Below, piece after piece: positions 1-56,737 of a DNA stretch of 56,737 nucleotides. Positions within the stretch are counted from its first letter, which is position 1. Every line of letters starts with the position of its first letter. Origin of the DNA: an uncultured Enterobacteriaceae bacterium (GTDB lineage: Bacteria > Pseudomonadota > Gammaproteobacteria > Eutrophobiales > Eutrophobiaceae); the NCBI GenBank assembly GCA_964402775.1, contig CAYOEQ010000001.1, positions 1-56,737 of the forward strand. Direction: 5' to 3'. Below the pieces are notes generated by a model that worked only from the letters and a program-made list of their open reading frames with translations, was not told the origin of the DNA and did not search any database. The translations under genes were made by a program, and so were the position numbers.

Positions 1-2
1 AT

Positions 3-104
3 GATTTTCGCAACATGGACGTGGACGCCTGGCAAAAGGAAAAACTGACCCGCTTTGTCACCCTGCTGGGCAGCCTGGGGCAAATCCCGAAGCCCGGCGT
101 CTGA
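3..104 (+). CDS. 3' end of an unidentified CDS (partial, begins upstream of the window)
   Basis: The frame is open from the window edge to TGA at 102-104 (...DVDAWQKEKLTRFVTLLGSLGQIPKPGV*). Only 33 codons are visible and there is no diagnostic motif. Confidence 0.3.
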   Translation, partial: DFRNMDVDAWQKEKLTRFVTLLGSLGQIPKPGV

Positions 105-120
105 TGATCGGAAAAATCCA

Positions 121-140
121 GGGGTCAGAGTAAAATCCCC
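121..140. repeat. REP-like element family 1, half site overlapping the cysC 3' end
   Basis: GGGGTCAGAGTAAAATCCCC. Its reverse complement GGG ATT TTA CTC TGA encodes the last four cysC codons (G-I-L-L) and the stop. Confidence 0.75.
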
Positions 141-739
141 TTGTTCTTCATATAGTTGACGATGATATCGACTTCCTCTTCCAGCGTCATCCGGTCGGTG
201 TGGAGATGGATTTCCGGACTTTCCGGTTCCTCGTAAGGATCGTCAATCCCGGTAAAGTTCCTGATCTCCCCCGCCCGGGCTTTCTTGTACAGGCCCTTGG
301 GGTCGCGCTGCTCCGCCGTCTCCAGGGAACAATCAACATGAATTTCGATAAAATCAAACCCCACATCCCGGTGCAGTTCCCGTACCCGGTCACGGTCCGC
401 CCGGTAAGGGCTGATAAAAGCGGACAGGACCAGCAGGCCCGCATCCACAAACAGTTTCGAGATCTCGCCGATGCGGCGGATATTCTCCGTCCGGTCCTCC
501 GCGGAGAAACCCAGGTTCCTGTTTATCCCCATGCGGATATTGTCACCGTCCAGCCGGTAGCTCAGTTTCCCATGTTCGTAAAGAGCCGCCTCAAGCGCGA
601 CCGCAATGGTGCTCTTGCCGCTGCCCGACAAGCCGGTAAACCAGAGTGTCGCTCCTTTCTGCCCCAGCAGACGGTTCCGGTCCGCGCGGGTGATGTCTCC
701 TTCATGCCAGTGAACATTGGTCGCTTTTTGTTTTGTCAT
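125..739 (-). CDS. cysC: adenylylsulfate (APS) kinase
   Basis: These are the last 204 codons of the over-extended ORF 125..1591, with ATG at 737-739. P-loop GLSGSGKST is present, with APS-kinase-type motifs [19 protein letters not shown] and [12 protein letters not shown]. The length is typical for CysC. Confidence 0.9.
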
Positions 740-838
740 GTTTTGTGCCCGTGTATCACAGTATTGGTTGAGCGGATCAGCGTAAAACAGTTTAACATGT
801 AGCATTATCCGGGATATATCCGGGCGGTTGTAAAGAAA

Positions 839-2020
839 GTGAATAACGACAGAAAACCGGTAGTCATCAGTTACGCAGCCAGCAAAGTGGGACGGCTGGA
901 ACAGGCGCGGTTCGAGCATGAAATCCTGGCAGACCTGGTGATCGATGCCGTGCGCTCTGCCGGCCTTGACAAGGCCGATATCGGCTCCGCCGTATTTACC
1001 GTACCGACGCCTGCCACGCGCCAGCGGGCCTTCGCCACGTTCATGACGAGCCGGCTCGGGCTGCGTTGTCACGAACAGATCGCCGAAGTCACAAACCTGG
1101 GCATTACCGGCGGCCTGGCCTTCGACCAGGCCTGCGCCGATGTCCGGAGCGGACGGGTCAAAGCTGCGCTCGCGCTGGGCATAGAGTACAACTCCGCCGT
1201 CGATGCCGCGACCATGATGGAACAGGGGATCCGGGCCGCCGGTGACGTGAATTTCCAGACACCCTTCGGCCTGACGCCTATCGCCTGGTACGCGCTGGAC
1301 GCCGACCGTTACCTGTACGAGACCGGGACCACCCGGCGCGATCTTGCCGAAATCGCAGTCAAGAACCGCCGCCACGCCATGCTCAACCCCCTGGCCCAGT
1401 TTCAGACCCCGCTGACTGTTGAAGACGTCATGGAACAACCCCCGATTGTTGAACCGCTGGGGCGTTACGACGTGCCCGCGCGCAGCGATGGAGCTATCTG
1501 CCTGGTCGTCACGTCGGAAGCGATCGCGCGCGGTCTGGACAAACCCTTTCTGCGCGTACTGGGGCGCGGGTTTGCCCACGACGGGCGCCACCAGATGGGA
1601 TCATCCCCTCATGAGATCGCCGATTTTCCCGCTGCCCGGCAGGCGACGGCAACGGCCCTGGAAGACGCCGCCGTTAACCTCGAACAAGTAGATGTCGCCG
1701 AGCTGTATGCCCCCTGCACGATCACGGAAGCGCTTGTCGTCGAAGCAATCGGGCTGGCGGAAAAAGGCAGGGGGGCGCTCGCGGCGGGCGCAGGCGAGAC
1801 AGCCATCGGCGGGCGTATCCCGGTATGCACGTCCGGCGGCTGCCTGTCCCGTGGGCATCCGCCCGGTCTGACCGCACTGTACGGTATCGCCGAACTGTTC
1901 GACCAGCTCCTGCACAGGGCGGGCAAACGCCAGGTTGCCGGCGCCGGCCTGGGACTGCACCTGTGCGAACTGGGAAATTACAACGCCGCCCTCGCCCACG
2001 TGATGGACGCAGGTAACTGA
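839..2020 (+). CDS. thiolase-fold protein (SCP-x / lipid-transfer-protein-like), apparently lacking the nucleophilic Cys
   Basis: 393 aa with a GTG start. Thiolase C-terminal pattern [21 protein letters not shown] is present. The segment that aligns by eye to the thiolase N-A-C-A-S-G nucleophile motif reads N-L-G-I-T-G (Gly codon at 1100-1102). The stop lies 2 nt before the DUF35 gene. Confidence 0.85.
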
Positions 2021-2022
2021 CC

Positions 2023-2436
2023 ATGGAAATCATCAAGGTCCGGAAATGCCTCCCCATCGTGCCGGAATACTCCGCGTTCACGGAAACGTTTCGCCAGGGA
2101 CTTGAGGCAGGAAAGTTTATGACAACTACCTGCTCCTCATGCGGCAGCATTACGTTTCCACCGAAACAACACTGCCCGGACTGCTGGTCGGCCGGGATGG
2201 AGTGGACCGAGCTGTCGGGTAACGGCATCCTGTACGCGAGAACGACCATCCATGCCGCGGCCACACAATTCCGGGACGAAGTACCGTTCAGCGTCGGCAT
2301 CGTGGACCTCACGGAAGGCGTAAGACTGGTCGCGGGTTTAATCGATGAGCCGGTACGGATCGCAAATGATGCTGAAATCCGACTCGTAATCCTTTCATAC
2401 GATGACGGGTTGTTATTCGCGGCAAAACCGGCATAA
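2023..2436 (+). CDS. DUF35 (Zn-ribbon + OB-fold) protein, partner of SCP-x-type thiolases
   Basis: 137 aa. Four-Cys ribbon CSSCGS...CPDCW is followed by an OB-fold-like C-terminus. It is tightly coupled to the upstream thiolase-fold gene. Confidence 0.85.
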   Translation: MEIIKVRKCLPIVPEYSAFTETFRQGLEAGKFMTTTCSSCGSITFPPKQHCPDCWSAGMEWTELSGNGILYARTTIHAAATQFRDEVPFSVGIVDLTEGVRLVAGLIDEPVRIANDAEIRLVILSYDDGLLFAAKPA

Positions 2437-2445
2437 CGGATATTT

Positions 2446-2460
2446 GGGGTCAGAGTAAAA
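2446..2460. repeat. REP-like element family 1, half site (GGGGTCAGAGTAAAA)
   Basis: Exact family-1 arm, 10 nt after the DUF35 stop. No matching right arm nearby. Confidence 0.7.
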
Positions 2461-2483
2461 ATACAGTCGGATTGGACGTCGTT

Positions 2484-2507
2484 GGGGACAGAATTAATTC
2501 TGTCCCC
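2484..2507. repeat. hairpin family 2 (GGGGACAGA...TCTGTCCCC)
   Basis: Perfect 24-nt palindrome GGGGACAGAATTAATTCTGTCCCC. Related copies lie at 23855-23879 and 46041-46065. Confidence 0.75.
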
Positions 2508-2531
2508 GGAAGTTACACAGCAAATATGATA

Positions 2532-2628
2532 CGGTTATCCTGCATAGGGAAAATGCGGCATTGCATAAATTTCTGCCAGGATAAGGTACTAGAATAAATT
2601 GTGTGGTCTTGTTTCTACGGGGGTCCTT
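2532..2628 (+). promoter_or_regulatory. conserved upstream leader/promoter region of TonB receptor A (copy 1 of 2)
   Basis: About 89 percent identical without indels to 5598-5694, upstream of the paralogous receptor. Contains inverted repeat TTATCCTG...CAGGATAA, conserved in both copies. Confidence 0.5.
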
Positions 2629-4992
2629 GTGGATAAAAAGTATTTATTTGTCATATCCGGTTTCCTTCTCATGCTGGTTTCCACCTTGTCCGGCGCCCAG
2701 GCGGTGCTGGAAGAGGTCGTGGTGACCGCCCAGAAACGCGAACAGTCCATCCAGGACGTGCCTATCTCAATAACGGCCATCAGCGGGGAAAATCTATCTG
2801 CAAATATTGTACAAGATGTTTTTGACCTCCGTGCAACTGTGCCCGCGCTTGAAATCAGGGGTATTGATCCACCCAGCCAGGGTGCGGCTTTTGCCATTCG
2901 TGGATTGGGGTCTTCTGTTTTTAACATGGGGTTTGAACCGACTGTCGGTACTTTTATCGATGGTGTGTATGTGAGTCGCTCCGGCCTTGTGGCGAGCAAT
3001 GACCTGCTAGACCTGGACAGGGTAGAGGTATTAAAAGGCCCGCAAGGCACCCTGTTCGGAAAAAACACCACTGGCGGCGTTGTCCATTTCATTACGAATA
3101 AACCCTCGTTCGATGAGATGGAAGGCTTCGCCGAAGTCACATATCAGGAATATGACCAGGTCAGGGTCAGAGGCGTTTTAAACATGCCTGTGCAGGACAA
3201 TTTTGCTGCTCGTATAGCTGGTTCTTATCACACCGGAGATGGCTATCTTGATAACGCGAATGGCGATGATCTCAATGATCGGGATCGTTTCACCATTCGC
3301 GGGCAGTTATTATGGGAACCGGATGCAGACTTGAGCATACGGGTCATTGCTGATTACAGTGAAGTGGATGAAAACTGTTGCTGGGCAGTAAGACATACCA
3401 ACAACCCGCTTAACCCTGTTGTGAATGCGCCTTTGGCTGCCGCTATCGGCTCCAATCTTATTGATCCTCCCGATGTGGATAATCTCAGAGTAGCCTCTAA
3501 TGGCGATCTGTTATTTGATGCCGAAGACTTTGGTATATCGGGCGAAATCAACTGGCAATTGGGTGATTTAACGCTGACGTCAATCTCTGCATACAGGGAC
3601 TACCAGGATGTGACCATCAAGGACAATGACTTTACCGGTGTGGACATGCTGATAAATACGGATACCCTGCCGGAAGTGAGCATAGTCTCGGAAGAATTCC
3701 GTATTGCCGGGGTGAGCGAGGACATTGGATTTGCCCGGTCGCTTGACTGGGTCGTCGGATTCTACTATGCCAACGAGAAGATTCAGCGTACCCGGGAATT
3801 TGTCTGGGGGTCACAAATTACCGCATTTCCATTTTTCGCTCCTGGTTTGTTCGGCAATGTCCCGGGCCGGGCTTTCTTCGATGAATTCAGCCAGGAGGTA
3901 GACACCGTAGCCGGTTTCGGCCATATCACCATCGACATCAACGATAAACTGTCACTGACTGGCGGCATCCGTTATACCAATGACGAAAAGAGCGCCAGCC
4001 ACAGGGGGCAGACGGGTATTCCGGCAGCGCCATTCAATAACCTGCCGCTTGCAGTAGTGCATGATTTCGATGTTACCAGGGAAGACAGTGAGGCAACAGG
4101 CACTGCCAGTATTCAATACCGGGTAACGGATAATGTGATGGGTTTCTTCACCTACAGCCGCGGTTATAAATCCGGTGGCATCAGCCTGAACAGGGATGCT
4201 GCCGGTAACGCACTGAGCCTGGGCGACCCGTTCCTGGGATGTCCTCCCGGAGGCGCCCCCGTGCCCGCATCTCCATTCTGCGCTTTCCCACCGGCTGATC
4301 CTACATTCGAACCCGAATTTGCCGACCATTACGAAATCGGATTCAAAAGCACATTGTTTGGCGGCCGGATGCGGTTAAATGCATCACTCTGGAAAACAGA
4401 GTTTGAAGGCCTGCAACTCCAGACATTAAGAAGGGACGGCTCTTTTCAGGTCATAAACGTAGCAGGAGCAACTTCCCAGGGTATTGAGGCAGACGTAAAT
4501 CTTGCCGCGACAGATTACCTCGATGTCTTTTTCGCCGTACAGTTTCTGGATGCGGATTTTGCTGATGAAGTTCCGGGGCTCACACCGGGATTGCCGGCGC
4601 TGGGCGGTCAGGATATACCTTTCGCTTCTGACATTACCGGAAATCTTGGCGCTAATCTCAGCTTGCCAATCGGTGATAGTGGCTGGGACTTTTTCCTGAA
4701 TGGCAACCTGTTTTTCCGGACCGAGTATTTTTCCTTCACGGAACCGGACCCTGCGCGCACCCAGGAACCATATGAATTACTGAGTCTTCGGGGTGGCGTG
4801 AATTCACCTGACGGGAAATGGGAACTCGCAGTGTGGTGCCGTAACTGCACCGATGAAAGGTATAAATACAGTGATTTCGCTATTCCTTTTGACGGTGCGA
4901 TACTGGCCTTTCCGGGAACCTCTCTGGGAACCCTCTGGTCACATTACGGCGCGCCAAGATTTGTAGGGGTAACAGGCACTTTCCGTTTCTAA
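2629..4992 (+). CDS. TonB-dependent receptor (paralog A)
   Basis: Signal peptide, then plug N-terminus LEEVVVTAQKREQSIQDVPISI and VEVLKGPQGTLFGKNTTGG. The long beta-barrel ends ...TGTFRF. I placed the start at GTG 2629 by homology with the paralog start; the ORF track begins at 2599. Confidence 0.9.
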   Translation: MDKKYLFVISGFLLMLVSTLSGAQAVLEEVVVTAQKREQSIQDVPISITAISGENLSANIVQDVFDLRATVPALEIRGIDPPSQGAAFAIRGLGSSVFNMGFEPTVGTFIDGVYVSRSGLVASNDLLDLDRVEVLKGPQGTLFGKNTTGGVVHFITNKPSFDEMEGFAEVTYQEYDQVRVRGVLNMPVQDNFAARIAGSYHTGDGYLDNANGDDLNDRDRFTIRGQLLWEPDADLSIRVIADYSEVDENCCWAVRHTNNPLNPVVNAPLAAAIGSNLIDPPDVDNLRVASNGDLLFDAEDFGISGEINWQLGDLTLTSISAYRDYQDVTIKDNDFTGVDMLINTDTLPEVSIVSEEFRIAGVSEDIGFARSLDWVVGFYYANEKIQRTREFVWGSQITAFPFFAPGLFGNVPGRAFFDEFSQEVDTVAGFGHITIDINDKLSLTGGIRYTNDEKSASHRGQTGIPAAPFNNLPLAVVHDFDVTREDSEATGTASIQYRVTDNVMGFFTYSRGYKSGGISLNRDAAGNALSLGDPFLGCPPGGAPVPASPFCAFPPADPTFEPEFADHYEIGFKSTLFGGRMRLNASLWKTEFEGLQLQTLRRDGSFQVINVAGATSQGIEADVNLAATDYLDVFFAVQFLDADFADEVPGLTPGLPALGGQDIPFASDITGNLGANLSLPIGDSGWDFFLNGNLFFRTEYFSFTEPDPARTQEPYELLSLRGGVNSPDGKWELAVWCRNCTDERYKYSDFAIPFDGAILAFPGTSLGTLWSHYGAPRFVGVTGTFRF

Positions 4993-5059
4993 TCCTGGAG
5001 GCGTTAAACATAGCTAAAGTCTATCCGCACAATTCGGTTAACAGGTGGAGTAATTTGAT

Positions 5060-5584
5060 ATGACAGACAGTTATACCTATTCGCGGAGTTTATTTGGTTA
5101 TATATTGATACCCCTGATACTTTTATTTTTTTCCCAGGCAAGCCCGGGTGATGACGCTCGTGCAATACTTTCACCGGAGGAAAAACACAACAAGCTGGTA
5201 ATTGCAAAGGCAATTGTAGATGTCCTTAACAAGGGTCAATTTGAAATAGTCGATGAGTTATTCGCAGATGAACTGGTCGAACATGATCCGTATCAGACTA
5301 AAACGAAGTCCCCTAAAGAGTCCTTCATAGCCGCAGTAAAAACTTTTCGCTCTGCCTTCCCCGATGGCATTATGACTATCGAGAAACAAATTGCCGAGGG
5401 TGACTTTGTATCAACGAGGTGGAGTAAAACCGGCACTCACAAGGGTGAGTTTATGGGGATCCCTCCCACAAACCGCAAAATAACATTTACCGGAATATTT
5501 TTTGACAGGCTTGAAAATGGCAAGATCGTTGAGACTTGGGCAAACTACGACCTTTTCGGATTGTTACAACAAATTAGCGAGTAG
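5060..5584 (+). CDS. secreted SnoaL-like / ester-cyclase-type NTF2-fold protein
   Basis: 174 aa, with SD GGTGGAG upstream. Signal peptide ...LLFFSQASPG. SnoaL/ester-cyclase pattern FRSAFPDG...IAEGDFVSTRW...GTHKGEFMGIPPTNRKITFTGIFFDRLENGKIVETWANYD. Confidence 0.85.
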   Translation: MTDSYTYSRSLFGYILIPLILLFFSQASPGDDARAILSPEEKHNKLVIAKAIVDVLNKGQFEIVDELFADELVEHDPYQTKTKSPKESFIAAVKTFRSAFPDGIMTIEKQIAEGDFVSTRWSKTGTHKGEFMGIPPTNRKITFTGIFFDRLENGKIVETWANYDLFGLLQQISE

Positions 5585-5597
5585 CCCGGATTTCATG

Positions 5598-5694
5598 CGG
5601 TTATCCTGCATAGCGAAAGTACGGCATTGCATAAATTTTTGCTAGGATAAGGTACTAGAATAGATAATGTAGTCTTGTCTCTACGGGGGTCGTT
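5598..5694 (+). promoter_or_regulatory. conserved upstream leader/promoter region of TonB receptor B (copy 2 of 2)
   Basis: Paralogous to 2532-2628 (about 11 mismatches in about 100 nt, no indels), with the same TTATCCTG...(T)AGGATAA inverted repeat. Confidence 0.5.
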
Positions 5695-8091
5695 GTGGAT
5701 AAAAAGTATCTGTTACCTGTCATACCCGGTTTCCTTCTCATGCTGGTTTCCTCCTTGTCCGGCGCCCAGGCGGTGCTGGAAGAGGTCGTGGTGACCGCCC
5801 AGAAACGCGAACAGTCGATCCAGGACGTGCCTATTTCAGTCAGTGCGCTCAGCAATGAAGACCTGGCGGCTAACCTCGTGACCGATGTCTTTGATTTACG
5901 TCAGGCCGTACCGGCGCTGGAAGTACGAACGGTTGACCCACCTTCCCAGGGTGCGTCATTCTCGTTGCGCGGGCTCGGGACGTCAGTGTTTAACATGGGT
6001 TTCGAACCGACTGTGGCCACATTTATCGACGGAGTCTACCGTAGCCGCAGTGGCCTGACCACCGTGTTTGACCTGTTTGATCTTGACCGGGTAGAAGTAC
6101 TCAAAGGCCCCCAAGGCACCCTGTTCGGCAAGAACTCAACGGCCGGCGTCGTGCATTTCATTACCAAAAAGCCGGAAATGGGTGAGTTTGACATGATGGC
6201 CCAGGCCACCTATGAGGAGCATGATCGCTTCCGTTTCAACGGCATGGTGAACGTCCCCGTGAGTGAGACACTGGCCGCGCGTCTGTCCGCTTCAGTCGGC
6301 ACCGGTGACGGCTGGATCGATAACCTCTCAACCGGTAAGGACGAACGCGACCTGGACCGCTGGACCGTCAAAGGCCAGTTGTTGTGGGAACCCGATGAGA
6401 ACCTGAGTGTGCGTCTGTCCGCAGATTACAGCGAAGTGGATGAGGTCTGCTGCCAGCCACTGGATTTCATTAGCGACCCGTTTGTGCCGCTCGTGAATCT
6501 GCCCCTGGCGCAAGCCAACGGCGCCACTGAGAAACACCCGGCGGACATTGACGACCTTGAATCGGCGTCCAACTTTGGATCAACCTGGGACGCTGAAGAC
6601 CGCGGTTTTTCCGCGGAGGTCAACTGGGATATCGGAAATGTGACACTGACGTCAATCACGGCTTACCGGGATTATGAGGATATCAACATCAAGGATAACG
6701 ATTTCGGTGGCGTAGATATCCTGCGTACACAACAAAACATGCCGGAGATCAGTCTGTTTTCGGAGGAGTTCCGCATCCGTGGCCTGCTTGAGGGTATTCC
6801 CTTTGGGCAATCTCTCGATTGGACACTGGGCATCTACTACGCGAACGAAGATATTGAACGCTCCAATGAATTCATCTGGGCATCACAGATCACGTCGCTT
6901 CCCCAGTTCCCGCCTTTTCTTCCTCCTGGCTTCTTTGGCGGCCAACCCGGACGCGCCTTTTTGGCGAGCTTCAAGCACGAAGACGAGACTTTTGCAATAT
7001 TCGCACACGGAACCCTGGATGTGACTGACAAGCTAGCCATCACCGGTGGCTTCCGCTGGACGCGTGATGAGAAGAAAGCAAGCGCGGTCAATGATCATCC
7101 AGCCAACAATGTCGGCTTTCTCGGTCTGGGGTTTCCTCCTTTCAACTTCAATTCGTTCCCGTTGCCGGTCGTCCATGACTATACGGCAGAGACGGAGAAC
7201 GAGGAACCCACCGGGACTGCGAGTATCCAGTATAACTGGACCGACAACATTATGACTTTCTTTACTTACAGCCACGGCTTCAAGGCTGGAGGCATAAGTC
7301 TCACAAGGGATGCGGCCGGACCGATGATTGCGCTGGGGTCACCCGCAGGATGCCCACCCGGCGGCACTCCGGTTGGCCCGGTGTGCAATTTTGCCGTTGC
7401 CGGAGATCCGACCTTCCGTCCGGAATTTGCAGACCACTACGAGATTGGCGTCAAGTCAACCCTGCTCAATGACCGCTTGCGCCTGAATATAGCGGCATGG
7501 CGTACCGATTTCGAGGATTTGCAGGTCCAGACACTACAGCCGGCTGGTAACTTCGCAGTCGATAATATTGCCGGCGCCCGCTCCCAGGGGGTGGAGGCCG
7601 AGGGTAACCTGCTGGTTACCGATGGGTTGCGGATCAATGCCTCACTACAGTGGCTGGATGCGACCTTTGATAAGGGGATAGGACCGTTGACTCCGGGTCC
7701 GGGATTTATCCCGTTGGGAGGCGAGAACCTGCCGTTCTCCTCGGAATGGACCGGTACTGTGGGCGCCCTCTTTGAACAACCTCTTGCCGATACCGGCTGG
7801 GAATTGTTTCTTGGCGGCAACGTGTTCTTCCGCAGTGAGCAATATAACTTTACCGAACCTCGCTACGACCGCAAATTAAGTGGCTACGAACTCCTTAACC
7901 TGTATGGTGGACTCCGCTCCTCAGACGGCAAGTGGGAGGTGAAGGGCTGGTGTCGCAACTGCGCCGATAAGCGTTATACCTGGAGCCAGTTCACAATCCC
8001 GTTTGATGGAACAATCCTGGGCCATTCAAGCCTCTGGTCGCACCCTGCGCCGCCTCGTTTCATAGGGGGCACAGTCACCCTCCGCTACTGA
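5695..8091 (+). CDS. TonB-dependent receptor (paralog B)
   Basis: 798 aa with a GTG start. It has the same N-terminal plug motif as paralog A, VEVLKGPQGTLFGKNSTAG, and a C-terminal ...TVTLRY. Confidence 0.9.
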   Translation: MDKKYLLPVIPGFLLMLVSSLSGAQAVLEEVVVTAQKREQSIQDVPISVSALSNEDLAANLVTDVFDLRQAVPALEVRTVDPPSQGASFSLRGLGTSVFNMGFEPTVATFIDGVYRSRSGLTTVFDLFDLDRVEVLKGPQGTLFGKNSTAGVVHFITKKPEMGEFDMMAQATYEEHDRFRFNGMVNVPVSETLAARLSASVGTGDGWIDNLSTGKDERDLDRWTVKGQLLWEPDENLSVRLSADYSEVDEVCCQPLDFISDPFVPLVNLPLAQANGATEKHPADIDDLESASNFGSTWDAEDRGFSAEVNWDIGNVTLTSITAYRDYEDINIKDNDFGGVDILRTQQNMPEISLFSEEFRIRGLLEGIPFGQSLDWTLGIYYANEDIERSNEFIWASQITSLPQFPPFLPPGFFGGQPGRAFLASFKHEDETFAIFAHGTLDVTDKLAITGGFRWTRDEKKASAVNDHPANNVGFLGLGFPPFNFNSFPLPVVHDYTAETENEEPTGTASIQYNWTDNIMTFFTYSHGFKAGGISLTRDAAGPMIALGSPAGCPPGGTPVGPVCNFAVAGDPTFRPEFADHYEIGVKSTLLNDRLRLNIAAWRTDFEDLQVQTLQPAGNFAVDNIAGARSQGVEAEGNLLVTDGLRINASLQWLDATFDKGIGPLTPGPGFIPLGGENLPFSSEWTGTVGALFEQPLADTGWELFLGGNVFFRSEQYNFTEPRYDRKLSGYELLNLYGGLRSSDGKWEVKGWCRNCADKRYTWSQFTIPFDGTILGHSSLWSHPAPPRFIGGTVTLRY

Positions 8092-8110
8092 AGACAGTTC
8101 CTCCTGCGGA

Positions 8111-10852
8111 GTGTTGCTCGTGAATCAAGCCCCACAGACAATCCGTCTGTGGGGCTTTTTTGTGCGCGTAACGGTTACCGGCTTCCTGCTGATGATATCG
8201 GTTACGGATCTGTTACAAGCCAGGGGTACAACGGCCTGGGAAACCACTACTGCATTCACCCGGGAACGACTGCATGCCATGGATGCGGCTATCAACCTGC
8301 GCGGAGCTCCTGAACAAGCCTACGAAAAATACATGGCCGTTTTCTCACCATCGGTGCGTGTACGCGGACTGCTGCCGGGTGAGACGACTGACTACGCCGG
8401 GGTCAGGGAATTCTACCGGGGCCTGTTCGGTACATTCGAGGACAGCATACTGGTCAGCGATGAGTTGATTGTTGCGGGACCGATGGCAGCGCAGCGCTAT
8501 CACTCTCTCGGCTACATGACAGGCACCTTCGACGGTGTAACGATGGACCGTAAACTGATTGCGATCCGCGGCCAGACTTTTTTCCGTTTTGACGCAAACG
8601 GGTTGATTGCAGAACGCTGGTCAAACCACGACCACGCCTACAGACTTTCACAGATCAAGGGTACAGCTGCCATGGAAGAAGGCCGGCAACTTGCCGCGCT
8701 GCTCAATGGCGCAGGTTTAACCGAGCAGGCTGTCTATGACCGTCTTGATGATATGACGGCGGCCTTCAACCTTATCCATAACCCGGCAGAGCGTGAAAAG
8801 CGCTTCCTGTCGTTCTTCGACAAGGACGTCAGGGCACATGGTATCAGCCCCGGTCTACGCGGGCTGAGCGAACTCGCAGATTATTACCGGGCGCGCTGGA
8901 AGGCGTTTCCAGACCTGGTCATGAACCTTGAGGCAAAACTCTCCGCCTGGTCCATGGGCGCAGTGCGCTGGCGGGCAACTGGTTCGTCACGGGATCGTTT
9001 CGCCGGTATCGAACCGACCCATGCGCCCGCAGTGCTGACCGGTGAAGCGATAATGCACTTTAATCAAGCCGGTAAAGTAACAGAGATCTGGATCAATGAC
9101 TCAACACCGCCCCAAAAGCCCGGGGATACCGCAACAAGACATGCGTATTTCGGCGATCTTCACGTGCATACCCGCCTGTCCGTGGACGCTTTCGTATTCG
9201 GCGCGCTGGGCACCCCCGACGATGCCTACCGCTACGCACGAGGCGAACCGATAAGGCACGCGAGTGGTAAATTGATCCGCATCAGGACGCCGCTGGACTT
9301 TATCGCGGTGACGGATCATGCCGAATACCTGGGCGTGCTTGTGGCAATGGGAGATCCCGCCAATCCCCTATCCGGACTGCAGCTTGCTGAAGAACTCTAC
9401 AGCAAGGACGAGTCAATGCTGGCGCGGGGGATTGAAAAGCTGAAGGCCAGTATTTTCGGCGGTAAGCCGCTTCCGGAACTGGTCGGGGAAAGTACCATAC
9501 ACTCGTTATGGGAAAAAACCGCCGCGGTCGCGGACCGGAATTACGAACCCGGTACATTTACAACCTTTATCGCCTTCGAGTGGTCTGCGACACCAGAAGG
9601 CGCCAACCTGCACCGTAACGTCATTTTTCAAGGCGGCGCCGAAGCAGTTCCACCCCATCCGGTGTCGTCATTCGACACAATAAAGCCGGAAGACCTGTGG
9701 GAGTACATGGAACAGGCGCGGCGCAACGGTTCGGACGTGATTGCGATCCCGCATAATTCCAACCTGAGTGACGGCCGCATGTTCCCGGTCCTTGATTCCG
9801 GCGGACAACCCATCGACCGGCTTTATGCCGAAATGCGCATCCGCAACGAACCTGTTGTTGAAGTTGTTCAGATCAAGGGTACATCGGAGACGCATCCGGT
9901 ATTGTCGGTTACGGATGAGTGGGCCGACTTCGAACTCCTCGGCGAACTGATGGGAGGCAGCGGCAGGCAAGGTACGGTAACAGGCAGTTATGTCCGGGAT
10001 GCCTACAAAAAAGGGCTGCAGATTGAGCAGACAGCCGGTGTTAATCCATACCTGTTCGGCGTTGTCGGCAGCAGCGATTCACACAACGCCAGCGTGCCGG
10101 TCGAAGAAGACAACTATACCGGGAAGATTGGCGTTGCCGACGCCACCCCTGAGGACAGGCGCAATGGCGGCTCGATAACCAGCCGGAACATCAGGTACGG
10201 TGCGGCAGGTCTTGCCGGCGTCTGGGCCGAGGAGAATACCCGGGAGTCAATATTCGCCGCATTGAAACGCAGGGAAACCTTTGCCACCAGCGGCCCGCGT
10301 ATCCGCGTACAAATGTTCGCGGGCTGGTCTTTTGACAAAATGCTGCATACGCGTACGGACATGCTTCGCACGGCCTATGCCGACGGCGTCCCCATGGGTG
10401 GATACCTGTATCCGACTACAGAAAAATTACAGGTTCCGCGCTTTCTACTTCGGGCTGTACGAGACCCTGACAGTGCCCCTTTGCAGCGCCTGCAGGTAAT
10501 CAAGGGATGGCTGGCAGATGGAGACACCCACGAGAAAGTTTTCGACGTAGCGTGTTCAGACGGCCTCGTACCAGACCCGGTCAACCACCGTTGCCCGGAT
10601 AACGGGGCCATCGTTAATTTGAGTGATTGCAGTATCTCATCGAATAAAGGAGATGCGGCACTCTCTGTTGTCTGGGCCGATCCTGAATTCGACGTCACCG
10701 CACCCGCATTTTATTACGCTCGCGTACTCGAAAACCCCACGTGCCGCTGGAGCACCTGGGACGCTTTGCGCATGGGCTGGGAACTACCGGAAGAAGTGCC
10801 TGCCGTAATCCAGGAGCGCGCCTGGACCTCACCTGTCTGGTATCAGCCATAA
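8111..10852 (+). CDS. exported fusion protein: two SnoaL-like NTF2 domains + DUF3604 (PHP-like metal-dependent hydrolase fold)
   Basis: 913 aa with a hydrophobic N-terminal signal/anchor. Two ester-cyclase-like repeats occupy about aa 45-182 (...IAERWSNHD) and about aa 205-330 (...VTEIWINDS). From about nt 9140 come DUF3604-type motifs DLHVHT, AVTDHAEY, FEWS, IPHNSNLSDG, GSSDSHNA, RRETFATSGPRI and ERAWTSPVWY. An alternative start is GTG 8120, which has a better SD spacing. Confidence 0.85.
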   Translation: MLLVNQAPQTIRLWGFFVRVTVTGFLLMISVTDLLQARGTTAWETTTAFTRERLHAMDAAINLRGAPEQAYEKYMAVFSPSVRVRGLLPGETTDYAGVREFYRGLFGTFEDSILVSDELIVAGPMAAQRYHSLGYMTGTFDGVTMDRKLIAIRGQTFFRFDANGLIAERWSNHDHAYRLSQIKGTAAMEEGRQLAALLNGAGLTEQAVYDRLDDMTAAFNLIHNPAEREKRFLSFFDKDVRAHGISPGLRGLSELADYYRARWKAFPDLVMNLEAKLSAWSMGAVRWRATGSSRDRFAGIEPTHAPAVLTGEAIMHFNQAGKVTEIWINDSTPPQKPGDTATRHAYFGDLHVHTRLSVDAFVFGALGTPDDAYRYARGEPIRHASGKLIRIRTPLDFIAVTDHAEYLGVLVAMGDPANPLSGLQLAEELYSKDESMLARGIEKLKASIFGGKPLPELVGESTIHSLWEKTAAVADRNYEPGTFTTFIAFEWSATPEGANLHRNVIFQGGAEAVPPHPVSSFDTIKPEDLWEYMEQARRNGSDVIAIPHNSNLSDGRMFPVLDSGGQPIDRLYAEMRIRNEPVVEVVQIKGTSETHPVLSVTDEWADFELLGELMGGSGRQGTVTGSYVRDAYKKGLQIEQTAGVNPYLFGVVGSSDSHNASVPVEEDNYTGKIGVADATPEDRRNGGSITSRNIRYGAAGLAGVWAEENTRESIFAALKRRETFATSGPRIRVQMFAGWSFDKMLHTRTDMLRTAYADGVPMGGYLYPTTEKLQVPRFLLRAVRDPDSAPLQRLQVIKGWLADGDTHEKVFDVACSDGLVPDPVNHRCPDNGAIVNLSDCSISSNKGDAALSVVWADPEFDVTAPAFYYARVLENPTCRWSTWDALRMGWELPEEVPAVIQERAWTSPVWYQP

Positions 10853-10878
10853 CCGGCTTGTTCCGTCCATAATAGCTG

Positions 10879-12222
10879 TCAGGACGGAGACTCAGGCACC
10901 AGGTTTTTCCTGGCCAGCCAACGCCGGATGACGCCGTGCCGGTGCTTGTTGATGGGATAGTTGTAGAGTATGAGGGCGCCGGCAAGACCTATGATCCCCG
11001 GCAGGAACAGCCCGACAAAGGCAAGGCCCTGCAGCGCCTCGGCGTCATTCACTCCCGCAGGCTGAAATCCCAGGACTCCCAGCAAAGGCAGCGCAATTCC
11101 TACACCGCCTGCAAACGCTACCTTTACGATAAAATTGTAAACGGCCATGTATATTGCCGCATCATCGCTGCCCCCCTTCATCATGCCGTACTCGATCGTG
11201 TCCGCCACCAGCGCCGGCGGCATCACCCAGATGACCGAGATGATCGGTCCATGCACCAGGGCAACCAGCAACAATTGCGAGAAATCACCGGGGGCCACCA
11301 GCAGGTACAGGGGCTGGACCGCCAGGTAGCCGAACCCGCCCCAGACCAGGGCCCGGTGCCGGCCAAAACGGTTGCCGAACCTGACCCATAACGGCAGGCA
11401 GAGAATGCCGATGACGTACTGTATCAATACGAACTTCAGGAATGCCGAACGAGGCATCTCCAGGATATACTCGAACGTGAATATCAGCGAGGCATTCATC
11501 ACGCTGCCGCCGAGCCAGAGGAAAAATATGCCGATGATCAGGCGCAGGTACGGCTTGTTCCCTGACAGGAGTTTCAACGTGGACATCAGCCCGTGCCTGC
11601 CGGTCTCGACAAACGGGGCTTTCGGCGTAACAGCGGTCGCCATGAACACGGCAAGCGGGATCAAAACCATCAAGAACGCGACATAAACCCACAATATGTC
11701 CCGCAACGCCGGGTTCTCTTCCCTCAGGAACAGGACCGGAAGCAGCGTTGCCAGGATTACCCCAATCATCGTCCCGGTTTCACGGTAGCCGTTGATACGG
11801 GTCCGCGCCGCATAATCCCGGGACAGTTCCGCGCCCCAGGACAAATAGGGGATCTGTACGGTAGTCCAGGCGATATAGAACACCAGCGCCACGACAAACA
11901 GGTAGGTTTTACTCACGCTGACAGGCGGGCTGAGAAACAGGTACAGGGTGACCATCAGCAGGGGCATACCGATGATGATCCAGGGTTTGCGGCGCCCCCA
12001 TCGGCCGCGGGTCTGGTCGGAGAAAAAACCGATCAGGGGGTCCGTAATCGCATCCCAGGCGCGTGCAATGAAGAATATGCCGCCTACCGCGGCCAGTTCC
12101 AGGCCGAGTTCCGCTGCGTAAAACGGCGGCACATAAATGATTAACGGCATTCCCAGCATGGCCAGTGGAACGGCAGGCAACATGTAGGCTATCAGGGAAA
12201 TTCTATCGGTGGCTGATCTCAC
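10879..12222 (-). CDS. MFS transporter, glycoside-pentoside-hexuronide (GPH) cation symporter family
   Basis: 447 aa and multi-TM. GPH-type motif DPLIGFFSDQTRGRWGRRKPW. The GTG start overlaps the upstream stop (GTGA). Confidence 0.85.
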   Translation of the reverse strand: MRSATDRISLIAYMLPAVPLAMLGMPLIIYVPPFYAAELGLELAAVGGIFFIARAWDAITDPLIGFFSDQTRGRWGRRKPWIIIGMPLLMVTLYLFLSPPVSVSKTYLFVVALVFYIAWTTVQIPYLSWGAELSRDYAARTRINGYRETGTMIGVILATLLPVLFLREENPALRDILWVYVAFLMVLIPLAVFMATAVTPKAPFVETGRHGLMSTLKLLSGNKPYLRLIIGIFFLWLGGSVMNASLIFTFEYILEMPRSAFLKFVLIQYVIGILCLPLWVRFGNRFGRHRALVWGGFGYLAVQPLYLLVAPGDFSQLLLVALVHGPIISVIWVMPPALVADTIEYGMMKGGSDDAAIYMAVYNFIVKVAFAGGVGIALPLLGVLGFQPAGVNDAEALQGLAFVGLFLPGIIGLAGALILYNYPINKHRHGVIRRWLARKNLVPESPS

Positions 12223-13718
12223 GTTATCACTCCGTTACTGTTTTCATTCATTCCCGGGGGATTTTCATGCCGCGGCCAATAGGGTTGGATAAATTTCCTG
12301 TAGGGAATGCCTGCAAAGTCAAAGTTGAGCGCGCCGGGGCTTGTTACGTAAATTACATCCCCGGCCAGGGGGGCAAACCCCGCATGGAAGTGCTGGCTTG
12401 ACTTGACGACGACCAGCTTCATCTCCAGCAGGTCGATGCCCAGAACAGTAAATATTTGCGGATGTAATGTCTGACAGCGGTGTTCACTGATAACCAAATT
12501 GACGTTTGCAAGGTCTGCATCCAGCAGCGATACCCAGGCCAGACTTCCGACAGGTTGCCGTCCGCCGCCCGTGTCAGGCTGCGAATAATCCTCCACCAAC
12601 GCACGAACCGCGATTTTCAGTGCAACGGGTTTGCCGGAGACGTTTCCTGTCCTGCCGCCCAACTCGAGGTCCAGCGTTGCGCCCTTGCCTGCACTCCTGC
12701 ATCCGGCAAGCGATTCAGGGTCGCAATAAACACCCGATACCACGTTATCGAATTTCCTGGCCAGGATACGCTCCAGGATGAAAGTGGCATCAGCCGGCGC
12801 CCCACCACCCGGGTTATCCGCAGTGTCCGCCAGCACGATTGGACGCCGGTCCGATGCTTCGGCAAGGTCCAACGCCTCATCAACACCTGGATATTCAGGA
12901 TGCGTCTCATGGCGCATCATCCAGATTTCCGTGCCGAGTTCTACCGCGGTACGGGCGGCCAATGAACTGTCGGCATTCGCATAAACAAGCATCTTGGCGC
13001 CGTTATGCACACTGTCGCCCCAAGGGAAACCGTGACAGAACGATATGGAAATTATCCCGTCTGTTTCTTCCAGGTCACGCAATTTTTCAACAAAACGGCT
13101 CATCGGTTGTTCAGTGGTTTTCCAGGTGCTTATCATCCGGCAATCATGGACACTGCCTGCCGGTTTTAGTTTCCCTTCTGCAATGTCCGTGCAAAGGTCA
13201 AACAGCCTGTCGCCGCACTCCATGATATCCGTATGCGGATACTCCTTGTAGGAAATGAGCAAGTCCGAATTTTCAAGCATCGTCTGAGAAAGCAGGCAAT
13301 GCAGGTCCAGTTCAGCGCCTATCACCGTGCCGGCACCAACTAACTGCCTGATTTCCTTTATCAAATCTCCTTCACAGTCATCACATTCCGTTGCGATCAT
13401 CGCGCCGTGCAGTTGCAACAGCACGACATCTACGGGCATCGCCCGCTTAAGATCTGAAAGTATTTCCCGTTTGAACGCCTCGTATACCGGCATCTCGACA
13501 GGACCCCCCGGCAGGGCCACAGCACCCAGGCTTTCGACTACATCATGTCCCGCCGCGCTTGCCGATTGCCGCCAGCGGGCCAGTACCGGACCAAACAGCT
13601 TGTCCATGCTGCTGGCGTTGCCATGCCATAGACCGAACTGCCTGAATTCATCCATCCCGGTTGGAATGGGTGAGAAAGTATTGGTTTCGGTCAACAGCAG
13701 GGCAATAAAGTATTTCAT
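12219..13718 (-). CDS. M81-family metallopeptidase (MlrC / microcystinase-C-like)
   Basis: 499 aa. N-terminal MlrC-type motif LLTETNTFSP and overall MlrC N+C domain length. 9-nt gap to the upstream gene. Confidence 0.8.
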   Translation of the reverse strand: MKYFIALLLTETNTFSPIPTGMDEFRQFGLWHGNASSMDKLFGPVLARWRQSASAAGHDVVESLGAVALPGGPVEMPVYEAFKREILSDLKRAMPVDVVLLQLHGAMIATECDDCEGDLIKEIRQLVGAGTVIGAELDLHCLLSQTMLENSDLLISYKEYPHTDIMECGDRLFDLCTDIAEGKLKPAGSVHDCRMISTWKTTEQPMSRFVEKLRDLEETDGIISISFCHGFPWGDSVHNGAKMLVYANADSSLAARTAVELGTEIWMMRHETHPEYPGVDEALDLAEASDRRPIVLADTADNPGGGAPADATFILERILARKFDNVVSGVYCDPESLAGCRSAGKGATLDLELGGRTGNVSGKPVALKIAVRALVEDYSQPDTGGGRQPVGSLAWVSLLDADLANVNLVISEHRCQTLHPQIFTVLGIDLLEMKLVVVKSSQHFHAGFAPLAGDVIYVTSPGALNFDFAGIPYRKFIQPYWPRHENPPGMNENSNGVIT

Positions 13719-13727
13719 GGTTAAGCC

Positions 13728-15311
13728 TTACCCTTTCAATACCGCTCTCACAAGCTCTGCCCCTTTCTCACCGATCATGACCACCGTGGCATTGGTATTG
13801 CCGGTCACCAGGGTCGGCATGATGGACGCATCGATGACCCAGAGCCCGTCGACACCCCTGACTCTTAATTCCGGGTCCACAACGGCATCCGCATCAATTC
13901 CCATCCTGCAGGTCCCAACCGGATGGTACATGGGAAATGCCGTATCTTTAACAAACTGCCTGAGTCCTTCACCGGCAAATGCTTCATCATCCGGTTGGCG
14001 CCAACGCGCCAAAGAGCCGGCAAAAGCAGGCTGCTCCGTAATCTTCCTGGCAATCCGGCAGGCGTCGATAAGTTGTTCGATATCATCCCCGGAGGCCAGC
14101 ATGGGATAACGAATCCGGGGTGGGTCCGATGGGTCGGGAGAACGCAATACAACCTCCCCCCTGCTTCGTGTCTGCATCAGACCGACCGCACCGCCGGCAA
14201 TCTTCCGTCTGCTGAGGGCAGCTTTATTCTCGCCGATTTCTATATGGAAAGGCGCCATGGTGACCTGGATGTTGGGCGTCCCGAACTCGTCACGGGTGCG
14301 GGTAAACGCGTGGGCGTGGGCAATCGGCGTTGTCAGCATTCCCTTGCCGCCGACCAGGAACCGGAACAATTCCACCAGGTTATGCAACGGCCCTGTCCCG
14401 CTTCCCAGGGTGTCCCCATTAACGTCGAACGAATAGCGTATACCGGCGTGCTCCTGCAGGTTTTTACCGACGCCCGGCGAATGCGTGATACAGGCGATAC
14501 CCGACCGCTTGAGCGCCGACTCCGCGCCGATGCCGGATAGTTGCAGGAGTTTGGGCGAGGCAATGGCGCCCGCGCACATTATAACGGCGGCCCGCGCCGT
14601 TGCTCTCTCGGGCCGGCTGCTGCCATCTCTTGTAAATTCGATGCCCCCGGCCTTTTTACCATCAAACAGGACCCGGGTAACCCGGGTCCTGAGTTGCACG
14701 CGCAGGTTGGCGCGCTTACGCAACGGATGGAGGTACGCCGTCGCCGCAGACTCGCGCCAGCCCCTGCGCTGGGCCACCTGGACATAATCGACTCCCTCGT
14801 GGTCCGCCCCGTTCAGGTCGTCGCTCCTGGGGATGCCTGCCTGTTGCGCCGCCTTGACCCAGGCATGGGTCAGGGGGCTGTGCACGTTCAAATCCTCCAC
14901 GGAATGGGGTCCCCGGCCGCCGCGCCATTCATCCTGGCCGCGCCGGTTGGTTTCCATGCGCCTGAAATACGGCAACACCGAAGCGTAATCCCAGCCTGCG
15001 CAACCCAGGTCCGACCAGCGGTCGTAATCATCCCTGTGGCCGCGGATAAACATCATCCCGTTGATGGCGCTGCCCCCACCCAGGCGCAGGCCGCTCCACC
15101 AGGTATCCACCTTGCCGTCACGGGACGGGTCCGGTTCGACCTCGTACATCCAGTTAAACCGGGGACTGTAGACCGCGGCGCCGCTGGCCGCGGGGACGCG
15201 GCTGAAAGGATGCCTGTCGCTGCCGCCCGCCTCTATCAGCAGAACGGCTAAGGAAGGGTCTTCCGACAAACGCCCTGCCACGACGCAACCGGCCGTCCCT
15301 CCTCCAACCAC
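13728..15311 (-). CDS. GMC-family FAD oxidoreductase (choline/alcohol dehydrogenase-like)
   Basis: FAD fold GGGTAGCVVAGRLSEDP plus GMC-type regions throughout. The frame stays open upstream to 15344 and encodes ...INDYDVIV before the GTG, so the real start may be ATT at 15330-15332. Confidence 0.9.
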   Translation of the reverse strand: MVGGGTAGCVVAGRLSEDPSLAVLLIEAGGSDRHPFSRVPAASGAAVYSPRFNWMYEVEPDPSRDGKVDTWWSGLRLGGGSAINGMMFIRGHRDDYDRWSDLGCAGWDYASVLPYFRRMETNRRGQDEWRGGRGPHSVEDLNVHSPLTHAWVKAAQQAGIPRSDDLNGADHEGVDYVQVAQRRGWRESAATAYLHPLRKRANLRVQLRTRVTRVLFDGKKAGGIEFTRDGSSRPERATARAAVIMCAGAIASPKLLQLSGIGAESALKRSGIACITHSPGVGKNLQEHAGIRYSFDVNGDTLGSGTGPLHNLVELFRFLVGGKGMLTTPIAHAHAFTRTRDEFGTPNIQVTMAPFHIEIGENKAALSRRKIAGGAVGLMQTRSRGEVVLRSPDPSDPPRIRYPMLASGDDIEQLIDACRIARKITEQPAFAGSLARWRQPDDEAFAGEGLRQFVKDTAFPMYHPVGTCRMGIDADAVVDPELRVRGVDGLWVIDASIMPTLVTGNTNATVVMIGEKGAELVRAVLKG

Positions 15312-15356
15312 AATTACGTCATAGTCGTTAATCGCACCACCCCTTTAATGATATCC

Positions 15357-15382
15357 GGGGTCAGAGCAATTGCTCTGACCCC
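15357..15382. repeat. REP-like element family 1 (26-nt perfect palindrome)
   Basis: GGGGTCAGAGCAATTGCTCTGACCCC, 5 nt downstream of the stop of the NTF2 gene on the minus strand. Confidence 0.85.
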
Positions 15383-15387
15383 AATAG

Positions 15388-15870
15388 TTACGGCGTATTA
15401 TTATTCCCCATATCCAGTATCACCTTCCATGCCCCATCGGCCTGGCGCTCCCATAACAAAATGTACTTGCCTTGCCGCGGGGCTGCCTGGTTCTCAACAT
15501 CTCCACCCTTGAGAACAAAGTTTGCGACAAAGTTGCCGCGGGTCAGGGCCCAATCGCCCTCCGTTATGACGGAATCGACGGTTACGTCCAGCTGCTCGAT
15601 ATCGAAAGTGCCGTGGACGGTCTGCGCGAACCCGCGCAGCGCCTGCTTGCCTTCCAGCGCCGGTAAGGTGTTGTGCATGCCGACCGCGTCATCGGCGAAG
15701 ACCCCCAGCCAGCCCTCGGTATCGCCTGTTTTATAAGGCTCGATGTATTCATTGAGCACCAGTTGCTCGAAATCCGGCGGGGATGCTGCCTGCCGGTCCT
15801 GCCTGGAACAAGCGTTTGCGAACAATACCAGCGCAACCAGGAGTATATGGAGATAGTTATTCATGGGCAT
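15388..15870 (-). CDS. exported NTF2-fold protein (DUF4440/SnoaL-like; possible lipoprotein)
   Basis: 160 aa. The signal peptide ends ...LVLFANAC, a non-canonical lipobox. NTF2-like pattern with a C-terminal ...WKVILDMGN. Confidence 0.7.
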   Translation of the reverse strand: MPMNNYLHILLVALVLFANACSRQDRQAASPPDFEQLVLNEYIEPYKTGDTEGWLGVFADDAVGMHNTLPALEGKQALRGFAQTVHGTFDIEQLDVTVDSVITEGDWALTRGNFVANFVLKGGDVENQAAPRQGKYILLWERQADGAWKVILDMGNNNTP

Positions 15871-15879
15871 ATTCCTAAG

Positions 15880-17409
15880 TCAGTGTCCATGTTTTGCGAG
15901 ATAGTCCTGCTTGATGAGTTGCTTCTTTACCTTGCCGGAATCTTCACGCGGCAGGCGGTCAATGAAACTATATATCCTGGGCACCTTGAAATCCGCAAGC
16001 CTGGTCTTCAGGTATGCGGCAACTCTTTCTCCGTCTGCGACCCCCTTCTGCTCGATTACCGCCACGAGCTTTTCGCCGAATTCCGCATCGGGTATCCCGA
16101 ATACGACACAATCGGCAACATCCTCCATGGCAACCAGTTCCGCCTCGATCTCCGCCGGGTAGATATTCACGCCCCCGGATATCACCATGTCCGACTGGCG
16201 CGATGACACATACAGGAACCCCTCCTCGTCCAGGTAACCGATGTCTCCCGTTACCAGGAACCCGTTCTGCTGCAAGGCTGCACTCCTCTCGCCATCATTG
16301 AGATAGGAAATACAATGGGTGCCTTCGTGTTTCACGCAGATCACGCCTTCATCGAGAGCCCTGCGCCTGTTTCCGTCCCCGTCGCGAATTTCTATCTCGA
16401 CACCGGGCGCAGGACGCCCCACTGTGCCCTCGTGTTCCAGCCATTCGGCAGGGGTGCTACAGGTGATAATACCTGTTTCCGTCATGGCGTAATATTCATA
16501 AATCACCTTCCCCCACCAATCGATCATGCTTCTTTTTACAGCCGCCGGACAGGGCGCCGCGCCGTGGGTGACGTGGACCAGGGAATCAAGCCGATACCTG
16601 TTTCTGACACTGTGCGGCAAATCCAGCAACCGGACAAACATGGTCGGCACCAGGTGCAGGTGGGTTATTTCATACTGCTCTATCATGGCCAGCAGGTCTT
16701 CCGCATTGAAACGCGCCGCCAGGACCAGCGTACCACCGGATTGCAGGACCATGTTGGCGTAACCGTTGGGCGCGGAATGGTACAGGGGTCCGGTCATTAC
16801 CGAACGGATCGGGGTTCGGTCGAAGCCCCAGGCATGCCTTGTCCTGGCGCTGATCCCGGCTGCTATTTCAGGGGTTACGTTGTTACGCAGCACCGCTTTG
16901 GGCCTGCCGCTGCTGCCGGAGGTATAAAACAGGGGCGGTCTGAAATTCTTATCCGGATCCGTATGCGGCCTGCTCTCTTCCATCCAGTCATCCCAGTTCA
17001 GGAAACGGGGATCGCGTATATCCTCTCCAGGTTTGGCTCCGTACCCCTGCAGGATTTCGGCTGGCGGGTTTACCACGATCACCGGGCTGTCTTTTATAAC
17101 CTCCACCAACTCTTCAGTGAGCAAATCGGCATGGACAATTACGGCCCCGGCCCGGCAATCGGCCAGGATGAAATCGACCTCCGCCGGTTTCAGGCGCCAG
17201 TTGACCGGCACGACGTCGAAACCGAGGTAGTGAGATGCCTCATGGATTATGAAGTAGGGAATATCGTTACGTAATATGACCGCAACGGCGTCATTCTCCC
17301 GGATGCCCAGGGACTGCAAGCCGGCAGCGACGCGTCGTGCTGCAGCGTCAATGTCCGAGACAGAGCAACTTCGCTCGCCGAAGATCAGGGCGCCCTGGGG
17401 CAATTTCAC
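15880..17409 (-). CDS. AMP-dependent acyl-CoA synthetase/ligase
   Basis: AMP-binding motif YTSGSSGRPKAV, plus GDIGYLDEEGFLYVSSRQSDMVISGGVNIYPAEIE. The GTG start overlaps the upstream stop (GTGA). Confidence 0.9.
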   Translation of the reverse strand: MKLPQGALIFGERSCSVSDIDAAARRVAAGLQSLGIRENDAVAVILRNDIPYFIIHEASHYLGFDVVPVNWRLKPAEVDFILADCRAGAVIVHADLLTEELVEVIKDSPVIVVNPPAEILQGYGAKPGEDIRDPRFLNWDDWMEESRPHTDPDKNFRPPLFYTSGSSGRPKAVLRNNVTPEIAAGISARTRHAWGFDRTPIRSVMTGPLYHSAPNGYANMVLQSGGTLVLAARFNAEDLLAMIEQYEITHLHLVPTMFVRLLDLPHSVRNRYRLDSLVHVTHGAAPCPAAVKRSMIDWWGKVIYEYYAMTETGIITCSTPAEWLEHEGTVGRPAPGVEIEIRDGDGNRRRALDEGVICVKHEGTHCISYLNDGERSAALQQNGFLVTGDIGYLDEEGFLYVSSRQSDMVISGGVNIYPAEIEAELVAMEDVADCVVFGIPDAEFGEKLVAVIEQKGVADGERVAAYLKTRLADFKVPRIYSFIDRLPREDSGKVKKQLIKQDYLAKHGH

Positions 17410-18419
17410 GCAAGCAATCCCCGGTCCAGTCCGTCCCGGCCGCGCCTGATCAAATCGGCGAAGCCGCCAATATCGATGTTTGAACCACAGACTATGAGTG
17501 CGACCCGTTTGCCCCTGAGCCGGTCTGCAAGAGGCCCGAATGCAGCGGCCGTGGTGGCGGCCCCGGCAGGTTCGACCGCCAGTTTCATGTGCTCAAACAG
17601 GATGGCGGCCGCGGCTGCGAGCTCGTCGTCCGATACCAGGACCAGGTCATCCAGCGAACGCTCGCACATCGCATAGCAGTAGTCGGCGGTGAACGGCGGG
17701 GCCAGGCTGTCGGCTATCGTCGACAGTTCGGTGAGACTCTGCGCCGAACCCGCTTCCAGGCTTTTCTTCATCACGGCGGCCCCTTCGGGTTCAACCCCGT
17801 AAACCTTGCAGCCCGGATTCAGCAACCCGGTAACCACCCCGACACCGGAACACAACCCGCCGCCGCCGATGGGCACGACCACCGCATCCAGGTCTGCCAC
17901 CGCAGCGTGCAACTCAAGGCCACAGGCGCCGGCGCCTTCCGTTACCCGCTTGCCTTCGAACGGGTGGATAAAGGTTCGCCCCTCTTTTTCTACTATTTCC
18001 TCGACCATCGCAAACCCCACAGGCCCGTTTTCCGCTATCAGTATCTCTGCGCCCAGGCTGCGGGCGATCTCAACACGGGCCGGGTTGGCGCTGGCCTGCA
18101 TGACCACTTTTGCACTTGTATCGACACAGCGCGCCGCGTAGGCCGCGGCAATGGCGTGGTTGCCCGAGCTCATCGCGGTAATGCCCCGGACAAGCTGGCC
18201 GGGCGACAAGGCCAGCGCATTATTGACCGCGCCGCGCACCTTGAACGTACCGGTTCGCTGGAACAACTCCAGCTTCAGGGATAACTCCGTGTCCGCGCCG
18301 AGCCGGGAAGCGACCGTATCCCCCTCCCAATGAAAGACCGGTGTCACCCGGGTATAAGGTTTCAGTCTCTCGGCGGTTAAACGGAATTCCTCCAGGGTGG
18401 GCGGATTGTGCTCATTCAT
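17406..18419 (-). CDS. PLP-dependent threonine/serine dehydratase-like enzyme (PALP family)
   Basis: PLP-lysine motif TGTFKVRGAVN, plus SSGNHA and PIGGGGLCSG. 337 aa. Confidence 0.85.
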   Translation of the reverse strand: MNEHNPPTLEEFRLTAERLKPYTRVTPVFHWEGDTVASRLGADTELSLKLELFQRTGTFKVRGAVNNALALSPGQLVRGITAMSSGNHAIAAAYAARCVDTSAKVVMQASANPARVEIARSLGAEILIAENGPVGFAMVEEIVEKEGRTFIHPFEGKRVTEGAGACGLELHAAVADLDAVVVPIGGGGLCSGVGVVTGLLNPGCKVYGVEPEGAAVMKKSLEAGSAQSLTELSTIADSLAPPFTADYCYAMCERSLDDLVLVSDDELAAAAAILFEHMKLAVEPAGAATTAAAFGPLADRLRGKRVALIVCGSNIDIGGFADLIRRGRDGLDRGLLA

Positions 18420-18448
18420 TCGAAAATGCCGTCACGCAGTAAAGATCA

Positions 18449-19546
18449 TTACTTGTCAGCCAGGCCTGCAAGCGCCTGGCGTATAACCTGCTCCGAGCGA
18501 AACCATACCGATGCCCGCCATTCCCGGTCGTCAGGAAAATGGCTCTCCAGCATCCTTGATTTGATTTCCTTTCCCGGTTCGCTGTCCACGTCACCATGAT
18601 ACGTCAACCAGTGGTCATCGACCAGCGCACGCAGGTTGACGTCCTGGACGTCGCTGGTGCCGAACTCCAGGACGATGGAAACAATATCCCCGTCATTGCC
18701 GGGTCTGCCGTTTGCAAGTACCGCCGACAGGCCGTCGCTGGGATGGCCGGTCGCGGGATGATGTGGCCGTTCAGGGTCGCGGTCCCGTTCACGCGGCGCT
18801 ACCAGCCACTTTCCGAATATTTCCCGCGCCGCGCGTAACCGCTCACCCGTATGCATACATACGGCCATACCATAACCGTAGGGACCCAGGCCCGAATGGT
18901 AATCGACATGGCAGACCTTGCGGGCATCTCCGCCATACTTGAGCAACAGGCTGCAAAACAACTCGTTCGACCACGTTGCCCTGTTGCCGCCGTAACCGAA
19001 TCCCTCGGGGTGCGCGTACTGTCCTCTCATCAATGCATCAACGAACCCCTGGTTTTCCTCATCCGACAAGTAACCCGATAACGTGTTGCAGAACCGGGAA
19101 TACGTCTCTTCCGAAAACAGGTGGCAGATACGCTCATAATCAGGATTCACGGGCAACGGTCTGTTGAAATCGACGAAGTTCCGGGCAAGGTCAACGTTAT
19201 CCTCCGTATTCCGCCGCAGGTGATGCGCGCCCCATGGGTTGAGCGCGTGGATAAACAGTACGGCTGTGCCGCTTGGCATATCGGCAAACCTGTCCTCCAT
19301 GATCAGTCCCGTCTGGCAGCCTGAACCGCACATAAGCTCGGGGCCATGGAGACCGGAACTGAGTATCAGCAGCTTGTCTGCGCCCTCCTCCCCGATATAA
19401 GCGACGTCACAGGCCAGTTCAACATCACCTGACGCTGATAGCGGGTGATGAAAGGTCTCTGTCCCCTGGCTTTTTTCCCTGCACGCGGCAATGAACCGGG
19501 ATCGCGCACTCTGGTAGTCACGCCTGAAATAGTTGTTTATATCCAT
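18449..19546 (-). CDS. DUF2817 / M14-like zinc hydrolase (succinylglutamate desuccinylase-aspartoacylase superfamily)
   Basis: 365 aa. HxxE...H-type motifs GLHGPE and DYHSG, plus IHALNPWG. Its start codon directly abuts the AraC stop (TAGATG). Confidence 0.7.
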   Translation of the reverse strand: MDINNYFRRDYQSARSRFIAACREKSQGTETFHHPLSASGDVELACDVAYIGEEGADKLLILSSGLHGPELMCGSGCQTGLIMEDRFADMPSGTAVLFIHALNPWGAHHLRRNTEDNVDLARNFVDFNRPLPVNPDYERICHLFSEETYSRFCNTLSGYLSDEENQGFVDALMRGQYAHPEGFGYGGNRATWSNELFCSLLLKYGGDARKVCHVDYHSGLGPYGYGMAVCMHTGERLRAAREIFGKWLVAPRERDRDPERPHHPATGHPSDGLSAVLANGRPGNDGDIVSIVLEFGTSDVQDVNLRALVDDHWLTYHGDVDSEPGKEIKSRMLESHFPDDREWRASVWFRSEQVIRQALAGLADK

Positions 19547-20593
19547 CTACACCGCGATCCGGGTATGTCCGGTCCTTACCTGTCTGGGAGTTGCTCCAAA
19601 GTGCTTCCTGAACGCCGTGGTAAAGTTGCTCGAATACTCGTAACCCAGGTTCATGGCGATTTCAGTAATTGTCATCTCCGTATTAGCCAGCAAATCACAG
19701 GCCTTCTCCATGCGCGCCCGGTGCAGGTAATTATGTACCGTCGTGCCGATGGCCTGCCTGAATACCCGCATCAACTGGGTCTCGTTCCAGGACAGGGCTT
19801 TTGCCAGTTCACTGATGGTAGGCGCTTTCGACAGGTCATTCTCGAGAATTTCACATATTTCCGCGACACGTTTGATGTCCCGTTGCCGGAGCGGGGTTTT
19901 GTCCGAGCCCGCAGCCGTCCACATTTTTGATAACTGGTCCAGCGTGTAACAAAGCAATTCCAGGGTCTTGGCCTCGATCTGCAATTGTTGCAGGCGACCC
20001 GTGTAATTCGTCTCGAACAGGGACTTTACCGCAGAGATCATCTCCGGGCGCATACGCACGGCACAGTAATACATGTCCTTCTGCTCGCCGTACAGGAACT
20101 GCCCCAGGGGTGTGGACTTCAACAGCGAGGTGCCGGAAATGATTTCTTCCAGGAAATGCGGCTCACACAGCAGGGTGACCGACTGTTCATGCTGGTGGGC
20201 GGGGAAACACTCGACCTTTTTCATACCCGACGGCTGGATCAGAACGCCGAAAGTCAAGGGGTCCACCGGCTCCATTTCTCCCCCCTCGGCGCCTATCTCG
20301 CTGCTGCCGCTGTAACGGAAATGGAACTTGACCACGTCATCGCTTTCGCTCATGTCGCTGTGGGCGTAATCATGTTCCACGTCGCCTATCAGGACCGCCA
20401 ACCCTTTCCTGACCATGCAGATGTCCTTGGTGCCGTGGGTCTCCGGTACGGGCGTGGCCAGCCTCAGACCGAAATGGCGGTCATAGGGTTGCTGCTCAAG
20501 CGGCGCATACTTGGGCGGTATTTCAGGGAGCATGTCTGAAGCATCGCTTTCAGGGTTAATCGGAACCACCGTTTCCGCTTTGTTTTCAGGCAT
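19547..20593 (-). CDS. AraC-family transcriptional regulator
   Basis: C-terminal double HTH: ISELAKALSWNETQLMRVFRQ...ITEIAMNLGYEYSSNFTTAFRKHFGATPRQ. 348 aa. Confidence 0.9.
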   Translation of the reverse strand: MPENKAETVVPINPESDASDMLPEIPPKYAPLEQQPYDRHFGLRLATPVPETHGTKDICMVRKGLAVLIGDVEHDYAHSDMSESDDVVKFHFRYSGSSEIGAEGGEMEPVDPLTFGVLIQPSGMKKVECFPAHQHEQSVTLLCEPHFLEEIISGTSLLKSTPLGQFLYGEQKDMYYCAVRMRPEMISAVKSLFETNYTGRLQQLQIEAKTLELLCYTLDQLSKMWTAAGSDKTPLRQRDIKRVAEICEILENDLSKAPTISELAKALSWNETQLMRVFRQAIGTTVHNYLHRARMEKACDLLANTEMTITEIAMNLGYEYSSNFTTAFRKHFGATPRQVRTGHTRIAV

Positions 20594-20726
20594 AGTTAAA
20601 CCTCGACAATTCTGTTTTGCCCAGTCACGGGAGGCATTCCCGGCCGACGAATATTTTTTTCACACTGAAACCGGACTTTATTACATAATGACGCTTATTG
20701 ACAAACCTGATCGCAAAACTTCAGCC

Positions 20727-22208
20727 ATGTTAACTAATCTGCGAAGAAGAGATGTACTACGCCAACTCGGCGCCCTGGGGGTGACAGGCACTATCGGCCA
20801 GTTGTATTCGGGTTCCCTGTTTGCCGGGCCGGGCCAGGCTGCACAAGGGCTGGATCGGTTGGTAGCAGGCGAAGTCGTCAACCGCGACGATGATCAGTAT
20901 GAGGCGTGGCGCAACAGCATGGTCTGGCACCTGAGGAAACCTGATCGCTACCCGGATGCGATCATACGGGCGCAGTCCGAACAGGACGTTATCAGCGCGG
21001 TGAAATATGCCACGGACAACGGACTCAAGGTGTCAACCCGAAGCAGCGGACATAATTCCACCGGCGCCGCCTTGCGCGATGGCGGCCTGTTGATTGACCT
21101 GGCCTTGTTGCGTGACGTGGAGATAGATGCCGGCAGAAAAATTGCACGAATACAGCCGGCGCTGTGGTCCGAGCAGCTTATCCGGGAAGCCGGCAACCAC
21201 AGTCTCGCCTTCCCTGCCGCACACTGCCCCACGGTAGCGCTGGGGGGGTACCTGCTGGGCGGCGGCGCAGGCTGGAACCATGCCCATTGGGGGAGTGTTG
21301 CCTGCCACTCCATAAAGAGCGCCGAGGTCATCCTGGCCGGCGGCAGGAAGGTCACCGCCGGCGCTGATTCCTATCCTGACCTGTACTGGGCGGTGCGCGG
21401 GGTCGGCCCCGGTTTTTTCGGGATCGTCACCGGGTTCGAATTGCAGCTTTATCCCTTGCCGGGCGCCATATACACCAGCATGTATATCAGCCCCCTGGAC
21501 GAACTTCAGACCGTGGTGGCTTCCCTGGATGAGCTTAACCGGGTCAAGGATGAGCGTGTGGAGATACTGGTCCTGCTGATGCACGATCCGCAGGCGCCCG
21601 GCGACACACCGCATGGCGAGGCCAAGGTATGTATGGTAGGCGTACAGGCCTTCGCCGACACGGAAACGGAAGCAAAGTCGATGCTGGCCCCGTTTGCAAA
21701 GAGCAAGCTTGCCGCGGCAAGCGTGTTCAAGGTGGAGGAGCAGCCGTCTTCATTTGCAAAACTGTATAACCCGGAAAACGTCGATTCCGGGATTGGCCGT
21801 TATGCGGTAGATAACATCTGGACCGACGAACCGGGCCGTGCGCTGCTGTCGCTGGCGGATCATTTCAGGAACACGCCGTCGGCCCGCACCCACGTATTAT
21901 GCTCGTACGGGGTCAAGGCGGAACTGCGGGATGATGCCTGTTTTTCACGTATCGCCGATCACTATGTAGCGAGCTACCTGCTCTGGAACGATGCGGAACA
22001 CGACGAGGCCAACCACGCCTGGCTGAAACAGACAAACGACCTGCTGCAACCGTACAGCAAGGGCACTTATATCAATGAGATTGAAGCGACTCTGTTTCCG
22101 GAGCGGGTCAGGTCCTGTTTTTCCGGTGAGAGCTGGGCGCGTCTCGCCGAACTGCGTAAAAAATATGATCCCGACAATATCTTTCATACCTGGCTCGGGT
22201 ATGCATAG
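20727..22208 (+). CDS. Tat-exported FAD-linked oxidase with BBE-like C-terminal domain
   Basis: Twin-arginine motif MLTNLRRRDVLRQLG. PCMH-type FAD domain with RSSGHNSTG, the His position used for covalent FAD in BBE/VAO-type oxidases. C-terminal KYDPDNIFH. An alternative start is ATG 20688. The ORF-track start at 20511 overlaps the AraC gene and is rejected. Confidence 0.85.
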   Translation: MLTNLRRRDVLRQLGALGVTGTIGQLYSGSLFAGPGQAAQGLDRLVAGEVVNRDDDQYEAWRNSMVWHLRKPDRYPDAIIRAQSEQDVISAVKYATDNGLKVSTRSSGHNSTGAALRDGGLLIDLALLRDVEIDAGRKIARIQPALWSEQLIREAGNHSLAFPAAHCPTVALGGYLLGGGAGWNHAHWGSVACHSIKSAEVILAGGRKVTAGADSYPDLYWAVRGVGPGFFGIVTGFELQLYPLPGAIYTSMYISPLDELQTVVASLDELNRVKDERVEILVLLMHDPQAPGDTPHGEAKVCMVGVQAFADTETEAKSMLAPFAKSKLAAASVFKVEEQPSSFAKLYNPENVDSGIGRYAVDNIWTDEPGRALLSLADHFRNTPSARTHVLCSYGVKAELRDDACFSRIADHYVASYLLWNDAEHDEANHAWLKQTNDLLQPYSKGTYINEIEATLFPERVRSCFSGESWARLAELRKKYDPDNIFHTWLGYA

Positions 22209-22219
22209 CATTAATTTTT

Positions 22220-22258
22220 GGGGTCAGAGTAAAACTCACAGAGTTTTACTCTGACCCC
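22220..22258. repeat. REP-like element family 1 (18-bp perfect stem, 3-nt loop)
   Basis: GGGGTCAGAGTAAAACTCacaGAGTTTTACTCTGACCCC, 11 nt after the oxidase stop. Confidence 0.9.
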
Positions 22259-22282
22259 TACATTACTGGAGGCTCACTGAAA

Positions 22283-22759
22283 ATGCATACAGATAAAGAA
22301 TATTCCGATCGATTTGCGCAGGAAGTCATCGACCTGCACGTTTTTTTTGAAGACTGGTTCGGCGGCTACTGCGAGAACAGCGAGGAGGTTTTTGCGGAGC
22401 GTCTGCTGGACCGGATGCACAGAGATTTCAACATTATCCTGCCCGGGGGCATGATGATTTACGGGGCTCATTTCTGGCCTGAGTTCAGGAAACTGTACGG
22501 CAGCAACCCGGATTTTCATATCAGTATCCGCGCCGTTCAACAGCACCCGCTTCCCGGTGATTCAATATTTCTGGTGAACTACCAGGAATGGCAGAGGAAC
22601 GCCCTGCAATCCAAACCACAGGATAACGGGCGGCTGTCTTCGGCTGTTTTTGTTGCTGATAAGGATGCGCCCAACGGCATAAAGTGGTTCCATGTACACG
22701 AAACGTGGCTGCCCGATGCCGTTATCGCGGCAGAAACGTACGACTGGGAACATGACTAG
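22283..22759 (+). CDS. NTF2-fold protein (DUF4440-like), cytoplasmic
   Basis: 158 aa with no signal peptide. DUF4440-like pattern (VIDLHVFFEDWFGG..., ...WFHVHETW). It is bracketed by REP elements on both sides. Confidence 0.6.
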   Translation: MHTDKEYSDRFAQEVIDLHVFFEDWFGGYCENSEEVFAERLLDRMHRDFNIILPGGMMIYGAHFWPEFRKLYGSNPDFHISIRAVQQHPLPGDSIFLVNYQEWQRNALQSKPQDNGRLSSAVFVADKDAPNGIKWFHVHETWLPDAVIAAETYDWEHD

Positions 22760-22767
22760 TGTGTAAT

Positions 22768-22808
22768 GGGGTCAGAGTAATGTCTGACGAATTTCTTACT
22801 CTGACCCC
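22768..22808. repeat. REP-like element family 1, 41-nt subfamily with conserved loop
   Basis: GGGGTCAGAGTAATGTCTGACGAATTTCTTACTCTGACCCC. Its reverse complement nearly matches 55416-55455. It lies between convergent stops at 22759 and 22815. Confidence 0.9.
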
Positions 22809-22814
22809 TGGTTT

Positions 22815-23840
22815 CTACGCATCTGATCCGAGTAACGTATCGGTCAACCTGTCCTTGAATGTCTGGATGTCCTGCCACTTCGTGGCGCAGTGGACAAGGC
22901 GGCCGTTCCGGCTGTCCACCACGGTGTAGCCGTCATCCGTGACGCGCAGGGGCAGGTCTTCCATCACCAGGAATTCCTGTGAATACGCTGCATGAACGGC
23001 AACGGTATCGAACAGGGTCGTACTCATCAGGCCCGGATCAGTCCCCGGTTTGATGAAAGGCGCCAGGGGTAGCCAGATCCGGTAATTCTCGATCAAAGCC
23101 TTGAGCCAGGGATCTTCGCTGCGATAGATTCTCTGGTAATTCGCGCCGGTTAATGTTACCAGCCCGCAAGTGTCCAGCGGCGTGATGGTGCAATCCCAGG
23201 GGGCAGCGAATACCTGTTGCAGCGCTCTCGCGTCGGACTTGACGTTCCACTCTGCCGCCGGTGTCGCTACGCCATCGTAACCTTTGTAAATGGAACCGTG
23301 CATACCCACAAAACGGGCATTGCCCGCAATGGCAGGCTCCCGCCTGAGGGCCTCGGCGATATTGGGAACAGGCCCGATGCATAGCAATGTGACCGGGTCC
23401 GGAGATTGCATAACCGTATCGATCAGCGCTTGAACACCATCGCGGTACACCGTACCCGGATAGTCTTCCAGCCGATAATCTCCTATCCACCCGCTTTGCC
23501 TGCCTGGTTCGTCAACCGGATCAAGCCCCACTCCGACAGGTATATGGGTACAACCGGTGAGCTCCAGCAACTTTGCAAACAGGCGGCAACGATAGATGGC
23601 ATTGCCGAAATCGCTTACCGCGAGCTTCACGTCAAACTGCGGGGAACGAAGCAGCATCAGCAATGCCCAGGTGTCGTCTATGTCGTCGCCGATGTCGGAA
23701 TCAAGTATAACGGGTATCCTGCGCCCTTGCGCGCCGGGCAAGGACCGGTTTCCGGCAGAACCGGCTATCTGCGGAGGAAGCGTCCCGCCGGCCAGAAGCG
23801 CAAGCGATGTTTTAAGAAAAGAGCGTCTGGTTACAGTCAT
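22815..23840 (-). CDS. Tat-exported nucleoside hydrolase (IUNH family)
   Basis: Tat-type signal MTVTRRSFLKTSLALLAGG. Nucleoside hydrolase fingerprint VILDSDIGDDIDDTWAL. 341 aa. Confidence 0.85.
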   Translation of the reverse strand: MTVTRRSFLKTSLALLAGGTLPPQIAGSAGNRSLPGAQGRRIPVILDSDIGDDIDDTWALLMLLRSPQFDVKLAVSDFGNAIYRCRLFAKLLELTGCTHIPVGVGLDPVDEPGRQSGWIGDYRLEDYPGTVYRDGVQALIDTVMQSPDPVTLLCIGPVPNIAEALRREPAIAGNARFVGMHGSIYKGYDGVATPAAEWNVKSDARALQQVFAAPWDCTITPLDTCGLVTLTGANYQRIYRSEDPWLKALIENYRIWLPLAPFIKPGTDPGLMSTTLFDTVAVHAAYSQEFLVMEDLPLRVTDDGYTVVDSRNGRLVHCATKWQDIQTFKDRLTDTLLGSDA

Positions 23841-23847
23841 GTGAACG

Positions 23848-23879
23848 AAAAAAAGGGGACAGATTCAAAATCTGTCCCC
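23848..23879 (-). terminator. intrinsic-terminator-like hairpin (family 2) + U7, read on the minus strand
   Basis: The minus strand reads GGGGACAGATtttgaATCTGTCCCC followed by TTTTTTT. It ends only 7 nt before the ATG (23840) of the nucleoside hydrolase. Confidence 0.55.
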
Positions 23880-23894
23880 CTCACTCTGGTTGTC

Positions 23895-23915
23895 ATTCCG
23901 GGCTTGACCCGGAAT
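23895..23915. repeat. hairpin family 3 (ATTCCGGG-N5-CCCGGAAT)
   Basis: 8-bp arms. The motif is of the widespread proteobacterial ATTCCC/GGGAAT palindromic repeat type. Confidence 0.7.
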
Positions 23916-23928
23916 CCAGTCGAATAAA

Positions 23929-23947
23929 GTGTCGCCATGGGCGACAC
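23929..23947. repeat. hairpin GTGTCGCC-ATG-GGCGACAC
   Basis: 8-bp perfect arms with a 3-nt loop, lying between the two family-3 hairpins. Confidence 0.6.
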
Positions 23948-23960
23948 CTCGTTTCACTGG

Positions 23961-23980
23961 ATTCCCGCTTGCGCGGGAAT
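23961..23980. repeat. hairpin family 3 (ATTCCCGC-N4-GCGGGAAT)
   Basis: 8-bp perfect arms, 24 nt downstream of the TonB receptor C stop (minus strand). Confidence 0.7.
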
Positions 23981-24003
23981 GGCGAATGCAAATCCCGCAA
24001 GAT

Positions 24004-26262
24004 TCAGAAGCTGTACCTGGCTTCCGCTCCCCAGATTCTCGGCTGGTTGACGTAACCGAGGTTGTTGGCGAAGTCGATGCCGCCGATGGGGTTATGCTCG
24101 TTGGTGATGTTACGGGCGAACATGCCGATTTCGAAGTTTCTGACCGTATCCCGGTAACCGGCGCGCAGTCCGCCTTCGAACTGTGTGCCGAAGGTGAACT
24201 CAATACTCTCATATAGAAAGTCACTGGTCTTGCCCTTCAGCTTCCAATCGGTGAACAGGTAGAGTTCAGTGCCGTTTGACAGGGGTTGGGTGACATCCAG
24301 TTGCACGTTGGCAGTCCACTTGGGCGCATGCTGGAACGGGTTACCGTCAATAATGGCCCTGCCGTTTTCATCCAGCGGGTCCCGGCTGGTAGCCATGGGA
24401 CCTATCGGCAAAGTCAGTTGCTTATCATTAAGTTCCGTCTTGTTATAACCGAAACCGCCGGACAGGATCACATTGTCGGTCAGGGCAATATCAACGTCGA
24501 ACTCTACGCCGTAGCCGACACCCTCATCCGCATTCAGCAGGGTCGTCGTATTGGCGTCGCCGCCTACCGCGACCAGTTGCATATCGTCAACCTCGTAGTA
24601 AAAGCCCGCCACGTTCAGCCTGACTTTCTCGAACAGCGCCTTGAAGCCGGCCTCGTAAGACCTGATGGTCTCCGAGTCCGCGGTGGTAACTTCAGGATCA
24701 TCTTGCAAGCGGTCCTGGATAGTGGGCGCCCGGAAACCAGTGGCCGCCCGGAAATAGACCTGGACGTCGTCGTTGACCGCGTAAGCCAGAGACGCATCCC
24801 ACCCAACGTGACTGTCCCCCAAGCTGATCAGGGGAAGCACCTCGGCAACGGGCCTGTACCTGAAATGCTCAGCATCCTTCTCATCGTCAGTGTAACGTAC
24901 CCCTGCGGTCAGAGTTAATCGGTCTGTCAGATTGTAGGTGCCTTGCCCAAACATAGCCCAGGCCGTGTTCTCGACATTGGAAACAGACACTGGAGTGAAT
25001 TCCGTAGCACCAGCATTTTGGTCCGAGGAGACGCTCTTCAGATCATCTTCAAAGTAGAAAATGCCGAACTGGTAATTCAACGCCCCATCCAGGTTGCTGG
25101 CGAGGCGGAACTCCTGGGTAAGCTGTTCCACGGCCTGGTCGCCACCGGTATCGACGTTAACCACGAAAGGTGAGGCGAACGGGTTGAAAGGCGTGCTGGG
25201 CGGACCGAACGGACCATGCGGCCCCGGTGCAAAGCCTCCACAGGTAAATAGACAGCCATACCCCCCATCAATGTCGCCGCGGGCAAACCGGTCGTAGATG
25301 TCCTGGTATGACGTGATTGAGGTGATGGTGTGGTTGGTAAGGTCATAGTCCAGTTTCAGGGTTACGCCGAAACTTTTTATTCTCGCGGGGTTATTATTGC
25401 CTCCGTCGAACCAGACCGTATCACGCTTGTAGTTGTCATTCAGCTTGTTACTGCCCTTGTCAAATATGTTGGCGCGGAAAGCAGAGGCGGAATTGCCGCC
25501 CTGGTCCTGGTGCTGGTACAGGAGCAAGGCGCTGAAATCATCCGAAGGAGTCCACAGCAACTGGACGCGCCCGGCAAAAATATCGAACCCGCCGAAGGCG
25601 TCGTCTTCCCCGGTGTAGGCATTATTGATCCAGTCAGAACGATGCTGCGTAATGAACGAGACCCGGCCCATCAAGGTGTTCTCAACCAGGGTGCCGCCGA
25701 TGGCACCTTCCACGTTTACCGTGCCCTTGTTGCCACCGGACGCCTTGATGTAGCCTTCGGTTTCTTCAGTGGGACGGCGTGAGTCGAACTTGATAATCCC
25801 CGCCGTGGTGTTGCGCCCGAACAGGGTGCCCTGGGGGCCGCGGATCACCTCGATATCGTCGAGGTCGAAGATGGGAAATGATTTGAGAGACGCTTTTTCC
25901 ATCGGCACTTCGTCAAAAACGATGGATACGGGTTGCGATGCGGCTGCGGTAAAATCTGCATTGCCCAGGCCACGCATGTAGAAACGCGGGGATAACCGCC
26001 CGTTGGAACTCTCCACATGTAGTCCCGGCACCGTGCTGGCCAGTTCCAGGACATCCCCTCCCCCTGCGAACTTGGATTCAAGCCACTGACCGGACATCCT
26101 GGTGATTGAGATCGGCACGTCCTGGATGTTCTGCTCGCGTTTCTGTGCGGTCACCACGATCTCCTCAAGTATAGTCTGGGAATGAGAAGGCGCAGCGATG
26201 ACACACAGCAGTGTGAAAAGGCCAAATTTTGAAGGAATTCTGTTGCTTTTCGTATCGCCCAT
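24004..26262 (-). CDS. TonB-dependent receptor (C)
   Basis: Start at ATG 26260-26262 with SD AGGAGAA. Signal peptide, then ILEEIVVTAQKREQNIQDVPISI and IEVIRGPQGTLFGRNTTAG. C-terminal ...EARYSF. The ORF-track start at 26370 runs into tsaC and is rejected. Confidence 0.9.
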   Translation of the reverse strand: MGDTKSNRIPSKFGLFTLLCVIAAPSHSQTILEEIVVTAQKREQNIQDVPISITRMSGQWLESKFAGGGDVLELASTVPGLHVESSNGRLSPRFYMRGLGNADFTAAASQPVSIVFDEVPMEKASLKSFPIFDLDDIEVIRGPQGTLFGRNTTAGIIKFDSRRPTEETEGYIKASGGNKGTVNVEGAIGGTLVENTLMGRVSFITQHRSDWINNAYTGEDDAFGGFDIFAGRVQLLWTPSDDFSALLLYQHQDQGGNSASAFRANIFDKGSNKLNDNYKRDTVWFDGGNNNPARIKSFGVTLKLDYDLTNHTITSITSYQDIYDRFARGDIDGGYGCLFTCGGFAPGPHGPFGPPSTPFNPFASPFVVNVDTGGDQAVEQLTQEFRLASNLDGALNYQFGIFYFEDDLKSVSSDQNAGATEFTPVSVSNVENTAWAMFGQGTYNLTDRLTLTAGVRYTDDEKDAEHFRYRPVAEVLPLISLGDSHVGWDASLAYAVNDDVQVYFRAATGFRAPTIQDRLQDDPEVTTADSETIRSYEAGFKALFEKVRLNVAGFYYEVDDMQLVAVGGDANTTTLLNADEGVGYGVEFDVDIALTDNVILSGGFGYNKTELNDKQLTLPIGPMATSRDPLDENGRAIIDGNPFQHAPKWTANVQLDVTQPLSNGTELYLFTDWKLKGKTSDFLYESIEFTFGTQFEGGLRAGYRDTVRNFEIGMFARNITNEHNPIGGIDFANNLGYVNQPRIWGAEARYSF

Positions 26263-26308
26263 TATTGTTCTCCTGGCAGGGTAATATTGTCTTGATATTA
26301 TCGCTGTA

Positions 26309-26337
26309 ATTTTACACCAATATTTGCCCGTTGTGAA
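26309..26337 (-). promoter_or_regulatory. candidate sigma70 promoter for TonB receptor C
   Basis: The minus strand reads TTCACA-N17-TAAAAT, about 45 nt upstream of the ATG. Confidence 0.4.
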
Positions 26338-26366
26338 CGTAGTTTTTAGGACGCCGCTTGAATTAT

Positions 26367-26918
26367 TCACGTCCGCACCACGCGCCCGGTAAGCGCATCC
26401 CTGATTGCGCTGGGCCTGTCATCTCCGCCGACATTGCCTGGAACGTAACAGTCCACGTCCCGGCCAAAATAAGCCTGGACACGCCGCCGGCTCCGCGCCG
26501 GCCGGCAACCGGACGGGTTGGCGCTGGTTGAGACGAGCGCACCGGCTGCGTCACACAATCTTTGCACGACAGGATGCGCCGATACCCGTACCGCCAGGGT
26601 ATCGTGCCGGCCCGTCAGCCAGCGCGGCGTAAAAGGGTGCGCCGGCACCAGCCAGGTAACCGGGCCGGGCCATGAACCGGTAATCTCTTCCAGCCTGGGC
26701 ACCCGGGAAAAATCCACCAGGTCGGATAACTGTTCGACGCTTGAGGCGGCAACGATCAGGCCCTTGTCGGCGGGTCGCCGCTTCAACCGCAGCAGTTCAG
26801 CCACTGCGTTTTCATCCCAGGGATCACAACCCAGGCCCATTACCGCCTCAGTGGGATAGGCGATGACGCCGCCGTCTTGCAGGACGCTTAGCGCATGATG
26901 GATTTCCCAGCTTTTCAA
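26367..26918 (-). CDS. tsaC: L-threonylcarbamoyladenylate synthase, single-domain YrdC type
   Basis: 183 aa. YrdC/Sua5 motifs GGVIAYPTEAVMGLGCDP, LKRRPADKGLIV and LVSTSANPSG. Confidence 0.85.
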   Translation of the reverse strand: MKSWEIHHALSVLQDGGVIAYPTEAVMGLGCDPWDENAVAELLRLKRRPADKGLIVAASSVEQLSDLVDFSRVPRLEEITGSWPGPVTWLVPAHPFTPRWLTGRHDTLAVRVSAHPVVQRLCDAAGALVSTSANPSGCRPARSRRRVQAYFGRDVDCYVPGNVGGDDRPSAIRDALTGRVVRT

Positions 26919-26944
26919 TACAGATTAACCGGAAGATACCTGGG

Positions 26945-27011
26945 GTCGATAAATGGGGTCAGAGTGAAATCACCCCTGATCCTGCCATCGGCCACGTTCA
27001 TCGAGATTTTA
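26945..27011. repeat. REP-like element family 1, long-loop variant
   Basis: GGGGTCAGAGTGAAATC...33 nt...GATTTTACTCTGACCCC, a 17-bp stem with one G:T position. It lies 16 nt downstream of the purE stop. Confidence 0.85.
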
Positions 27012-27027
27012 CTCTGACCCCTGGATA

Positions 27028-27534
27028 TCATAGTTGCTCCTGCAATGCGGCATCCTTGGCCTGGACCGAGCGGGTCATCTGCTCCCGTTCCGCGGCGATG
27101 GCTGCGGCCAGGTCCGCGTCCTGCAGGGCGAGGATCTGCGCGGCCAGGTAGGCGGCATTCTTCGCACCGGCCTTGCCGATCGCAACGGTGCCCACCGGGA
27201 TGCCTCCCGGCATCTGCACCGTCGCCAGCAATGCATCGATACCGCTTAACGGCCCGGCGTCCAGGGGTACGCCGATGACCGGCTTCGTGGTGGTTGCGGC
27301 CACCGCGCCGGCAAGGTGCGCGGCCAGGCCGGCGGCGGCGATGAATACCGCGCAACCCCGCGCTTCCGCGTCCCTGATGTAAGCCTTGGTTGCCTCGGGG
27401 GTACGGTGCGCGGAGGTGATTTTCACTTCCCTGGCAATGGAAAAGCTGTCCAGCACTTCAACTGTGGAACGCATTACGGGCAGGTCGGAATCGGAACCCA
27501 TTAAAATTGCAACGAACGGTTTGTTTTCACTCAT
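27028..27534 (-). CDS. purE: 5-(carboxyamino)imidazole ribonucleotide mutase
   Basis: 168 aa. Motifs [20 protein letters not shown] and [10 protein letters not shown]. Confidence 0.92.
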
Positions 27535-27560
27535 CGTTATTTCTCATCATTAAAATATGC

Positions 27561-27582
27561 GGGGTCAGAGTAAAATCACCCC
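27561..27582. repeat. REP-like element family 1, half site with GGGG...CCCC mini-hairpin
   Basis: GGGGTCAGAGTAAAATCACCCC, 6 nt downstream of the topA stop. It has the same extended form as 121-140 and the left arm of 26945-27011. Confidence 0.75.
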
Positions 27583-27588
27583 TGAATT

Positions 27589-29937
27589 TCACTTACGGCG
27601 TGTGCGCGCCGCCGGCGCTGCGGCAATCAGGTCCCGGCATTCCTGCAGGGTCAGGTCCCCGGCTTCCCTGTCCTTCGGTATCCTTGCGTTCTTTTTCCCA
27701 TCCGTAATATACGGCCCGTAGCGTCCGTTGAGGATGGAGATACCCTCTTTTTCAAATACCTTGATGTATTTTTCGGCGTCCGCGGCCTTCTTTTCCCGCA
27801 CCAGTTCCAGCGCCCGCGGCAAATCAATCGTATAAGGATCATCCTCCTTTTTCAATGAGGCGAACTTGTCGTCATAACGCACATAAGGACCGAAGCGGCC
27901 GATGTTGACGCTGATCTTCTCACCCTCTTCGGAGACGCCCAGTTGCCGCGGCAGGTGGAACAGTTCCAGGGCCTGTTCCAGGCTGATGGTATCCATGCGC
28001 TGGTCGGGCAGCAGGCTGGCAAATTTCGGATCTTCGGCGTCATCCCTGGCGCCGATTTGAACGAACGGCCCATAGCGTCCCATGCGCACCGTCACCGGCC
28101 TCCCGGTGGCCGGATCATCGCCCAGGCTGCGCGGGCTCACCGCTTCACTGCGGCTTACTCCACCCTCCTTGTCCTGCACCCGCGCCGAGAACGGTTCCCA
28201 GAACTCCCTCATCAGCGGGATCCACTCCTTCTCGCCCCTGGAAACGGCATCGAGTTCATCTTCCAGCCTGGCGGTAAAATCATAATCGACATAACTGTCG
28301 AAATGCTCGGTCAGGAACCTGTTCACGACGCGCCCCACGTCGGTGGGAACGAAGCGCTTCTTGACCATCTCCACGTATTCCCGGTTACGCAGGGTGGAAA
28401 TGATGGCGGCATAAGTCGAGGGCCTGCCGATACCGTATTCCTCCAGGGACTTGACCAGGGTCGCCTCGGAATAACGCGGAGGAGGTTCGGTAAAATGCTG
28501 TTCGGGCCGTATTTTCAACAATCCCGCCGCATCACCCGGCTGCATGGGAGGCAGTTTCCTCTCAGCGGCATCATTCCCCTGCCCCGTTTTGCGGTCATCT
28601 TCTCCTTCGGTATAGACAATCATGAAACCCTTTTCAACCACGGTAGCGCCGTTGGCCCGCATCAGCGCGCCGGGGCCGCATTCCAGGTCCACTGCGACCG
28701 TATCGATGACGGCCTGGGCCATCTGGCTGGCCAGCGCCCGCTTCCAGATCAACTCGTACAGCCGGAACTGCTCCCTGGACAGCTTCGAGTGGATTTCCCG
28801 GGGCACGCGCTGCACGGAAGTCGGCCGGATCGCCTCGTGCGCCTCCTGGGCGTTTTTAGACCTGGTCCGGTACCGGCGCGGGTTTTCGGGCAGGTACTTT
28901 GCGCCGTATTGTTTGTCTATGTACCGGCGCATTTCATTGATCGCATCCGCCGCCAGGTTCACCGAGTCGGTCCTCATATAAGTAATCAGGCCGACCGCTC
29001 CTGAACCGGTATCAATACCTTCATACAACTGTTGCGCGACACGCATGGTCTGCTGTGCGGTGAACCCGAGCTTGCGCACGGCCTCCTGCTGCAGCGTGGA
29101 GGTGATGAACGGCGGCGCCGGCTGGCGCTTGCGCTGTTTACGGTCAACCTTGCTGACGATCAGCGCCCCGTTGTGCCGGGCCTCCTGCCCGGCCTGCCCG
29201 CGCTGTGCCGCGGCATTGTTTTCCAGCGCTCCCGCCACCTCCTGCGCCCGTTCTTCGTCCGTAATGCTGAACTGCTCGATTTTCCGCTCCTCATAACGCA
29301 CCAGTCGGGCCTTGAACTCCATCCCCGCCCGTTCCAGGTCCGCTTCGATAGTCCAGTACTCACGGGTCTTGAACTGTTCAATTTCCTCTTCGCGTTCGAC
29401 GATCATCCTCAGGGCGGGGCTCTGGACCCGGCCGGCGGAGAGACCCCTGCGAATCTTCTTCCACAATAACGGGGACAGGTTGAAGCCTACCAGGTAATCC
29501 AGGGCGCGCCTTGCCTGCTGGGCGTTGATCAGGTCCCATGAAAGCTCGCCGGGATTGTCGATGGCGCGTAATACCGCGTTCTTCGTGACCTCATGAAACA
29601 CCACCCGTTTTACTTCCTTGCGCTTGAGCGCGCCGCGCTCCTTGAGCAGTTCAAACAGGTGCCATGATATGGCTTCACCTTCCCTGTCGGGGTCGGTGGC
29701 CAGGTAAAGAACGTCGGATTTCTTCAGGGCACGCACGATCGCGTCCACGGAACGGGCATTTTTATCGATGATTTCATAACGCATGGCGAATTCCTTTTCC
29801 GGGTCCACCGCGCCGGTTTTCGGCAGCAGGTCGCGCACGTGGCCGTTGGAGGCCATAACGGTATAACCGCTGCCCAGGTAACGGTTCAAGGTCCTTGCCT
29901 TTGCAGGGGATTCAACTACAACTAATGCTTCAGACAT
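27589..29937 (-). CDS. topA: DNA topoisomerase I
   Basis: Toprim N-terminus LVVVESPAKA, DPDREGEAISWH, active-site region ITYMRTDS. The C-terminal GR(Y/F)GP(F/Y) repeats lack Zn-ribbon cysteines. 782 aa. Confidence 0.95.
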   Translation of the reverse strand: MSEALVVVESPAKARTLNRYLGSGYTVMASNGHVRDLLPKTGAVDPEKEFAMRYEIIDKNARSVDAIVRALKKSDVLYLATDPDREGEAISWHLFELLKERGALKRKEVKRVVFHEVTKNAVLRAIDNPGELSWDLINAQQARRALDYLVGFNLSPLLWKKIRRGLSAGRVQSPALRMIVEREEEIEQFKTREYWTIEADLERAGMEFKARLVRYEERKIEQFSITDEERAQEVAGALENNAAAQRGQAGQEARHNGALIVSKVDRKQRKRQPAPPFITSTLQQEAVRKLGFTAQQTMRVAQQLYEGIDTGSGAVGLITYMRTDSVNLAADAINEMRRYIDKQYGAKYLPENPRRYRTRSKNAQEAHEAIRPTSVQRVPREIHSKLSREQFRLYELIWKRALASQMAQAVIDTVAVDLECGPGALMRANGATVVEKGFMIVYTEGEDDRKTGQGNDAAERKLPPMQPGDAAGLLKIRPEQHFTEPPPRYSEATLVKSLEEYGIGRPSTYAAIISTLRNREYVEMVKKRFVPTDVGRVVNRFLTEHFDSYVDYDFTARLEDELDAVSRGEKEWIPLMREFWEPFSARVQDKEGGVSRSEAVSPRSLGDDPATGRPVTVRMGRYGPFVQIGARDDAEDPKFASLLPDQRMDTISLEQALELFHLPRQLGVSEEGEKISVNIGRFGPYVRYDDKFASLKKEDDPYTIDLPRALELVREKKAADAEKYIKVFEKEGISILNGRYGPYITDGKKNARIPKDREAGDLTLQECRDLIAAAPAARTRRK

Positions 29938-29971
29938 ATTTTCTTACACGCTTTATTGTTATTCTCAAAAT

Positions 29972-31138
29972 TCACTGCGACGGTTCCCGCTCAGCACGCA
30001 TATACAGGCCCGGCGCAACCGCTGTTATCAATCCTTCCAGTTCCAGGTTCAACAACTTTCCCATGATGTCTTCGATGCCGAGTCCGGTCATGTCCACAAT
30101 TTCATCGAGGCCTGTCGGTTCGTACCCTATATTATCAAGCAGCACTTTTTCCCGTTCGTCAAGTGTATTGATCTTCCCCGCCCGGGCTGAGGCTCCTGCC
30201 CGGGAAATCTCTTCAAGGTTACGGAACCGGCCGATAACGCCCGCAATATCTTCCACCCGCTCTGCGAGTCCGGCCCCTTCCCGCAACAGGCCGTGGCAAC
30301 CCTGTTTCATGGGGTTCCTGATGGAACCCGGCACTGCGAACACCTCCCGGTTCTGTTCCAGGGCATGCCTTGCCGTGCTCAGCGAGCCGCTCCTGCGGGC
30401 CGCCTCAACCACCAGGACCGCCTCGCTCAGGCCGCTTATAACCCGGTTGCGGCGCGGGAAATTGTACGGCAGCGGCCGCCAGGACAGGGGGAATTCGGAC
30501 ACCAGGGCGCCGCTTTCACTGATCCTGTCTGCCAGTTCCGCATTGGACTTCGGATAGATGCAATTCAGCCCGTTACCCAGCACCGCCACGGTCCTGCCCT
30601 GTTGCCCCAGCGCTCCCCGGTGCGCTTCCGTATCTATCCCCCGGGCCAGGCCGCTGGTCACCGTAATCCCCTGCCTTGCCAGTTCCCCGGCAAAATAGCG
30701 GGCGTCCCTGCGTCCGTCCATGGTAGGTTTTCGACTCCCGACCAGGGCAACCTGGCAACTCACCAGCACTTCCGGGTCACCGCGTACGAACAGGCATGGC
30801 GGCGGCGCCGCTATCTGTTTCAATATAGCCGGGTAATGTGGACTGTCAAGCGGGACCAGGTGGTAATCCGGACGTTCCAGGCACCGCAATGCGCGTTCAA
30901 TTTCTTTCGCGTCGGGTTTTCGCAGCGCCTCGAGGACGGGCCCCGGCAATTGGTAACGGTCGATTGCCCCGGTCCTGGCTGCATTCAGCACGGCCTGTGC
31001 AGTCCCGAAGTCCCGCAGCAATTGAGACAGGTCATGCTCAGCCGCGGCCGCGGCATGCAACAGCGCCAGCCAGGCATATGTTTGGGAATGTTCTGAAGCC
31101 CCGTCCATGACTGTGTTCACCGATATCCTCCCTGACAT
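29972..31138 (-). CDS. dprA: DNA-processing protein DprA (Smf)
   Basis: Motifs LVGSRKPT, TSGLARGIDTEAHRGAL, VLGNGLNCIYP and GALVSEFP. The start is uncertain: ATG 31138 or ATG 31108. Confidence 0.85.
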   Translation of the reverse strand: MSGRISVNTVMDGASEHSQTYAWLALLHAAAAAEHDLSQLLRDFGTAQAVLNAARTGAIDRYQLPGPVLEALRKPDAKEIERALRCLERPDYHLVPLDSPHYPAILKQIAAPPPCLFVRGDPEVLVSCQVALVGSRKPTMDGRRDARYFAGELARQGITVTSGLARGIDTEAHRGALGQQGRTVAVLGNGLNCIYPKSNAELADRISESGALVSEFPLSWRPLPYNFPRRNRVISGLSEAVLVVEAARRSGSLSTARHALEQNREVFAVPGSIRNPMKQGCHGLLREGAGLAERVEDIAGVIGRFRNLEEISRAGASARAGKINTLDEREKVLLDNIGYEPTGLDEIVDMTGLGIEDIMGKLLNLELEGLITAVAPGLYMRAEREPSQ

Positions 31139-31234
31139 GTCAAGAAAATTCTGCTGATGCCTGCGAAGGCATGCAATGTGGAATATGTAAAAGCGTAGAG
31201 CGAATCAGGGAAGGAGTCAAACATTTCAATACAT

Positions 31235-31276
31235 GGGGTCAGAGTAAACATTCTTCGAATTTCTTTCTCTGACCCC
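31235..31276. repeat. REP-like element family 1, 41-nt subfamily (in divergent dprA/def region)
   Basis: GGGGTCAGAGTAAACATTCTTCGAATTTCTTTCTCTGACCCC. Its reverse complement shares the AAATTCGAAGA loop with 55416-55455 and 47755-47785. Confidence 0.85.
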
Positions 31277-31370
31277 GGAATTGAGAGCGCCTGAATTCCC
31301 GCATTGCCCGCGGCACTTTTTTTATGGATAATGGTCAAAGGCTTACCCGGCAGAATTGAGCAGGCATCCA

Positions 31371-31877
31371 GTGTCAAGATTAACCGTATTACATTTTCCC
31401 GACCCCCGATTGCGCAAAAAGGCGCGTCCCGTTGCCGCCGTGGACGCGCAGGTCAGGCAGCTCGCCCGGGACATGCTGGAAACCATGTACGCGGAAAACG
31501 GCATCGGCCTGGCCGCCACCCAGGTGGACGTGCAGCAGCGGGTCGTCGTCATGGACCTCTCCGCGGAGAGAATCGATCCGGTGACCCTGGTCAACCCGGA
31601 AATTATGGAAAAATCCGGAACTGAGGAAATGGAGGAAGGCTGCCTTTCGGTGCCCGGATTTACCGACCTGGTGCAGCGGGCGGAAAAAATCTCCTATCGC
31701 TACCTCAACCTGGACGGTGAGGAAATCGAAGCGGAAGCAGGCGGGCTGCGCGCAGTCTGCATACAGCACGAAATCGATCATCTTGACGGAAAACTGTTCA
31801 TCGATTACCTGTCCCCGATTAAACGGCGGCGGGTGCGCAAGAAGATAGAGAAGCAGAACAAGATCCGCGCCTTGTGA
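31371..31877 (+). CDS. def: peptide deformylase
   Basis: Motifs EGCLSVPG and QHEIDHLDG. I placed the start at GTG 31371 because VSRLTVLHFPDPRLRK aligns with the E. coli Def N-terminus MSVLQVLHIPDERLRK. The ORF track uses TTG 31356. Confidence 0.9.
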   Translation: MSRLTVLHFPDPRLRKKARPVAAVDAQVRQLARDMLETMYAENGIGLAATQVDVQQRVVVMDLSAERIDPVTLVNPEIMEKSGTEEMEEGCLSVPGFTDLVQRAEKISYRYLNLDGEEIEAEAGGLRAVCIQHEIDHLDGKLFIDYLSPIKRRRVRKKIEKQNKIRAL

Positions 31878-32800
31878 ACCTCTCCTTTGCCGGCACGCCT
31901 GATATCGCGGCAGTCATTCTGGGCGCGCTGATCGATACCCCGCAGCACCGAATCCGGCATGTTTACACCCAACCCGACCGGCGGGCGGGGCGCGGCAGGA
32001 AGACCCGTCCGAGTCCGGTCAAGCAGCTCGCTCAACAGTTCGCAATTCCCGTCAAACAGCCCGCGACCCCGGCTGAACTCGCGCAGGACACCGACCTGGC
32101 CGGCCTCGATGCGCTGATCGTCGCCGCCTACGGTCTGATTATTCCTGCATCGGTCCTGTCAGGACCCCGCTACGGTTGCATCAACGTCCACACCTCGTTA
32201 CTGCCCAGGTGGCGCGGCGCGGCCCCCATCCAGCGGGCAATCCAGGCGGGAGACAGGGAGACCGGTGTTTCAATCATGCTCATGGACAGCGGCATCGATA
32301 CCGGGAAGATCCTGTTGCAGAAATCCTGCGGCATTCGCGGCGACGATACCGCCCTGTCCCTGTCCGGGCGGCTGGCAGCGCTGGGAAGTGAATCCCTGCT
32401 CGAGGCCCTGGCCGCAACGGCAGACGCTTCCATCGACCTGACCGACCAGGACGACAGGCTCGCCACCTATGCGCACAAGGTGAGCAAGCAGGAGGCGGAA
32501 ATCGACTGGAATGCAGGGGCGGAACAGATCGGGAGGACCATCCGCGCGTTCAACCCGGCGCCGGTCGCGTTTACCAGTCTGGACAACGTGAAAATTCGCG
32601 TATGGGAAGCCATTACCCTAGATACCGGAGTGCAAAACGGCAAACCCGGCGAGATCATTGCCTACGGCCCCGAAGGACTGGACGTCATGACCGGAAGCGG
32701 AACCTTGCGCATTCTCACCCTGCAACTGGAAGGGAAGAAAAAACAGGGCATCAGGGAGATCCATAACGGCTATCCCCGCCTTTTCGTTCCGGAAAAATGA
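31874..32800 (+). CDS. fmt: methionyl-tRNA formyltransferase
   Basis: Motif HTSLLPRWRGAAPIQRAI. 308 aa. The GTG start overlaps the def stop (GTGA). Confidence 0.92.
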   Translation: MNLSFAGTPDIAAVILGALIDTPQHRIRHVYTQPDRRAGRGRKTRPSPVKQLAQQFAIPVKQPATPAELAQDTDLAGLDALIVAAYGLIIPASVLSGPRYGCINVHTSLLPRWRGAAPIQRAIQAGDRETGVSIMLMDSGIDTGKILLQKSCGIRGDDTALSLSGRLAALGSESLLEALAATADASIDLTDQDDRLATYAHKVSKQEAEIDWNAGAEQIGRTIRAFNPAPVAFTSLDNVKIRVWEAITLDTGVQNGKPGEIIAYGPEGLDVMTGSGTLRILTLQLEGKKKQGIREIHNGYPRLFVPEK

Positions 32801-34098
32801 ACCTCCGCGCGCTTGCCGCAAAGGCCGTCCGGCGGGTTGCCGATACCGGACTGACTCTGGACGCGGCGCTGGCAGAGTGCCTGCCTGTTATCGAACGCCG
32901 GGACGATCGCGGGTTCGTCAAGGAACTTTGCTTCGGGACCCTGCGCTGGTTCGATCAACTGGAATTCCTTCTGGAACGGTACCTGGACAAACCCCTGAAA
33001 GCGCGGGACAGCGATATCAGGATGCTTATCCTGGTCGGTCTCTACCAACTGCACCGCCTGGACACGCCCGCCCATGCAGCGATTTCGGAAACGGTAAATG
33101 CAGCGGTTGAACTTGGCAAGGAATGGGCAAAACCCCTCATCAACGCGGTGCTGAGGCGCTCGCAACGTGAATACCCGCGGCTCGAAACGGAACTTGGCCT
33201 GTACCCCGCTGCGTACTATTCCCATCCGGGATGGCTGTCGGACAGTATCAAACAGGACTGGCCCGACCTGTGGGAAGCCATTTTACAGGCGAATAATCAA
33301 CGGCCGCCGCAACACCTGCGGGTAAACGTATTGCGCAGTTCCAGAGAAAATTACCTGGAGGATTTGCGGCAGGCCGGGATCCGGGCGCAATCATGTGACG
33401 CGGCGCCCTGCGCGGTTCAGGTGCTGGATCCGGTTGACGTCAACCGGTTACCCGGTTTCGATGGCGGCCAGGTATCGGTACAGGATGCCGGCGCCCAGCT
33501 TGCGGCAATCCTGCTGGACCCGCAACCGGGAGACAGGGTCCTTGACGCCTGTGCGGCGCCCGGCGGGAAAACCGCCCATATCTGCGAACTGCAGCCGGCC
33601 ATTGCCGAAATAACGGCCCTGGACGTCGATGAGAAACGCCTGATGCTGCTACGCGACACCCTGAACAGGCTGAAGCTGGAGGCAACCGTAACCGGGGCGG
33701 ACGCGGCCAGGCCGGACACCTGGTGGGACGGACGCCTGTTTGACCGTATCCTGCTGGACGCGCCGTGCAGCGCCACCGGGGTCATCCGCCGCCATCCCGA
33801 CATCAAACGGCTGAAATCCCCGGAACAGGTCCCTGTACTGCAGGCTACCCAGTCAGAACTGCTGGCAGCCCTGTGGCCGTTACTGAAACCGGGCGGCAGA
33901 CTGGTCTATTCGACCTGCTCCCTGCTGCATGATGAGAACGACCGGGTGATCGAGGCCTTCCTGGATAACCATCCCACGGCAAACCTTGAAATCATCCGGG
34001 TGGAATGGGGCATAGCTACGGCCTGCGGACGGCAACTGATGCCTTGCCTGGATGACACGGATGGGTTTTACTATGCGGTATTGATCAGGGCGGGTTGA
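32797..34098 (+). CDS. rsmB: 16S rRNA (cytosine967-C5)-methyltransferase
   Basis: NusB-like N-terminus plus SAM methyltransferase motifs DACAAPGGKT, LDAPCSATGVIRRHPDIK and YSTCS. ATGA overlap with fmt. Confidence 0.9.
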   Translation: MNLRALAAKAVRRVADTGLTLDAALAECLPVIERRDDRGFVKELCFGTLRWFDQLEFLLERYLDKPLKARDSDIRMLILVGLYQLHRLDTPAHAAISETVNAAVELGKEWAKPLINAVLRRSQREYPRLETELGLYPAAYYSHPGWLSDSIKQDWPDLWEAILQANNQRPPQHLRVNVLRSSRENYLEDLRQAGIRAQSCDAAPCAVQVLDPVDVNRLPGFDGGQVSVQDAGAQLAAILLDPQPGDRVLDACAAPGGKTAHICELQPAIAEITALDVDEKRLMLLRDTLNRLKLEATVTGADAARPDTWWDGRLFDRILLDAPCSATGVIRRHPDIKRLKSPEQVPVLQATQSELLAALWPLLKPGGRLVYSTCSLLHDENDRVIEAFLDNHPTANLEIIRVEWGIATACGRQLMPCLDDTDGFYYAVLIRAG

Positions 34099-34164
34099 CG
34101 GCCATGTCATAACAATGTCTAAATAGAATAAACCCAACATTCACTACTCCCGCAACCAGACTAC

Positions 34165-34950
34165 ATGATTTCAAAAGACTCGAAAGACTTCATCGGCTCA
34201 ATCGCACGCTGCATGAAAGTCATCACGGCGTTTGACGCTGAAGATGTTGAAATGTCTCCCGCGGACGTGGCCGCGAAAACCGGCCTGACGCGGGCGACAT
34301 CCAGGAGGATATTGCTGACCCTGACTTCCCTCGGGTATGTGGCCAGCGACGGCAAGTGGTTCCGGTTGTCGCCAAAAATGCTCGACCTGGGTTTTTCTTA
34401 CCTGGCTTCCATGCAGATTGGCGAGGTGGTCCAGCCGATTATCAATGCCGCGAGCAAGAAGGTTGGAGAAACCTGCGCGATCTCGGTGCTGGATGGCCAG
34501 GATATTGTCAGTATAGCCCACAGCTCGTTCGATCGTTTCGACCAGGTGACGTTTTATCCCGGGACACATATGCCGGCCTGTATCTCGGCTGCCGGGAGGG
34601 TGATGCTGGCGCACCAGGACACGGAAAAACTCGATGCGTATCTGGGGAATGTCAGGCTCAAGCGCTACACGCCGAAGTCGATTGCCACCAGAACGGATTT
34701 AATCAAGGAACTGGAACAGGTAAGGCGGCAGGGATATGCCCGTGTTGACGGAGAACTCGAAGTCGGCCTGTATACGCTGGCAACGCCGATTTTCAACGTT
34801 GCAAAACTTCCCATTGCCGCAGTTACTTTCGGCGGCAATGTTGCCCGCATCAACGATGAGAATATCGATAACTACCTGCCTGAATTATTCAATGTAGCGC
34901 AGAGGATAGGCCAGTTGCTGCCCAACAACCATTCACATTGGATTTGGTGA
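34165..34950 (+). CDS. IclR-family transcriptional regulator
   Basis: 261 aa. N-terminal wHTH (SPADVAAKTGLTRATSRRILLTLTSLGYV) plus an IclR effector domain. Confidence 0.85.
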   Translation: MISKDSKDFIGSIARCMKVITAFDAEDVEMSPADVAAKTGLTRATSRRILLTLTSLGYVASDGKWFRLSPKMLDLGFSYLASMQIGEVVQPIINAASKKVGETCAISVLDGQDIVSIAHSSFDRFDQVTFYPGTHMPACISAAGRVMLAHQDTEKLDAYLGNVRLKRYTPKSIATRTDLIKELEQVRRQGYARVDGELEVGLYTLATPIFNVAKLPIAAVTFGGNVARINDENIDNYLPELFNVAQRIGQLLPNNHSHWIW

Positions 34951-34953
34951 GAT

Positions 34954-36102
34954 ATGAGGACTGACAAATTATTCCTGGGGGTAGCTACCGGCAAGTTTAT
35001 CAGTGTGCTCGGCCTGCTGTTGATGCCGGTGCAGATCGGGGCCATGATCGACGGCCTGGGCCTGGGGGAGGCCGCAATCGGTTTTCTGGCGACACTGGAA
35101 TTTTCCGCGCTGGGGGCCGGTCTCATATTCGTTGCGATAAACCCCTTGAAAACGTCGGCGCTGAGGTACGCGCTGATTGGCGCTGCCTTGATAATAGCAG
35201 GCCAGATAGCCTCTGCACTGGTTACCGGGTACGGCGTTTTGACGGCGTTGCGTTGTCTCGTCGGTTTTGGCGCGGGTCTCGCCAATGCGGCGGCAACGGT
35301 GACTATTGCGGCGAATTTCAGGGAGCCCGAGCGTACCGCCGGCTATGCGTTCGGACTGGTCTACCTGGTAGGCGGCGCGCTCTACCTGGCGTCACCGTAT
35401 ATGACCGGATACGGGTATCATAAAGGCGTTTTCCTGAGCCTGGCAGTCGTCGTTGTGGTGTGCATACCGTTACTTTTTGCCTTGCCCGATACACCGCTGG
35501 AGAAGAAAAAAAGGGCCGCCGCCGGACCGGATGCCATATTAAGCACAGCCGCTTTTCTACTGTTTACCGCCGAGGTGTTCCTGATGATCGGTATGGGCGC
35601 GGCCTGGGCCTTCGGCGAACGCATGGGACTGGCCGTCAACCTGACAACCCATGAGATCGGGTTTTATTTTGCCTGCACCATGATTGCCTCCATTGCCGGC
35701 TCGTTGTTTGCGGGCTGGCTGGGCACGCGCTACGGCAGGACGTTGCCTTTCGTCGTCTGTACGGTACTGGTCGCCATCTGTTGCTATTTCATGGCTAATC
35801 CCGGTATCGCCCTGGTCTATGTAATCTGCCTGCTGAGTTTCCAGGTGTTCCAGGCGTTGTTCATCCCGTTTTTGATCGGGACGGGCGCGGCCCTGGAAAG
35901 CAGCGGGCGCCTGTCCGCCGCCGTGGTGGCGGTAGAGATCTTCAGTTTCGGCGCCGGTGGGGTTGCAGGCGGCGTGGTAGTCGAGGCATTCGGCCTGGCG
36001 GCAGTGGGCTGGCTGGCGGCCCTGGGCGGTATCGTCGCAATCCCGCTGCTCATCATGGTCTGCCTGCCCCTGGACCGGCAACAGCGTTCCGGGTTCGCTT
36101 AA
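34954..36102 (+). CDS. MFS transporter
   Basis: 382 aa, about 12 hydrophobic segments. Starts 3 nt after the IclR stop. Confidence 0.8.
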   Translation: MRTDKLFLGVATGKFISVLGLLLMPVQIGAMIDGLGLGEAAIGFLATLEFSALGAGLIFVAINPLKTSALRYALIGAALIIAGQIASALVTGYGVLTALRCLVGFGAGLANAAATVTIAANFREPERTAGYAFGLVYLVGGALYLASPYMTGYGYHKGVFLSLAVVVVVCIPLLFALPDTPLEKKKRAAAGPDAILSTAAFLLFTAEVFLMIGMGAAWAFGERMGLAVNLTTHEIGFYFACTMIASIAGSLFAGWLGTRYGRTLPFVVCTVLVAICCYFMANPGIALVYVICLLSFQVFQALFIPFLIGTGAALESSGRLSAAVVAVEIFSFGAGGVAGGVVVEAFGLAAVGWLAALGGIVAIPLLIMVCLPLDRQQRSGFA

Positions 36103-37264
36103 ACATGTGGAAAAACAGGCAGTAACTGAACAATAACAGGATTATGCTGACATAGATGGCATTGGCGTACCGGTTGCCGACGATCACCAGCCCTGCCAGT
36201 ACCGGGCCTGCCGAAAGGCCGATGCCCTGTAACACGGGCAACAGAACAACGGTGCGTCCGGTTCGATCAAGACTGGCTATCCAGCCGTTCTGAAAAGGGA
36301 TAACAAAACTGTAAAAGAAGTTATAGACACATAACGCAGCCAGATACATCGCGGCGGACGGATTTCGTCCAATAGCGGCCAGGGCCAAGAACAACAGCGC
36401 GTAACCGGATGAAATTGCCGCGATGCGTTTTATCCTGCCGGCAAGCCAGGCAGGAACCAGGGCGCCGGTAAAACTGAACAGCAGGGAGACGGCCAGGGTG
36501 AATGCAATGAAATCTGCGGCAAAACCTTCGGCATCTCCCAACCGTTCCATGAATGACCAGATACTGTTCATGGATGCAAAGAATAATCCGACAGCCAGCA
36601 ACCCGATTAACGCGGCGGGGGGTATCGCATCAGGCACACTATTCAAATCACGACCGCCACCCGGGAGTACGGTTAAAGGATTGGCGCGTGGTGCGGCGTG
36701 GAGGCATATAAGGGGCAACAGCGCCACCAGCCCGGTCATGATAAAAACAGCTTCTGCTCCCCATGCCGCCCAGATATGAGATGCGCCGTACAGGCACAAC
36801 GCACCCAGGAACACCTGCAACGTCATGGCATAGGCAAACTCCCGGTCAGGGTTGTCCGAAGCGCTGATGGTGGCGTACATGAACGCGCTCATCATCCCTG
36901 CGCCCCATCCGGCCAGGTAGCGGCATGCAAGCAGCGCCGCATAACTTTCCGCCACGCCGCACAACAGGTTGGGGATGACGGTAAACAACACGGCGAGGGG
37001 AAACACCCTGCGCCAGTAGCAGCGATGTATCCAGTAGCGGGCGGTGAACGAAGCGATGGTGCTCGCCGTCATGTCCGCCGATAACAGCAGGCCGACCTGT
37101 TTAGTGTTAAAACCGTATGCTTCGGTGAATATACCGGCCCAGACGGGCAGTAAATAATAGACTACCAGGCTTGCCGCAAAAATCAGGTAGGTCAGCCAGC
37201 GGGTCGCGGGGGCGCTGACATCAACAGGTTCAGGATCGCGGTAATCTTTGGGTAAAAAGATCAA
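36053..37264 (-). CDS. MFS transporter
   Basis: 403 aa, multi-TM. Its 3' end overlaps the convergent MFS gene by 50 nt. Confidence 0.8.
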   Translation of the reverse strand: MIFLPKDYRDPEPVDVSAPATRWLTYLIFAASLVVYYLLPVWAGIFTEAYGFNTKQVGLLLSADMTASTIASFTARYWIHRCYWRRVFPLAVLFTVIPNLLCGVAESYAALLACRYLAGWGAGMMSAFMYATISASDNPDREFAYAMTLQVFLGALCLYGASHIWAAWGAEAVFIMTGLVALLPLICLHAAPRANPLTVLPGGGRDLNSVPDAIPPAALIGLLAVGLFFASMNSIWSFMERLGDAEGFAADFIAFTLAVSLLFSFTGALVPAWLAGRIKRIAAISSGYALLFLALAAIGRNPSAAMYLAALCVYNFFYSFVIPFQNGWIASLDRTGRTVVLLPVLQGIGLSAGPVLAGLVIVGNRYANAIYVSIILLLFSYCLFFHMFKRTRNAVAGPGAGRP

Positions 37265-37307
37265 GCAACCTTTCCCTCACCTCTCGCCAATATCATAATC
37301 ACTACAT

Positions 37308-38525
37308 CTACTCGCTTAATTTATCCAGATACCAGCGGGTGAATTCACGATTCATCACTTCCTGCCCGGAATAGGGTCCCGGTTGATAGTGGGAGGATAA
37401 GATCCCTGCCTGGTTATTTTCCGTGATTATCGCATCCTGTTTTAACGTGACGTCCCATACCCAGGACACGCGCTCAGGTACATAATCCACCCCTTCTTCT
37501 GCGCCAGCATCCACCAGCCACGTGGCTTCCACATCCGTGAGCAGTTCAGATATGGGGGTAAAACGTAATAGCACGGCATGGTCATTGGATGCGAGCAGGT
37601 AGTTAAAATAATTGAACGCCACATAGGTCACACCCCCGTCGTACTCCCTGAACTTCCCCATCAAAGTCGAAACGGGCCGGCCATCCTGACTTTCGGTTAA
37701 AAATCCTTCCTTGATTGGCATCCGGGTCATCCCCGCGCCATGATCGAAGGTACCCTCCGGACAGGGATGTCCTAATGCCTCAACCTGAGTCTTCCAGGCG
37801 TCGAGTTCCACCGCATAGTCCCGGCATGCGGCTTCGGGTCCGGAGCCCATACCCGCACCGGCAGCCAGCAATTTCAGTTCCGAATGCACGGAGCAGTATT
37901 CCGGGTGAGCCGGGACGCAGTGATAACATTCGATAAAATTCTCCACCACCAGTTTCCAGTTGGCGCGGGTCGGCAGGTCCAGCCGCCGTGCGATCTTTGC
38001 ATTTTCCATTCCGTGAAAGGACAGGTATTCACGACACGCATCGTCCAGGCCGTCAGGTTCGTCAGGTTCATCCCCCGGGGACACAAAAATCAGGCCGCCA
38101 AGCACCTTGATGCGGCAGGCGTGCAGGCCGTACCCTTCCGCGGAAAAACCTTCGGGCATCAAGCGCGCGCTGCGCAGGCTACCGTCCAGGTTATAGGTCC
38201 AGGCATGGTAGGGACAGACCAGCGCGGATTTTCTCCCCTCACTGTCCAGACATACCCTTGAACCCCGGTGGCGGCAGACATTGTAGTGGGCATGGATGTC
38301 GCCGTCCCTGCCGCGTACGATAATGATTTCTTCCCCGCAGATCCTGAACAGGAAATAATCCCCGGCGGCAGGAATCCTGGAAACATGGCCGGCCAGGTGC
38401 CATAACCGGTCCAGGACCCTTTCGCGATCGAGTGAAAATACGTCCGGGTCACCGTAAAAGGGCTGTTGCAGCGTATGGCCGGCTACATGGCTGTCGACCA
38501 GGTCCTGTATGTTTACCCCTGGCAT
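37308..38525 (-). CDS. Rieske [2Fe-2S] non-heme-iron oxygenase, alpha-subunit-only type (GbcA/CntA/Stc2-like)
   Basis: Rieske motif CRHRGSRVC-x15-CPYHAW and mononuclear iron motif NFIECYHCVPAHPEY. 405 aa. No beta subunit or reductase gene is adjacent. Confidence 0.88.
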   Translation of the reverse strand: MPGVNIQDLVDSHVAGHTLQQPFYGDPDVFSLDRERVLDRLWHLAGHVSRIPAAGDYFLFRICGEEIIIVRGRDGDIHAHYNVCRHRGSRVCLDSEGRKSALVCPYHAWTYNLDGSLRSARLMPEGFSAEGYGLHACRIKVLGGLIFVSPGDEPDEPDGLDDACREYLSFHGMENAKIARRLDLPTRANWKLVVENFIECYHCVPAHPEYCSVHSELKLLAAGAGMGSGPEAACRDYAVELDAWKTQVEALGHPCPEGTFDHGAGMTRMPIKEGFLTESQDGRPVSTLMGKFREYDGGVTYVAFNYFNYLLASNDHAVLLRFTPISELLTDVEATWLVDAGAEEGVDYVPERVSWVWDVTLKQDAIITENNQAGILSSHYQPGPYSGQEVMNREFTRWYLDKLSE

Positions 38526-38531
38526 ACGGGT

Positions 38532-39911
38532 TTAACCTGCGCGCTTGTTGAAATCCTGTTGCGCTTTATCAAACACAACCACCAGGATACCCGCCAATTC
38601 ATCGACGTTCTCCTTGCTGAACACAAGAGGCGGAGAGATGATCAGGTTTGAGCCGACGTTCCGGATCAGCAAGCCCTCCCGGCGCGTCAGTTCCTGGAGA
38701 AGGTCAAGAAAAGGATCGCCCGGCATAAAGGATTCTTTTGATGTCTTATCCGTGACCAGTTCAATGGCCATCATCAGGCCCTTTCCCCTGATGTCACCGA
38801 CAAAATCATAATGAGCCAGTTCGTTTTTCAGCTTCGCGAGACAGTAGCTGCCCACCCGCGCGGCATTTGCCGGCAAATCCTCATCTTCCACAATCTGCAG
38901 GGCGGCATTGGCCGCCGCGCAGGCGAGCGGATGACCCGAATAGGTGTAGCCGTGCAGGATGGCGGCCAGCGGGTGCTCGGAATCCCAGGCCTGGCGCACG
39001 CGTTCATTGACCACCGTCGCGCCCAGCGGGATGTAACCGGAGTTGATGCCCTTTGCCAGGCACATGATGTCGGGTTTGACGCCCCAGCCGCGGCAGCCGA
39101 ACATGCTGCCGCTGCGGCCGAACCCCGTCACGACCTCGTCGGCAATGAGCAATACGCCGTACTTGTCGCAGACTTCCCTGACCAGCGGCCAGTAGTTGTC
39201 CGGCGGTACGATCACGCCGCCGGCGCCCTGTACCGGTTCGGCAATGAACGCGGCAACCGTATGAGGGCCCTGGTGCAGGATCTCCCGCTCCAGCAGGTCG
39301 GCACAGATCTTGCCCAGTTCCTCGGGATCATCCGACCAGGGGTTGCGGTACAGCCAGGGGGTATCGACCTGGAAACAGCCGGGCAGCACCGGTTCGTACA
39401 TGGAACGGAGAAACATCTGGCCGCCGATGGACGTGCCGCCGAAATGCACTCCGTGATAACCCTGTTTCAGCGAGATGAATTTTGAGCGTTGCGCTTCGCC
39501 GGACAGTTTCCAGTATTGGCGCGCCAGTTTCAGCGCGGTCTCGTTCGCATCCGAACCCCCGGAACTGAAGAAGGCCCGGCGCATGTCCTCCGGCGCAAGC
39601 ATCCGTACAAGCCGCTCCGCAAGTTCGATGACGGGCAGGTTGCTGGTGTCGCCGAATGTGGTGTAGTAAGGAAGTTTTTCCAGTTGGGCATTGATGGCCT
39701 GCTTCACCTCTTCACGCCCGTGTCCGACATTGACACACCATAAGCCGCCCTGTGAATCCAGGTACTGCTTCCCTTCAGTGTCATAGATATAAACGCCTTC
39801 GGCGCGCTCGAATACCAGGGGCGATGACTGTTCTGCCGCTCTGGGATCGGCCATCGGGTGCCAGTGGTGGGCCGGTGGTTGTTGGAGTTTCAGTTTTGCG
39901 ATATTTTCCAT
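38532..39911 (-). CDS. class-III (omega-) aminotransferase
   Basis: 459 aa. Motifs GGSDANETALKLAR, LLIADEVVTGFGRSG and CLAKGINSGYIPLG (PLP Lys). Confidence 0.9.
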   Translation of the reverse strand: MENIAKLKLQQPPAHHWHPMADPRAAEQSSPLVFERAEGVYIYDTEGKQYLDSQGGLWCVNVGHGREEVKQAINAQLEKLPYYTTFGDTSNLPVIELAERLVRMLAPEDMRRAFFSSGGSDANETALKLARQYWKLSGEAQRSKFISLKQGYHGVHFGGTSIGGQMFLRSMYEPVLPGCFQVDTPWLYRNPWSDDPEELGKICADLLEREILHQGPHTVAAFIAEPVQGAGGVIVPPDNYWPLVREVCDKYGVLLIADEVVTGFGRSGSMFGCRGWGVKPDIMCLAKGINSGYIPLGATVVNERVRQAWDSEHPLAAILHGYTYSGHPLACAAANAALQIVEDEDLPANAARVGSYCLAKLKNELAHYDFVGDIRGKGLMMAIELVTDKTSKESFMPGDPFLDLLQELTRREGLLIRNVGSNLIISPPLVFSKENVDELAGILVVVFDKAQQDFNKRAG

Positions 39912-39931
39912 TTTGATTCACCTTGCGTAGT

Positions 39932-41554
39932 TCAGGATGATACGTGTTGATCGGCTATACGCTTCACGGCGTCGACCGCGTTCTGCTTCAGCCTGCGTTT
40001 ATCGGGTTTGTTGTTGGGCAGCAACGGCAATGACGTTTCTATTGCGATATGCTTCGGGATCTTGTAATTGGCGAGATACTGCCGGCAATGATCCACCAGG
40101 GATTGCTCGTCAACGGACCGTCCCGGGGTCAGGGTTACGAATGCGTAACCGGCTTCACCATAGATCGGATCGGGCGCGCCTACAACACAGGACAGGACAG
40201 TCGCCGGGTGAGATTCGAGTACCTGTTCGATTTCCTTCGGGTAGACGTTATAGCCGCCGGACTTGTACATATCGGATAACCGTCCGGCCAGTACGACATT
40301 ACCGTCGTCGCGTTCTACGGCCACATCTCTGGTATGCAGCCAGCCTGCTTTATCGATGGCCTGCGCGGTCGCTTCCGGTAAGCGCCAGTATTCTTTCATG
40401 AGAAACGGACCGCGCAGGAGAATTTCACCCGGTTCGCCTTTTTGCACTTCCCTGCCGTGTTCATCAACCAGGCGAAATTCGCAATCATCAAGGGGCTTGC
40501 CGATACTTTCCGCCAGCAGTTCGATATTATCCGTAGAGGGGATGGCCGTCGCCGCGCCGGCGGCTTCCGTCAGGGCGTACATGGTGGTGACAGCGGGGCA
40601 TATGTCCCTTACCAGGCGTTCCAGTAACGGTTTCGATACGGCGCCTCCGCTGACGGAGATTTCTCTGATGGATGATAAGTCCGTAGCGGTAAAACCGGGG
40701 TGATCCAGCACCTTTTGCAACATGACAGGCACACCGCCCCAGACACTGATGCGTTTTCCCTCAATTGTCCTGAGCGCCACTTCGGGGTCGAACTTTTCCA
40801 GGTAATGACCTGTGCCGCCGGTAACCAGACAGTACACCGAACAGGCGATGATCCCGGCAATATGATTGATGGGATAAGCGTTAATCATTCTGACAGCGCC
40901 GGATGAACGGAGCGACATTTGTACATGTGCGTGGCGGATGGCGCCGTAGTGATGCAACACGGCCCCTTTCGGCTTACCCGTCGTCCCGGACGTATAAACA
41001 AGAAAAGCCGCATCCATACTCGTGACGCGACTTTGTGCCCCGGCAAGGACGTCATCGCCGATTTTGTCACTGTTCAGAAGAAAATCGTTATATGTACAGG
41101 CAGGCGCGCGGGCAGACCCGTCGCCAAGCCCGATGACGCGCTCGACACTCCCCACCCTGTTACTGACGTCCAGCATCTCCTCCAGGTATTGCCGATTGCC
41201 AATCCGGTTCCTGGTAAAAATGAGCGACGGTTCTGAATCGGTAATCACGTGTTCCAGTTCCGCGCGGCTGTAACGTGGGTTCAGACCCAGCCAGATACCG
41301 CCGATCGCCGTCGTCGCCAGCAAAATAATGAAGTAATCCGGATGCGGTGGGGAGAGTGTCGCCACCCGGTCCCCTTTTCCGATGCCGAGCGCCAGCAATG
41401 CCCGGGCGCAGTCTTTCACGCGATCAAGCAGGGCAGCATACGAGAGCATGTCATCCCCGATACCAACAGCCTCCTTCTCCGGTGTTTCACCGGCATGGTG
41501 ATAAAGGTAATCGATGATACGTTTATCTTTAAACTGTGCCGGATCGACTTTCAT
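39932..41554 (-). CDS. AMP-dependent acyl-CoA synthetase/ligase
   Basis: Motifs LVYTSGTTGKPKGAVLHH and GWLHTRDVAVERDDGNVVLAGRLSDMYKSGGYNVYPKEIE. 540 aa. Confidence 0.9.
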   Translation of the reverse strand: MKVDPAQFKDKRIIDYLYHHAGETPEKEAVGIGDDMLSYAALLDRVKDCARALLALGIGKGDRVATLSPPHPDYFIILLATTAIGGIWLGLNPRYSRAELEHVITDSEPSLIFTRNRIGNRQYLEEMLDVSNRVGSVERVIGLGDGSARAPACTYNDFLLNSDKIGDDVLAGAQSRVTSMDAAFLVYTSGTTGKPKGAVLHHYGAIRHAHVQMSLRSSGAVRMINAYPINHIAGIIACSVYCLVTGGTGHYLEKFDPEVALRTIEGKRISVWGGVPVMLQKVLDHPGFTATDLSSIREISVSGGAVSKPLLERLVRDICPAVTTMYALTEAAGAATAIPSTDNIELLAESIGKPLDDCEFRLVDEHGREVQKGEPGEILLRGPFLMKEYWRLPEATAQAIDKAGWLHTRDVAVERDDGNVVLAGRLSDMYKSGGYNVYPKEIEQVLESHPATVLSCVVGAPDPIYGEAGYAFVTLTPGRSVDEQSLVDHCRQYLANYKIPKHIAIETSLPLLPNNKPDKRRLKQNAVDAVKRIADQHVSS

Positions 41555-41562
41555 GACTGTCG

Positions 41563-43530
41563 TCAGATCAGGCCCAGCGCCTGACGCGCGGCCCGCTCGC
41601 CTTCTTCGATACCGCGTGACCAGAGTTGCTGGCCGGACAGTTCAGAGTGGCCGATGGTGACACGGCCGTAACCCTCCCGGACCACGTCGCGCGGCGCCGG
41701 CGCGCCGTTTTTCCCGAAATAAAATCCCGGTTGCGGCGCGATGTAGGCGTGCCCCCAGCGGTTCAGGACGATCGCGGCGATATCCTGTTTCGCATCGAAC
41801 CCGGCCATGCCGAACAGTTTCTGCATCTGCCGGCGCACCTGGATCTCTATTGAACGGTAACTGCCGGCAAACAACTGGTAGCGGCCCAGTACCGTCTGTT
41901 CCTTGAGCGGCACGCCGGGGCTGAGATACGGGACATAAAAAGTCAATACGGTGGGTTTGGCCGGGTCCAGCGGATCGGCTTTGCCATCGATCACCATTTG
42001 CCGCCGCAGGTTGGTGTACCAGCCGAAGCCGCTGAACCACTGGGCCGCGGAGATCCCCAGGCGCTCCATGAATTGCCAGTTGCGCACTGCCACGTTTACC
42101 GTCAGCATCGGCGCATGGTAGAACTGCGCATAGGCATCCCGGTGCGGCGCCGGCAGGTCACGCAATATATGCCGGTTGACCCAGCCGCCACTGGCCATCA
42201 CGACCGAGCGGGCCCGGACACGGTAGAGCCTGCCGCCCTTGTGGTAAACCACGTTCACGAACTCTGAGCTGTCCGGTGTACCGTTATGCTCTACGTGGAC
42301 GGCCGTTGCATCGAGGCGGATGCGTACCTGTTGTCCGGGCCGGTCGAGGGCCTGCCAGTTCACGTTGCCCCATAACACGTCCTTCAGATCGCTGCCGCCG
42401 GCGATTGAATCCGGGATCATGGCCTTGACAAAATGGCGCGCGGTGCCGGTGTTGCCGCCGGGCCAGCTTACCAGCGAAATCCGGTGGACATCGGCAGGGT
42501 CGATTCCACGCGTCTCGTAATAACGGTCGGTAAATGCACGCGGGCCGGGCAGGTAGAAATCAAACGCCGTGTATGCGGATATCTGGTCACCGCCCAGGCC
42601 ACCCCCCGCCGCGGCAAAAGCCTTGTCGACAAATGGCAGTATTCCGGGTGAACAACCCATTTCCCTGACAACGAAGTCACGGTAAGTCATGGAATCCAGC
42701 CAGGGCTCCCAGTCTTCCCGGTCCGGCGGCGTGTAATAATTTTCCAGCCGTAACAGGTCCTGTCTTACCCTGTCCGTTAACGGCGCATCCCTGAAATCGT
42801 TCACCCAGGGATTAATTATCCATTCTCCGCCCTGGTCATTGTCGAAAAAATAGCCCGTTGTCGCACCGCCCCGGTCACTGTACATGGACGTATAGTGGTC
42901 TGCAGGGACAGCCAACCCGCGCTGACTGCCGGTAACTTCCTGGAATTCAAACGAGTCGGGCAAACCGAGATCGTGCCAGTAACGATGGAACAAGCCGTAT
43001 TTCTCGGCGTATTTCGGCGGCCAGATCATCCCGTTGGAGCCCTGTGGCGCGGTCAGGTGGTAGCCGTCCACCTCGAATTCATTCTGCTTTGCTTCTCCCC
43101 CGAAAATGGAGTGATTGTCCAGCAGCAGGCACGACTGGTTTTTTTCGGCTTCCCTGGTAAAGGTATAGGCGGCCCCCAGACCGGCAAAGCCGCCACCCAC
43201 GATCACCATATCGAATATCTCCCCGCTATCTTCGGCGTCGGGGACCGAGGATTGATAACGGCCGTCCCGAATACCGTGGGCGGCGTTGACGACCTCTGCG
43301 GTGTTGCCGTTGGCGCGGGCGTAGTCGCCGACCCCGCCGTAGCCGGTCCAGTCTTCGCCGACGTGAGGAAGCACAGCCTGGGCAGATGCGGTACGCAACA
43401 AGCCCGGCGCCTGCATACCCAGGAGCGCCGCGCCGCTGCCGATCAGGCCGGTGTTGATAAAATCGCGCCGGGTGATGTCGGCGCCCAGCCCGAGTTCGTC
43501 CAATTCATGGTTGTTCCTGCGTTTATCCAT
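41563..43530 (-). CDS. Tat-exported FAD-dependent amine oxidoreductase (spermidine dehydrogenase SpdH-like; tentative)
   Basis: Start at ATG 43530. Tat motif ITRRDFINTGLIGSGAALLG. FAD dinucleotide fold DMVIVGGGFAGLGAAY. About 655 aa. The SpdH likeness is from memory of that family's architecture and was not searched. Confidence 0.75.
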   Translation of the reverse strand: MDKRRNNHELDELGLGADITRRDFINTGLIGSGAALLGMQAPGLLRTASAQAVLPHVGEDWTGYGGVGDYARANGNTAEVVNAAHGIRDGRYQSSVPDAEDSGEIFDMVIVGGGFAGLGAAYTFTREAEKNQSCLLLDNHSIFGGEAKQNEFEVDGYHLTAPQGSNGMIWPPKYAEKYGLFHRYWHDLGLPDSFEFQEVTGSQRGLAVPADHYTSMYSDRGGATTGYFFDNDQGGEWIINPWVNDFRDAPLTDRVRQDLLRLENYYTPPDREDWEPWLDSMTYRDFVVREMGCSPGILPFVDKAFAAAGGGLGGDQISAYTAFDFYLPGPRAFTDRYYETRGIDPADVHRISLVSWPGGNTGTARHFVKAMIPDSIAGGSDLKDVLWGNVNWQALDRPGQQVRIRLDATAVHVEHNGTPDSSEFVNVVYHKGGRLYRVRARSVVMASGGWVNRHILRDLPAPHRDAYAQFYHAPMLTVNVAVRNWQFMERLGISAAQWFSGFGWYTNLRRQMVIDGKADPLDPAKPTVLTFYVPYLSPGVPLKEQTVLGRYQLFAGSYRSIEIQVRRQMQKLFGMAGFDAKQDIAAIVLNRWGHAYIAPQPGFYFGKNGAPAPRDVVREGYGRVTIGHSELSGQQLWSRGIEEGERAARQALGLI

Positions 43531-43581
43531 CTCTGGTAGACTCCGCGTTGTGTTGCAACAATACAAATCCGCGTGATTTTA

Positions 43582-43610
43582 TTGACACGCTATAACTAAT
43601 TCTATAATAT
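43582..43610 (+). promoter_or_regulatory. candidate sigma70 promoter for TonB receptor D
   Basis: TTGACA-N17-TAATAT (also TTGACA-N15-TATAAT) in an AT-rich divergent region, about 100 nt upstream of the ATG at 43708. Confidence 0.45.
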
Positions 43611-43707
43611 TACGGACGGATAGCGCTCTTTTGTGCGTTATGCGCACTTTTATAGTGTAACAGGTTTTTTTTAATTTTACGAGAAATACACTCGGGGACC
43701 AAACATC

Positions 43708-45987
43708 ATGAAGTTACGGCTTATTTCATCAGTGACAACAAAATACGTAACGGGTTTGCTGTTCTGCACAGGTTTGCTGGGCTCGTCCGCATACTCGGCT
43801 GTGCTTGAAGAGGTGGTAGTGACGGCGCAGAAACGGGAACAGAGCCTGCAGGACGTGGGCATTTCCGTCACGGCTTTCAGCGGTAACCAGATCCGGGAAC
43901 TGGGATATACGAATACCATTGATATCGCTGCGCAAACGCCCGGGTTGGGGATAATCCAGTATCACCCGACACTGACTACGACCAACATCCGCGGCATCTC
44001 TCAAAATGATTTTGCCGACCACCTGGAGCCCCCTATCGCGATGTACGTCGATGAGGCCTATGTCAGCGCCATGGGCGCCGGCCATACGCAACTGTATGAC
44101 TTGGAGCGAGTGGAAGTATTGCGCGGCCCGCAGGGCACCCTGTTCGGACGCAACGCGACCGGCGGTTTGCTGCACTATGTCAGTGCCGGACCTACTGAAA
44201 CTCCCGAGGGATATGTAGAATTTACCTATGGTTCTTATGATCAAAAGAAATTTGAAGGCGCGCTCAGCGGACCGCTGGGCGAGAACTTGCTGGCGCGTGT
44301 CTCATTCGCAGGAAATTTTCATGATGGCGTAGCGGAGAACCGCATCGGACCTGATGTGCGCGGCAGCGATCATTATGCCTTGCGCGGCCAACTGGAATTC
44401 CGTCCCGCTGACAACGTCACGCTGAACCTGAAAGCGCATTATGCCAATGATGACGACGAACACGGCAATGCCTACACGCATACACCTATCTCGGCAAATG
44501 AAGACGGCCTCGGTTATGAAATCAGCGCCGATTCCCTGGTAAACGGGTTCTGTCCGGGATGCGACTTTTACGGTTACCGGGATCCTGATGACGATCCCTA
44601 CACCAATTCCTACGATTATATCGGGGAATTCCGCCGGTCAATTGCCGGTGTTACCGGCAAATTGAGCTGGGACATGGGTGGCATCACCCTGACATCCATT
44701 ACCGATTACCTGCAAATGAATAAAAACTATGGTGAAGATACGGATGGTTCTCCCAATCCCGTATTCGTATTTATTACCGACCAGGATTTTGAACAGTTCT
44801 CCCAGGAACTGAGATTATACGGTGAGGCGGGTGAGAATCTGCGCTGGACCACCGGGTTTTATTACCTGGATATTGAACATGCCGGCAATCTCAATTACTT
44901 TCTTGACCTGCCCTTCTTTTCCCCAACGTATTCCTTTGGGGAACCGACTTCTTATATTTCAGGGCCGACGACTAATAACGTAGAGACGGAATCCTGGGCC
45001 ATATTCGGCCACCTGGAGTACGACTTTAACGAACAATGGGGCGTCATCGCGGCCTTGCGTTACACGGAAGATAAGAAAGATACGGTGTTCCAGTCAGCCG
45101 ACGTCCTGGGGGGCAACGTCACCGGCCTGGGATTTACTCTCACTATCCCGTTTGACCTGTCGACCGATCCGGATTTCGACTTGTTCGACCAAAGCTTTGA
45201 AAACGTGTCCGCCAAGTTCGAAATCGACTGGCGCCCGACTGAAGACACCCTGGTATTTGCCAGCTTCAACCGCGGTCACAAAGCCGGTGGCTCGCGCGTG
45301 GTGGCAGGCGGCAATCCGACCACTGCCATACCGACGTTTCCCCATGATGAAGAAGTGTTGCACAGTTGGGAGCTTGGCTTTAAAACCACTTTGTTCGACG
45401 GACGGGCACAGTTGAATGCCAACGCATTTTATTACGATTACCAGGACTACCAGGCTTTTGTTGTCATTCCGGGTGCGATACCGGCTTCGCTGACCATTAT
45501 CAACCTGGATGCGGAAGCGGTCGGCGGCGAGGTCGAATTGACGCTGCAGCCCACCGAACGCTGGGGTTTTCGTTTCGGCGCATCATTCGAAGACAGTGAA
45601 GTGAAGGATGTCCTGCTCCCCAGCGGGCGCTTCGTCGATAATGACCTGCCCTACGCTCCTTCGTTCACCTTGAACGGGCTGGCCCGGTATGGATGGCCGG
45701 CCCTCGGCGGTACCTTGGCGATCCAGGGTGATTTCAACTATTCGGAAGATTTCTGTTTCAGTGTACTGTGTGCGCCGCTGGACCAGGAAGATTCCTTCGT
45801 GATTGGGAATTTCCGTGTCAGCTATACGTCAGGGGATGAAAGTTGGAAACTGGCTGCCTTTGTCAATAACGTGAGTGATACGGAGTACCGCCTGTACACG
45901 CTGGACATCAGTGGGCTGTCCATTGGAAACGACGCCTACGCGCATCCACGCTGGGCCGGCGGCACCATTACCTATAGCTGGCAGTAA
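43708..45987 (+). CDS. TonB-dependent receptor (D)
   Basis: Signal peptide, VLEEVVVTAQKREQSLQDVGISV and VEVLRGPQGTLFGRNATGG. 759 aa. It ends ...TITYSWQ, so the terminal residue is not aromatic, unlike receptors A-C. Confidence 0.9.
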   Translation: MKLRLISSVTTKYVTGLLFCTGLLGSSAYSAVLEEVVVTAQKREQSLQDVGISVTAFSGNQIRELGYTNTIDIAAQTPGLGIIQYHPTLTTTNIRGISQNDFADHLEPPIAMYVDEAYVSAMGAGHTQLYDLERVEVLRGPQGTLFGRNATGGLLHYVSAGPTETPEGYVEFTYGSYDQKKFEGALSGPLGENLLARVSFAGNFHDGVAENRIGPDVRGSDHYALRGQLEFRPADNVTLNLKAHYANDDDEHGNAYTHTPISANEDGLGYEISADSLVNGFCPGCDFYGYRDPDDDPYTNSYDYIGEFRRSIAGVTGKLSWDMGGITLTSITDYLQMNKNYGEDTDGSPNPVFVFITDQDFEQFSQELRLYGEAGENLRWTTGFYYLDIEHAGNLNYFLDLPFFSPTYSFGEPTSYISGPTTNNVETESWAIFGHLEYDFNEQWGVIAALRYTEDKKDTVFQSADVLGGNVTGLGFTLTIPFDLSTDPDFDLFDQSFENVSAKFEIDWRPTEDTLVFASFNRGHKAGGSRVVAGGNPTTAIPTFPHDEEVLHSWELGFKTTLFDGRAQLNANAFYYDYQDYQAFVVIPGAIPASLTIINLDAEAVGGEVELTLQPTERWGFRFGASFEDSEVKDVLLPSGRFVDNDLPYAPSFTLNGLARYGWPALGGTLAIQGDFNYSEDFCFSVLCAPLDQEDSFVIGNFRVSYTSGDESWKLAAFVNNVSDTEYRLYTLDISGLSIGNDAYAHPRWAGGTITYSWQ

Positions 45988-46040
45988 ATTCCAGTACCCG
46001 CAACTGATGCCCGGGATCAGAGTAGTGTCACAGAGACAAT

Positions 46041-46065
46041 GGGGACGGATTTTAAATCCGTCCCC
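46041..46065. repeat. hairpin family 2 variant (GGGGACGGATTT-T-AAATCCGTCCCC)
   Basis: 12-bp perfect arms, within the composite repeat region downstream of receptor D. Confidence 0.75.
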
Positions 46066-46080
46066 GACATGCTAGATTCA

Positions 46081-46120
46081 GGGGTCAGAGTATGCTTGCT
46101 CTGACCTCGCTCTGACCTCG
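46081..46120. repeat. REP-like element family 1 with tandemly duplicated right arm
   Basis: GGGGTCAGAGTATGCTT then GCTCTGACCTC twice (46098-46108 and 46109-46119). A degenerate half site GGGATCAGAGTAG lies at 46012-46024. Confidence 0.75.
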
Positions 46121-46142
46121 AATATCCCGGCCCCATAAATCC

Positions 46143-47738
46143 ATGGCTACAAACACAACGTATGACGCCGTCATCATCGGCGCCGGCCACAACGGATTGA
46201 CCTGCGCCAACTACCTCGCCCGCAAGGGGCTGAAAGTGAAAGTAGTCGAACGCCGCCACGTGGTCGGCGGCGCCGTCGTCACGGAAGAGTTCCATCCCGG
46301 TTACCGCAATTCAACCTGTTCCTATGCGGTGAGCCTGCTCAATCCCAAAGTGATCCGCGACCTGGATCTGCAGAAATACGGATTGGAAATCAAAGACAGG
46401 GAATTTACTGCCCTCGTGCTTGGCGCAAATGATACATACCTGTTTACCGACAGAAATCTCGAGCAGTTTGTCGCGCAGTTACGCCAGGCCCGCCCGGGAG
46501 ATGACGAGGCCTACCGCGAATATAACACGGTGATCCAGCAGGTCGCCGACGTATTGCGGGACATGGTGCTGGAGACGCCGCCGAATATCGGCGGCGGGTT
46601 AACGGACCTGTGGCGCGCCGGGAAACTGGCCAACAGGATGCGGCGCCTGGACCCTGCTCTGCAACGGGAAACGATCAAGCTGTTTACCATGAGTGTGGGG
46701 GATTACCTGAAACAGTGGTTCGGCGGGGACCTGATACTGGCGCTGGAGAGTTATATCGCCATGGTGGGTAACATGCAATCGGTTTACGCCGGCGGTTCGG
46801 CCTACGTGTTGCTGCACCACATGTTTGGTGAGGTGAACGGGCAGAAAGGGCGCTGGGGGCATGTTACGGGCGGGATGGGCGGCATCACCCAGGCGATGGC
46901 AAAGTCTGCCGAGGCACAGGGCGTAGAGATTGAAGTCAGCGCGCCTGTCAAGGAAGTAGTCGTAAAAAATAATCGGGCCTGTGGCGTAAAACTGGAAGAC
47001 GGACGGGAGATCCGTGCAAAAGTCACTGCGGCGAACGTCAATCCGAAACTGCTGTTCCAGAGACTGGTGAACCAGGAATACCTGGAAGCGGATTTCAGCC
47101 GCCAGATCGATCATTACCGCTGTGTCTCCGGCACGTTTCGCATGAACGTAGCGCTGGACGAACTGCCGCGGTTTCGTTGTCTCGACGGGAAACCGGATTA
47201 TGAGCGTTACCTGCAGGGAAGTGTGTTCGTCACCAACTCAATGCAGTACAACGAACGGGCCTACCAGGACGCCATGAACCTGGGCTGGTCGCAAAAACCC
47301 ATCGTCCACATGATGATACCCTCCCTCTATGACGACACCCTGGCGCCCGAAGGTAAACACGTTGCCAGTATGTTTTGCCAACACTTCAACCCGGTATTGC
47401 CGGACGGCAAAAACTGGGATGATGTCAAAGAACAGGTCGCGGATTTGCTCATCAATACCGTCAATGATTACGCACCCAATTTCAAGCAGGCAATTGTTGG
47501 CCGGATGGCGCTCAGTCCGCTCGACCTGGAACGGGAGTTCGGACTGACCGGCGGCGATATCTTCCACGGTTGCGTCCAACCCGACCAGCTCTTCTCACTG
47601 AGGCCGGTAGCCGGTTATGCCGATTACCGGATGCCGGTTAAAGGCCTTTACCTGTGTGGTTCCGGCGCACACCCCGGCGGCGGGGTAACCGGCTGCCCGG
47701 GACATAACGCCGCGCGTGAGATCCTGAAGGATCTCTGA
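46143..47738 (+). CDS. NAD(P)/FAD-dependent oxidoreductase, phytoene-desaturase (CrtI)-related family
   Basis: N-terminal YDAVIIGAGHNGLTCANYLARKGLKVKVVERRHVVGG and C-terminal GLYLCGSGAHPGGGVTG. 531 aa. Confidence 0.85.
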   Translation: MATNTTYDAVIIGAGHNGLTCANYLARKGLKVKVVERRHVVGGAVVTEEFHPGYRNSTCSYAVSLLNPKVIRDLDLQKYGLEIKDREFTALVLGANDTYLFTDRNLEQFVAQLRQARPGDDEAYREYNTVIQQVADVLRDMVLETPPNIGGGLTDLWRAGKLANRMRRLDPALQRETIKLFTMSVGDYLKQWFGGDLILALESYIAMVGNMQSVYAGGSAYVLLHHMFGEVNGQKGRWGHVTGGMGGITQAMAKSAEAQGVEIEVSAPVKEVVVKNNRACGVKLEDGREIRAKVTAANVNPKLLFQRLVNQEYLEADFSRQIDHYRCVSGTFRMNVALDELPRFRCLDGKPDYERYLQGSVFVTNSMQYNERAYQDAMNLGWSQKPIVHMMIPSLYDDTLAPEGKHVASMFCQHFNPVLPDGKNWDDVKEQVADLLINTVNDYAPNFKQAIVGRMALSPLDLEREFGLTGGDIFHGCVQPDQLFSLRPVAGYADYRMPVKGLYLCGSGAHPGGGVTGCPGHNAAREILKDL

Positions 47739-47754
47739 TTTTCAGGTATTTTGA

Positions 47755-47785
47755 GTATCAGAGTATAATTCGAAGAATGTTACCC
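47755..47785. repeat. decayed copy of the 41-nt REP subfamily
   Basis: GTATCAGAGTATAATTCGAAGAATGTTACCC retains the AATTCGAAGAATGTT loop of 31235-31276 (reverse complement), but both arms are eroded. Confidence 0.55.
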
Positions 47786-47865
47786 TTGGATTAGACGTCC
47801 GGATGTGCCTGCTGGTGGGGGCATACCTGATCTGTCCCTTCCCGCTCTTCGCCGTTAGAGAAATT

Positions 47866-47913
47866 TTGAGTTGTCATTCTATGTGGATTACAATAGCTGT
47901 TACTATCCACATA
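47866..47913 (+). promoter_or_regulatory. candidate toxin-antitoxin promoter with overlapping operator palindrome
   Basis: TTGAGT (47866-47871)-N17-TACAAT (47889-47894). Inverted repeat TATGTGGAT (47880-47888) / ATCCACATA (47905-47913) brackets the -10 element. Confidence 0.5.
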
Positions 47914-47926
47914 TTAATGTCCGGCT

Positions 47927-48160
47927 ATGAAAACAGTACAAATGACACTGGATGAAGAACTGTTGCACTCAGTTGATCAACTGGCAAGGGAGTTGAAGAC
48001 GACCCGCTCGGCTTTTGCGCGTTTTGCCTTGCAGAAGGCCCTTGACTACCATCAGGTTCGGAGGCAGGAAGAGAAACACCGAAAAGGTTATGAGACTTAT
48101 CCCGTGGCCAATGGCGAGTTCGACGTCTGGAAAGAAGAGCAAAATTGGGGAGATAATTGA
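47927..48160 (+). CDS. ribbon-helix-helix (CopG/MazE-like) antitoxin
   Basis: 77 aa. N-terminal RHH pattern MKTVQMTLDEELLHSVDQLARELKTTRSAFARFALQKAL. 4-nt overlap with the toxin gene. Confidence 0.8.
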   Translation: MKTVQMTLDEELLHSVDQLARELKTTRSAFARFALQKALDYHQVRRQEEKHRKGYETYPVANGEFDVWKEEQNWGDN

Positions 48161-48468
48161 ACAGGGGCGAGGTCAGGTGGTATAGATTCAGGGCACCGGA
48201 TAAAAAACGGCCGGTCCTTATCCTGTCCCGGGCCTCTGCGCTTGAATACCTCGGTGAAGTGACGATTGCTCCCGTCACATCCACTATCAGGGACATCCCC
48301 AGTGAGGTAATCCTGACGGAAAACGATGGGATGCCCCATGAATGCGCGATCAATTTTGACCATATCCAGACGGTGTCAAAAGGCAAAATCGGGGCGTATA
48401 TCACATCACTTTCACAAACCAGACTTGCACAGACGAAGACAGCCATCCTGTTTGCCCTGGGATTATGA
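48157..48468 (+). CDS. PemK/MazF-family type II toxin (mRNA interferase)
   Basis: 103 aa with a TTG start. Motifs RGEVRWYRF...KKRPVLILS and IAPVTSTIRDIPSEV...INFDHIQTVSK. Confidence 0.85.
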   Translation: MNRGEVRWYRFRAPDKKRPVLILSRASALEYLGEVTIAPVTSTIRDIPSEVILTENDGMPHECAINFDHIQTVSKGKIGAYITSLSQTRLAQTKTAILFALGL

Positions 48469-49025
48469 TGCGAGTAACTAACCTGCTACTGCCGGGCTTA
48501 TTGCTTTGTTTATTTTGCGCCGGCCCGCTCGCCCAGGAAGAGATCGTCGTGGAACAGGTCTCCACCGAGTTGAGTGGAGACGACTATTATCTTGATGCAC
48601 GGGTTGACTTCAACCTGGATGACGACCTGCTGGAAGCGCTGGACCACGGCATGGAGCTGGACGTCCGCATCATTGTCAGGGTCAGGGAAAACCGCAAATG
48701 GCTCTGGGACAGGGTCTACAAGGAAACAAAGATAAAATTCAAGCTGGACCACCTGCCGCTGTCAGACGTATATATTATTACCGACGTCAGGAAATCCGAG
48801 CAACGCCAGTTCGATACCCTGGAAAATGCCCTGAAGTACATGGGGAAGGTCGATCGGCACTTGTTATTGAACACGGGGGAAATAGCAGGCGGACCGAAGC
48901 TGGGTGGTTTGATCAAGGGTGTGATTAACGTAAAAGACCTGCCGCAGCCGATGAAGCCCGTTGCCTTCCTGATTAACAAATGGCGTTCCGACAGCGGTTG
49001 GCACAAGTGGATAATCACGCAATGA
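48465..49025 (+). CDS. DUF4390-like exported protein
   Basis: 186 aa with a signal peptide. The family assignment is from memory of the rsmB / two-component neighbourhood. Its ATG overlaps the toxin stop (ATGA). Confidence 0.65.
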   Translation: MMRVTNLLLPGLLLCLFCAGPLAQEEIVVEQVSTELSGDDYYLDARVDFNLDDDLLEALDHGMELDVRIIVRVRENRKWLWDRVYKETKIKFKLDHLPLSDVYIITDVRKSEQRQFDTLENALKYMGKVDRHLLLNTGEIAGGPKLGGLIKGVINVKDLPQPMKPVAFLINKWRSDSGWHKWIITQ

Positions 49026-51226
49026 ACAGCGGACGATTGATACTGCTGATGGGCATTCTGTTGTTCGTCTGTATGCTGGCATCACTGCTGATATTGAGCA
49101 GGGCCTTACAGAACCCGGTCCAGTTCTACCAGTTCCATACCGGCCTGCTGGTTTTCAATACACTCGGCCTGCTCACCCTCATCGTGTTGATCGGGTTGAA
49201 TATTCGAAACCTGATCAAGCAGGCCAGGGAACGTGTCGCCGGCGCCAGGCTGACGGTGCGCATGGTCACCATGTTCGTGGTCCTATCGGTCACTCCGGTG
49301 CTTGTCCTGTACTACTTCTCCCTTGATTTCCTGTACCGGGGCATTGACAGCTGGTTTGATTTACGCATTGAGAACGCCCTGGAGGACTCCCTTGAGCTAA
49401 GCCGCCTTGGCCTTGAGAATCGCATGAAGGAACTCCTCAGGCAGTCTGAGGAAATGGCTGAAGAGATAGCGCGGACCCCTGACGCGTCGATCCCCCTTGA
49501 AGTCGACCGCCTGCGCAGCCGGAGCGGCGCCGATGAACTGACCGTGATAACGAGACAGGGGATTATCATCGGTTCCAGTTCGGCAAACCCGGACAACCTG
49601 GTGCCGGAATCGCCCGACGACAGCGTACTGTTCCAGGTTTTGCAGGGTAACAGTTATATCGGTATGGACACCATCAGAAACGCCGGGCTGTCCTTTCGGG
49701 TCGTGGTAAACCTGCCCATTTTCGGATTCGATGTCGGTCCGCGCATCCTTCATGCCCTGTACCCCGTAACCGAACGGGTAAACGACCTGGCGCAAAGCGT
49801 TCAATCGGCTTTTACCCAGTACCAGGAACTGTCTTACCTGAGGGAGCAGCTCAAGCTGAGTTTTCTCCTGATCCTGACCATGGTCTTCCTGTTCAGCATG
49901 TTCTCCGCGGTCTGGGCCGCGTTTTACTCCGCCAGGAGACTGGTCGCGCCGATACGCGACCTGGCGGAAGGAACCAAATCCGTGGCTGAGGGCGATTACC
50001 ATACCACGCTGCCGGTACCGGGCAATGATGAACTGGGCTTCCTGGTCGCCTCGTTCAACGACATGACCCGCAAGATCGCCAGCGCACGGGATGCGGCCAA
50101 AAGCAGCCAGGACGAGGCGGAGACCCAGCAGAAATACCTGGAGGCCGTCCTGGAGCGGCTGTCATCAGGCGTGCTGGTCCTGGATTCGGATAATTCCCTG
50201 CGCACCGCCAATATCAGCGGCGGCAGGATCCTGGGCCTGGACATCAGTGAAATCATCGGCCGTCCGTTCGAGAGCATCTGCGAGCGCTACAAACACCTGG
50301 AACAACTGCATAACATGATCCGGTCCCACCTGGACCAGGACGACCTGGTGTGGGATCAGCAGGTAACCCTGTTCGGCGCAAGCGGGCGCCAGGTGCTCAT
50401 GTGCAGGGGTACATCCGTTGTCCCGGCCCGGGAAAAAGCCCCGGTCCACATCATTGTTTTCGACGACATCACGGCGCTGCTGCAGGGGCAGCGGGACGCG
50501 GCCTGGGGCGAAATGGCGCGGCGCCTGGCGCACGAGATCAAAAACCCGCTGACTCCTATTCAACTGGCGGCGGAGAGGCTGCGTCATAAATACCTCAGGT
50601 CATCCCCGCCGGACCGGGCGGACACCCTGGACCGGCTCACCACCACGATTATCAACCAGGTGGAAACCATGAAAGGCATGGTCAACGCTTTTTCCGACTA
50701 TGCCAGAGCGCCGGCCACTGCGCCCCGGGCAGTGGACCTGAACCGCCTGCTGGAAGAAGTCGCGGACCTGTACCGGGATATGGACGCCAGTGTCACAATC
50801 AGCCTCAGTCTTACCGAAGGTCAATCCGTCATCAGCGCCGACCCGGAACGCCTGCGGCAGGTCTTCAATAACGTCATCAAGAACGCTCTCGATGCCCGCG
50901 TGGAGGGAAAAGACCTGTCCCTGTCGGTCTCTACCTCTCATATCAGCCAGCCGGCCATGGATTACATGGAAATCCGAATCAGGGATACCGGCTGCGGCGT
51001 AAACGAGGATATAATGGCAACCGTATTCGAACCGTACGTAACCACCAAACAGAAAGGCACAGGCCTGGGGCTGGCAATCGTGAAGAAAATCGTGGAAGAA
51101 CATGGCGGACTGGTAATGATCAGGAACAACGTGGACGGGCCGGGCGCCTGCGTCATCATCAGGTTGCCGGTCACCAGGAGCGACATCATGCAGGCGCGCG
51201 CCGCAACCGGGAGCGGGGGCGCATGA
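49022..51226 (+). CDS. sensor histidine kinase (TM-HAMP-PAS-HisKA-HATPase; NtrY-like architecture)
   Basis: Start at ATG 49022 (ATGA overlap with the upstream gene). Hydrophobic N-terminal segments, HAMP (RRLVAPIRDLAEGTKSVAEGDY), H-box LAHEIKNPLTPI, and N/G boxes NVIKNALDA, DTGCGV and GTGLGLAIV. Confidence 0.9.
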   Translation: MNSGRLILLMGILLFVCMLASLLILSRALQNPVQFYQFHTGLLVFNTLGLLTLIVLIGLNIRNLIKQARERVAGARLTVRMVTMFVVLSVTPVLVLYYFSLDFLYRGIDSWFDLRIENALEDSLELSRLGLENRMKELLRQSEEMAEEIARTPDASIPLEVDRLRSRSGADELTVITRQGIIIGSSSANPDNLVPESPDDSVLFQVLQGNSYIGMDTIRNAGLSFRVVVNLPIFGFDVGPRILHALYPVTERVNDLAQSVQSAFTQYQELSYLREQLKLSFLLILTMVFLFSMFSAVWAAFYSARRLVAPIRDLAEGTKSVAEGDYHTTLPVPGNDELGFLVASFNDMTRKIASARDAAKSSQDEAETQQKYLEAVLERLSSGVLVLDSDNSLRTANISGGRILGLDISEIIGRPFESICERYKHLEQLHNMIRSHLDQDDLVWDQQVTLFGASGRQVLMCRGTSVVPAREKAPVHIIVFDDITALLQGQRDAAWGEMARRLAHEIKNPLTPIQLAAERLRHKYLRSSPPDRADTLDRLTTTIINQVETMKGMVNAFSDYARAPATAPRAVDLNRLLEEVADLYRDMDASVTISLSLTEGQSVISADPERLRQVFNNVIKNALDARVEGKDLSLSVSTSHISQPAMDYMEIRIRDTGCGVNEDIMATVFEPYVTTKQKGTGLGLAIVKKIVEEHGGLVMIRNNVDGPGACVIIRLPVTRSDIMQARAATGSGGA

Positions 51227-51227
51227 C

Positions 51228-52586
51228 ATGAACCCCGGCGAAAAAATACTTGTTGTAGACGATGAGGCAGAGATCAGGAACCTGATCCGGGAGATCCTCG
51301 AAGACGAGGGGTTCGACGTGGCGACCGCGGAAAACGGCGCCGGCGCCCGGACGCTGCTGGAACAGTTCCGGCCCAGGCTGGTGCTGCTGGATATCTGGAT
51401 GCCGGACGTGGACGGCATTACCCTGTTGAAGGAGTGGCATGAGTCGGGCAGGCTGTCCAACCCCGTCATCATGATGTCCGGGCACGGAAACATAGGCACT
51501 GCGGTCGAGGCCACGCGTCTCGGCGCCTACGATTACCTGGAAAAACCCCTGTCCATGGCCAAGCTGACCCTCACCATAAAAAATGCCCTGGACGCCTCCC
51601 GTCTGCGCAGGGAAAACCTGAGGCTGCGACGGCACTCGCAGGAACCGCACCGGATTATCGGCAAGAGCAAGTTGATGGTGAAACTGCGCGAACAGTTGAA
51701 CAAGGTTGCCGGCCTGGAAACCCCGATGCTGATTGTCGGAGAGCCGGGCACGGACAAGGAGGCGGTTGCCCGCTACCTGCACTCGGCCGGCGCGCGCAAG
51801 GACAAGTCCTTTGTTACCGTAAGCGTACCGGCCAGGGACCAGGAATCCGTGCTCTACGAGTTGTATGGCGAAGAGACCGGGGCCGGCACGCAGGGCGGGC
51901 TCCTGGATGAGGCTGAAGGAGGTACGCTGTTCATCAAGGATATTGCCGATATGGACCTCGCAGCCCAGGCGCGCCTGCAGGACGTGCTGAAGAGCCGGGC
52001 CTATAAAAGAGTTAACGGCGCGGCAGCGGTCCCGCTCAATACCAGGATCATCGCCGCCACCCGCTACAACCTTGCCGACCGGGTAAGGGAGGCAGCTTTC
52101 ATGGATGAACTTTATTTCCAGTTGAACGTGGTGCCGATTACGGTGCCGCCGCTCAGGGAACACTATGAAGACGTGCCCGACATCCTGGAGTATTTCGTCA
52201 CCTGGTTTATCGAGCGGGAGGGATTGCCTTACCGGTCTTTTTCCACCGCGGCGCAAAACAGGCTGCGACGCTATCCCTGGCCCGGAAATACCCGGGAACT
52301 GAAAAACCTTGTGCAGAGAATGCTGATCCTGGGAGGCGCTGCGACTATCGACCTGGATGAAGTTGAGGCTGCGCTGGGAGATGCGCCGGCAAGAAGAGAT
52401 TCCGAGAGTGTGAAGAACCTGGATCTCCCCCTGCGCCAGGCCCGGGAAAACTTCGAGCGGGACTACCTGGAGTACCAGTTGAAACTGGCCAACGGCAGCG
52501 TCAGCAAAATGGCCAGGAGCGTCCACATGGAACGCACCCATCTCTACAGGAAGCTGAAGTCTCTCGGTATCGATATAAAATCGTGA
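51228..52586 (+). CDS. response regulator with receiver, degenerate sigma54-type AAA+ domain and Fis-type HTH (NtrX-like)
   Basis: Receiver ILVVDDE...LVLLDIWMPDVDG. AAA+ region GEPGTDKE, RIIAATRYNL and WPGNTRELKN. C-terminal HTH SKMARSVHMERTHLYRKLK. Confidence 0.9.
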   Translation: MNPGEKILVVDDEAEIRNLIREILEDEGFDVATAENGAGARTLLEQFRPRLVLLDIWMPDVDGITLLKEWHESGRLSNPVIMMSGHGNIGTAVEATRLGAYDYLEKPLSMAKLTLTIKNALDASRLRRENLRLRRHSQEPHRIIGKSKLMVKLREQLNKVAGLETPMLIVGEPGTDKEAVARYLHSAGARKDKSFVTVSVPARDQESVLYELYGEETGAGTQGGLLDEAEGGTLFIKDIADMDLAAQARLQDVLKSRAYKRVNGAAAVPLNTRIIAATRYNLADRVREAAFMDELYFQLNVVPITVPPLREHYEDVPDILEYFVTWFIEREGLPYRSFSTAAQNRLRRYPWPGNTRELKNLVQRMLILGGAATIDLDEVEAALGDAPARRDSESVKNLDLPLRQARENFERDYLEYQLKLANGSVSKMARSVHMERTHLYRKLKSLGIDIKS

Positions 52587-53956
52587 AGATCATCATTCTC
52601 GGGGCAGGTCAGGTCGGTTCGTCGGTAGCCGCCAACCTTTGCAGTGAAGCCAATGATATTACGGTAATCGATCGCAACCCGGCGGTCCTGCGCAATCTCC
52701 GGGAAAGGCTGGACCTGAAGACCATAAACGGCTCCGGGTCCCATCCGTCGGTGCTCGATCAGGCAGGAGCGCGGGACGCCGACATGATCATCGCGGTGAC
52801 CAACAGCGATGAAACCAACATGGTGGCCTGCCAGGTCGCCTACACGGTGTTTCACACGCCGATGAAAATCGCCCGCGTGCGCAACAACGAATACCTGAGC
52901 AGCGACCGGTTGTTTGCCCTGGAAGCCATGCCGGTTGACGTCCTGATCAGCCCTGAACAGGTCGTAACCGAATACATCGCCCGCCTGATCGGCTTTCCCG
53001 GCGCCCTCCAGGTGCTCGATTTCGCCTCCGGCCGGGTGCAGATGGTGGTGGTGAAAATGACCGATCAAAGCGTGATCGCCGGTAAAAGGATCAGTGAGCT
53101 GGCCGCGCACATGCCGAAAATCGAGTTTCGTATCGTTTCGATCTTCCGCGGCGGCCGGGCAATCATCCCGGACGGCGACACGGAAATCCTGGCCGATGAC
53201 GAAGTGTTCATCATCGGCGCTCCGAAGCATATCAGGAACCTGCTGAAATCGACCAAGCAGACGGACAAGCCGGTAAAGCGCATCATAATCGCCAGCGGCG
53301 GCAATATAGGCCGGCGCCTGGCGAAGCTGCTGGAGAACAGGTACCAGGTCAAGGTCATCGAACTGTCCGCAGAAAAAGCGCAGAAAGCCGCGGAAGAACT
53401 GAACAACGCCATCGTCCTCAACGGTGACGCCGCGGACGAGGAACTCCTCATCGAGGAAAACATAGACGACACTGACGTCTTCTGCGCCCTGACCAATGCC
53501 GACGAAGCCAACATCATCTCCTGCATGCTGGCGAAGCGACTGGGGGCGCACAAGGTCATGGCCCTGATCAACAGGGCGGCCTACGTGGACCTGGTGCAGA
53601 GCGACGTCATCGATATTGCAATCTCGCCGCAACAGGCGACCATCGGCAGCCTGCTGGCGCATATACGCAAGGGCGACGTGGTCGTGGTGCATTCACTGCG
53701 GCGCGGCGCCGCGGAAGCAATCGAGGCGGTTGCCCACGGCGACCGGACGACCTCCAACGTCGTCGGCAGGTCGATAGAGGAAATCCCCCTGCCGCCGGAT
53801 ACCAGCATCGGCGCCATCGTCCGGGACGACAAGGTGATTATCGCCCATCACGACACGGTCATCGCATCGGAGGACCACGTCATCCTGCTGGTGGGAGACA
53901 AGAAACGCGTGCCCGAGGTGGAAAGACTGTTCCAGGTGAAGATTACATTCCTATGA
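52583..53956 (+). CDS. trkA: Trk potassium uptake system, NAD-binding subunit
   Basis: Two Rossmann motifs, IILGAGQVGSSVA and IIIASGGNIGRRLA. 457 aa. The GTG start overlaps the upstream stop. Confidence 0.92.
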   Translation: MKIIILGAGQVGSSVAANLCSEANDITVIDRNPAVLRNLRERLDLKTINGSGSHPSVLDQAGARDADMIIAVTNSDETNMVACQVAYTVFHTPMKIARVRNNEYLSSDRLFALEAMPVDVLISPEQVVTEYIARLIGFPGALQVLDFASGRVQMVVVKMTDQSVIAGKRISELAAHMPKIEFRIVSIFRGGRAIIPDGDTEILADDEVFIIGAPKHIRNLLKSTKQTDKPVKRIIIASGGNIGRRLAKLLENRYQVKVIELSAEKAQKAAEELNNAIVLNGDAADEELLIEENIDDTDVFCALTNADEANIISCMLAKRLGAHKVMALINRAAYVDLVQSDVIDIAISPQQATIGSLLAHIRKGDVVVVHSLRRGAAEAIEAVAHGDRTTSNVVGRSIEEIPLPPDTSIGAIVRDDKVIIAHHDTVIASEDHVILLVGDKKRVPEVERLFQVKITFL

Positions 53957-53960
53957 GTTA

Positions 53961-55412
53961 ATGCAACTCCTCGTCATCCAGAAAATCCTCGGGCTGCTGC
54001 TGATGCTGTTCAGTATCACCATGCTGCCGCCATTAAGCATTGCGCTATGGTATGAAGACAAGACAGTCAAGACATTCATGCTGTGCTTCATGCTTATACT
54101 CAGTATCGGCGCTTTCCTGTGGCTGCCGGTGCGCAAGGTCAACAAGGAGCTGCGCCTGCGCGACGGTTTCATCGTCGTGGTATTGTTCTGGGCGGGGCTG
54201 GGACTGATCGGCGCCATGCCGTTCCTGCTGGCGTCTTTCCCCGATATGTCATTTACCGATTCATTGTTCGAATCCGTTTCCGGCCTGACCACCACCGGCG
54301 CCACGGTGATCACCGGCCTCGACCACCTGCCGAAATCCATCCTGTTCTACCGCCAGGAACTGCAATGGCTGGGCGGCATGGGGATCATCGTCCTGGCGGT
54401 TGCCATCCTGCCCATGCTGGGCATCGGTGGAATGCAGTTATACCGCGCGGAAACGCCGGGGCCGATAAAGGACTCGAAGCTGGCGCCCAGGATCACCGAG
54501 ACGGCCAAGGCGCTATGGTACATCTACCTGTCCCTGACCATCGCCTGCGCGTTCATGTACTGGATAGCCGGCATGTCGCCGTTCGACGCAATCAGCCACA
54601 GTTTCTCCACGGTCTCCATCGGCGGCTTCTCCACCCACGACCAGAGCATCGGCTACTTCGACAGCGGGTTGATCAACGCCGTGGCCGTGGTCTTCATGCT
54701 GATTGCCGGCATCAACTTCACCCTGCATTTCATCGGCTGGCGTTCCATGAGCCTGAATACTTACCGCAAGGACTCCGAGGTAAAAGCATTCGTCGGCGTA
54801 CTGGTCGGGTTGTGCGTGATCACCTGCATCTACCTGAGCGTCAAGCAAACCTATGATGATCCCCTGGACACACTCGGCCACGGTATCTTCCAGTCCGTAT
54901 CCATCGCCACGACGTCGGGCTTTACCACCACCACCTACCAGAACTGGCCCACGTTCCTGCCGGTCCTGCTGATCTTTGCCAGTTTCATCGGCGGCTGCGC
55001 CGGTTCCACGGGCGGCGGGCTGAAAGTCATCCGCGTGGTGCTCCTGTACAAGCAGGGCAAGAGGGAGATCAGGCGCCTGGTCCATCCCAATGCCATTATC
55101 CAGATCAAGCTGGGCGGCAAACCGGTCGATGAAGCCGTCATCAACGCGGTGTGGGGCTTCTTTGCCTCCTACGTGGCCGTGTTCGCGCTGTTGCTGATCC
55201 TGCTCATGGCTACCGGCCTGGACCAGGTCACGGCATTTTCCGCAGTGGCCGCCTGCCTCAACAACCTGGGCCCGGGTCTGGGCGAAGTCAGCGCCAATTA
55301 CACCGGGATCAACGACATATCCAAATGGCTGCTCTGCCTCGCCATGCTGCTGGGGCGACTGGAAATCTTCACCCTGCTGGTGTTGATGACGCCCACCTTC
55401 TGGCGCAGATAG
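53961..55412 (+). CDS. trkH: Trk potassium uptake system, membrane subunit
   Basis: 483 aa, multi-TM. TrkH selectivity-filter-like motifs TTTGATV, STVSIGGFST, TTSGFTT and GSTGGGLKVIR. Confidence 0.92.
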   Translation: MQLLVIQKILGLLLMLFSITMLPPLSIALWYEDKTVKTFMLCFMLILSIGAFLWLPVRKVNKELRLRDGFIVVVLFWAGLGLIGAMPFLLASFPDMSFTDSLFESVSGLTTTGATVITGLDHLPKSILFYRQELQWLGGMGIIVLAVAILPMLGIGGMQLYRAETPGPIKDSKLAPRITETAKALWYIYLSLTIACAFMYWIAGMSPFDAISHSFSTVSIGGFSTHDQSIGYFDSGLINAVAVVFMLIAGINFTLHFIGWRSMSLNTYRKDSEVKAFVGVLVGLCVITCIYLSVKQTYDDPLDTLGHGIFQSVSIATTSGFTTTTYQNWPTFLPVLLIFASFIGGCAGSTGGGLKVIRVVLLYKQGKREIRRLVHPNAIIQIKLGGKPVDEAVINAVWGFFASYVAVFALLLILLMATGLDQVTAFSAVAACLNNLGPGLGEVSANYTGINDISKWLLCLAMLLGRLEIFTLLVLMTPTFWRR

Positions 55413-55415
55413 TCC

Positions 55416-55455
55416 GGGGTCAGAGTAAGAAATTCGAAGACATTACTCTGACCCC
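55416..55455. repeat. REP-like element family 1, 41-nt subfamily
   Basis: GGGGTCAGAGTAAGAAATTCGAAGACATTACTCTGACCCC, 3 nt after the trkH stop. Confidence 0.9.
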
Positions 55456-55473
55456 ATATATCCCGGACATCCA

Positions 55474-56052
55474 ATGAACAAACCAGACCAGACAAAATGG
55501 GACAGGATTTATACAGGTAGCGGTGAAAAACCCGCCAAACCCTGTCGCGCACTCTCTTCCCATTCACATTTGCTGCCTGCTGAGGGAGATGCCCTCGACC
55601 TGGCCTGCGGGCGCGGCGGCAACGCGCTGTACCTTGCCGCCCGGGGTTTCTCCACCCGGGCCTGGGATGTTTCCGCGGTGGCGATACAGTCCCTGTCGGA
55701 CGTGGCCGGCCGCAACGGCCTGCCCCTGGTGGCGGAACAACGGGACGTAACGGCGGACCCGCCTGCTTCCGGTTCCTTCGATATCATCGTCGTCAGCCGT
55801 TTCCTGGACAGGACCCTGGCCCCGGCCATCTGTGCGGCGTTGAGAGAACACGGTCTACTGTTCTACCAGACTTTTATCCGGGAAAAAACAGGCGACACCG
55901 GTCCGAACAACCCGGCATACCGCCTTGAGGCCAATGAACTGCTGCGCCTGTTCCAATCCCTGCACATCATCTACTACCACGAGGAGGGAACCACGGGTAA
56001 TACCGGCCAGGGCTTCAGGAACGAGGCAATGCTGGTCGCGCAGAAAAGGTAG
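55474..56052 (+). CDS. class I SAM-dependent methyltransferase (TehB-like size)
   Basis: 192 aa. Motif I ALDLACGRGGNALYLA and motif II FDIIVVSRFL. Confidence 0.8.
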   Translation: MNKPDQTKWDRIYTGSGEKPAKPCRALSSHSHLLPAEGDALDLACGRGGNALYLAARGFSTRAWDVSAVAIQSLSDVAGRNGLPLVAEQRDVTADPPASGSFDIIVVSRFLDRTLAPAICAALREHGLLFYQTFIREKTGDTGPNNPAYRLEANELLRLFQSLHIIYYHEEGTTGNTGQGFRNEAMLVAQKR

Positions 56053-56078
56053 CGTAAGATACAAGTATTCCAGGCACC

Positions 56079-56411
56079 ATGGACATAACAACACTCGAGG
56101 CGATGCTGGAACGGGGCCAGGACAATGCGCTGCTGCGTTTCACCCTGGGCAACCTCCTGTATCAACAGAAAGACTATACAAAAGCCGAACTGCACCTGTC
56201 CCGGGCAGTGGAAATGGACCCTGGCTACTCCGCCGCCTGGAAAATATACGGCCGGACGCTGGCTGCTGCCGGGAAGCACCCCGATGCAGCCAGCGCCTTC
56301 AGACAGGGCACGGCAGTCGCTGAAAAACGCGGCGACATCCAAGCAGCAAAAGAGATGACGGTCTTTTTGAGACGCCTGGAAAAAAAATTGTCCGCAGATG
56401 ACGCAGATTAG
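56079..56411 (+). CDS. small tetratricopeptide-repeat protein
   Basis: 110 aa. TPR-like helices (LGNLLYQQKDYTKAELHLSRAVEMDPGYSAAWKIYGRTL). Confidence 0.6.
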   Translation: MDITTLEAMLERGQDNALLRFTLGNLLYQQKDYTKAELHLSRAVEMDPGYSAAWKIYGRTLAAAGKHPDAASAFRQGTAVAEKRGDIQAAKEMTVFLRRLEKKLSADDAD

Positions 56412-56432
56412 CGCAGATGAATTGCGGATAAT

Positions 56433-56737
56433 TCATACTTTCATCGCGCCTACCAGTTCCGTTACATTGTCAAGTCCGTGTCTGTCCAGGTATTGCACGA
56501 TGCCGGCGTTGATCTTTTTGCACACCAGCGGGTCGTAGAACAGGGCGGTGCCTATGCCGATGGCGCTGGCGCCGGCAAGGAAAAATTCCAGGGCATCAGT
56601 CGCCGTGGTGATTCCGCCCTGCCCTATTATCGGTATGTTCTTTTCCCTGCATACCTGGTACACCTGCCAGGTCTTCAGCAAAGCGATGGGCTTGATGGCC
56701 GGGCCGGACAGCCCGCCCTGGTTGGTCCCGATAACGG
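56433..56737 (-). CDS. class-1 dihydroorotate dehydrogenase-like flavoprotein, C-terminal part (partial, continues beyond the window)
   Basis: The frame is open to the window edge. Motifs GGLSGPAIKPIALL and IPIIGQGGITTATDALEFFLAGASAIGIGTALFYDP are typical of PyrD class 1 / PreA-type enzymes. Confidence 0.75.
   Translation of the reverse strand, partial: VIGTNQGGLSGPAIKPIALLKTWQVYQVCREKNIPIIGQGGITTATDALEFFLAGASAIGIGTALFYDPLVCKKINAGIVQYLDRHGLDNVTELVGAMKV

Follow-up and report, generated by a model that had tools for sequence, protein, structure and literature searches.

We propose that the region between positions 2446 and 10852 of the window (the whole stretch of DNA that was analysed, 56,737 nucleotides) encodes the front end, in the outer membrane and periplasm, of a conserved catabolic island linked to an AraC-type regulator and organised as a TonB-receptor-centred utilisation locus; we give this reading about an even chance of being correct. 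As judged by sequence comparison, what is conserved at its core, in many uncultured bacteria, is the pairing of a TonB-dependent receptor gene with a gene for an exported SnoaL-family protein directly downstream. The initial annotation had described four co-directional genes separated by gaps of 67, 110 and 19 nt. All four genes and these gaps were recovered, HMM searches matched both the SnoaL-like families and PF12228, and the gene order is conserved in relatives. The notion of a self-contained four-gene unit did not survive; the four genes belong to a conserved island that is far larger, of which they form the front end. The first receptor gene was present as described, but its start was moved from 2446 to a GTG at 2629 by analogy with the "MDKKYL..." start of the second receptor (the mechanical ORF begins at 2599), and bases 2446-2628 are intergenic and regulatory. 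The fusion gene was assigned a start at 8120 because a GGAG sequence and the ATG/GTG codon are conserved in five lineages. This start gives a gap of 28 nt instead of 19 between the second receptor gene and the fusion gene, and residue numbers of the fusion protein count from it.

2524 to 2648, plus strand: conserved regulatory region upstream of TBDR1, 87% identical to 5590-5714
2629 to 4992, plus strand: TonB-dependent receptor 1 (TBDR1), 787 aa, with Plug and barrel domains
5060 to 5584, plus strand: exported single-domain SnoaL protein, 174 aa (PF07366 and signal heuristic)
5590 to 5714, plus strand: second copy of the regulatory region, upstream of TBDR2, with a direct repeat at 5607-5633
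5695 to 8091, plus strand: TonB-dependent receptor 2 (TBDR2), 798 aa, with Plug and barrel domains
8120 to 9136, plus strand: N-terminal part of the fusion protein, signal peptide and tandem SnoaL (PF07366, PF12680)
8127 to 8157, plus strand: strong 13-bp hairpin with a T-run, within the fusion gene and close to its 5′ end, a terminator-like match
9137 to 10852, plus strand: C-terminal part of the fusion protein, DUF3604 domain, residues about 340-910 (PF12228)

TBDR1 matched the Plug (PF07715, E 2.5e-16) and barrel (PF00593, E 6e-34) models and has a TonB-box-like EEVVVTA sequence and a C-terminal F; the corresponding values for TBDR2 are 2.3e-18 and 6e-39. The two proteins are 58% identical over 806 columns, in agreement with their earlier description as paralogues. 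In loci L094 and L091, where a tandem SnoaL gene stands alone behind a receptor gene, the receptor is 87% and 80% identical to TBDR1, respectively. TBDR2 is 51-58% identical to receptors encoded before tandem SnoaL in L087, L090, L091, L094 and L096 and about 39% identical to freshwater ones. Overall, receptors adjacent to tandem SnoaL genes are 39-87% identical to those of the window over most of their length, the partial receptor of L111 is 33-35% identical, and other receptors are 24-30% identical. A receptor gene lies immediately upstream, in the same direction, in 14 of the approximately 20 tandem-SnoaL loci that have enough upstream DNA (L087, L088, L090, L091, L094, L096, L100, L103-L108 and L111), and one further separate locus also has a receptor directly upstream of tandem SnoaL. 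The binomial P for this adjacency is about 1e-12 to 1e-21, or 6e-8 after collapsing to lineages; the loci come almost all from MAGs and metagenomes and many are phylogenetically related, so that these statistics overstate independence. Exported homologues of the single SnoaL protein (P0130 and P0131, 65% identical) directly follow a receptor in L086 and L089. The receptor-linked periplasmic module postulated initially is thus strongly backed as far as the receptor-SnoaL pairing is concerned, a pairing for which we found no published function in the literature.

The surrounding island comprises the following genes.

839 to 2020, plus strand: thiolase-like protein (Pfam)
2023 to 2436, plus strand: DUF35/ChsH2-type OB-fold protein (Pfam)
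10879 to 12222, minus strand: MFS_2 (GPH-type) inner-membrane transporter (PF13347, E 8e-81)
12219 to 13718, minus strand: MlrC/M81 peptidase-like protein (Pfam)
13728 to 15311, minus strand: GMC oxidoreductase (Pfam), no signal, cytoplasmic
15388 to 15870, minus strand: exported SnoaL_2/DUF4440 NTF2-like protein, probably a lipoprotein (Pfam, signal heuristic)
15880 to 17409, minus strand: AMP-binding CoA ligase (Pfam)
17406 to 18419, minus strand: PLP enzyme, PALP (Pfam)
18449 to 19546, minus strand: DUF2817 protein (Pfam)
19547 to 20593, minus strand: AraC-family regulator (Pfam)
20727 to 22208, plus strand: FAD_binding_4/BBE flavoprotein with the twin-arginine signal LRRRDVL (Pfam, Tat motif)

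The window and the re-ordered loci have up to eleven gene families in common, and L087 shares ten; in L091 and L103-L107 the thiolase and DUF35 replace some of the ten families common to the window and L087. The thiolase and DUF35 pair adjoins tandem SnoaL in L091, L098, L099, L103, L105-L107 and L110. The MFS_2 gene, which is convergent with the fusion gene across a 26-nt gap, is also found in L087, L090, L091, L096, L098, L113 and one further separate locus, and the GMC oxidoreductase in L087, L099, L103, L107 and L113. The DUF4440 protein is 47% identical to an L087 protein encoded 4 nt upstream of a cytochrome c-DUF3604 fusion and also occurs in L090, L091, L096, L103, L106 and L107. The set of CoA ligase, PALP, DUF2817 and AraC genes recurs in L001-L003, L087, L091, L099, L103, L106, L107 and L113. 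The flavoprotein, whose likely start is at about 20727 (the mechanical ORF begins at 20511), is also present in L087, L090, L103, L106 and L107; Tat motifs were seen in the window protein and in those of L087 (SRRGFL), L090 (TRRKFV and LAGC) and L103. Di-haem cytochrome c and OCD are island members in other lineages, and cytochrome c is absent from the window.

Upstream of TBDR1, a direct repeat, TGCATA-N15-TGCATA, at 2541-2567 is followed by a TAGAAT −10-like box. A 30-nt operator-like motif occurs at only two sites in the window, upstream of the two receptor genes (0 expected). The regulatory region of TBDR1 is conserved in L001, L003 and L085, and in distant loci SnoaL-linked receptor genes are preceded by looser versions of the motif. 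The presence of the second copy suggests that the two units are separately promoted but co-regulated, and the AraC-family regulator may act at this operator. Both stem arms of the hairpin at 8127-8157 are invariant in DNA sequence in five lineages while the loop varies, and the 84 nt around it fold with an energy of −38.4 kcal/mol (z = −5.6). Between TBDR2 and the fusion gene, the hairpin could act as an attenuator or control translation.

Export was judged by a home-made hydrophobicity and −3/−1 heuristic, not SignalP. By this measure the signals of the four products are all plausible: each has an N-terminal hydrophobic segment followed by a site of the SQA↓S, AQA↓V or LQA↓R type (...SGAQA↓V in TBDR1, probably SQA↓SPG in the single-domain SnoaL protein, and LQA↓RGT after a signal peptide of about 34 aa in the fusion protein). 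Cytoplasmic controls scored lower than the four proteins; the thiolase control (2.16) came near the fusion protein (2.34), so the heuristic gives no sharp separation. It placed N-terminal hydrophobic segments in 53 of 62 members of the tandem-SnoaL family and in 65 of 75 members of the DUF3604 family. The SnoaL partners carry ordinary Sec-type signals, which suggests that they reside in the periplasm and are neither surface lipoproteins nor secreted hemophores. This bears on the analogy drawn in the initial annotation, according to which the receptor would work with a surface or secreted capture protein in the manner of SusC/SusD or HasR/HasA, SnoaL catching the substrate outside or on the cell. 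The order of a receptor and then a small partner does superficially resemble susC-susD and hasR-hasA. However, the receptors reach 36-53 bits against a SusC/RagA model cut-off of 368, the SnoaL partners have Sec type I-like signals and no T1SS features, and lipobox-like signals were found in only 8 of 62 tandem-SnoaL partners. Moreover, the partner can be fused to a 570-residue periplasmic-type enzyme or located beside cytochrome c and a Tat-exported flavoprotein, which are periplasmic hallmarks. We regard a capture protein as highly improbable.

The 174-aa protein is a clear member, by HMM (E 2.7e-37), of the PF07366 SnoaL/ester-cyclase family (SnoaL, SnoaL2, AclR, IdmH, ChaU), and among solved structures it comes closest to "ester cyclases" and IdmH (8ysb, 6hnn, 8kaa). 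Unlike that family, it is exported and receptor-paired and has no polyketide gene cluster nearby. As had been reported, the last gene joins two SnoaL stretches (PF07366 and PF12680) to DUF3604 (PF12228, E 2.4e-217). The SnoaL stretches form two NTF2-like cones at residues about 40-330 and are 47% identical to a stand-alone exported 328-aa protein of L087. The AlphaFold model of the tandem SnoaL (pLDDT 93.7, pTM 0.88) has its best fold matches in Lsd19 and MonBI-MonBII, polyether epoxide hydrolases/cyclases that also consist of two NTF2 cones, with E about 1e-13, TM of 0.5-0.64 over about 300 columns and a sequence identity of 12-16%. Those enzymes are cytoplasmic, biosynthetic and from Streptomyces, whereas the tandem SnoaL is exported and appears to be catabolic.

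Domain 1 of the tandem form has invariant residues Y71, Y99, Y127, H128, R150, N169, H170, D171, H172 and R175, and the tandem form has its own invariant WSNHDH motif. Such a conserved polar cluster suggests a site that either catalyses a reaction or binds a polar group. The initial annotation's "binder or isomerase" role and its "hydrophobic substrate" remain guesses. Because of this invariant Tyr/His/Arg/Asn-His-Asp-His cluster, we think that the SnoaL partner would most likely convert its substrate, by isomerisation or ring opening or closure as in Lsd19 or SnoaL, and not merely carry it. Alternatively, the SnoaL proteins might be non-catalytic periplasmic carriers that take over a poorly soluble ligand from the receptor and pass it to MFS_2 or to periplasmic enzymes, DUF3604 being the only enzyme of the pair; MlaC, an NTF2-like phospholipid carrier, offers a model. 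The strict adjacency of receptor and SnoaL would fit such a role, as would the exchange of single and tandem partners behind orthologous receptors (single with TBDR1, tandem in L094 and L091), the presence of three different exported NTF2-like proteins in one island, the NTF2 cone as a classic pocket for small ligands, and a weak resemblance of the C-terminal beta-sandwich of DUF3604 to the lipid-binding RhoGDI and UNC119 folds (E 0.02-0.05). Nevertheless, the polar and ionisable cluster of domain 1 would be less usual in a greasy carrier pocket than in a site for catalysis or for a polar group, enzymes are the closest folds to the tandem SnoaL, and we know of no MFS transporter that uses a periplasmic binding protein. 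A carrier role seems to us rather unlikely, though it is the alternative that we take most seriously.

The PHP-like metal motifs ascribed to DUF3604 are real: H348, H350, D356, D399-H400, E487, H545 and D653-x-H655 are invariant in 75 sequences, H592 is nearly so, and all of them except D356 follow or close successive predicted beta-strands. The domain also has a C-terminal beta-sandwich and four near-invariant Cys. Its model has pLDDT above 90 for nearly all of residues 340-910, and the best Foldseek matches are the PHP-like phosphoesterase BVU_3505 (3e38, E 1.7e-7) and the PHP domain of RNase AM/TrpH (7ug9, E 1.4e-3), along with BAD_1165 (3o0f), at modest TM-scores (0.45 relative to target). 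No sequence match to the Pfam PHP models or to solved structures was detectable. The order of motifs (HxH, DH, E, H, H, DxH) and their position at strand ends are those of PHP phosphoesterases, whereas DUF3604 is about twice as big, with large insertions, the extra beta-sandwich and the extra D356, and is exported and has conserved cysteines; to our knowledge, all PHP enzymes are cytoplasmic. We infer from the predicted fold that DUF3604 is probably a PHP-fold, multi-metal hydrolase. As stated initially, it has no assigned function that we could find in the searchable literature.

DUF3604 turned out to be an accessory rather than the heart of the system. Only two lineages have it within the island, this one as a fusion with tandem SnoaL and the other (L087 and L088) as a fusion with cytochrome c; most island versions lack it, and it is thus not essential to the pathway. 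The two kinds of fused domain are mutual closest relatives (62-64% identical), and the fused cytochrome is 52% identical to the cytochrome that L090 encodes separately at the corresponding place in the island. A fusion to cytochrome c is unexpected for a simple hydrolase. One could envision that DUF3604 has no functional coupling to the SnoaL/receptor system, the gene having been inserted after a gene for an exported protein, with loss of the original signal peptide, and synteny reflecting close relatedness. Only one narrow lineage has the fusion (6 clusters with 74-99% identity, a single representative at the 50% level), the close relative L094 keeps the receptor and tandem SnoaL, a module 71% identical, without DUF3604, and a SnoaL gene was found in 0 of 80 other DUF3604 loci. 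A neutral accident is improbable in our view, given that a sister DUF3604 domain was independently fused to another periplasmic protein of this island and that the fusion ORF is intact, with both halves keeping every family-invariant residue across at least five assemblies that are 26% divergent.

The usual partners of DUF3604 in the 80 other loci are a Rotamase_2 PPIase (36) and a HupE_UreJ_2 membrane protein (35), which hint at metal handling rather than catabolism; receptors are the next commonest immediate neighbours (7 with the TBDR profile, where 2.1 were expected; P = 0.006; two more came from a Pfam scan of profile-unclassified neighbours). DUF3604 could belong to a system for metal or metallophore acquisition, its presence in the island being secondary: a receptor would import a metal chelate, a periplasmic hydrolase would free the metal, as in the pair of receptor PfeA and esterase PfeE, and a HupE-type permease would import it. 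The DUF3604, PPIase and HupE_UreJ_2 genes form an operon in about 35 of the 80 loci, and several island versions carry an opine-dehydrogenase-like gene. On the other hand, neither the window nor its relatives have a HupE or PPIase gene near the fusion, catabolic enzymes, the AraC regulator and the MFS_2 transporter make up most of the island, and the DUF3604-adjacent receptors elsewhere are unrelated to the SnoaL-linked ones (24-30% identical). We consider a metal-acquisition role improbable. A clue to ester chemistry comes from gene neighbours: an arylsulfatase gene and an SdsA-type alkylsulfatase gene flank the closest stand-alone DUF3604 (59% identical), and 9 of 80 loci have a sulfatase gene no more than 10 kb away. 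This link is modest; we know of no report of sulfatase activity for a PHP fold.

The reading that we favour, a utilisation locus, has precedents in the CUT loci of Xanthomonas and the PUL-like loci of Proteobacteria, which likewise combine receptors heading units, an inner-membrane transporter (MFS_2 in the window), degradative enzymes and an AraC-type regulator. Unlike them, the island has no glycoside hydrolases, and its periplasmic parts are NTF2/SnoaL proteins, the BBE-type flavoprotein, cytochrome c and DUF3604; its substrate is probably not a carbohydrate. In FusA/FusC (ferredoxin import and an M16 protease) and PfeA/PfeE (enterobactin import and an esterase, the hydrolase freeing the metal in the periplasm), the enzyme of a receptor-adjacent gene processes the imported ligand in the periplasm, as proposed here. 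Those enzymes have M16 protease and esterase folds and serve iron uptake, whereas the folds here are NTF2 and PHP-like and the island looks catabolic. The Tat-exported flavoprotein and, in other lineages, the di-haem cytochrome c recall periplasmic flavocytochromes c of the p-cresol methylhydroxylase type, in which a VAO-family flavoprotein is joined by a cytochrome c, except that the window has no cytochrome and the two genes are not adjacent.

The window contains two tandemly duplicated units, each with its own copy of one operator/promoter, a receptor and an exported SnoaL-family protein. The receptor would import an organic substrate, which the SnoaL partner would receive in the periplasm; the DUF4440 lipoprotein, the Tat-exported flavoprotein and, elsewhere, the di-haem cytochrome c may also act there. 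The product would enter through MFS_2 and be degraded by the CoA ligase, thiolase/DUF35, GMC oxidoreductase, DUF2817 protein and PLP enzyme. In this lineage the tandem-SnoaL partner of the second receptor has gained the C-terminal DUF3604 domain, which may remove an anionic ester group (phosphate or sulfate) or cut another ester bond of the imported compound, the fusion tethering this step to the SnoaL step. We conclude that the system is real, undescribed and testable.

The initial annotation read the region between 2446 and 10852 as a single uptake and periplasmic processing module. ORF prediction and Pfam searches confirmed four co-directional genes with the proposed domain content:

2629-4992, + strand: first TonB-dependent receptor (TBDR1), Plug and barrel
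5060-5584, + strand: exported single-domain SnoaL protein, 174 aa (PF07366, E 2.7e-37)
5695-8091, + strand: second TonB-dependent receptor (TBDR2), Plug and barrel
8120-10852, + strand: fusion protein, ~910 aa; two SnoaL-like stretches, then full-length DUF3604 (PF12228, E 2.4e-217)

The two receptors are paralogous, as had been proposed, and are 58% identical to each other. The reported gaps of 67, 110 and 19 nt hold for the ORFs, but the last becomes 28 nt with the better-supported start of the fusion gene at 8120, which is backed by a conserved GGAG and ATG/GTG. The left border at 2446 lies ~180 nt too early, and the stretch that it takes in is regulatory DNA upstream of TBDR1.

The order of these genes is conserved in relatives, as judged from the contigs of the fusion-bearing clusters (L001 and similar handles denote homologous loci in other genomes or metagenomes). 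L085 has the same order as the window, L003 and L004 have this order with a VapBC pair between SnoaL and TBDR2, and L001 is a shorter form with one receptor and the fusion; the L002 contig starts a little upstream of the fusion and shows no more than the end of one receptor gene. Because relatives show the inserted VapBC and the arrangement of one receptor plus fusion, the window contains two separable units, TBDR1-SnoaL and TBDR2-fusion. The flanks of the fusion lineage are constant, with APS kinase and thiolase-DUF35 on one side and MFS_2, MlrC, GMC, DUF4440, AMP-binding, PALP, DUF2817, AraC and FAD_binding_4 on the other, except that MlrC is absent from the L001 flank. The G+C content of the TBDR1-SnoaL unit is ~0.50 (window 2001-6000), compared with ~0.57 for the whole window and 0.56-0.57 for the TBDR2-fusion unit. 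This low value, together with the 80-87% identity of TBDR1 to the receptors of L091 and L094, may mean that the first unit was acquired more recently.

Two features of these loci were seen in passing. VapB/PIN (VapC) pairs follow SnoaL (L003/L004, 6767-7356) or a tandem SnoaL gene (L094, 7827-8416), at the junction of two receptor units. The APS kinase ORF (window 125-1591, - strand, 488 aa) is too long and runs into the thiolase gene; its homologues have 206 aa, and only its C-terminal ~150 aa form the APS kinase domain. It is divergent beside thiolase-DUF35 in the relatives in which that flank was seen (L001, L003, L004 and L085).

Both receptors score well over the cut-offs of PF07715 and PF00593, which places them among TonB-dependent receptors with a Plug and a 22-strand barrel. 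Their translations show, by heuristic reading, a signal peptide followed by a TonB box (...SGAQA|VLEEVVVTA), in which EEVVVTA can be compared with DTLVVTA of BtuB, and both end in an aromatic residue (...TFRF and ...TLRY). Matches to PDB sequences were largely limited to the N-terminal plug region. No NCBIfam model for a siderophore, haem or B12 subfamily was passed, the best being TIGR01783 with 140-142 bits against a cut-off of 223.5, and all equivalog receptor models scored TBDR1 and TBDR2 far under their own cut-offs. A siderophore, haem or B12 receptor identity was rejected, since every curated subfamily score fell under its cut-off.

The arrangement had been likened to the SusC/SusD and HasR/HasA pairs, in which a receptor works with a capture protein. 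Neither comparison held. TIGR04056 gave 36-53 bits against a cut-off of 368, and the partner combines a type I-like signal with an NTF2 fold; with regard to HasR/HasA, the partner carries an N-terminal signal, the island (the gene set surrounding the receptor-SnoaL pair, described below) has no ABC/T1SS genes, and the TonB-hemin model gave 90-123 bits against a cut-off of 317. Capture of a ligand at the cell surface is thus highly improbable, and we rejected a SusD/HasA-type model, given that the receptors are not SusC-like and their partners look periplasmic. The window holds two more TonB-dependent receptors, unrelated to TBDR1 and TBDR2 (24004-26370, - strand, and the 37308-45987 region). 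One adjoins a cluster of Rieske oxygenase, class-III aminotransferase, AMP-binding ligase and FAD oxidoreductase genes, which looks like another receptor-linked catabolic locus.

The signal peptides proposed earlier were supported by a simple hydrophobicity and -3/-1 heuristic, other than SignalP, which found signal-like N-termini in all four module proteins. Cytoplasmic neighbours scored below the module proteins, the thiolase control (2.16) being close to the fusion protein (2.34). By the same heuristic, signal-like N-termini were present in 53 of 62 tandem-SnoaL relatives and in 65 of 75 DUF3604 relatives.

A search with the N-terminal half of the fusion alone identified a family of stand-alone, exported tandem-SnoaL proteins of ~320-350 aa. 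The family comprises 79 clusters; a search of 1.84 billion proteins gave ~30 representatives at E up to 1e-30. In 14 of the ~20 tandem-SnoaL loci with enough upstream DNA, context look-ups together with a metagenome scan placed a co-directional TonB-dependent receptor gene directly upstream, and one further locus beyond these is also receptor-led. The probability of this adjacency lies between 1e-12 and 1e-21, and is 6e-8 when related loci are collapsed. Over most of their length, the adjoining receptors share 39-87% identity with TBDR1/TBDR2; for a partial one in L111 the value is 33-35%. The single exported SnoaL protein also has homologues that come after a receptor in another genome (P0130 and P0131, 65% identical). 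Orthologues of TBDR1 in L091 and L094 (80-87% identical) precede a stand-alone tandem SnoaL, and the single and tandem partners are therefore interchangeable. The true conserved pair is a TonB-dependent receptor and an exported SnoaL protein, rather than a unit centred on DUF3604.

What might the SnoaL partner do? Against a cut-off of 28.4 bits, the PF07366 profile scores the 174-aa protein at 127.9 and the fusion at 80.1. No PKS genes were found in the gene context of the SnoaL proteins, and this absence, together with the export of the proteins, argues against a role in aromatic polyketide ring closure. Domain 1 of the tandem-SnoaL family (numbered from the start at 8120) keeps Y71, Y99, Y127-H128, R150-G151, W167-x-N169-H170-D171-H172 and R175 invariant; in domain 2 the invariants are P264-D265. 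An extensive set of invariant polar residues is confined to domain 1. An AlphaFold model built from a 62-row family alignment (pLDDT 93.7) shows two NTF2 cones, and its best fold matches are Lsd19 and MonBI-MonBII, followed by SnoaL2, AclR and ketosteroid isomerase. Lsd19-type tandem NTF2 enzymes have two NTF2 cones in one polypeptide, each with a catalytic acid/base pair; the tandem SnoaL resembles them in fold and may likewise be an enzyme. Alternatively, the SnoaL proteins, single or tandem, might be pure carriers that bind a ligand and leave it unchanged, a reading that we regard as rather doubtful.

The receptor-SnoaL pair keeps company with the same genes in re-ordered marine and freshwater loci. 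These companions include MFS_2, a DUF4440/SnoaL_2 lipoprotein (47% identical between the window and L087), thiolase and DUF35, an AMP-binding ligase and an AraC regulator, and also a GMC oxidoreductase, FAD_binding_4/BBE, DUF2817, PALP, OCD, TauD and a di-haem cytochrome c. Receptor, transporter, catabolic enzymes and regulator are thus co-localised in several lineages, as in CUT/PUL-like utilisation loci centred on a TonB-dependent receptor. All lineages examined have a twin-arginine signal on the FAD_binding_4/BBE flavoprotein (...LRRRDVL... in the window):

20511-22208, + strand, window: FAD_binding_4/BBE flavoprotein, Tat motif
5664-7142, - strand, L087: FAD_binding_4/BBE flavoprotein, Tat motif
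1125-2594, - strand, L090: FAD_binding_4/BBE flavoprotein, Tat motif

The signal places the start of the window's flavoprotein at ~20727, not at the mechanical ORF start, and the enzyme in the periplasm, and therefore the periplasmic chemistry includes a flavoprotein dehydrogenase or oxidase. Where cytochrome c and flavoprotein are both present, the arrangement is, by analogy, like that of p-cresol methylhydroxylase. Several homologues of the flavoprotein also have a lipobox.

We found three nucleic-acid elements that might control the expression of the two units:

2524-2648, + strand: receptor leader, first copy, 125 nt
5590-5714, + strand: receptor leader, second copy, 125 nt, 87% identical to the first
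8127-8157, + strand: hairpin with a 13-bp GC-rich stem and a T-run, starting 7 nt after the fusion start codon

The identity of the leaders exceeds that of the adjoining coding DNA. They share a motif, TGCATA-N15-TGCATA followed by TAGAAT, whose 30 nt occur in the window only at the two receptor leaders (none expected by chance) and are kept in relatives. Among all loci, the exact repeat was found only in close relatives; in distant loci, receptors linked to SnoaL have looser versions ahead of them, identified by eye and hence weak evidence. Direct repeats spaced 21 bp apart beside a weak -35 would suit an AraC-type activator, and from this layout we infer a link to AraC, with the leader repeat as a candidate operator of the island's AraC regulator. 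The arms of the hairpin are invariant in the DNA of five lineages that are ~26% divergent in protein, the loop varies, and the fold has a z-score of -5.6; the MFE structure of the region also pairs around the start codon. The hairpin could act as an attenuator or in the control of translation, and its effect may be a weaker expression of the fusion gene than of the receptor gene. An Rfam search of 2300-11000 at E up to 1 matched no family, either at the leader or at the hairpin. A separate inverted repeat, GGGGACAGAA-TTAA-TTCTGTCCCC, at 2484-2507 (+ strand), lies after the DUF35 gene and ahead of the TBDR1 leader. It probably ends the thiolase-DUF35 unit, as a terminator or a REP-like hairpin; L085 has GGGGTCAGAGCAAATGCTCTGACCCC at this site, with both arms changed.

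The relation of DUF3604 to the island is clarified by a second fusion. The gene order in L090 and L096 is MFS_2 > DUF4440 > cytochrome c > DUF2817 < receptor > tandem SnoaL > OCD. L087 and L088 share this order, but their cytochrome c gene runs on into a DUF3604 domain:

10001-12370, L087: di-haem cytochrome c fused to DUF3604
4625-5269, L090: stand-alone di-haem cytochrome c at the same position

The fused and stand-alone cytochrome parts are 52% identical, and the window lineage has no cytochrome. The cytochrome-fused DUF3604 is the nearest relative of the window's DUF3604 domain (62-64% identical). Within one island, two distinct periplasmic proteins have thus been fused to sister DUF3604 domains, which speaks for DUF3604 acting in the periplasm together with the island. 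That its fusion to SnoaL is incidental, with no shared function behind it, seems unlikely to us. DUF3604 is an accessory, since it is absent from most versions of the island, including the close relative L094.

DUF3604 is much more widely distributed than the island. The fusion's domain is full-length (PF12228, 723.5 bits, profile positions 3-591 of 591) and retains all family-invariant residues. Only six clusters (74-99% identical) among 1,104 homologues have the SnoaL half. A scan of one genome per species gave at least 581 confirmed loci in Proteobacteria, Acidobacteriota and Myxococcota, and Chlamydia also carries a DUF3604. We surveyed the best 80 of these loci (L005-L084; mainly Pseudomonadales according to record titles, Alphaproteobacteria, Acidobacteriota and Myxococcota) by unbiased clustering and HMM searches of the flanks. 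Among these 80, a Rotamase_2 PPIase was present in 36 and a HupE_UreJ_2 membrane protein in 35, and the usual order is an apparent DUF3604>PPIase>HupE operon (e.g. L019, 10001-14164; L052, 10001-13640) that is absent from the window. The operon PPIase has ~287 aa, and HupE_UreJ_2 has ~333 aa with a mature N-terminus that apparently starts with His. The HupE and PPIase partners suggest a metal or metallophore role for DUF3604, an explanation to which we assign a low probability.

The initial annotation had called for a survey of DUF3604 neighbourhoods for TonB-dependent receptors and SnoaL genes. Receptors lie within 10 kb in 18 of the 80 loci and are adjacent in 7 as compared with 2.1 expected (TBDR profile; P = 0.006, uncorrected for phylogeny). 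HMM searches of the flanks found no SnoaL gene in any of the best 80 of the at least 581 loci. The receptors beside DUF3604 in other lineages are 24-30% identical to those of the window. A Pfam census of the remaining immediate neighbours in these 80 loci revealed no dominant partner (FMO-like four times, others at most three). DUF3604 is thus exported, widespread and usually found with partners of its own, and its link to SnoaL is lineage-specific. Nine of the best 80 loci have a PF00884 sulfatase within 10 kb of DUF3604 (e.g. L034, L068, L032 and L017). P0009, a stand-alone DUF3604 that comes next in identity to the window's domain after the cytochrome-fused one (59%), sits between an arylsulfatase (PF00884) and an SdsA-type alkylsulfatase (L115-L117, 8087-13675), and these flanks are the best hint at anionic esters as substrates.

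In agreement with the initial annotation, the literature searched gave nothing functional on DUF3604, the sole mention being in a Chlamydia transposon table. The PHP-like motifs noticed earlier proved to be conserved: H348-x-H350, D356, D399-H400, E487, H545 and D653-x-H655 are invariant and H592 is near-invariant. Their order corresponds to the canonical PHP ligand order, which makes them candidate ligands of a tri-metal site, and all except D356 come after or close successive predicted strands. An AlphaFold model from a 75-sequence alignment has a pLDDT over 90 for nearly all of residues 340-910 and forms a distorted (beta/alpha)7 barrel. The sole convincing Foldseek matches in the PDB were PHP-like metal-dependent phosphoesterases (3e38, E 1.7e-7; 7ug9, the PHP domain of RNase AM, E 1.4e-3; 3o0f, E 0.05; probabilities 0.5-1.0), with modest TM-scores (0.45 relative to the target) owing to insertions in DUF3604. 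The C-terminal beta-sandwich bears a faint likeness to RhoGDI and UNC119. Sequence profiles did not reveal any such kinship: at E up to 10 only PF12228 among Pfam families matched and no PHP family did, NCBIfam has no model for DUF3604, and neither the single sequence nor the 75-sequence profile matched a PDB sequence. Lipoboxes are frequent among DUF3604 relatives and four cysteines are near-invariant, which would fit an extracytoplasmic enzyme. DUF3604 looks like a putative plug-in metal-dependent ester hydrolase.

The most likely interpretation of these results, which we hold with moderate confidence, is that the region is a receptor-centred utilisation locus with a new kind of periplasmic partner, an exported SnoaL/NTF2 protein that is enzyme-like in its tandem form, and with DUF3604 as a plug-in metal-dependent ester hydrolase. 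A more specific proposal is tentative: receptor and exported tandem SnoaL might constitute a dedicated, hitherto unrecognised two-component import-and-conversion unit of marine and freshwater Proteobacteria, and DUF3604 a new class of exported esterase (PHP fold; phosphatase- or sulfatase-like) that domain fusion can add to such systems. One could speculate that the substrates are a sterol or bile-salt sulfate, an opine or tauropine, or an ornithine-lipid. The logic of receptor, transporter, enzymes and regulator is already known; in the literature searched we found no description of the NTF2 partner, the island or any role of DUF3604.

In marine and freshwater heterotrophs, few proteins are as abundant as TonB-dependent receptors, and to our knowledge most of these receptors lack an assigned substrate or partner. 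A receptor/NTF2 pair that is conserved, co-evolves and has an operator of its own would extend the repertoire of partners beyond SusD-like lipoproteins, hemophores and periplasmic esterases or proteases, and would define a tractable regulon for a substrate search. If the more specific proposal is true, the locus would be the first functional handle on DUF3604, a family represented in public data by over 1,000 clusters of homologous proteins. The double fusion, the PPIase/HupE operon and the sulfatase neighbourhoods lead to concrete hypotheses on the chemistry of DUF3604.

Follow-up and report, generated by a model that had tools for sequence, protein, structure and literature searches.

Why does one bacterial gene join two SnoaL/NTF2 domains to a DUF3604 domain, and does this joining reflect a functional connection between the two families? 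The gene lies within a stretch of 56,737 nucleotides of an uncultured bacterium (the window). A preliminary description of it had proposed that tandem ester-cyclase-like NTF2 domains are fused to a PHP-like hydrolase and that the fusion supports a functional link between them. To our knowledge, DUF3604 is a large family of putative exported metalloenzymes that has no characterized member. Our literature search returned two papers that mention DUF3604/PF12228 but no functional study of it, and likewise no functional study of SnoaL/ester cyclase or DUF2817 proteins with TonB receptors.

A continuous frame for two SnoaL domains and DUF3604

The frame is open throughout and comprises 913 codons plus a stop, without an internal stop. 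We favor GTG 8120 as the start because homologues open with MNQAPQT and because a GGAG motif is found at positions 8108 to 8111, 8 nt upstream of this codon; the real product is thus probably 910 amino acids long. Two codons downstream of a hairpin at the gene start, GTG 8162 and ATG 8192, were rejected as the main start, since several orthologues (e.g., P0005) would then be left without a workable signal peptide. The predicted Sec leader has no lipobox, the leaders of close homologues end AQA/ED, and nearly all distant free-standing tandem-SnoaL proteins carry a canonical signal peptide. The fusion protein is therefore best described as a putative exported, periplasmic protein of three domains (two SnoaL and one DUF3604), a description that forms part of the overall explanation given below and shares its slightly better than even standing. 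The coordinates of all features are collected in Table 1.

Table 1. Features of the fusion gene and its surroundings in the window
Feature	Position	Strand	Remarks
Second TonB-dependent receptor	2599..4992	+	Part of an extra receptor-plus-SnoaL unit
Stand-alone secreted single-domain SnoaL	5060..5584	+	Pfam E 2.7e-37
TonB-dependent receptor	5695..8091	+	Pfam Plug + beta-barrel; 28-nt gap to fusion gene
Whole open frame	8111..10852	+	Span given in the preliminary description; GTG 8120 the probable start
Predicted Sec signal peptide	8120..8221	+	MNQAPQTIR / LWGFFVRVTVTGFLLMISV / TDLLQA, cut before RG; predicted from sequence
Intrinsic-terminator-like hairpin	8127..8161	+	13-bp stem, loop AATCC, then T run (scan)
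SnoaL/NTF2 domain 1	8234..8659	+	Residues ~42-183; Pfam, model pLDDT 95.8
SnoaL/NTF2 domain 2	8723..9100	+	Residues ~205-330; Pfam, PDB profile matches
Interdomain linker	9101..9133	+	STPPQKPGDTAT; ~11-12 residues; varies between orthologues (alignment)
DUF3604 (PF12228), full length	9134..10849	+	Pfam residues 342-913
Companion genes	10879..22208	mixed	Conserved across related loci. Minus strand: MFS_2 transporter, MlrC/M81, GMC oxidoreductase, exported NTF2 (DUF4440), acyl-CoA ligase, PLP enzyme, DUF2817, AraC. Plus strand, divergent: Tat-exported BBE/FAD_binding_4 oxidase

The hairpin sits inside codons 3 to 14 of the fusion gene, a short distance past the end of the TonB receptor gene. It has a folding energy of -38.4 kcal/mol (z = -5.95) and is kept in 10 related loci, where its loops vary and its stem shows G.U wobbles and one A-U to G-C double change.

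When scanned singly, residues 40 to 185 and residues 196 to 335 scored 40.8 and 48.5 bits, respectively, against SnoaL PF07366 (cut-off, 28.4), which bears out the two NTF2/SnoaL domains that had been proposed for the N-terminal half. The resemblance to the stand-alone SnoaL protein at 5060 to 5584, which had also been pointed out, amounts to 32-34% identity over the last ~70 residues of each domain (E = 4e-9 and 2e-12), and domain 1 aligns with domain 2 at 26% identity (E = 2e-14). An AF2 model of the tandem (pLDDT 95.8, pTM 0.92) shows in each half the helix-helix-strand-helix-strands order of the NTF2 alpha+beta cone, and it predicts that the two domains pack as one compact pseudo-dimeric unit. 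The best single-domain Foldseek matches to this model were SnoaL2, AclR, and ChaU (TMt 0.8-0.87 for these three) and KSI, and the PDB profile matches for domain 2 were SnoL, AclR, and ester cyclase.

To define invariant columns in domain 1, we used a 68-sequence alignment (A4) whose members are 32-75% identical to the query. The polar residues found invariant were Y74, Y102, Y130-H131, R153, W170-S-N172-H173-D174-H175, and R178 (numbered from the open frame at 8111). Domain 2 is less conserved, with 15 columns at ≥90% compared with 33 in domain 1, and it does not have the His/Arg set of domain 1. In SnoaL (1sjw), the catalytic residues are Asp121 with His107, His119, and Gln105; the invariant set of domain 1 is not this one.

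The C-terminal half is a full-length DUF3604, as described. The Pfam match covers profile positions 3 to 591 of 591 (E = 2.4e-217, about 723.5-725 bits) and starts at residue 342; thus, the domain begins at nt 9134, close to the nt 9140 estimated before. Each of the motifs previously quoted (DLHVHT, TDHAEY, IPHNSN, SSDSHN, and ERAWTSPVWY) is present in the translation. The sequence has candidate metal-ligand motifs of the PHP type, namely, an HxH start, His/Glu/His between, and a late DxH; near-invariant residues of the family are H348, H350, D399-H400, E487, H498, H545, H592, and D653-x-H655 (numbered from GTG 8120), and the window protein retains every near-invariant column of a 74-sequence DUF3604 alignment. 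From ~nt 10440, a C-terminal beta-sandwich follows, which has four near-invariant Cys residues and is predicted to be disulfide bonded.

The DUF3604 part of the full-length AF2 model (alignment A3) reached a pLDDT of >90 over residues 340 to 910, and its Foldseek matches were 3e38 (E = 2e-7), 2anu (E = 4.5e-4), and 7ug9 (E = 1.5e-3), with a probability of 1.0 each. No DUF3604 match was found in the PDB by sequence or by profile, and the PHP family (PF02811) gave no Pfam match to this half at E 0.1 or better. The earlier label "PHP-like" thus holds for the fold, where the matches are to PHP phosphoesterases, but not for sequence or profile similarity. The model is consistent with DUF3604 being a putative PHP-fold metal-dependent hydrolase with a multinuclear metal site, and this assignment, too, belongs to the explanation that we favor by a little as a whole.

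We found the fused frame intact in the window and in L008, L009, L019, L020, and L022; five independent assemblies carry it, so the fusion is genuine. It has been retained in several lineages at the species level, and fused orthologues share 74-76% identity from end to end. Between them, dN/dS was 0.11-0.19 in the tandem SnoaL and 0.09-0.20 in DUF3604; in the linker, it was ~0.8-1.1 in most computable pairs, with one pair at 2.5 and one not computable. Both halves are under purifying selection, and the linker is fast evolving and unconstrained. One further protein cluster, P0124, looks like a frameshifted fragment, and other broken forms are short contig-end fragments. The fusion is also as unusual as had been suggested: among matches from 1.84 billion cluster representatives, there was one fused representative (P0006), and the other long SnoaL proteins found there have no DUF3604. 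It was found in one narrow clade of marine Gammaproteobacteria, in which it arose.

Gene neighborhood and free-standing relatives

What consistently accompanies the tandem SnoaL is a TonB receptor, not DUF3604. By a strict criterion, the tandem-SnoaL gene directly follows a receptor gene in 21 of 27 loci; manual inspection raises this number to 24. The stand-alone SnoaL is a recurrent accessory with homologues in L019, L030-L032, L042, and L043, and the extra receptor-plus-SnoaL unit is also present in L019 and missing from L009, L020, and L022. Clusters with a tandem SnoaL are spread across Gamma-, Alpha-, and Betaproteobacteria, including the cultured Novosphingobium sp. B 225, and have a core of MFS, GMC oxidoreductase, exported NTF2, CoA ligase, PLP, AraC, and BBE flavoprotein genes. 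We found no polyketide biosynthetic context in the window, in which the longest open reading frame is 913 aa and the neighbors are receptors, transporters, and catabolic-type enzymes, and no polyether biosynthetic genes near the fusion gene.

Judged by sequence, the N-terminal half is an orthologue of a secreted, free-standing tandem-SnoaL family of ~320 aa. It is 49% identical over 287 aa to the product of L010:15929-16915 (E = 1e-97), and ~75 clusters of free tandem-SnoaL proteins have 38-56% identity to it (residues ~40-330). In the tandem-SnoaL tree, every fused row falls in one clade (support 100/99). Among DUF3604 domains, those from the fusion form a monophyletic group (96) that adjoins the cytochrome-c-fused ones. 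We weighed several independent fusions against a single fusion with later losses. In the best tandem-SnoaL tree, free forms are nested among the fused ones, and fused monophyly occurred in 0% of bootstrap trees, although an AU test did not reject it (P = 0.165). A joint MAFFT alignment of fused, free, and DUF3604 sequences (A2) was discarded because 61 free rows were stretched over the DUF3604 region.

One nested relative, L018 (a complete genome), has a gene that ends ...YARGEPGKK, with a 45-residue stub in place of DUF3604. The last 18 nt of this gene and the spacer match the intact fused 3' end, which indicates that an in-frame deletion took the DUF3604 core. As read from these sequences, the DUF3604 half was thus deleted secondarily at least once; L018 is the only proven loss, and other free forms nested among the fused ones have probably lost DUF3604 as well.

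A general functional link between SnoaL and DUF3604 was not supported by this survey. Among the 31 tandem-SnoaL loci, 5 are fused, 1 has the stub, 1 has a separate DUF3604, and 24 have no DUF3604 in the fetched flank. In addition, none of the other three full-length copies of DUF3604 in this genome has a SnoaL gene next to it, and, as noted for L018, at least one close relative deleted the DUF3604 half again. The SnoaL-like open reading frame nearest to any of these other paralogs lies ~4.7 kb from the C12 copy, and no SnoaL-DUF3604 neighborhood was found in this genome beyond the fusion locus. DUF3604 is also present in multiple copies in each TonB-receptor-rich proteobacterial genome examined, and all 10 of the tandem-SnoaL-cluster genomes that were searched have several more full-length copies elsewhere. 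What does support a link is a "Rosetta-stone" case: L010/L011, a sister version of the cluster, encodes the tandem SnoaL in one gene and a close relative of the fused DUF3604 in another, the latter carrying an N-terminal dihaem cytochrome c with two CxxCH motifs. Since the SnoaL-DUF3604 link is lineage specific and dispensable, we regard it as a useful clue and no major surprise.

A candidate two-step periplasmic pathway and its alternatives

The explanation that we consider best, and that as a whole seems somewhat more probable than its negation, is that a receptor-imported compound is processed in two periplasmic steps by the fused halves. The TonB receptor would import the compound, and the pocket of SnoaL domain 1 would bind or transform it first, without a cofactor, by means of the invariant Tyr/His/Arg/Asn/Asp set that includes W-S-N-H-D-H; domain 2 would mainly be a structural partner. 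The tethered DUF3604 would next use its multinuclear metal site to hydrolyze a bond of the ester type (a phosphoester, sulfoester, or carboxylester), and the MFS transporter would take the product into the cell, where it would be activated with CoA and degraded further. In such a pathway, the fusion would supply co-export, 1:1 stoichiometry, and proximity, and it would serve an accessory step rather than the pathway core. Channeling between the halves is pure inference, since the full-length model (A3) has a pLDDT of <55 in its N-terminal part.

An alternative that we consider unlikely is that the halves are tethered but independent. The fusion would then be a near-neutral accident, produced by deletion of the gap and leader between neighboring periplasmic genes, with DUF3604 as one more multi-copy hydrolase and the two halves working on different substrates. 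Because DUF3604 is missing from most clusters (24 of the 31 loci) and is multi-copy elsewhere, the halves may indeed act on unrelated substrates. The loss in L018 and the probable losses in other nested free forms fit this alternative, as do the several other DUF3604 copies in each of the ten genomes, the fusion of DUF3604 to an unrelated cytochrome c and to an adenosine-deaminase-like domain, and a linker that is unconstrained by dN/dS. Against it, the fusion has outlasted a dS of ~1.1-1.7 with both halves at a dN/dS of ~0.1, and the DUF3604 subgroup involved sits in the same type of cluster even when unfused; the latter observation therefore favors a shared pathway over random juxtaposition.

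Somewhat less probable again is that the tandem SnoaL is not an enzyme but binds or escorts a ligand in the periplasm: it would take a hydrophobic compound from the receptor and pass it on, either to DUF3604 (in cis) or to the MFS transporter. Small molecules are commonly bound by the NTF2 cone, conserved polar residues are few in domain 2, and the tandem SnoaL is both exported, as its predicted signal peptides suggest, and coupled to a receptor gene (which immediately precedes it in 21-24 of 27 loci). However, the ionizable set Y, Y, Y-H, R, N-H-D-H, R, which is invariant in the 68 sequences, would be more typical of catalysis, and the nearest structural matches (Lsd19/MonB, SnoaL2, ChaU, and KSI) are all enzymes.

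It is quite improbable that DUF3604 here is not a hydrolase but has a redox-linked role, as a metalloenzyme or as a docking module for electron transfer, in which it works with the BBE/VAO-type flavoprotein and the tandem SnoaL has replaced a cytochrome c. Such an arrangement has well-established parallels in flavocytochrome pairs, p-cresol methylhydroxylase among them; the closest DUF3604 relatives do bear an N-terminal dihaem cytochrome c, a hint at such a role, and the cluster includes a Tat-exported FAD_binding_4/BBE oxidase. Nevertheless, every fold match of DUF3604 is a PHP phosphoesterase, its conserved H/D/E set suits a hydrolytic multinuclear site, and a cytochrome domain is absent from the majority of DUF3604 proteins. 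Finally, an assembly or frameshift artifact joining two genes has a negligible chance of being correct, given that the same continuous frame recurs in the five independent assemblies (including contigs of 1.3-3.5 Mb), that protein clusters P0002-P0007 have the same architecture, and that the domains flanking the junction are under purifying selection.

Beyond this locus, we tentatively suggest, at well below even confidence, that a TonB receptor with a secreted tandem SnoaL marks an undescribed, widespread pathway, in which a cofactor-free NTF2 enzyme would start the periplasmic breakdown of an imported natural product, and that DUF3604 is a periplasmic PHP-type esterase plug-in, which different lineages fuse to the periplasmic protein that it works for (the tandem SnoaL, a dihaem cytochrome c, or an adenosine-deaminase-like domain). 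If true, such fusions would offer a first practical way to approach the substrate class of DUF3604. The fusion, cytochrome c, and deaminase-like forms tie DUF3604 to a defined periplasmic setting and gene cluster, and studies could start from specific proteins and from a cultured carrier of the cluster, Novosphingobium sp. B 225.

Comparison with known systems

The best whole-chain Foldseek matches of the tandem SnoaL were the polyether epoxide hydrolase/cyclases Lsd19 (3rga/4rzm) and MonBI-MonBII (9kw6/9kw8) (E = 6e-14 to 2e-11; TMq, 0.53-0.60), which likewise have two NTF2 domains as one unit. With 12-13% identity and an RMSD of 5-6 Å, the domain packing differs. Lsd19 and MonB are cytoplasmic Streptomyces biosynthetic enzymes without a leader, a TonB receptor context, or a PHP domain. 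The SnoaL-family cyclases and hydroxylases (1sjw, SnoaL2 2gex/8r2b, AclR 2gey, ChaU 8kaa, and IdmH 6hnn) share PF07366 and the fold with the window protein, whereas its SnoaL part is tandem and exported, has in domain 1 an invariant motif of its own (RYH ... WSNHDH), and occurs in a catabolic/transport setting, not in polyketide biosynthesis. The free tandem-SnoaL "predicted ester cyclases" (P0143, "MAG: ester cyclase [Chromatiales bacterium]," and the L010 product) have the leader and the invariant residues in common with it and also sit behind a TonB receptor gene, but they stop a few residues past domain 2 and have no DUF3604.

For the C-terminal half, the PHP phosphoesterases BVU_3505 (3e38), TM0559 (2anu), and RNase AM (7ug9) have the barrel fold in common with the DUF3604 model; DUF3604 has about twice their length, contains large insertions and a Cys-rich sandwich at the C terminus, and is predicted to be periplasmic. 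The nearest counterparts in architecture are other DUF3604 fusions. In dihaem cytochrome c-DUF3604 proteins (P0008, P0009, and P0011), the C-terminal DUF3604 is 56-64% identical to that of the window protein, and an adenosine-deaminase-like-DUF3604 protein (L049:2582-5929, 1115 aa) has the same C-terminal DUF3604 with another N-terminal partner. As in the fusion described here, an N-terminal periplasmic module takes the place of a plain leader in both, and the cytochrome c form occupies the same type of cluster, where the tandem SnoaL (L010) is a separate gene.

Architecture and integrity of the fusion gene

The fusion gene (913 codons, with a frame open throughout) encodes two SnoaL domains followed by a complete DUF3604 domain. 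A Pfam search placed DUF3604 (PF12228) at residues 342 to 913 (E = 2.4e-217; profile positions 3 to 591 of 591; domain start at nt 9134) and detected two SnoaL stretches ahead of it. Each SnoaL domain was then cut out and scanned alone; residues 40 to 185 scored 40.8 bits and residues 196 to 335 scored 48.5 bits, both above the SnoaL gathering cut-off of 28.4 bits. Thus, the tandem SnoaL domains that the preliminary description had placed ahead of a full-length DUF3604 are confirmed, all of the motifs quoted there were found in the translation, and the protein belongs to PF12228 and, through both SnoaL domains, to PF07366. Identity between the two SnoaL domains is 26% (E = 2e-14), and the resemblance to the nearby stand-alone SnoaL protein that had been noticed holds for each of them at 32 to 34% identity across the C-terminal ~70 residues.

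The true start is probably GTG 8120, which would give a 910-residue product, because homologues begin with MNQAPQT and this codon is preceded, at a distance of 8 nt, by GGAG. Codons 3 to 14 contain a terminator-like hairpin (13-bp stem, 5-nt loop, T run; z = -5.95), 36 nt past the receptor stop codon. It is kept in ten related loci, in fused and free genes alike; its loops vary, and changes in the stem include a double change from A-U to G-C in L015 and G.U wobbles in L023. An invariant peptide, QAPQTxRLWGF, results from its being encoded by this conserved hairpin, which probably attenuates read-through from the receptor gene.

The search of 5.8 billion proteins recovered six clusters with the SnoaL-SnoaL-DUF3604 architecture (one 99% identical, five ~74 to 76%), and their fused proteins align over the entire length. 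The independent assemblies L008, L009, L019, L020, and L022 have the same continuous frame, and in some of them it lies on a contig of 1.3 to 3.5 Mb. Between orthologues, dN/dS (Nei-Gojobori) is 0.11 to 0.19 for the tandem-SnoaL part and 0.09 to 0.20 for the DUF3604 part, but ~0.8 to 1.1 for the 12-residue linker in most computable pairs (one pair 2.5, one not computable), indicating that both halves are maintained while the linker is free. The unbroken frame in five assemblies and the purifying-type dN/dS of both halves rule out the frameshift or assembly artefact that had been raised as a possible refutation. Among 1.84 billion representatives clustered at 50% identity, an exhaustive HMMER search gave 18 hits below 1e-30, of which only P0006 (908 aa) has the length of the fusion; the other long matches carry as many as six SnoaL repeats and lack DUF3604. 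Public databases annotate the fused architecture, unremarked, as "DUF3604 domain-containing protein," and we found no description of it in the literature.

Features of the fusion locus and of related loci
Feature	Location	Remarks
Fusion gene	window 8111-10852 (+)	SnoaL-SnoaL-DUF3604
Stand-alone SnoaL	window 5060-5584
Extra receptor and single secreted SnoaL unit	window 2599-5584	upstream of the receptor gene at 5695-8091; also in L019; not in L009, L020, L022
Terminator-like hairpin	window 8127-8161
Tandem SnoaL with 45-residue DUF3604 stub	L018:8001-9143	same place as L021; OZ220696.1, complete 4.34-Mb chromosome
Dihaem cytochrome c-DUF3604	L010:10001-12370; L011:2412-4781	P0009 (also P0008, P0011); closest relative of the window DUF3604 half
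Adenosine-deaminase-like domain (PF00962, E = 1e-23) and full DUF3604	L049:2582-5929	1115 aa, exported
Orthologue of the L049 protein in the same genome as the window	C79:7677-9848	cut by contig end
HupE_UreJ_2 metal permease (E = 1.6e-42)	C12:7833-8831 (L002:490-1488, minus strand)	directly downstream of a DUF3604 paralog in the same genome as the window
DUF3604 paralog between TonB receptor and PQQ-type quinohaemoprotein dehydrogenase-like gene	C7:8073-14427	same genome as the window; dehydrogenase-like gene judged from sequence only
Toxin-antitoxin genes (PIN, Phd/YefM, VapB-type)	L016:7477-9185; L017:2600-4573	between receptor and tandem-SnoaL gene, and just after the latter

Gene neighbourhood and history of the fusion

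Relatives share a syntenic order of APS kinase, thiolase-like, DUF35, TonB receptor, and a variable position, X. After X lies a convergent operon (MFS_2, MlrC, GMC oxidoreductase, exported NTF2, acyl-CoA ligase, PLP enzyme, DUF2817, AraC), and beyond it a divergent BBE/FAD_binding_4 oxidase. X is the fusion in the window, L008, L009, L019, L020, and L022; tandem SnoaL alone in L015, L016/L017, and L023; and tandem SnoaL with the DUF3604 stub in L018/L021. In L016/L017, the tandem-SnoaL gene has ACG in place of its ATG, with the hairpin retained. A named-genome scan with the 68-sequence tandem-SnoaL alignment gave 30 loci, from Gammaproteobacteria MAGs, Chromatiales, Thiotrichales, Novosphingobium, and Roseateles/Paucibacter. 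Under a strict automatic rule, 21 of 27 loci have a TonB receptor immediately upstream of tandem SnoaL; manual inspection puts the figure at 24 of 27. Of 31 non-redundant tandem-SnoaL loci, 24 show no DUF3604 within the fetched flank; 5 (not counting the window) have the fused form, 1 has the stub, and 1 (L010) has DUF3604 as a gene of its own. The receptor is the constant partner of tandem SnoaL, and DUF3604 is optional. The single SnoaL varies in presence (see table) and in L030 to L032 is placed after tandem SnoaL instead; it is therefore a recurrent, movable member of the cluster.

Residues 39 to 338 used alone as a query found ~75 clusters of free-standing, ~320-aa two-domain proteins (38 to 56% identity), none containing DUF3604 and some named "predicted ester cyclase." Nearly all have a canonical Sec signal peptide (one has a lipobox), from which the family is predicted to be exported. 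Separately, two proteins of the representative library, P0222 and P0280, have type IX secretion tails along with 4 to 6 SnoaL domains in tandem; thus, exported multi-SnoaL builds are widespread outside this family.

In the tandem-SnoaL tree, a single clade (support 100/99) holds every fused row together with the stub and five free rows. The best tree nests free forms among fused ones, and monophyly of the fused forms is not rejected (AU P = 0.165). The fused domains form a monophyletic group (96) on the DUF3604 tree, with cytochrome-c-fused proteins as nearest relatives. The latter occur in L010/L011, which have the same gene set and cluster type as the window: tandem SnoaL is encoded separately, after the receptor (49% identity across 287 aa; E = 1e-97), and DUF3604 is a separate gene, with a leader and with two CxxCH motifs of the haem c type, adjoining a single SnoaL_2/DUF4440 gene. 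The simplest account is a single fusion, within a narrow clade, that drew on the cluster's own DUF3604 subgroup and replaced that domain's leader or cytochrome module.

The stub gene ends in ...YARGEPGKK and still contains the HxH motif. Sequence matching the 3' end of intact fused genes makes up its final 18 nt (GAACCCGGCAAAAAGTAA) and the spacer that follows, and the junction of the ~530-codon in-frame deletion is at a GAACC direct repeat; thus, deletion between two GAACC repeats removed the DUF3604 core. At least one loss of DUF3604 is proven, and further losses are probable.

Several other full-length DUF3604 copies are present in all 10 cluster-bearing genomes searched. The genome of the window has three, plus one divergent copy, and no SnoaL gene adjoins any of them. 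The adenosine-deaminase-like domain is a third kind of N-terminal DUF3604 partner in these genomes.

Conserved residues and a proposed pathway

Columns conserved at 90% or more number 33 in SnoaL domain 1 versus 15 in domain 2. The invariant polar set of domain 1 is Y36, Y64, Y92-H93, R115, W132-S-N134-H135-D136-H137, and R140 (P0122 numbering; add 38 for fusion reading frame numbering), and domain 2 has W-R, T, and N-D-S at the aligned positions. Domain 1 is likely the active or binding pocket and domain 2 mainly a structural partner. In DUF3604, H348, H350, D399-H400, E487, H498, H545, H592, D653, H655 (counted from GTG 8120), and four Cys are near-invariant across 74 sequences, a pattern compatible with a multinuclear metal site in a disulfide-bonded periplasmic protein. 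We found no functional study of DUF3604 in the literature searched.

The fusion product is an exported three-domain protein. Most likely, the receptor would import a compound that SnoaL domain 1 binds or converts by cofactor-free acid-base chemistry; the tethered PHP-type site would then hydrolyse an ester-type bond, and the product would enter the cell via the MFS carrier for CoA activation and further oxidation. An alternative is that DUF3604 is redox-linked, as suggested by the cytochrome fusion and the periplasmic flavoprotein. The SnoaL pair may instead be an escort rather than an enzyme, or the halves may be functionally independent and merely tethered.

Likeness of the two halves to known folds

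The full-length model is confident across DUF3604 (pLDDT >90 over residues 340 to 910). In fold, this part resembles PHP-type metal-dependent phosphoesterases (BVU_3505, 3e38, E = 2e-7; TM0559, 2anu, 4.5e-4; RNase AM PHP domain, 7ug9, 1.5e-3), and its C-terminal sandwich gives weak Ig-like matches. No sequence-level link between DUF3604 and PHP was found by Pfam, phmmer, or PDB profile search. The PHP-like character originally proposed thus stands for the fold and not for the sequence; the likeness is one of fold only, and we do not file DUF3604 as a PHP member.

The AlphaFold model of tandem SnoaL from the 68-sequence alignment is compact and two-domain (pLDDT 95.8, pTM 0.92). Its best single-domain fold matches are SnoaL2, AclR, ChaU, IdmH, TsrD, and ketosteroid isomerase. 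Over the whole chain, the best-matching PDB structures are Lsd19 and MonBI-MonBII, which are polyether epoxide hydrolases of the tandem-NTF2 type (E = 6e-14, TMq ~0.57), but identity is 12 to 13% and the rmsd 5 to 6 Å. The Lsd19-type likeness is likewise confined to the fold, and the fusion protein is not filed as a member of that group.
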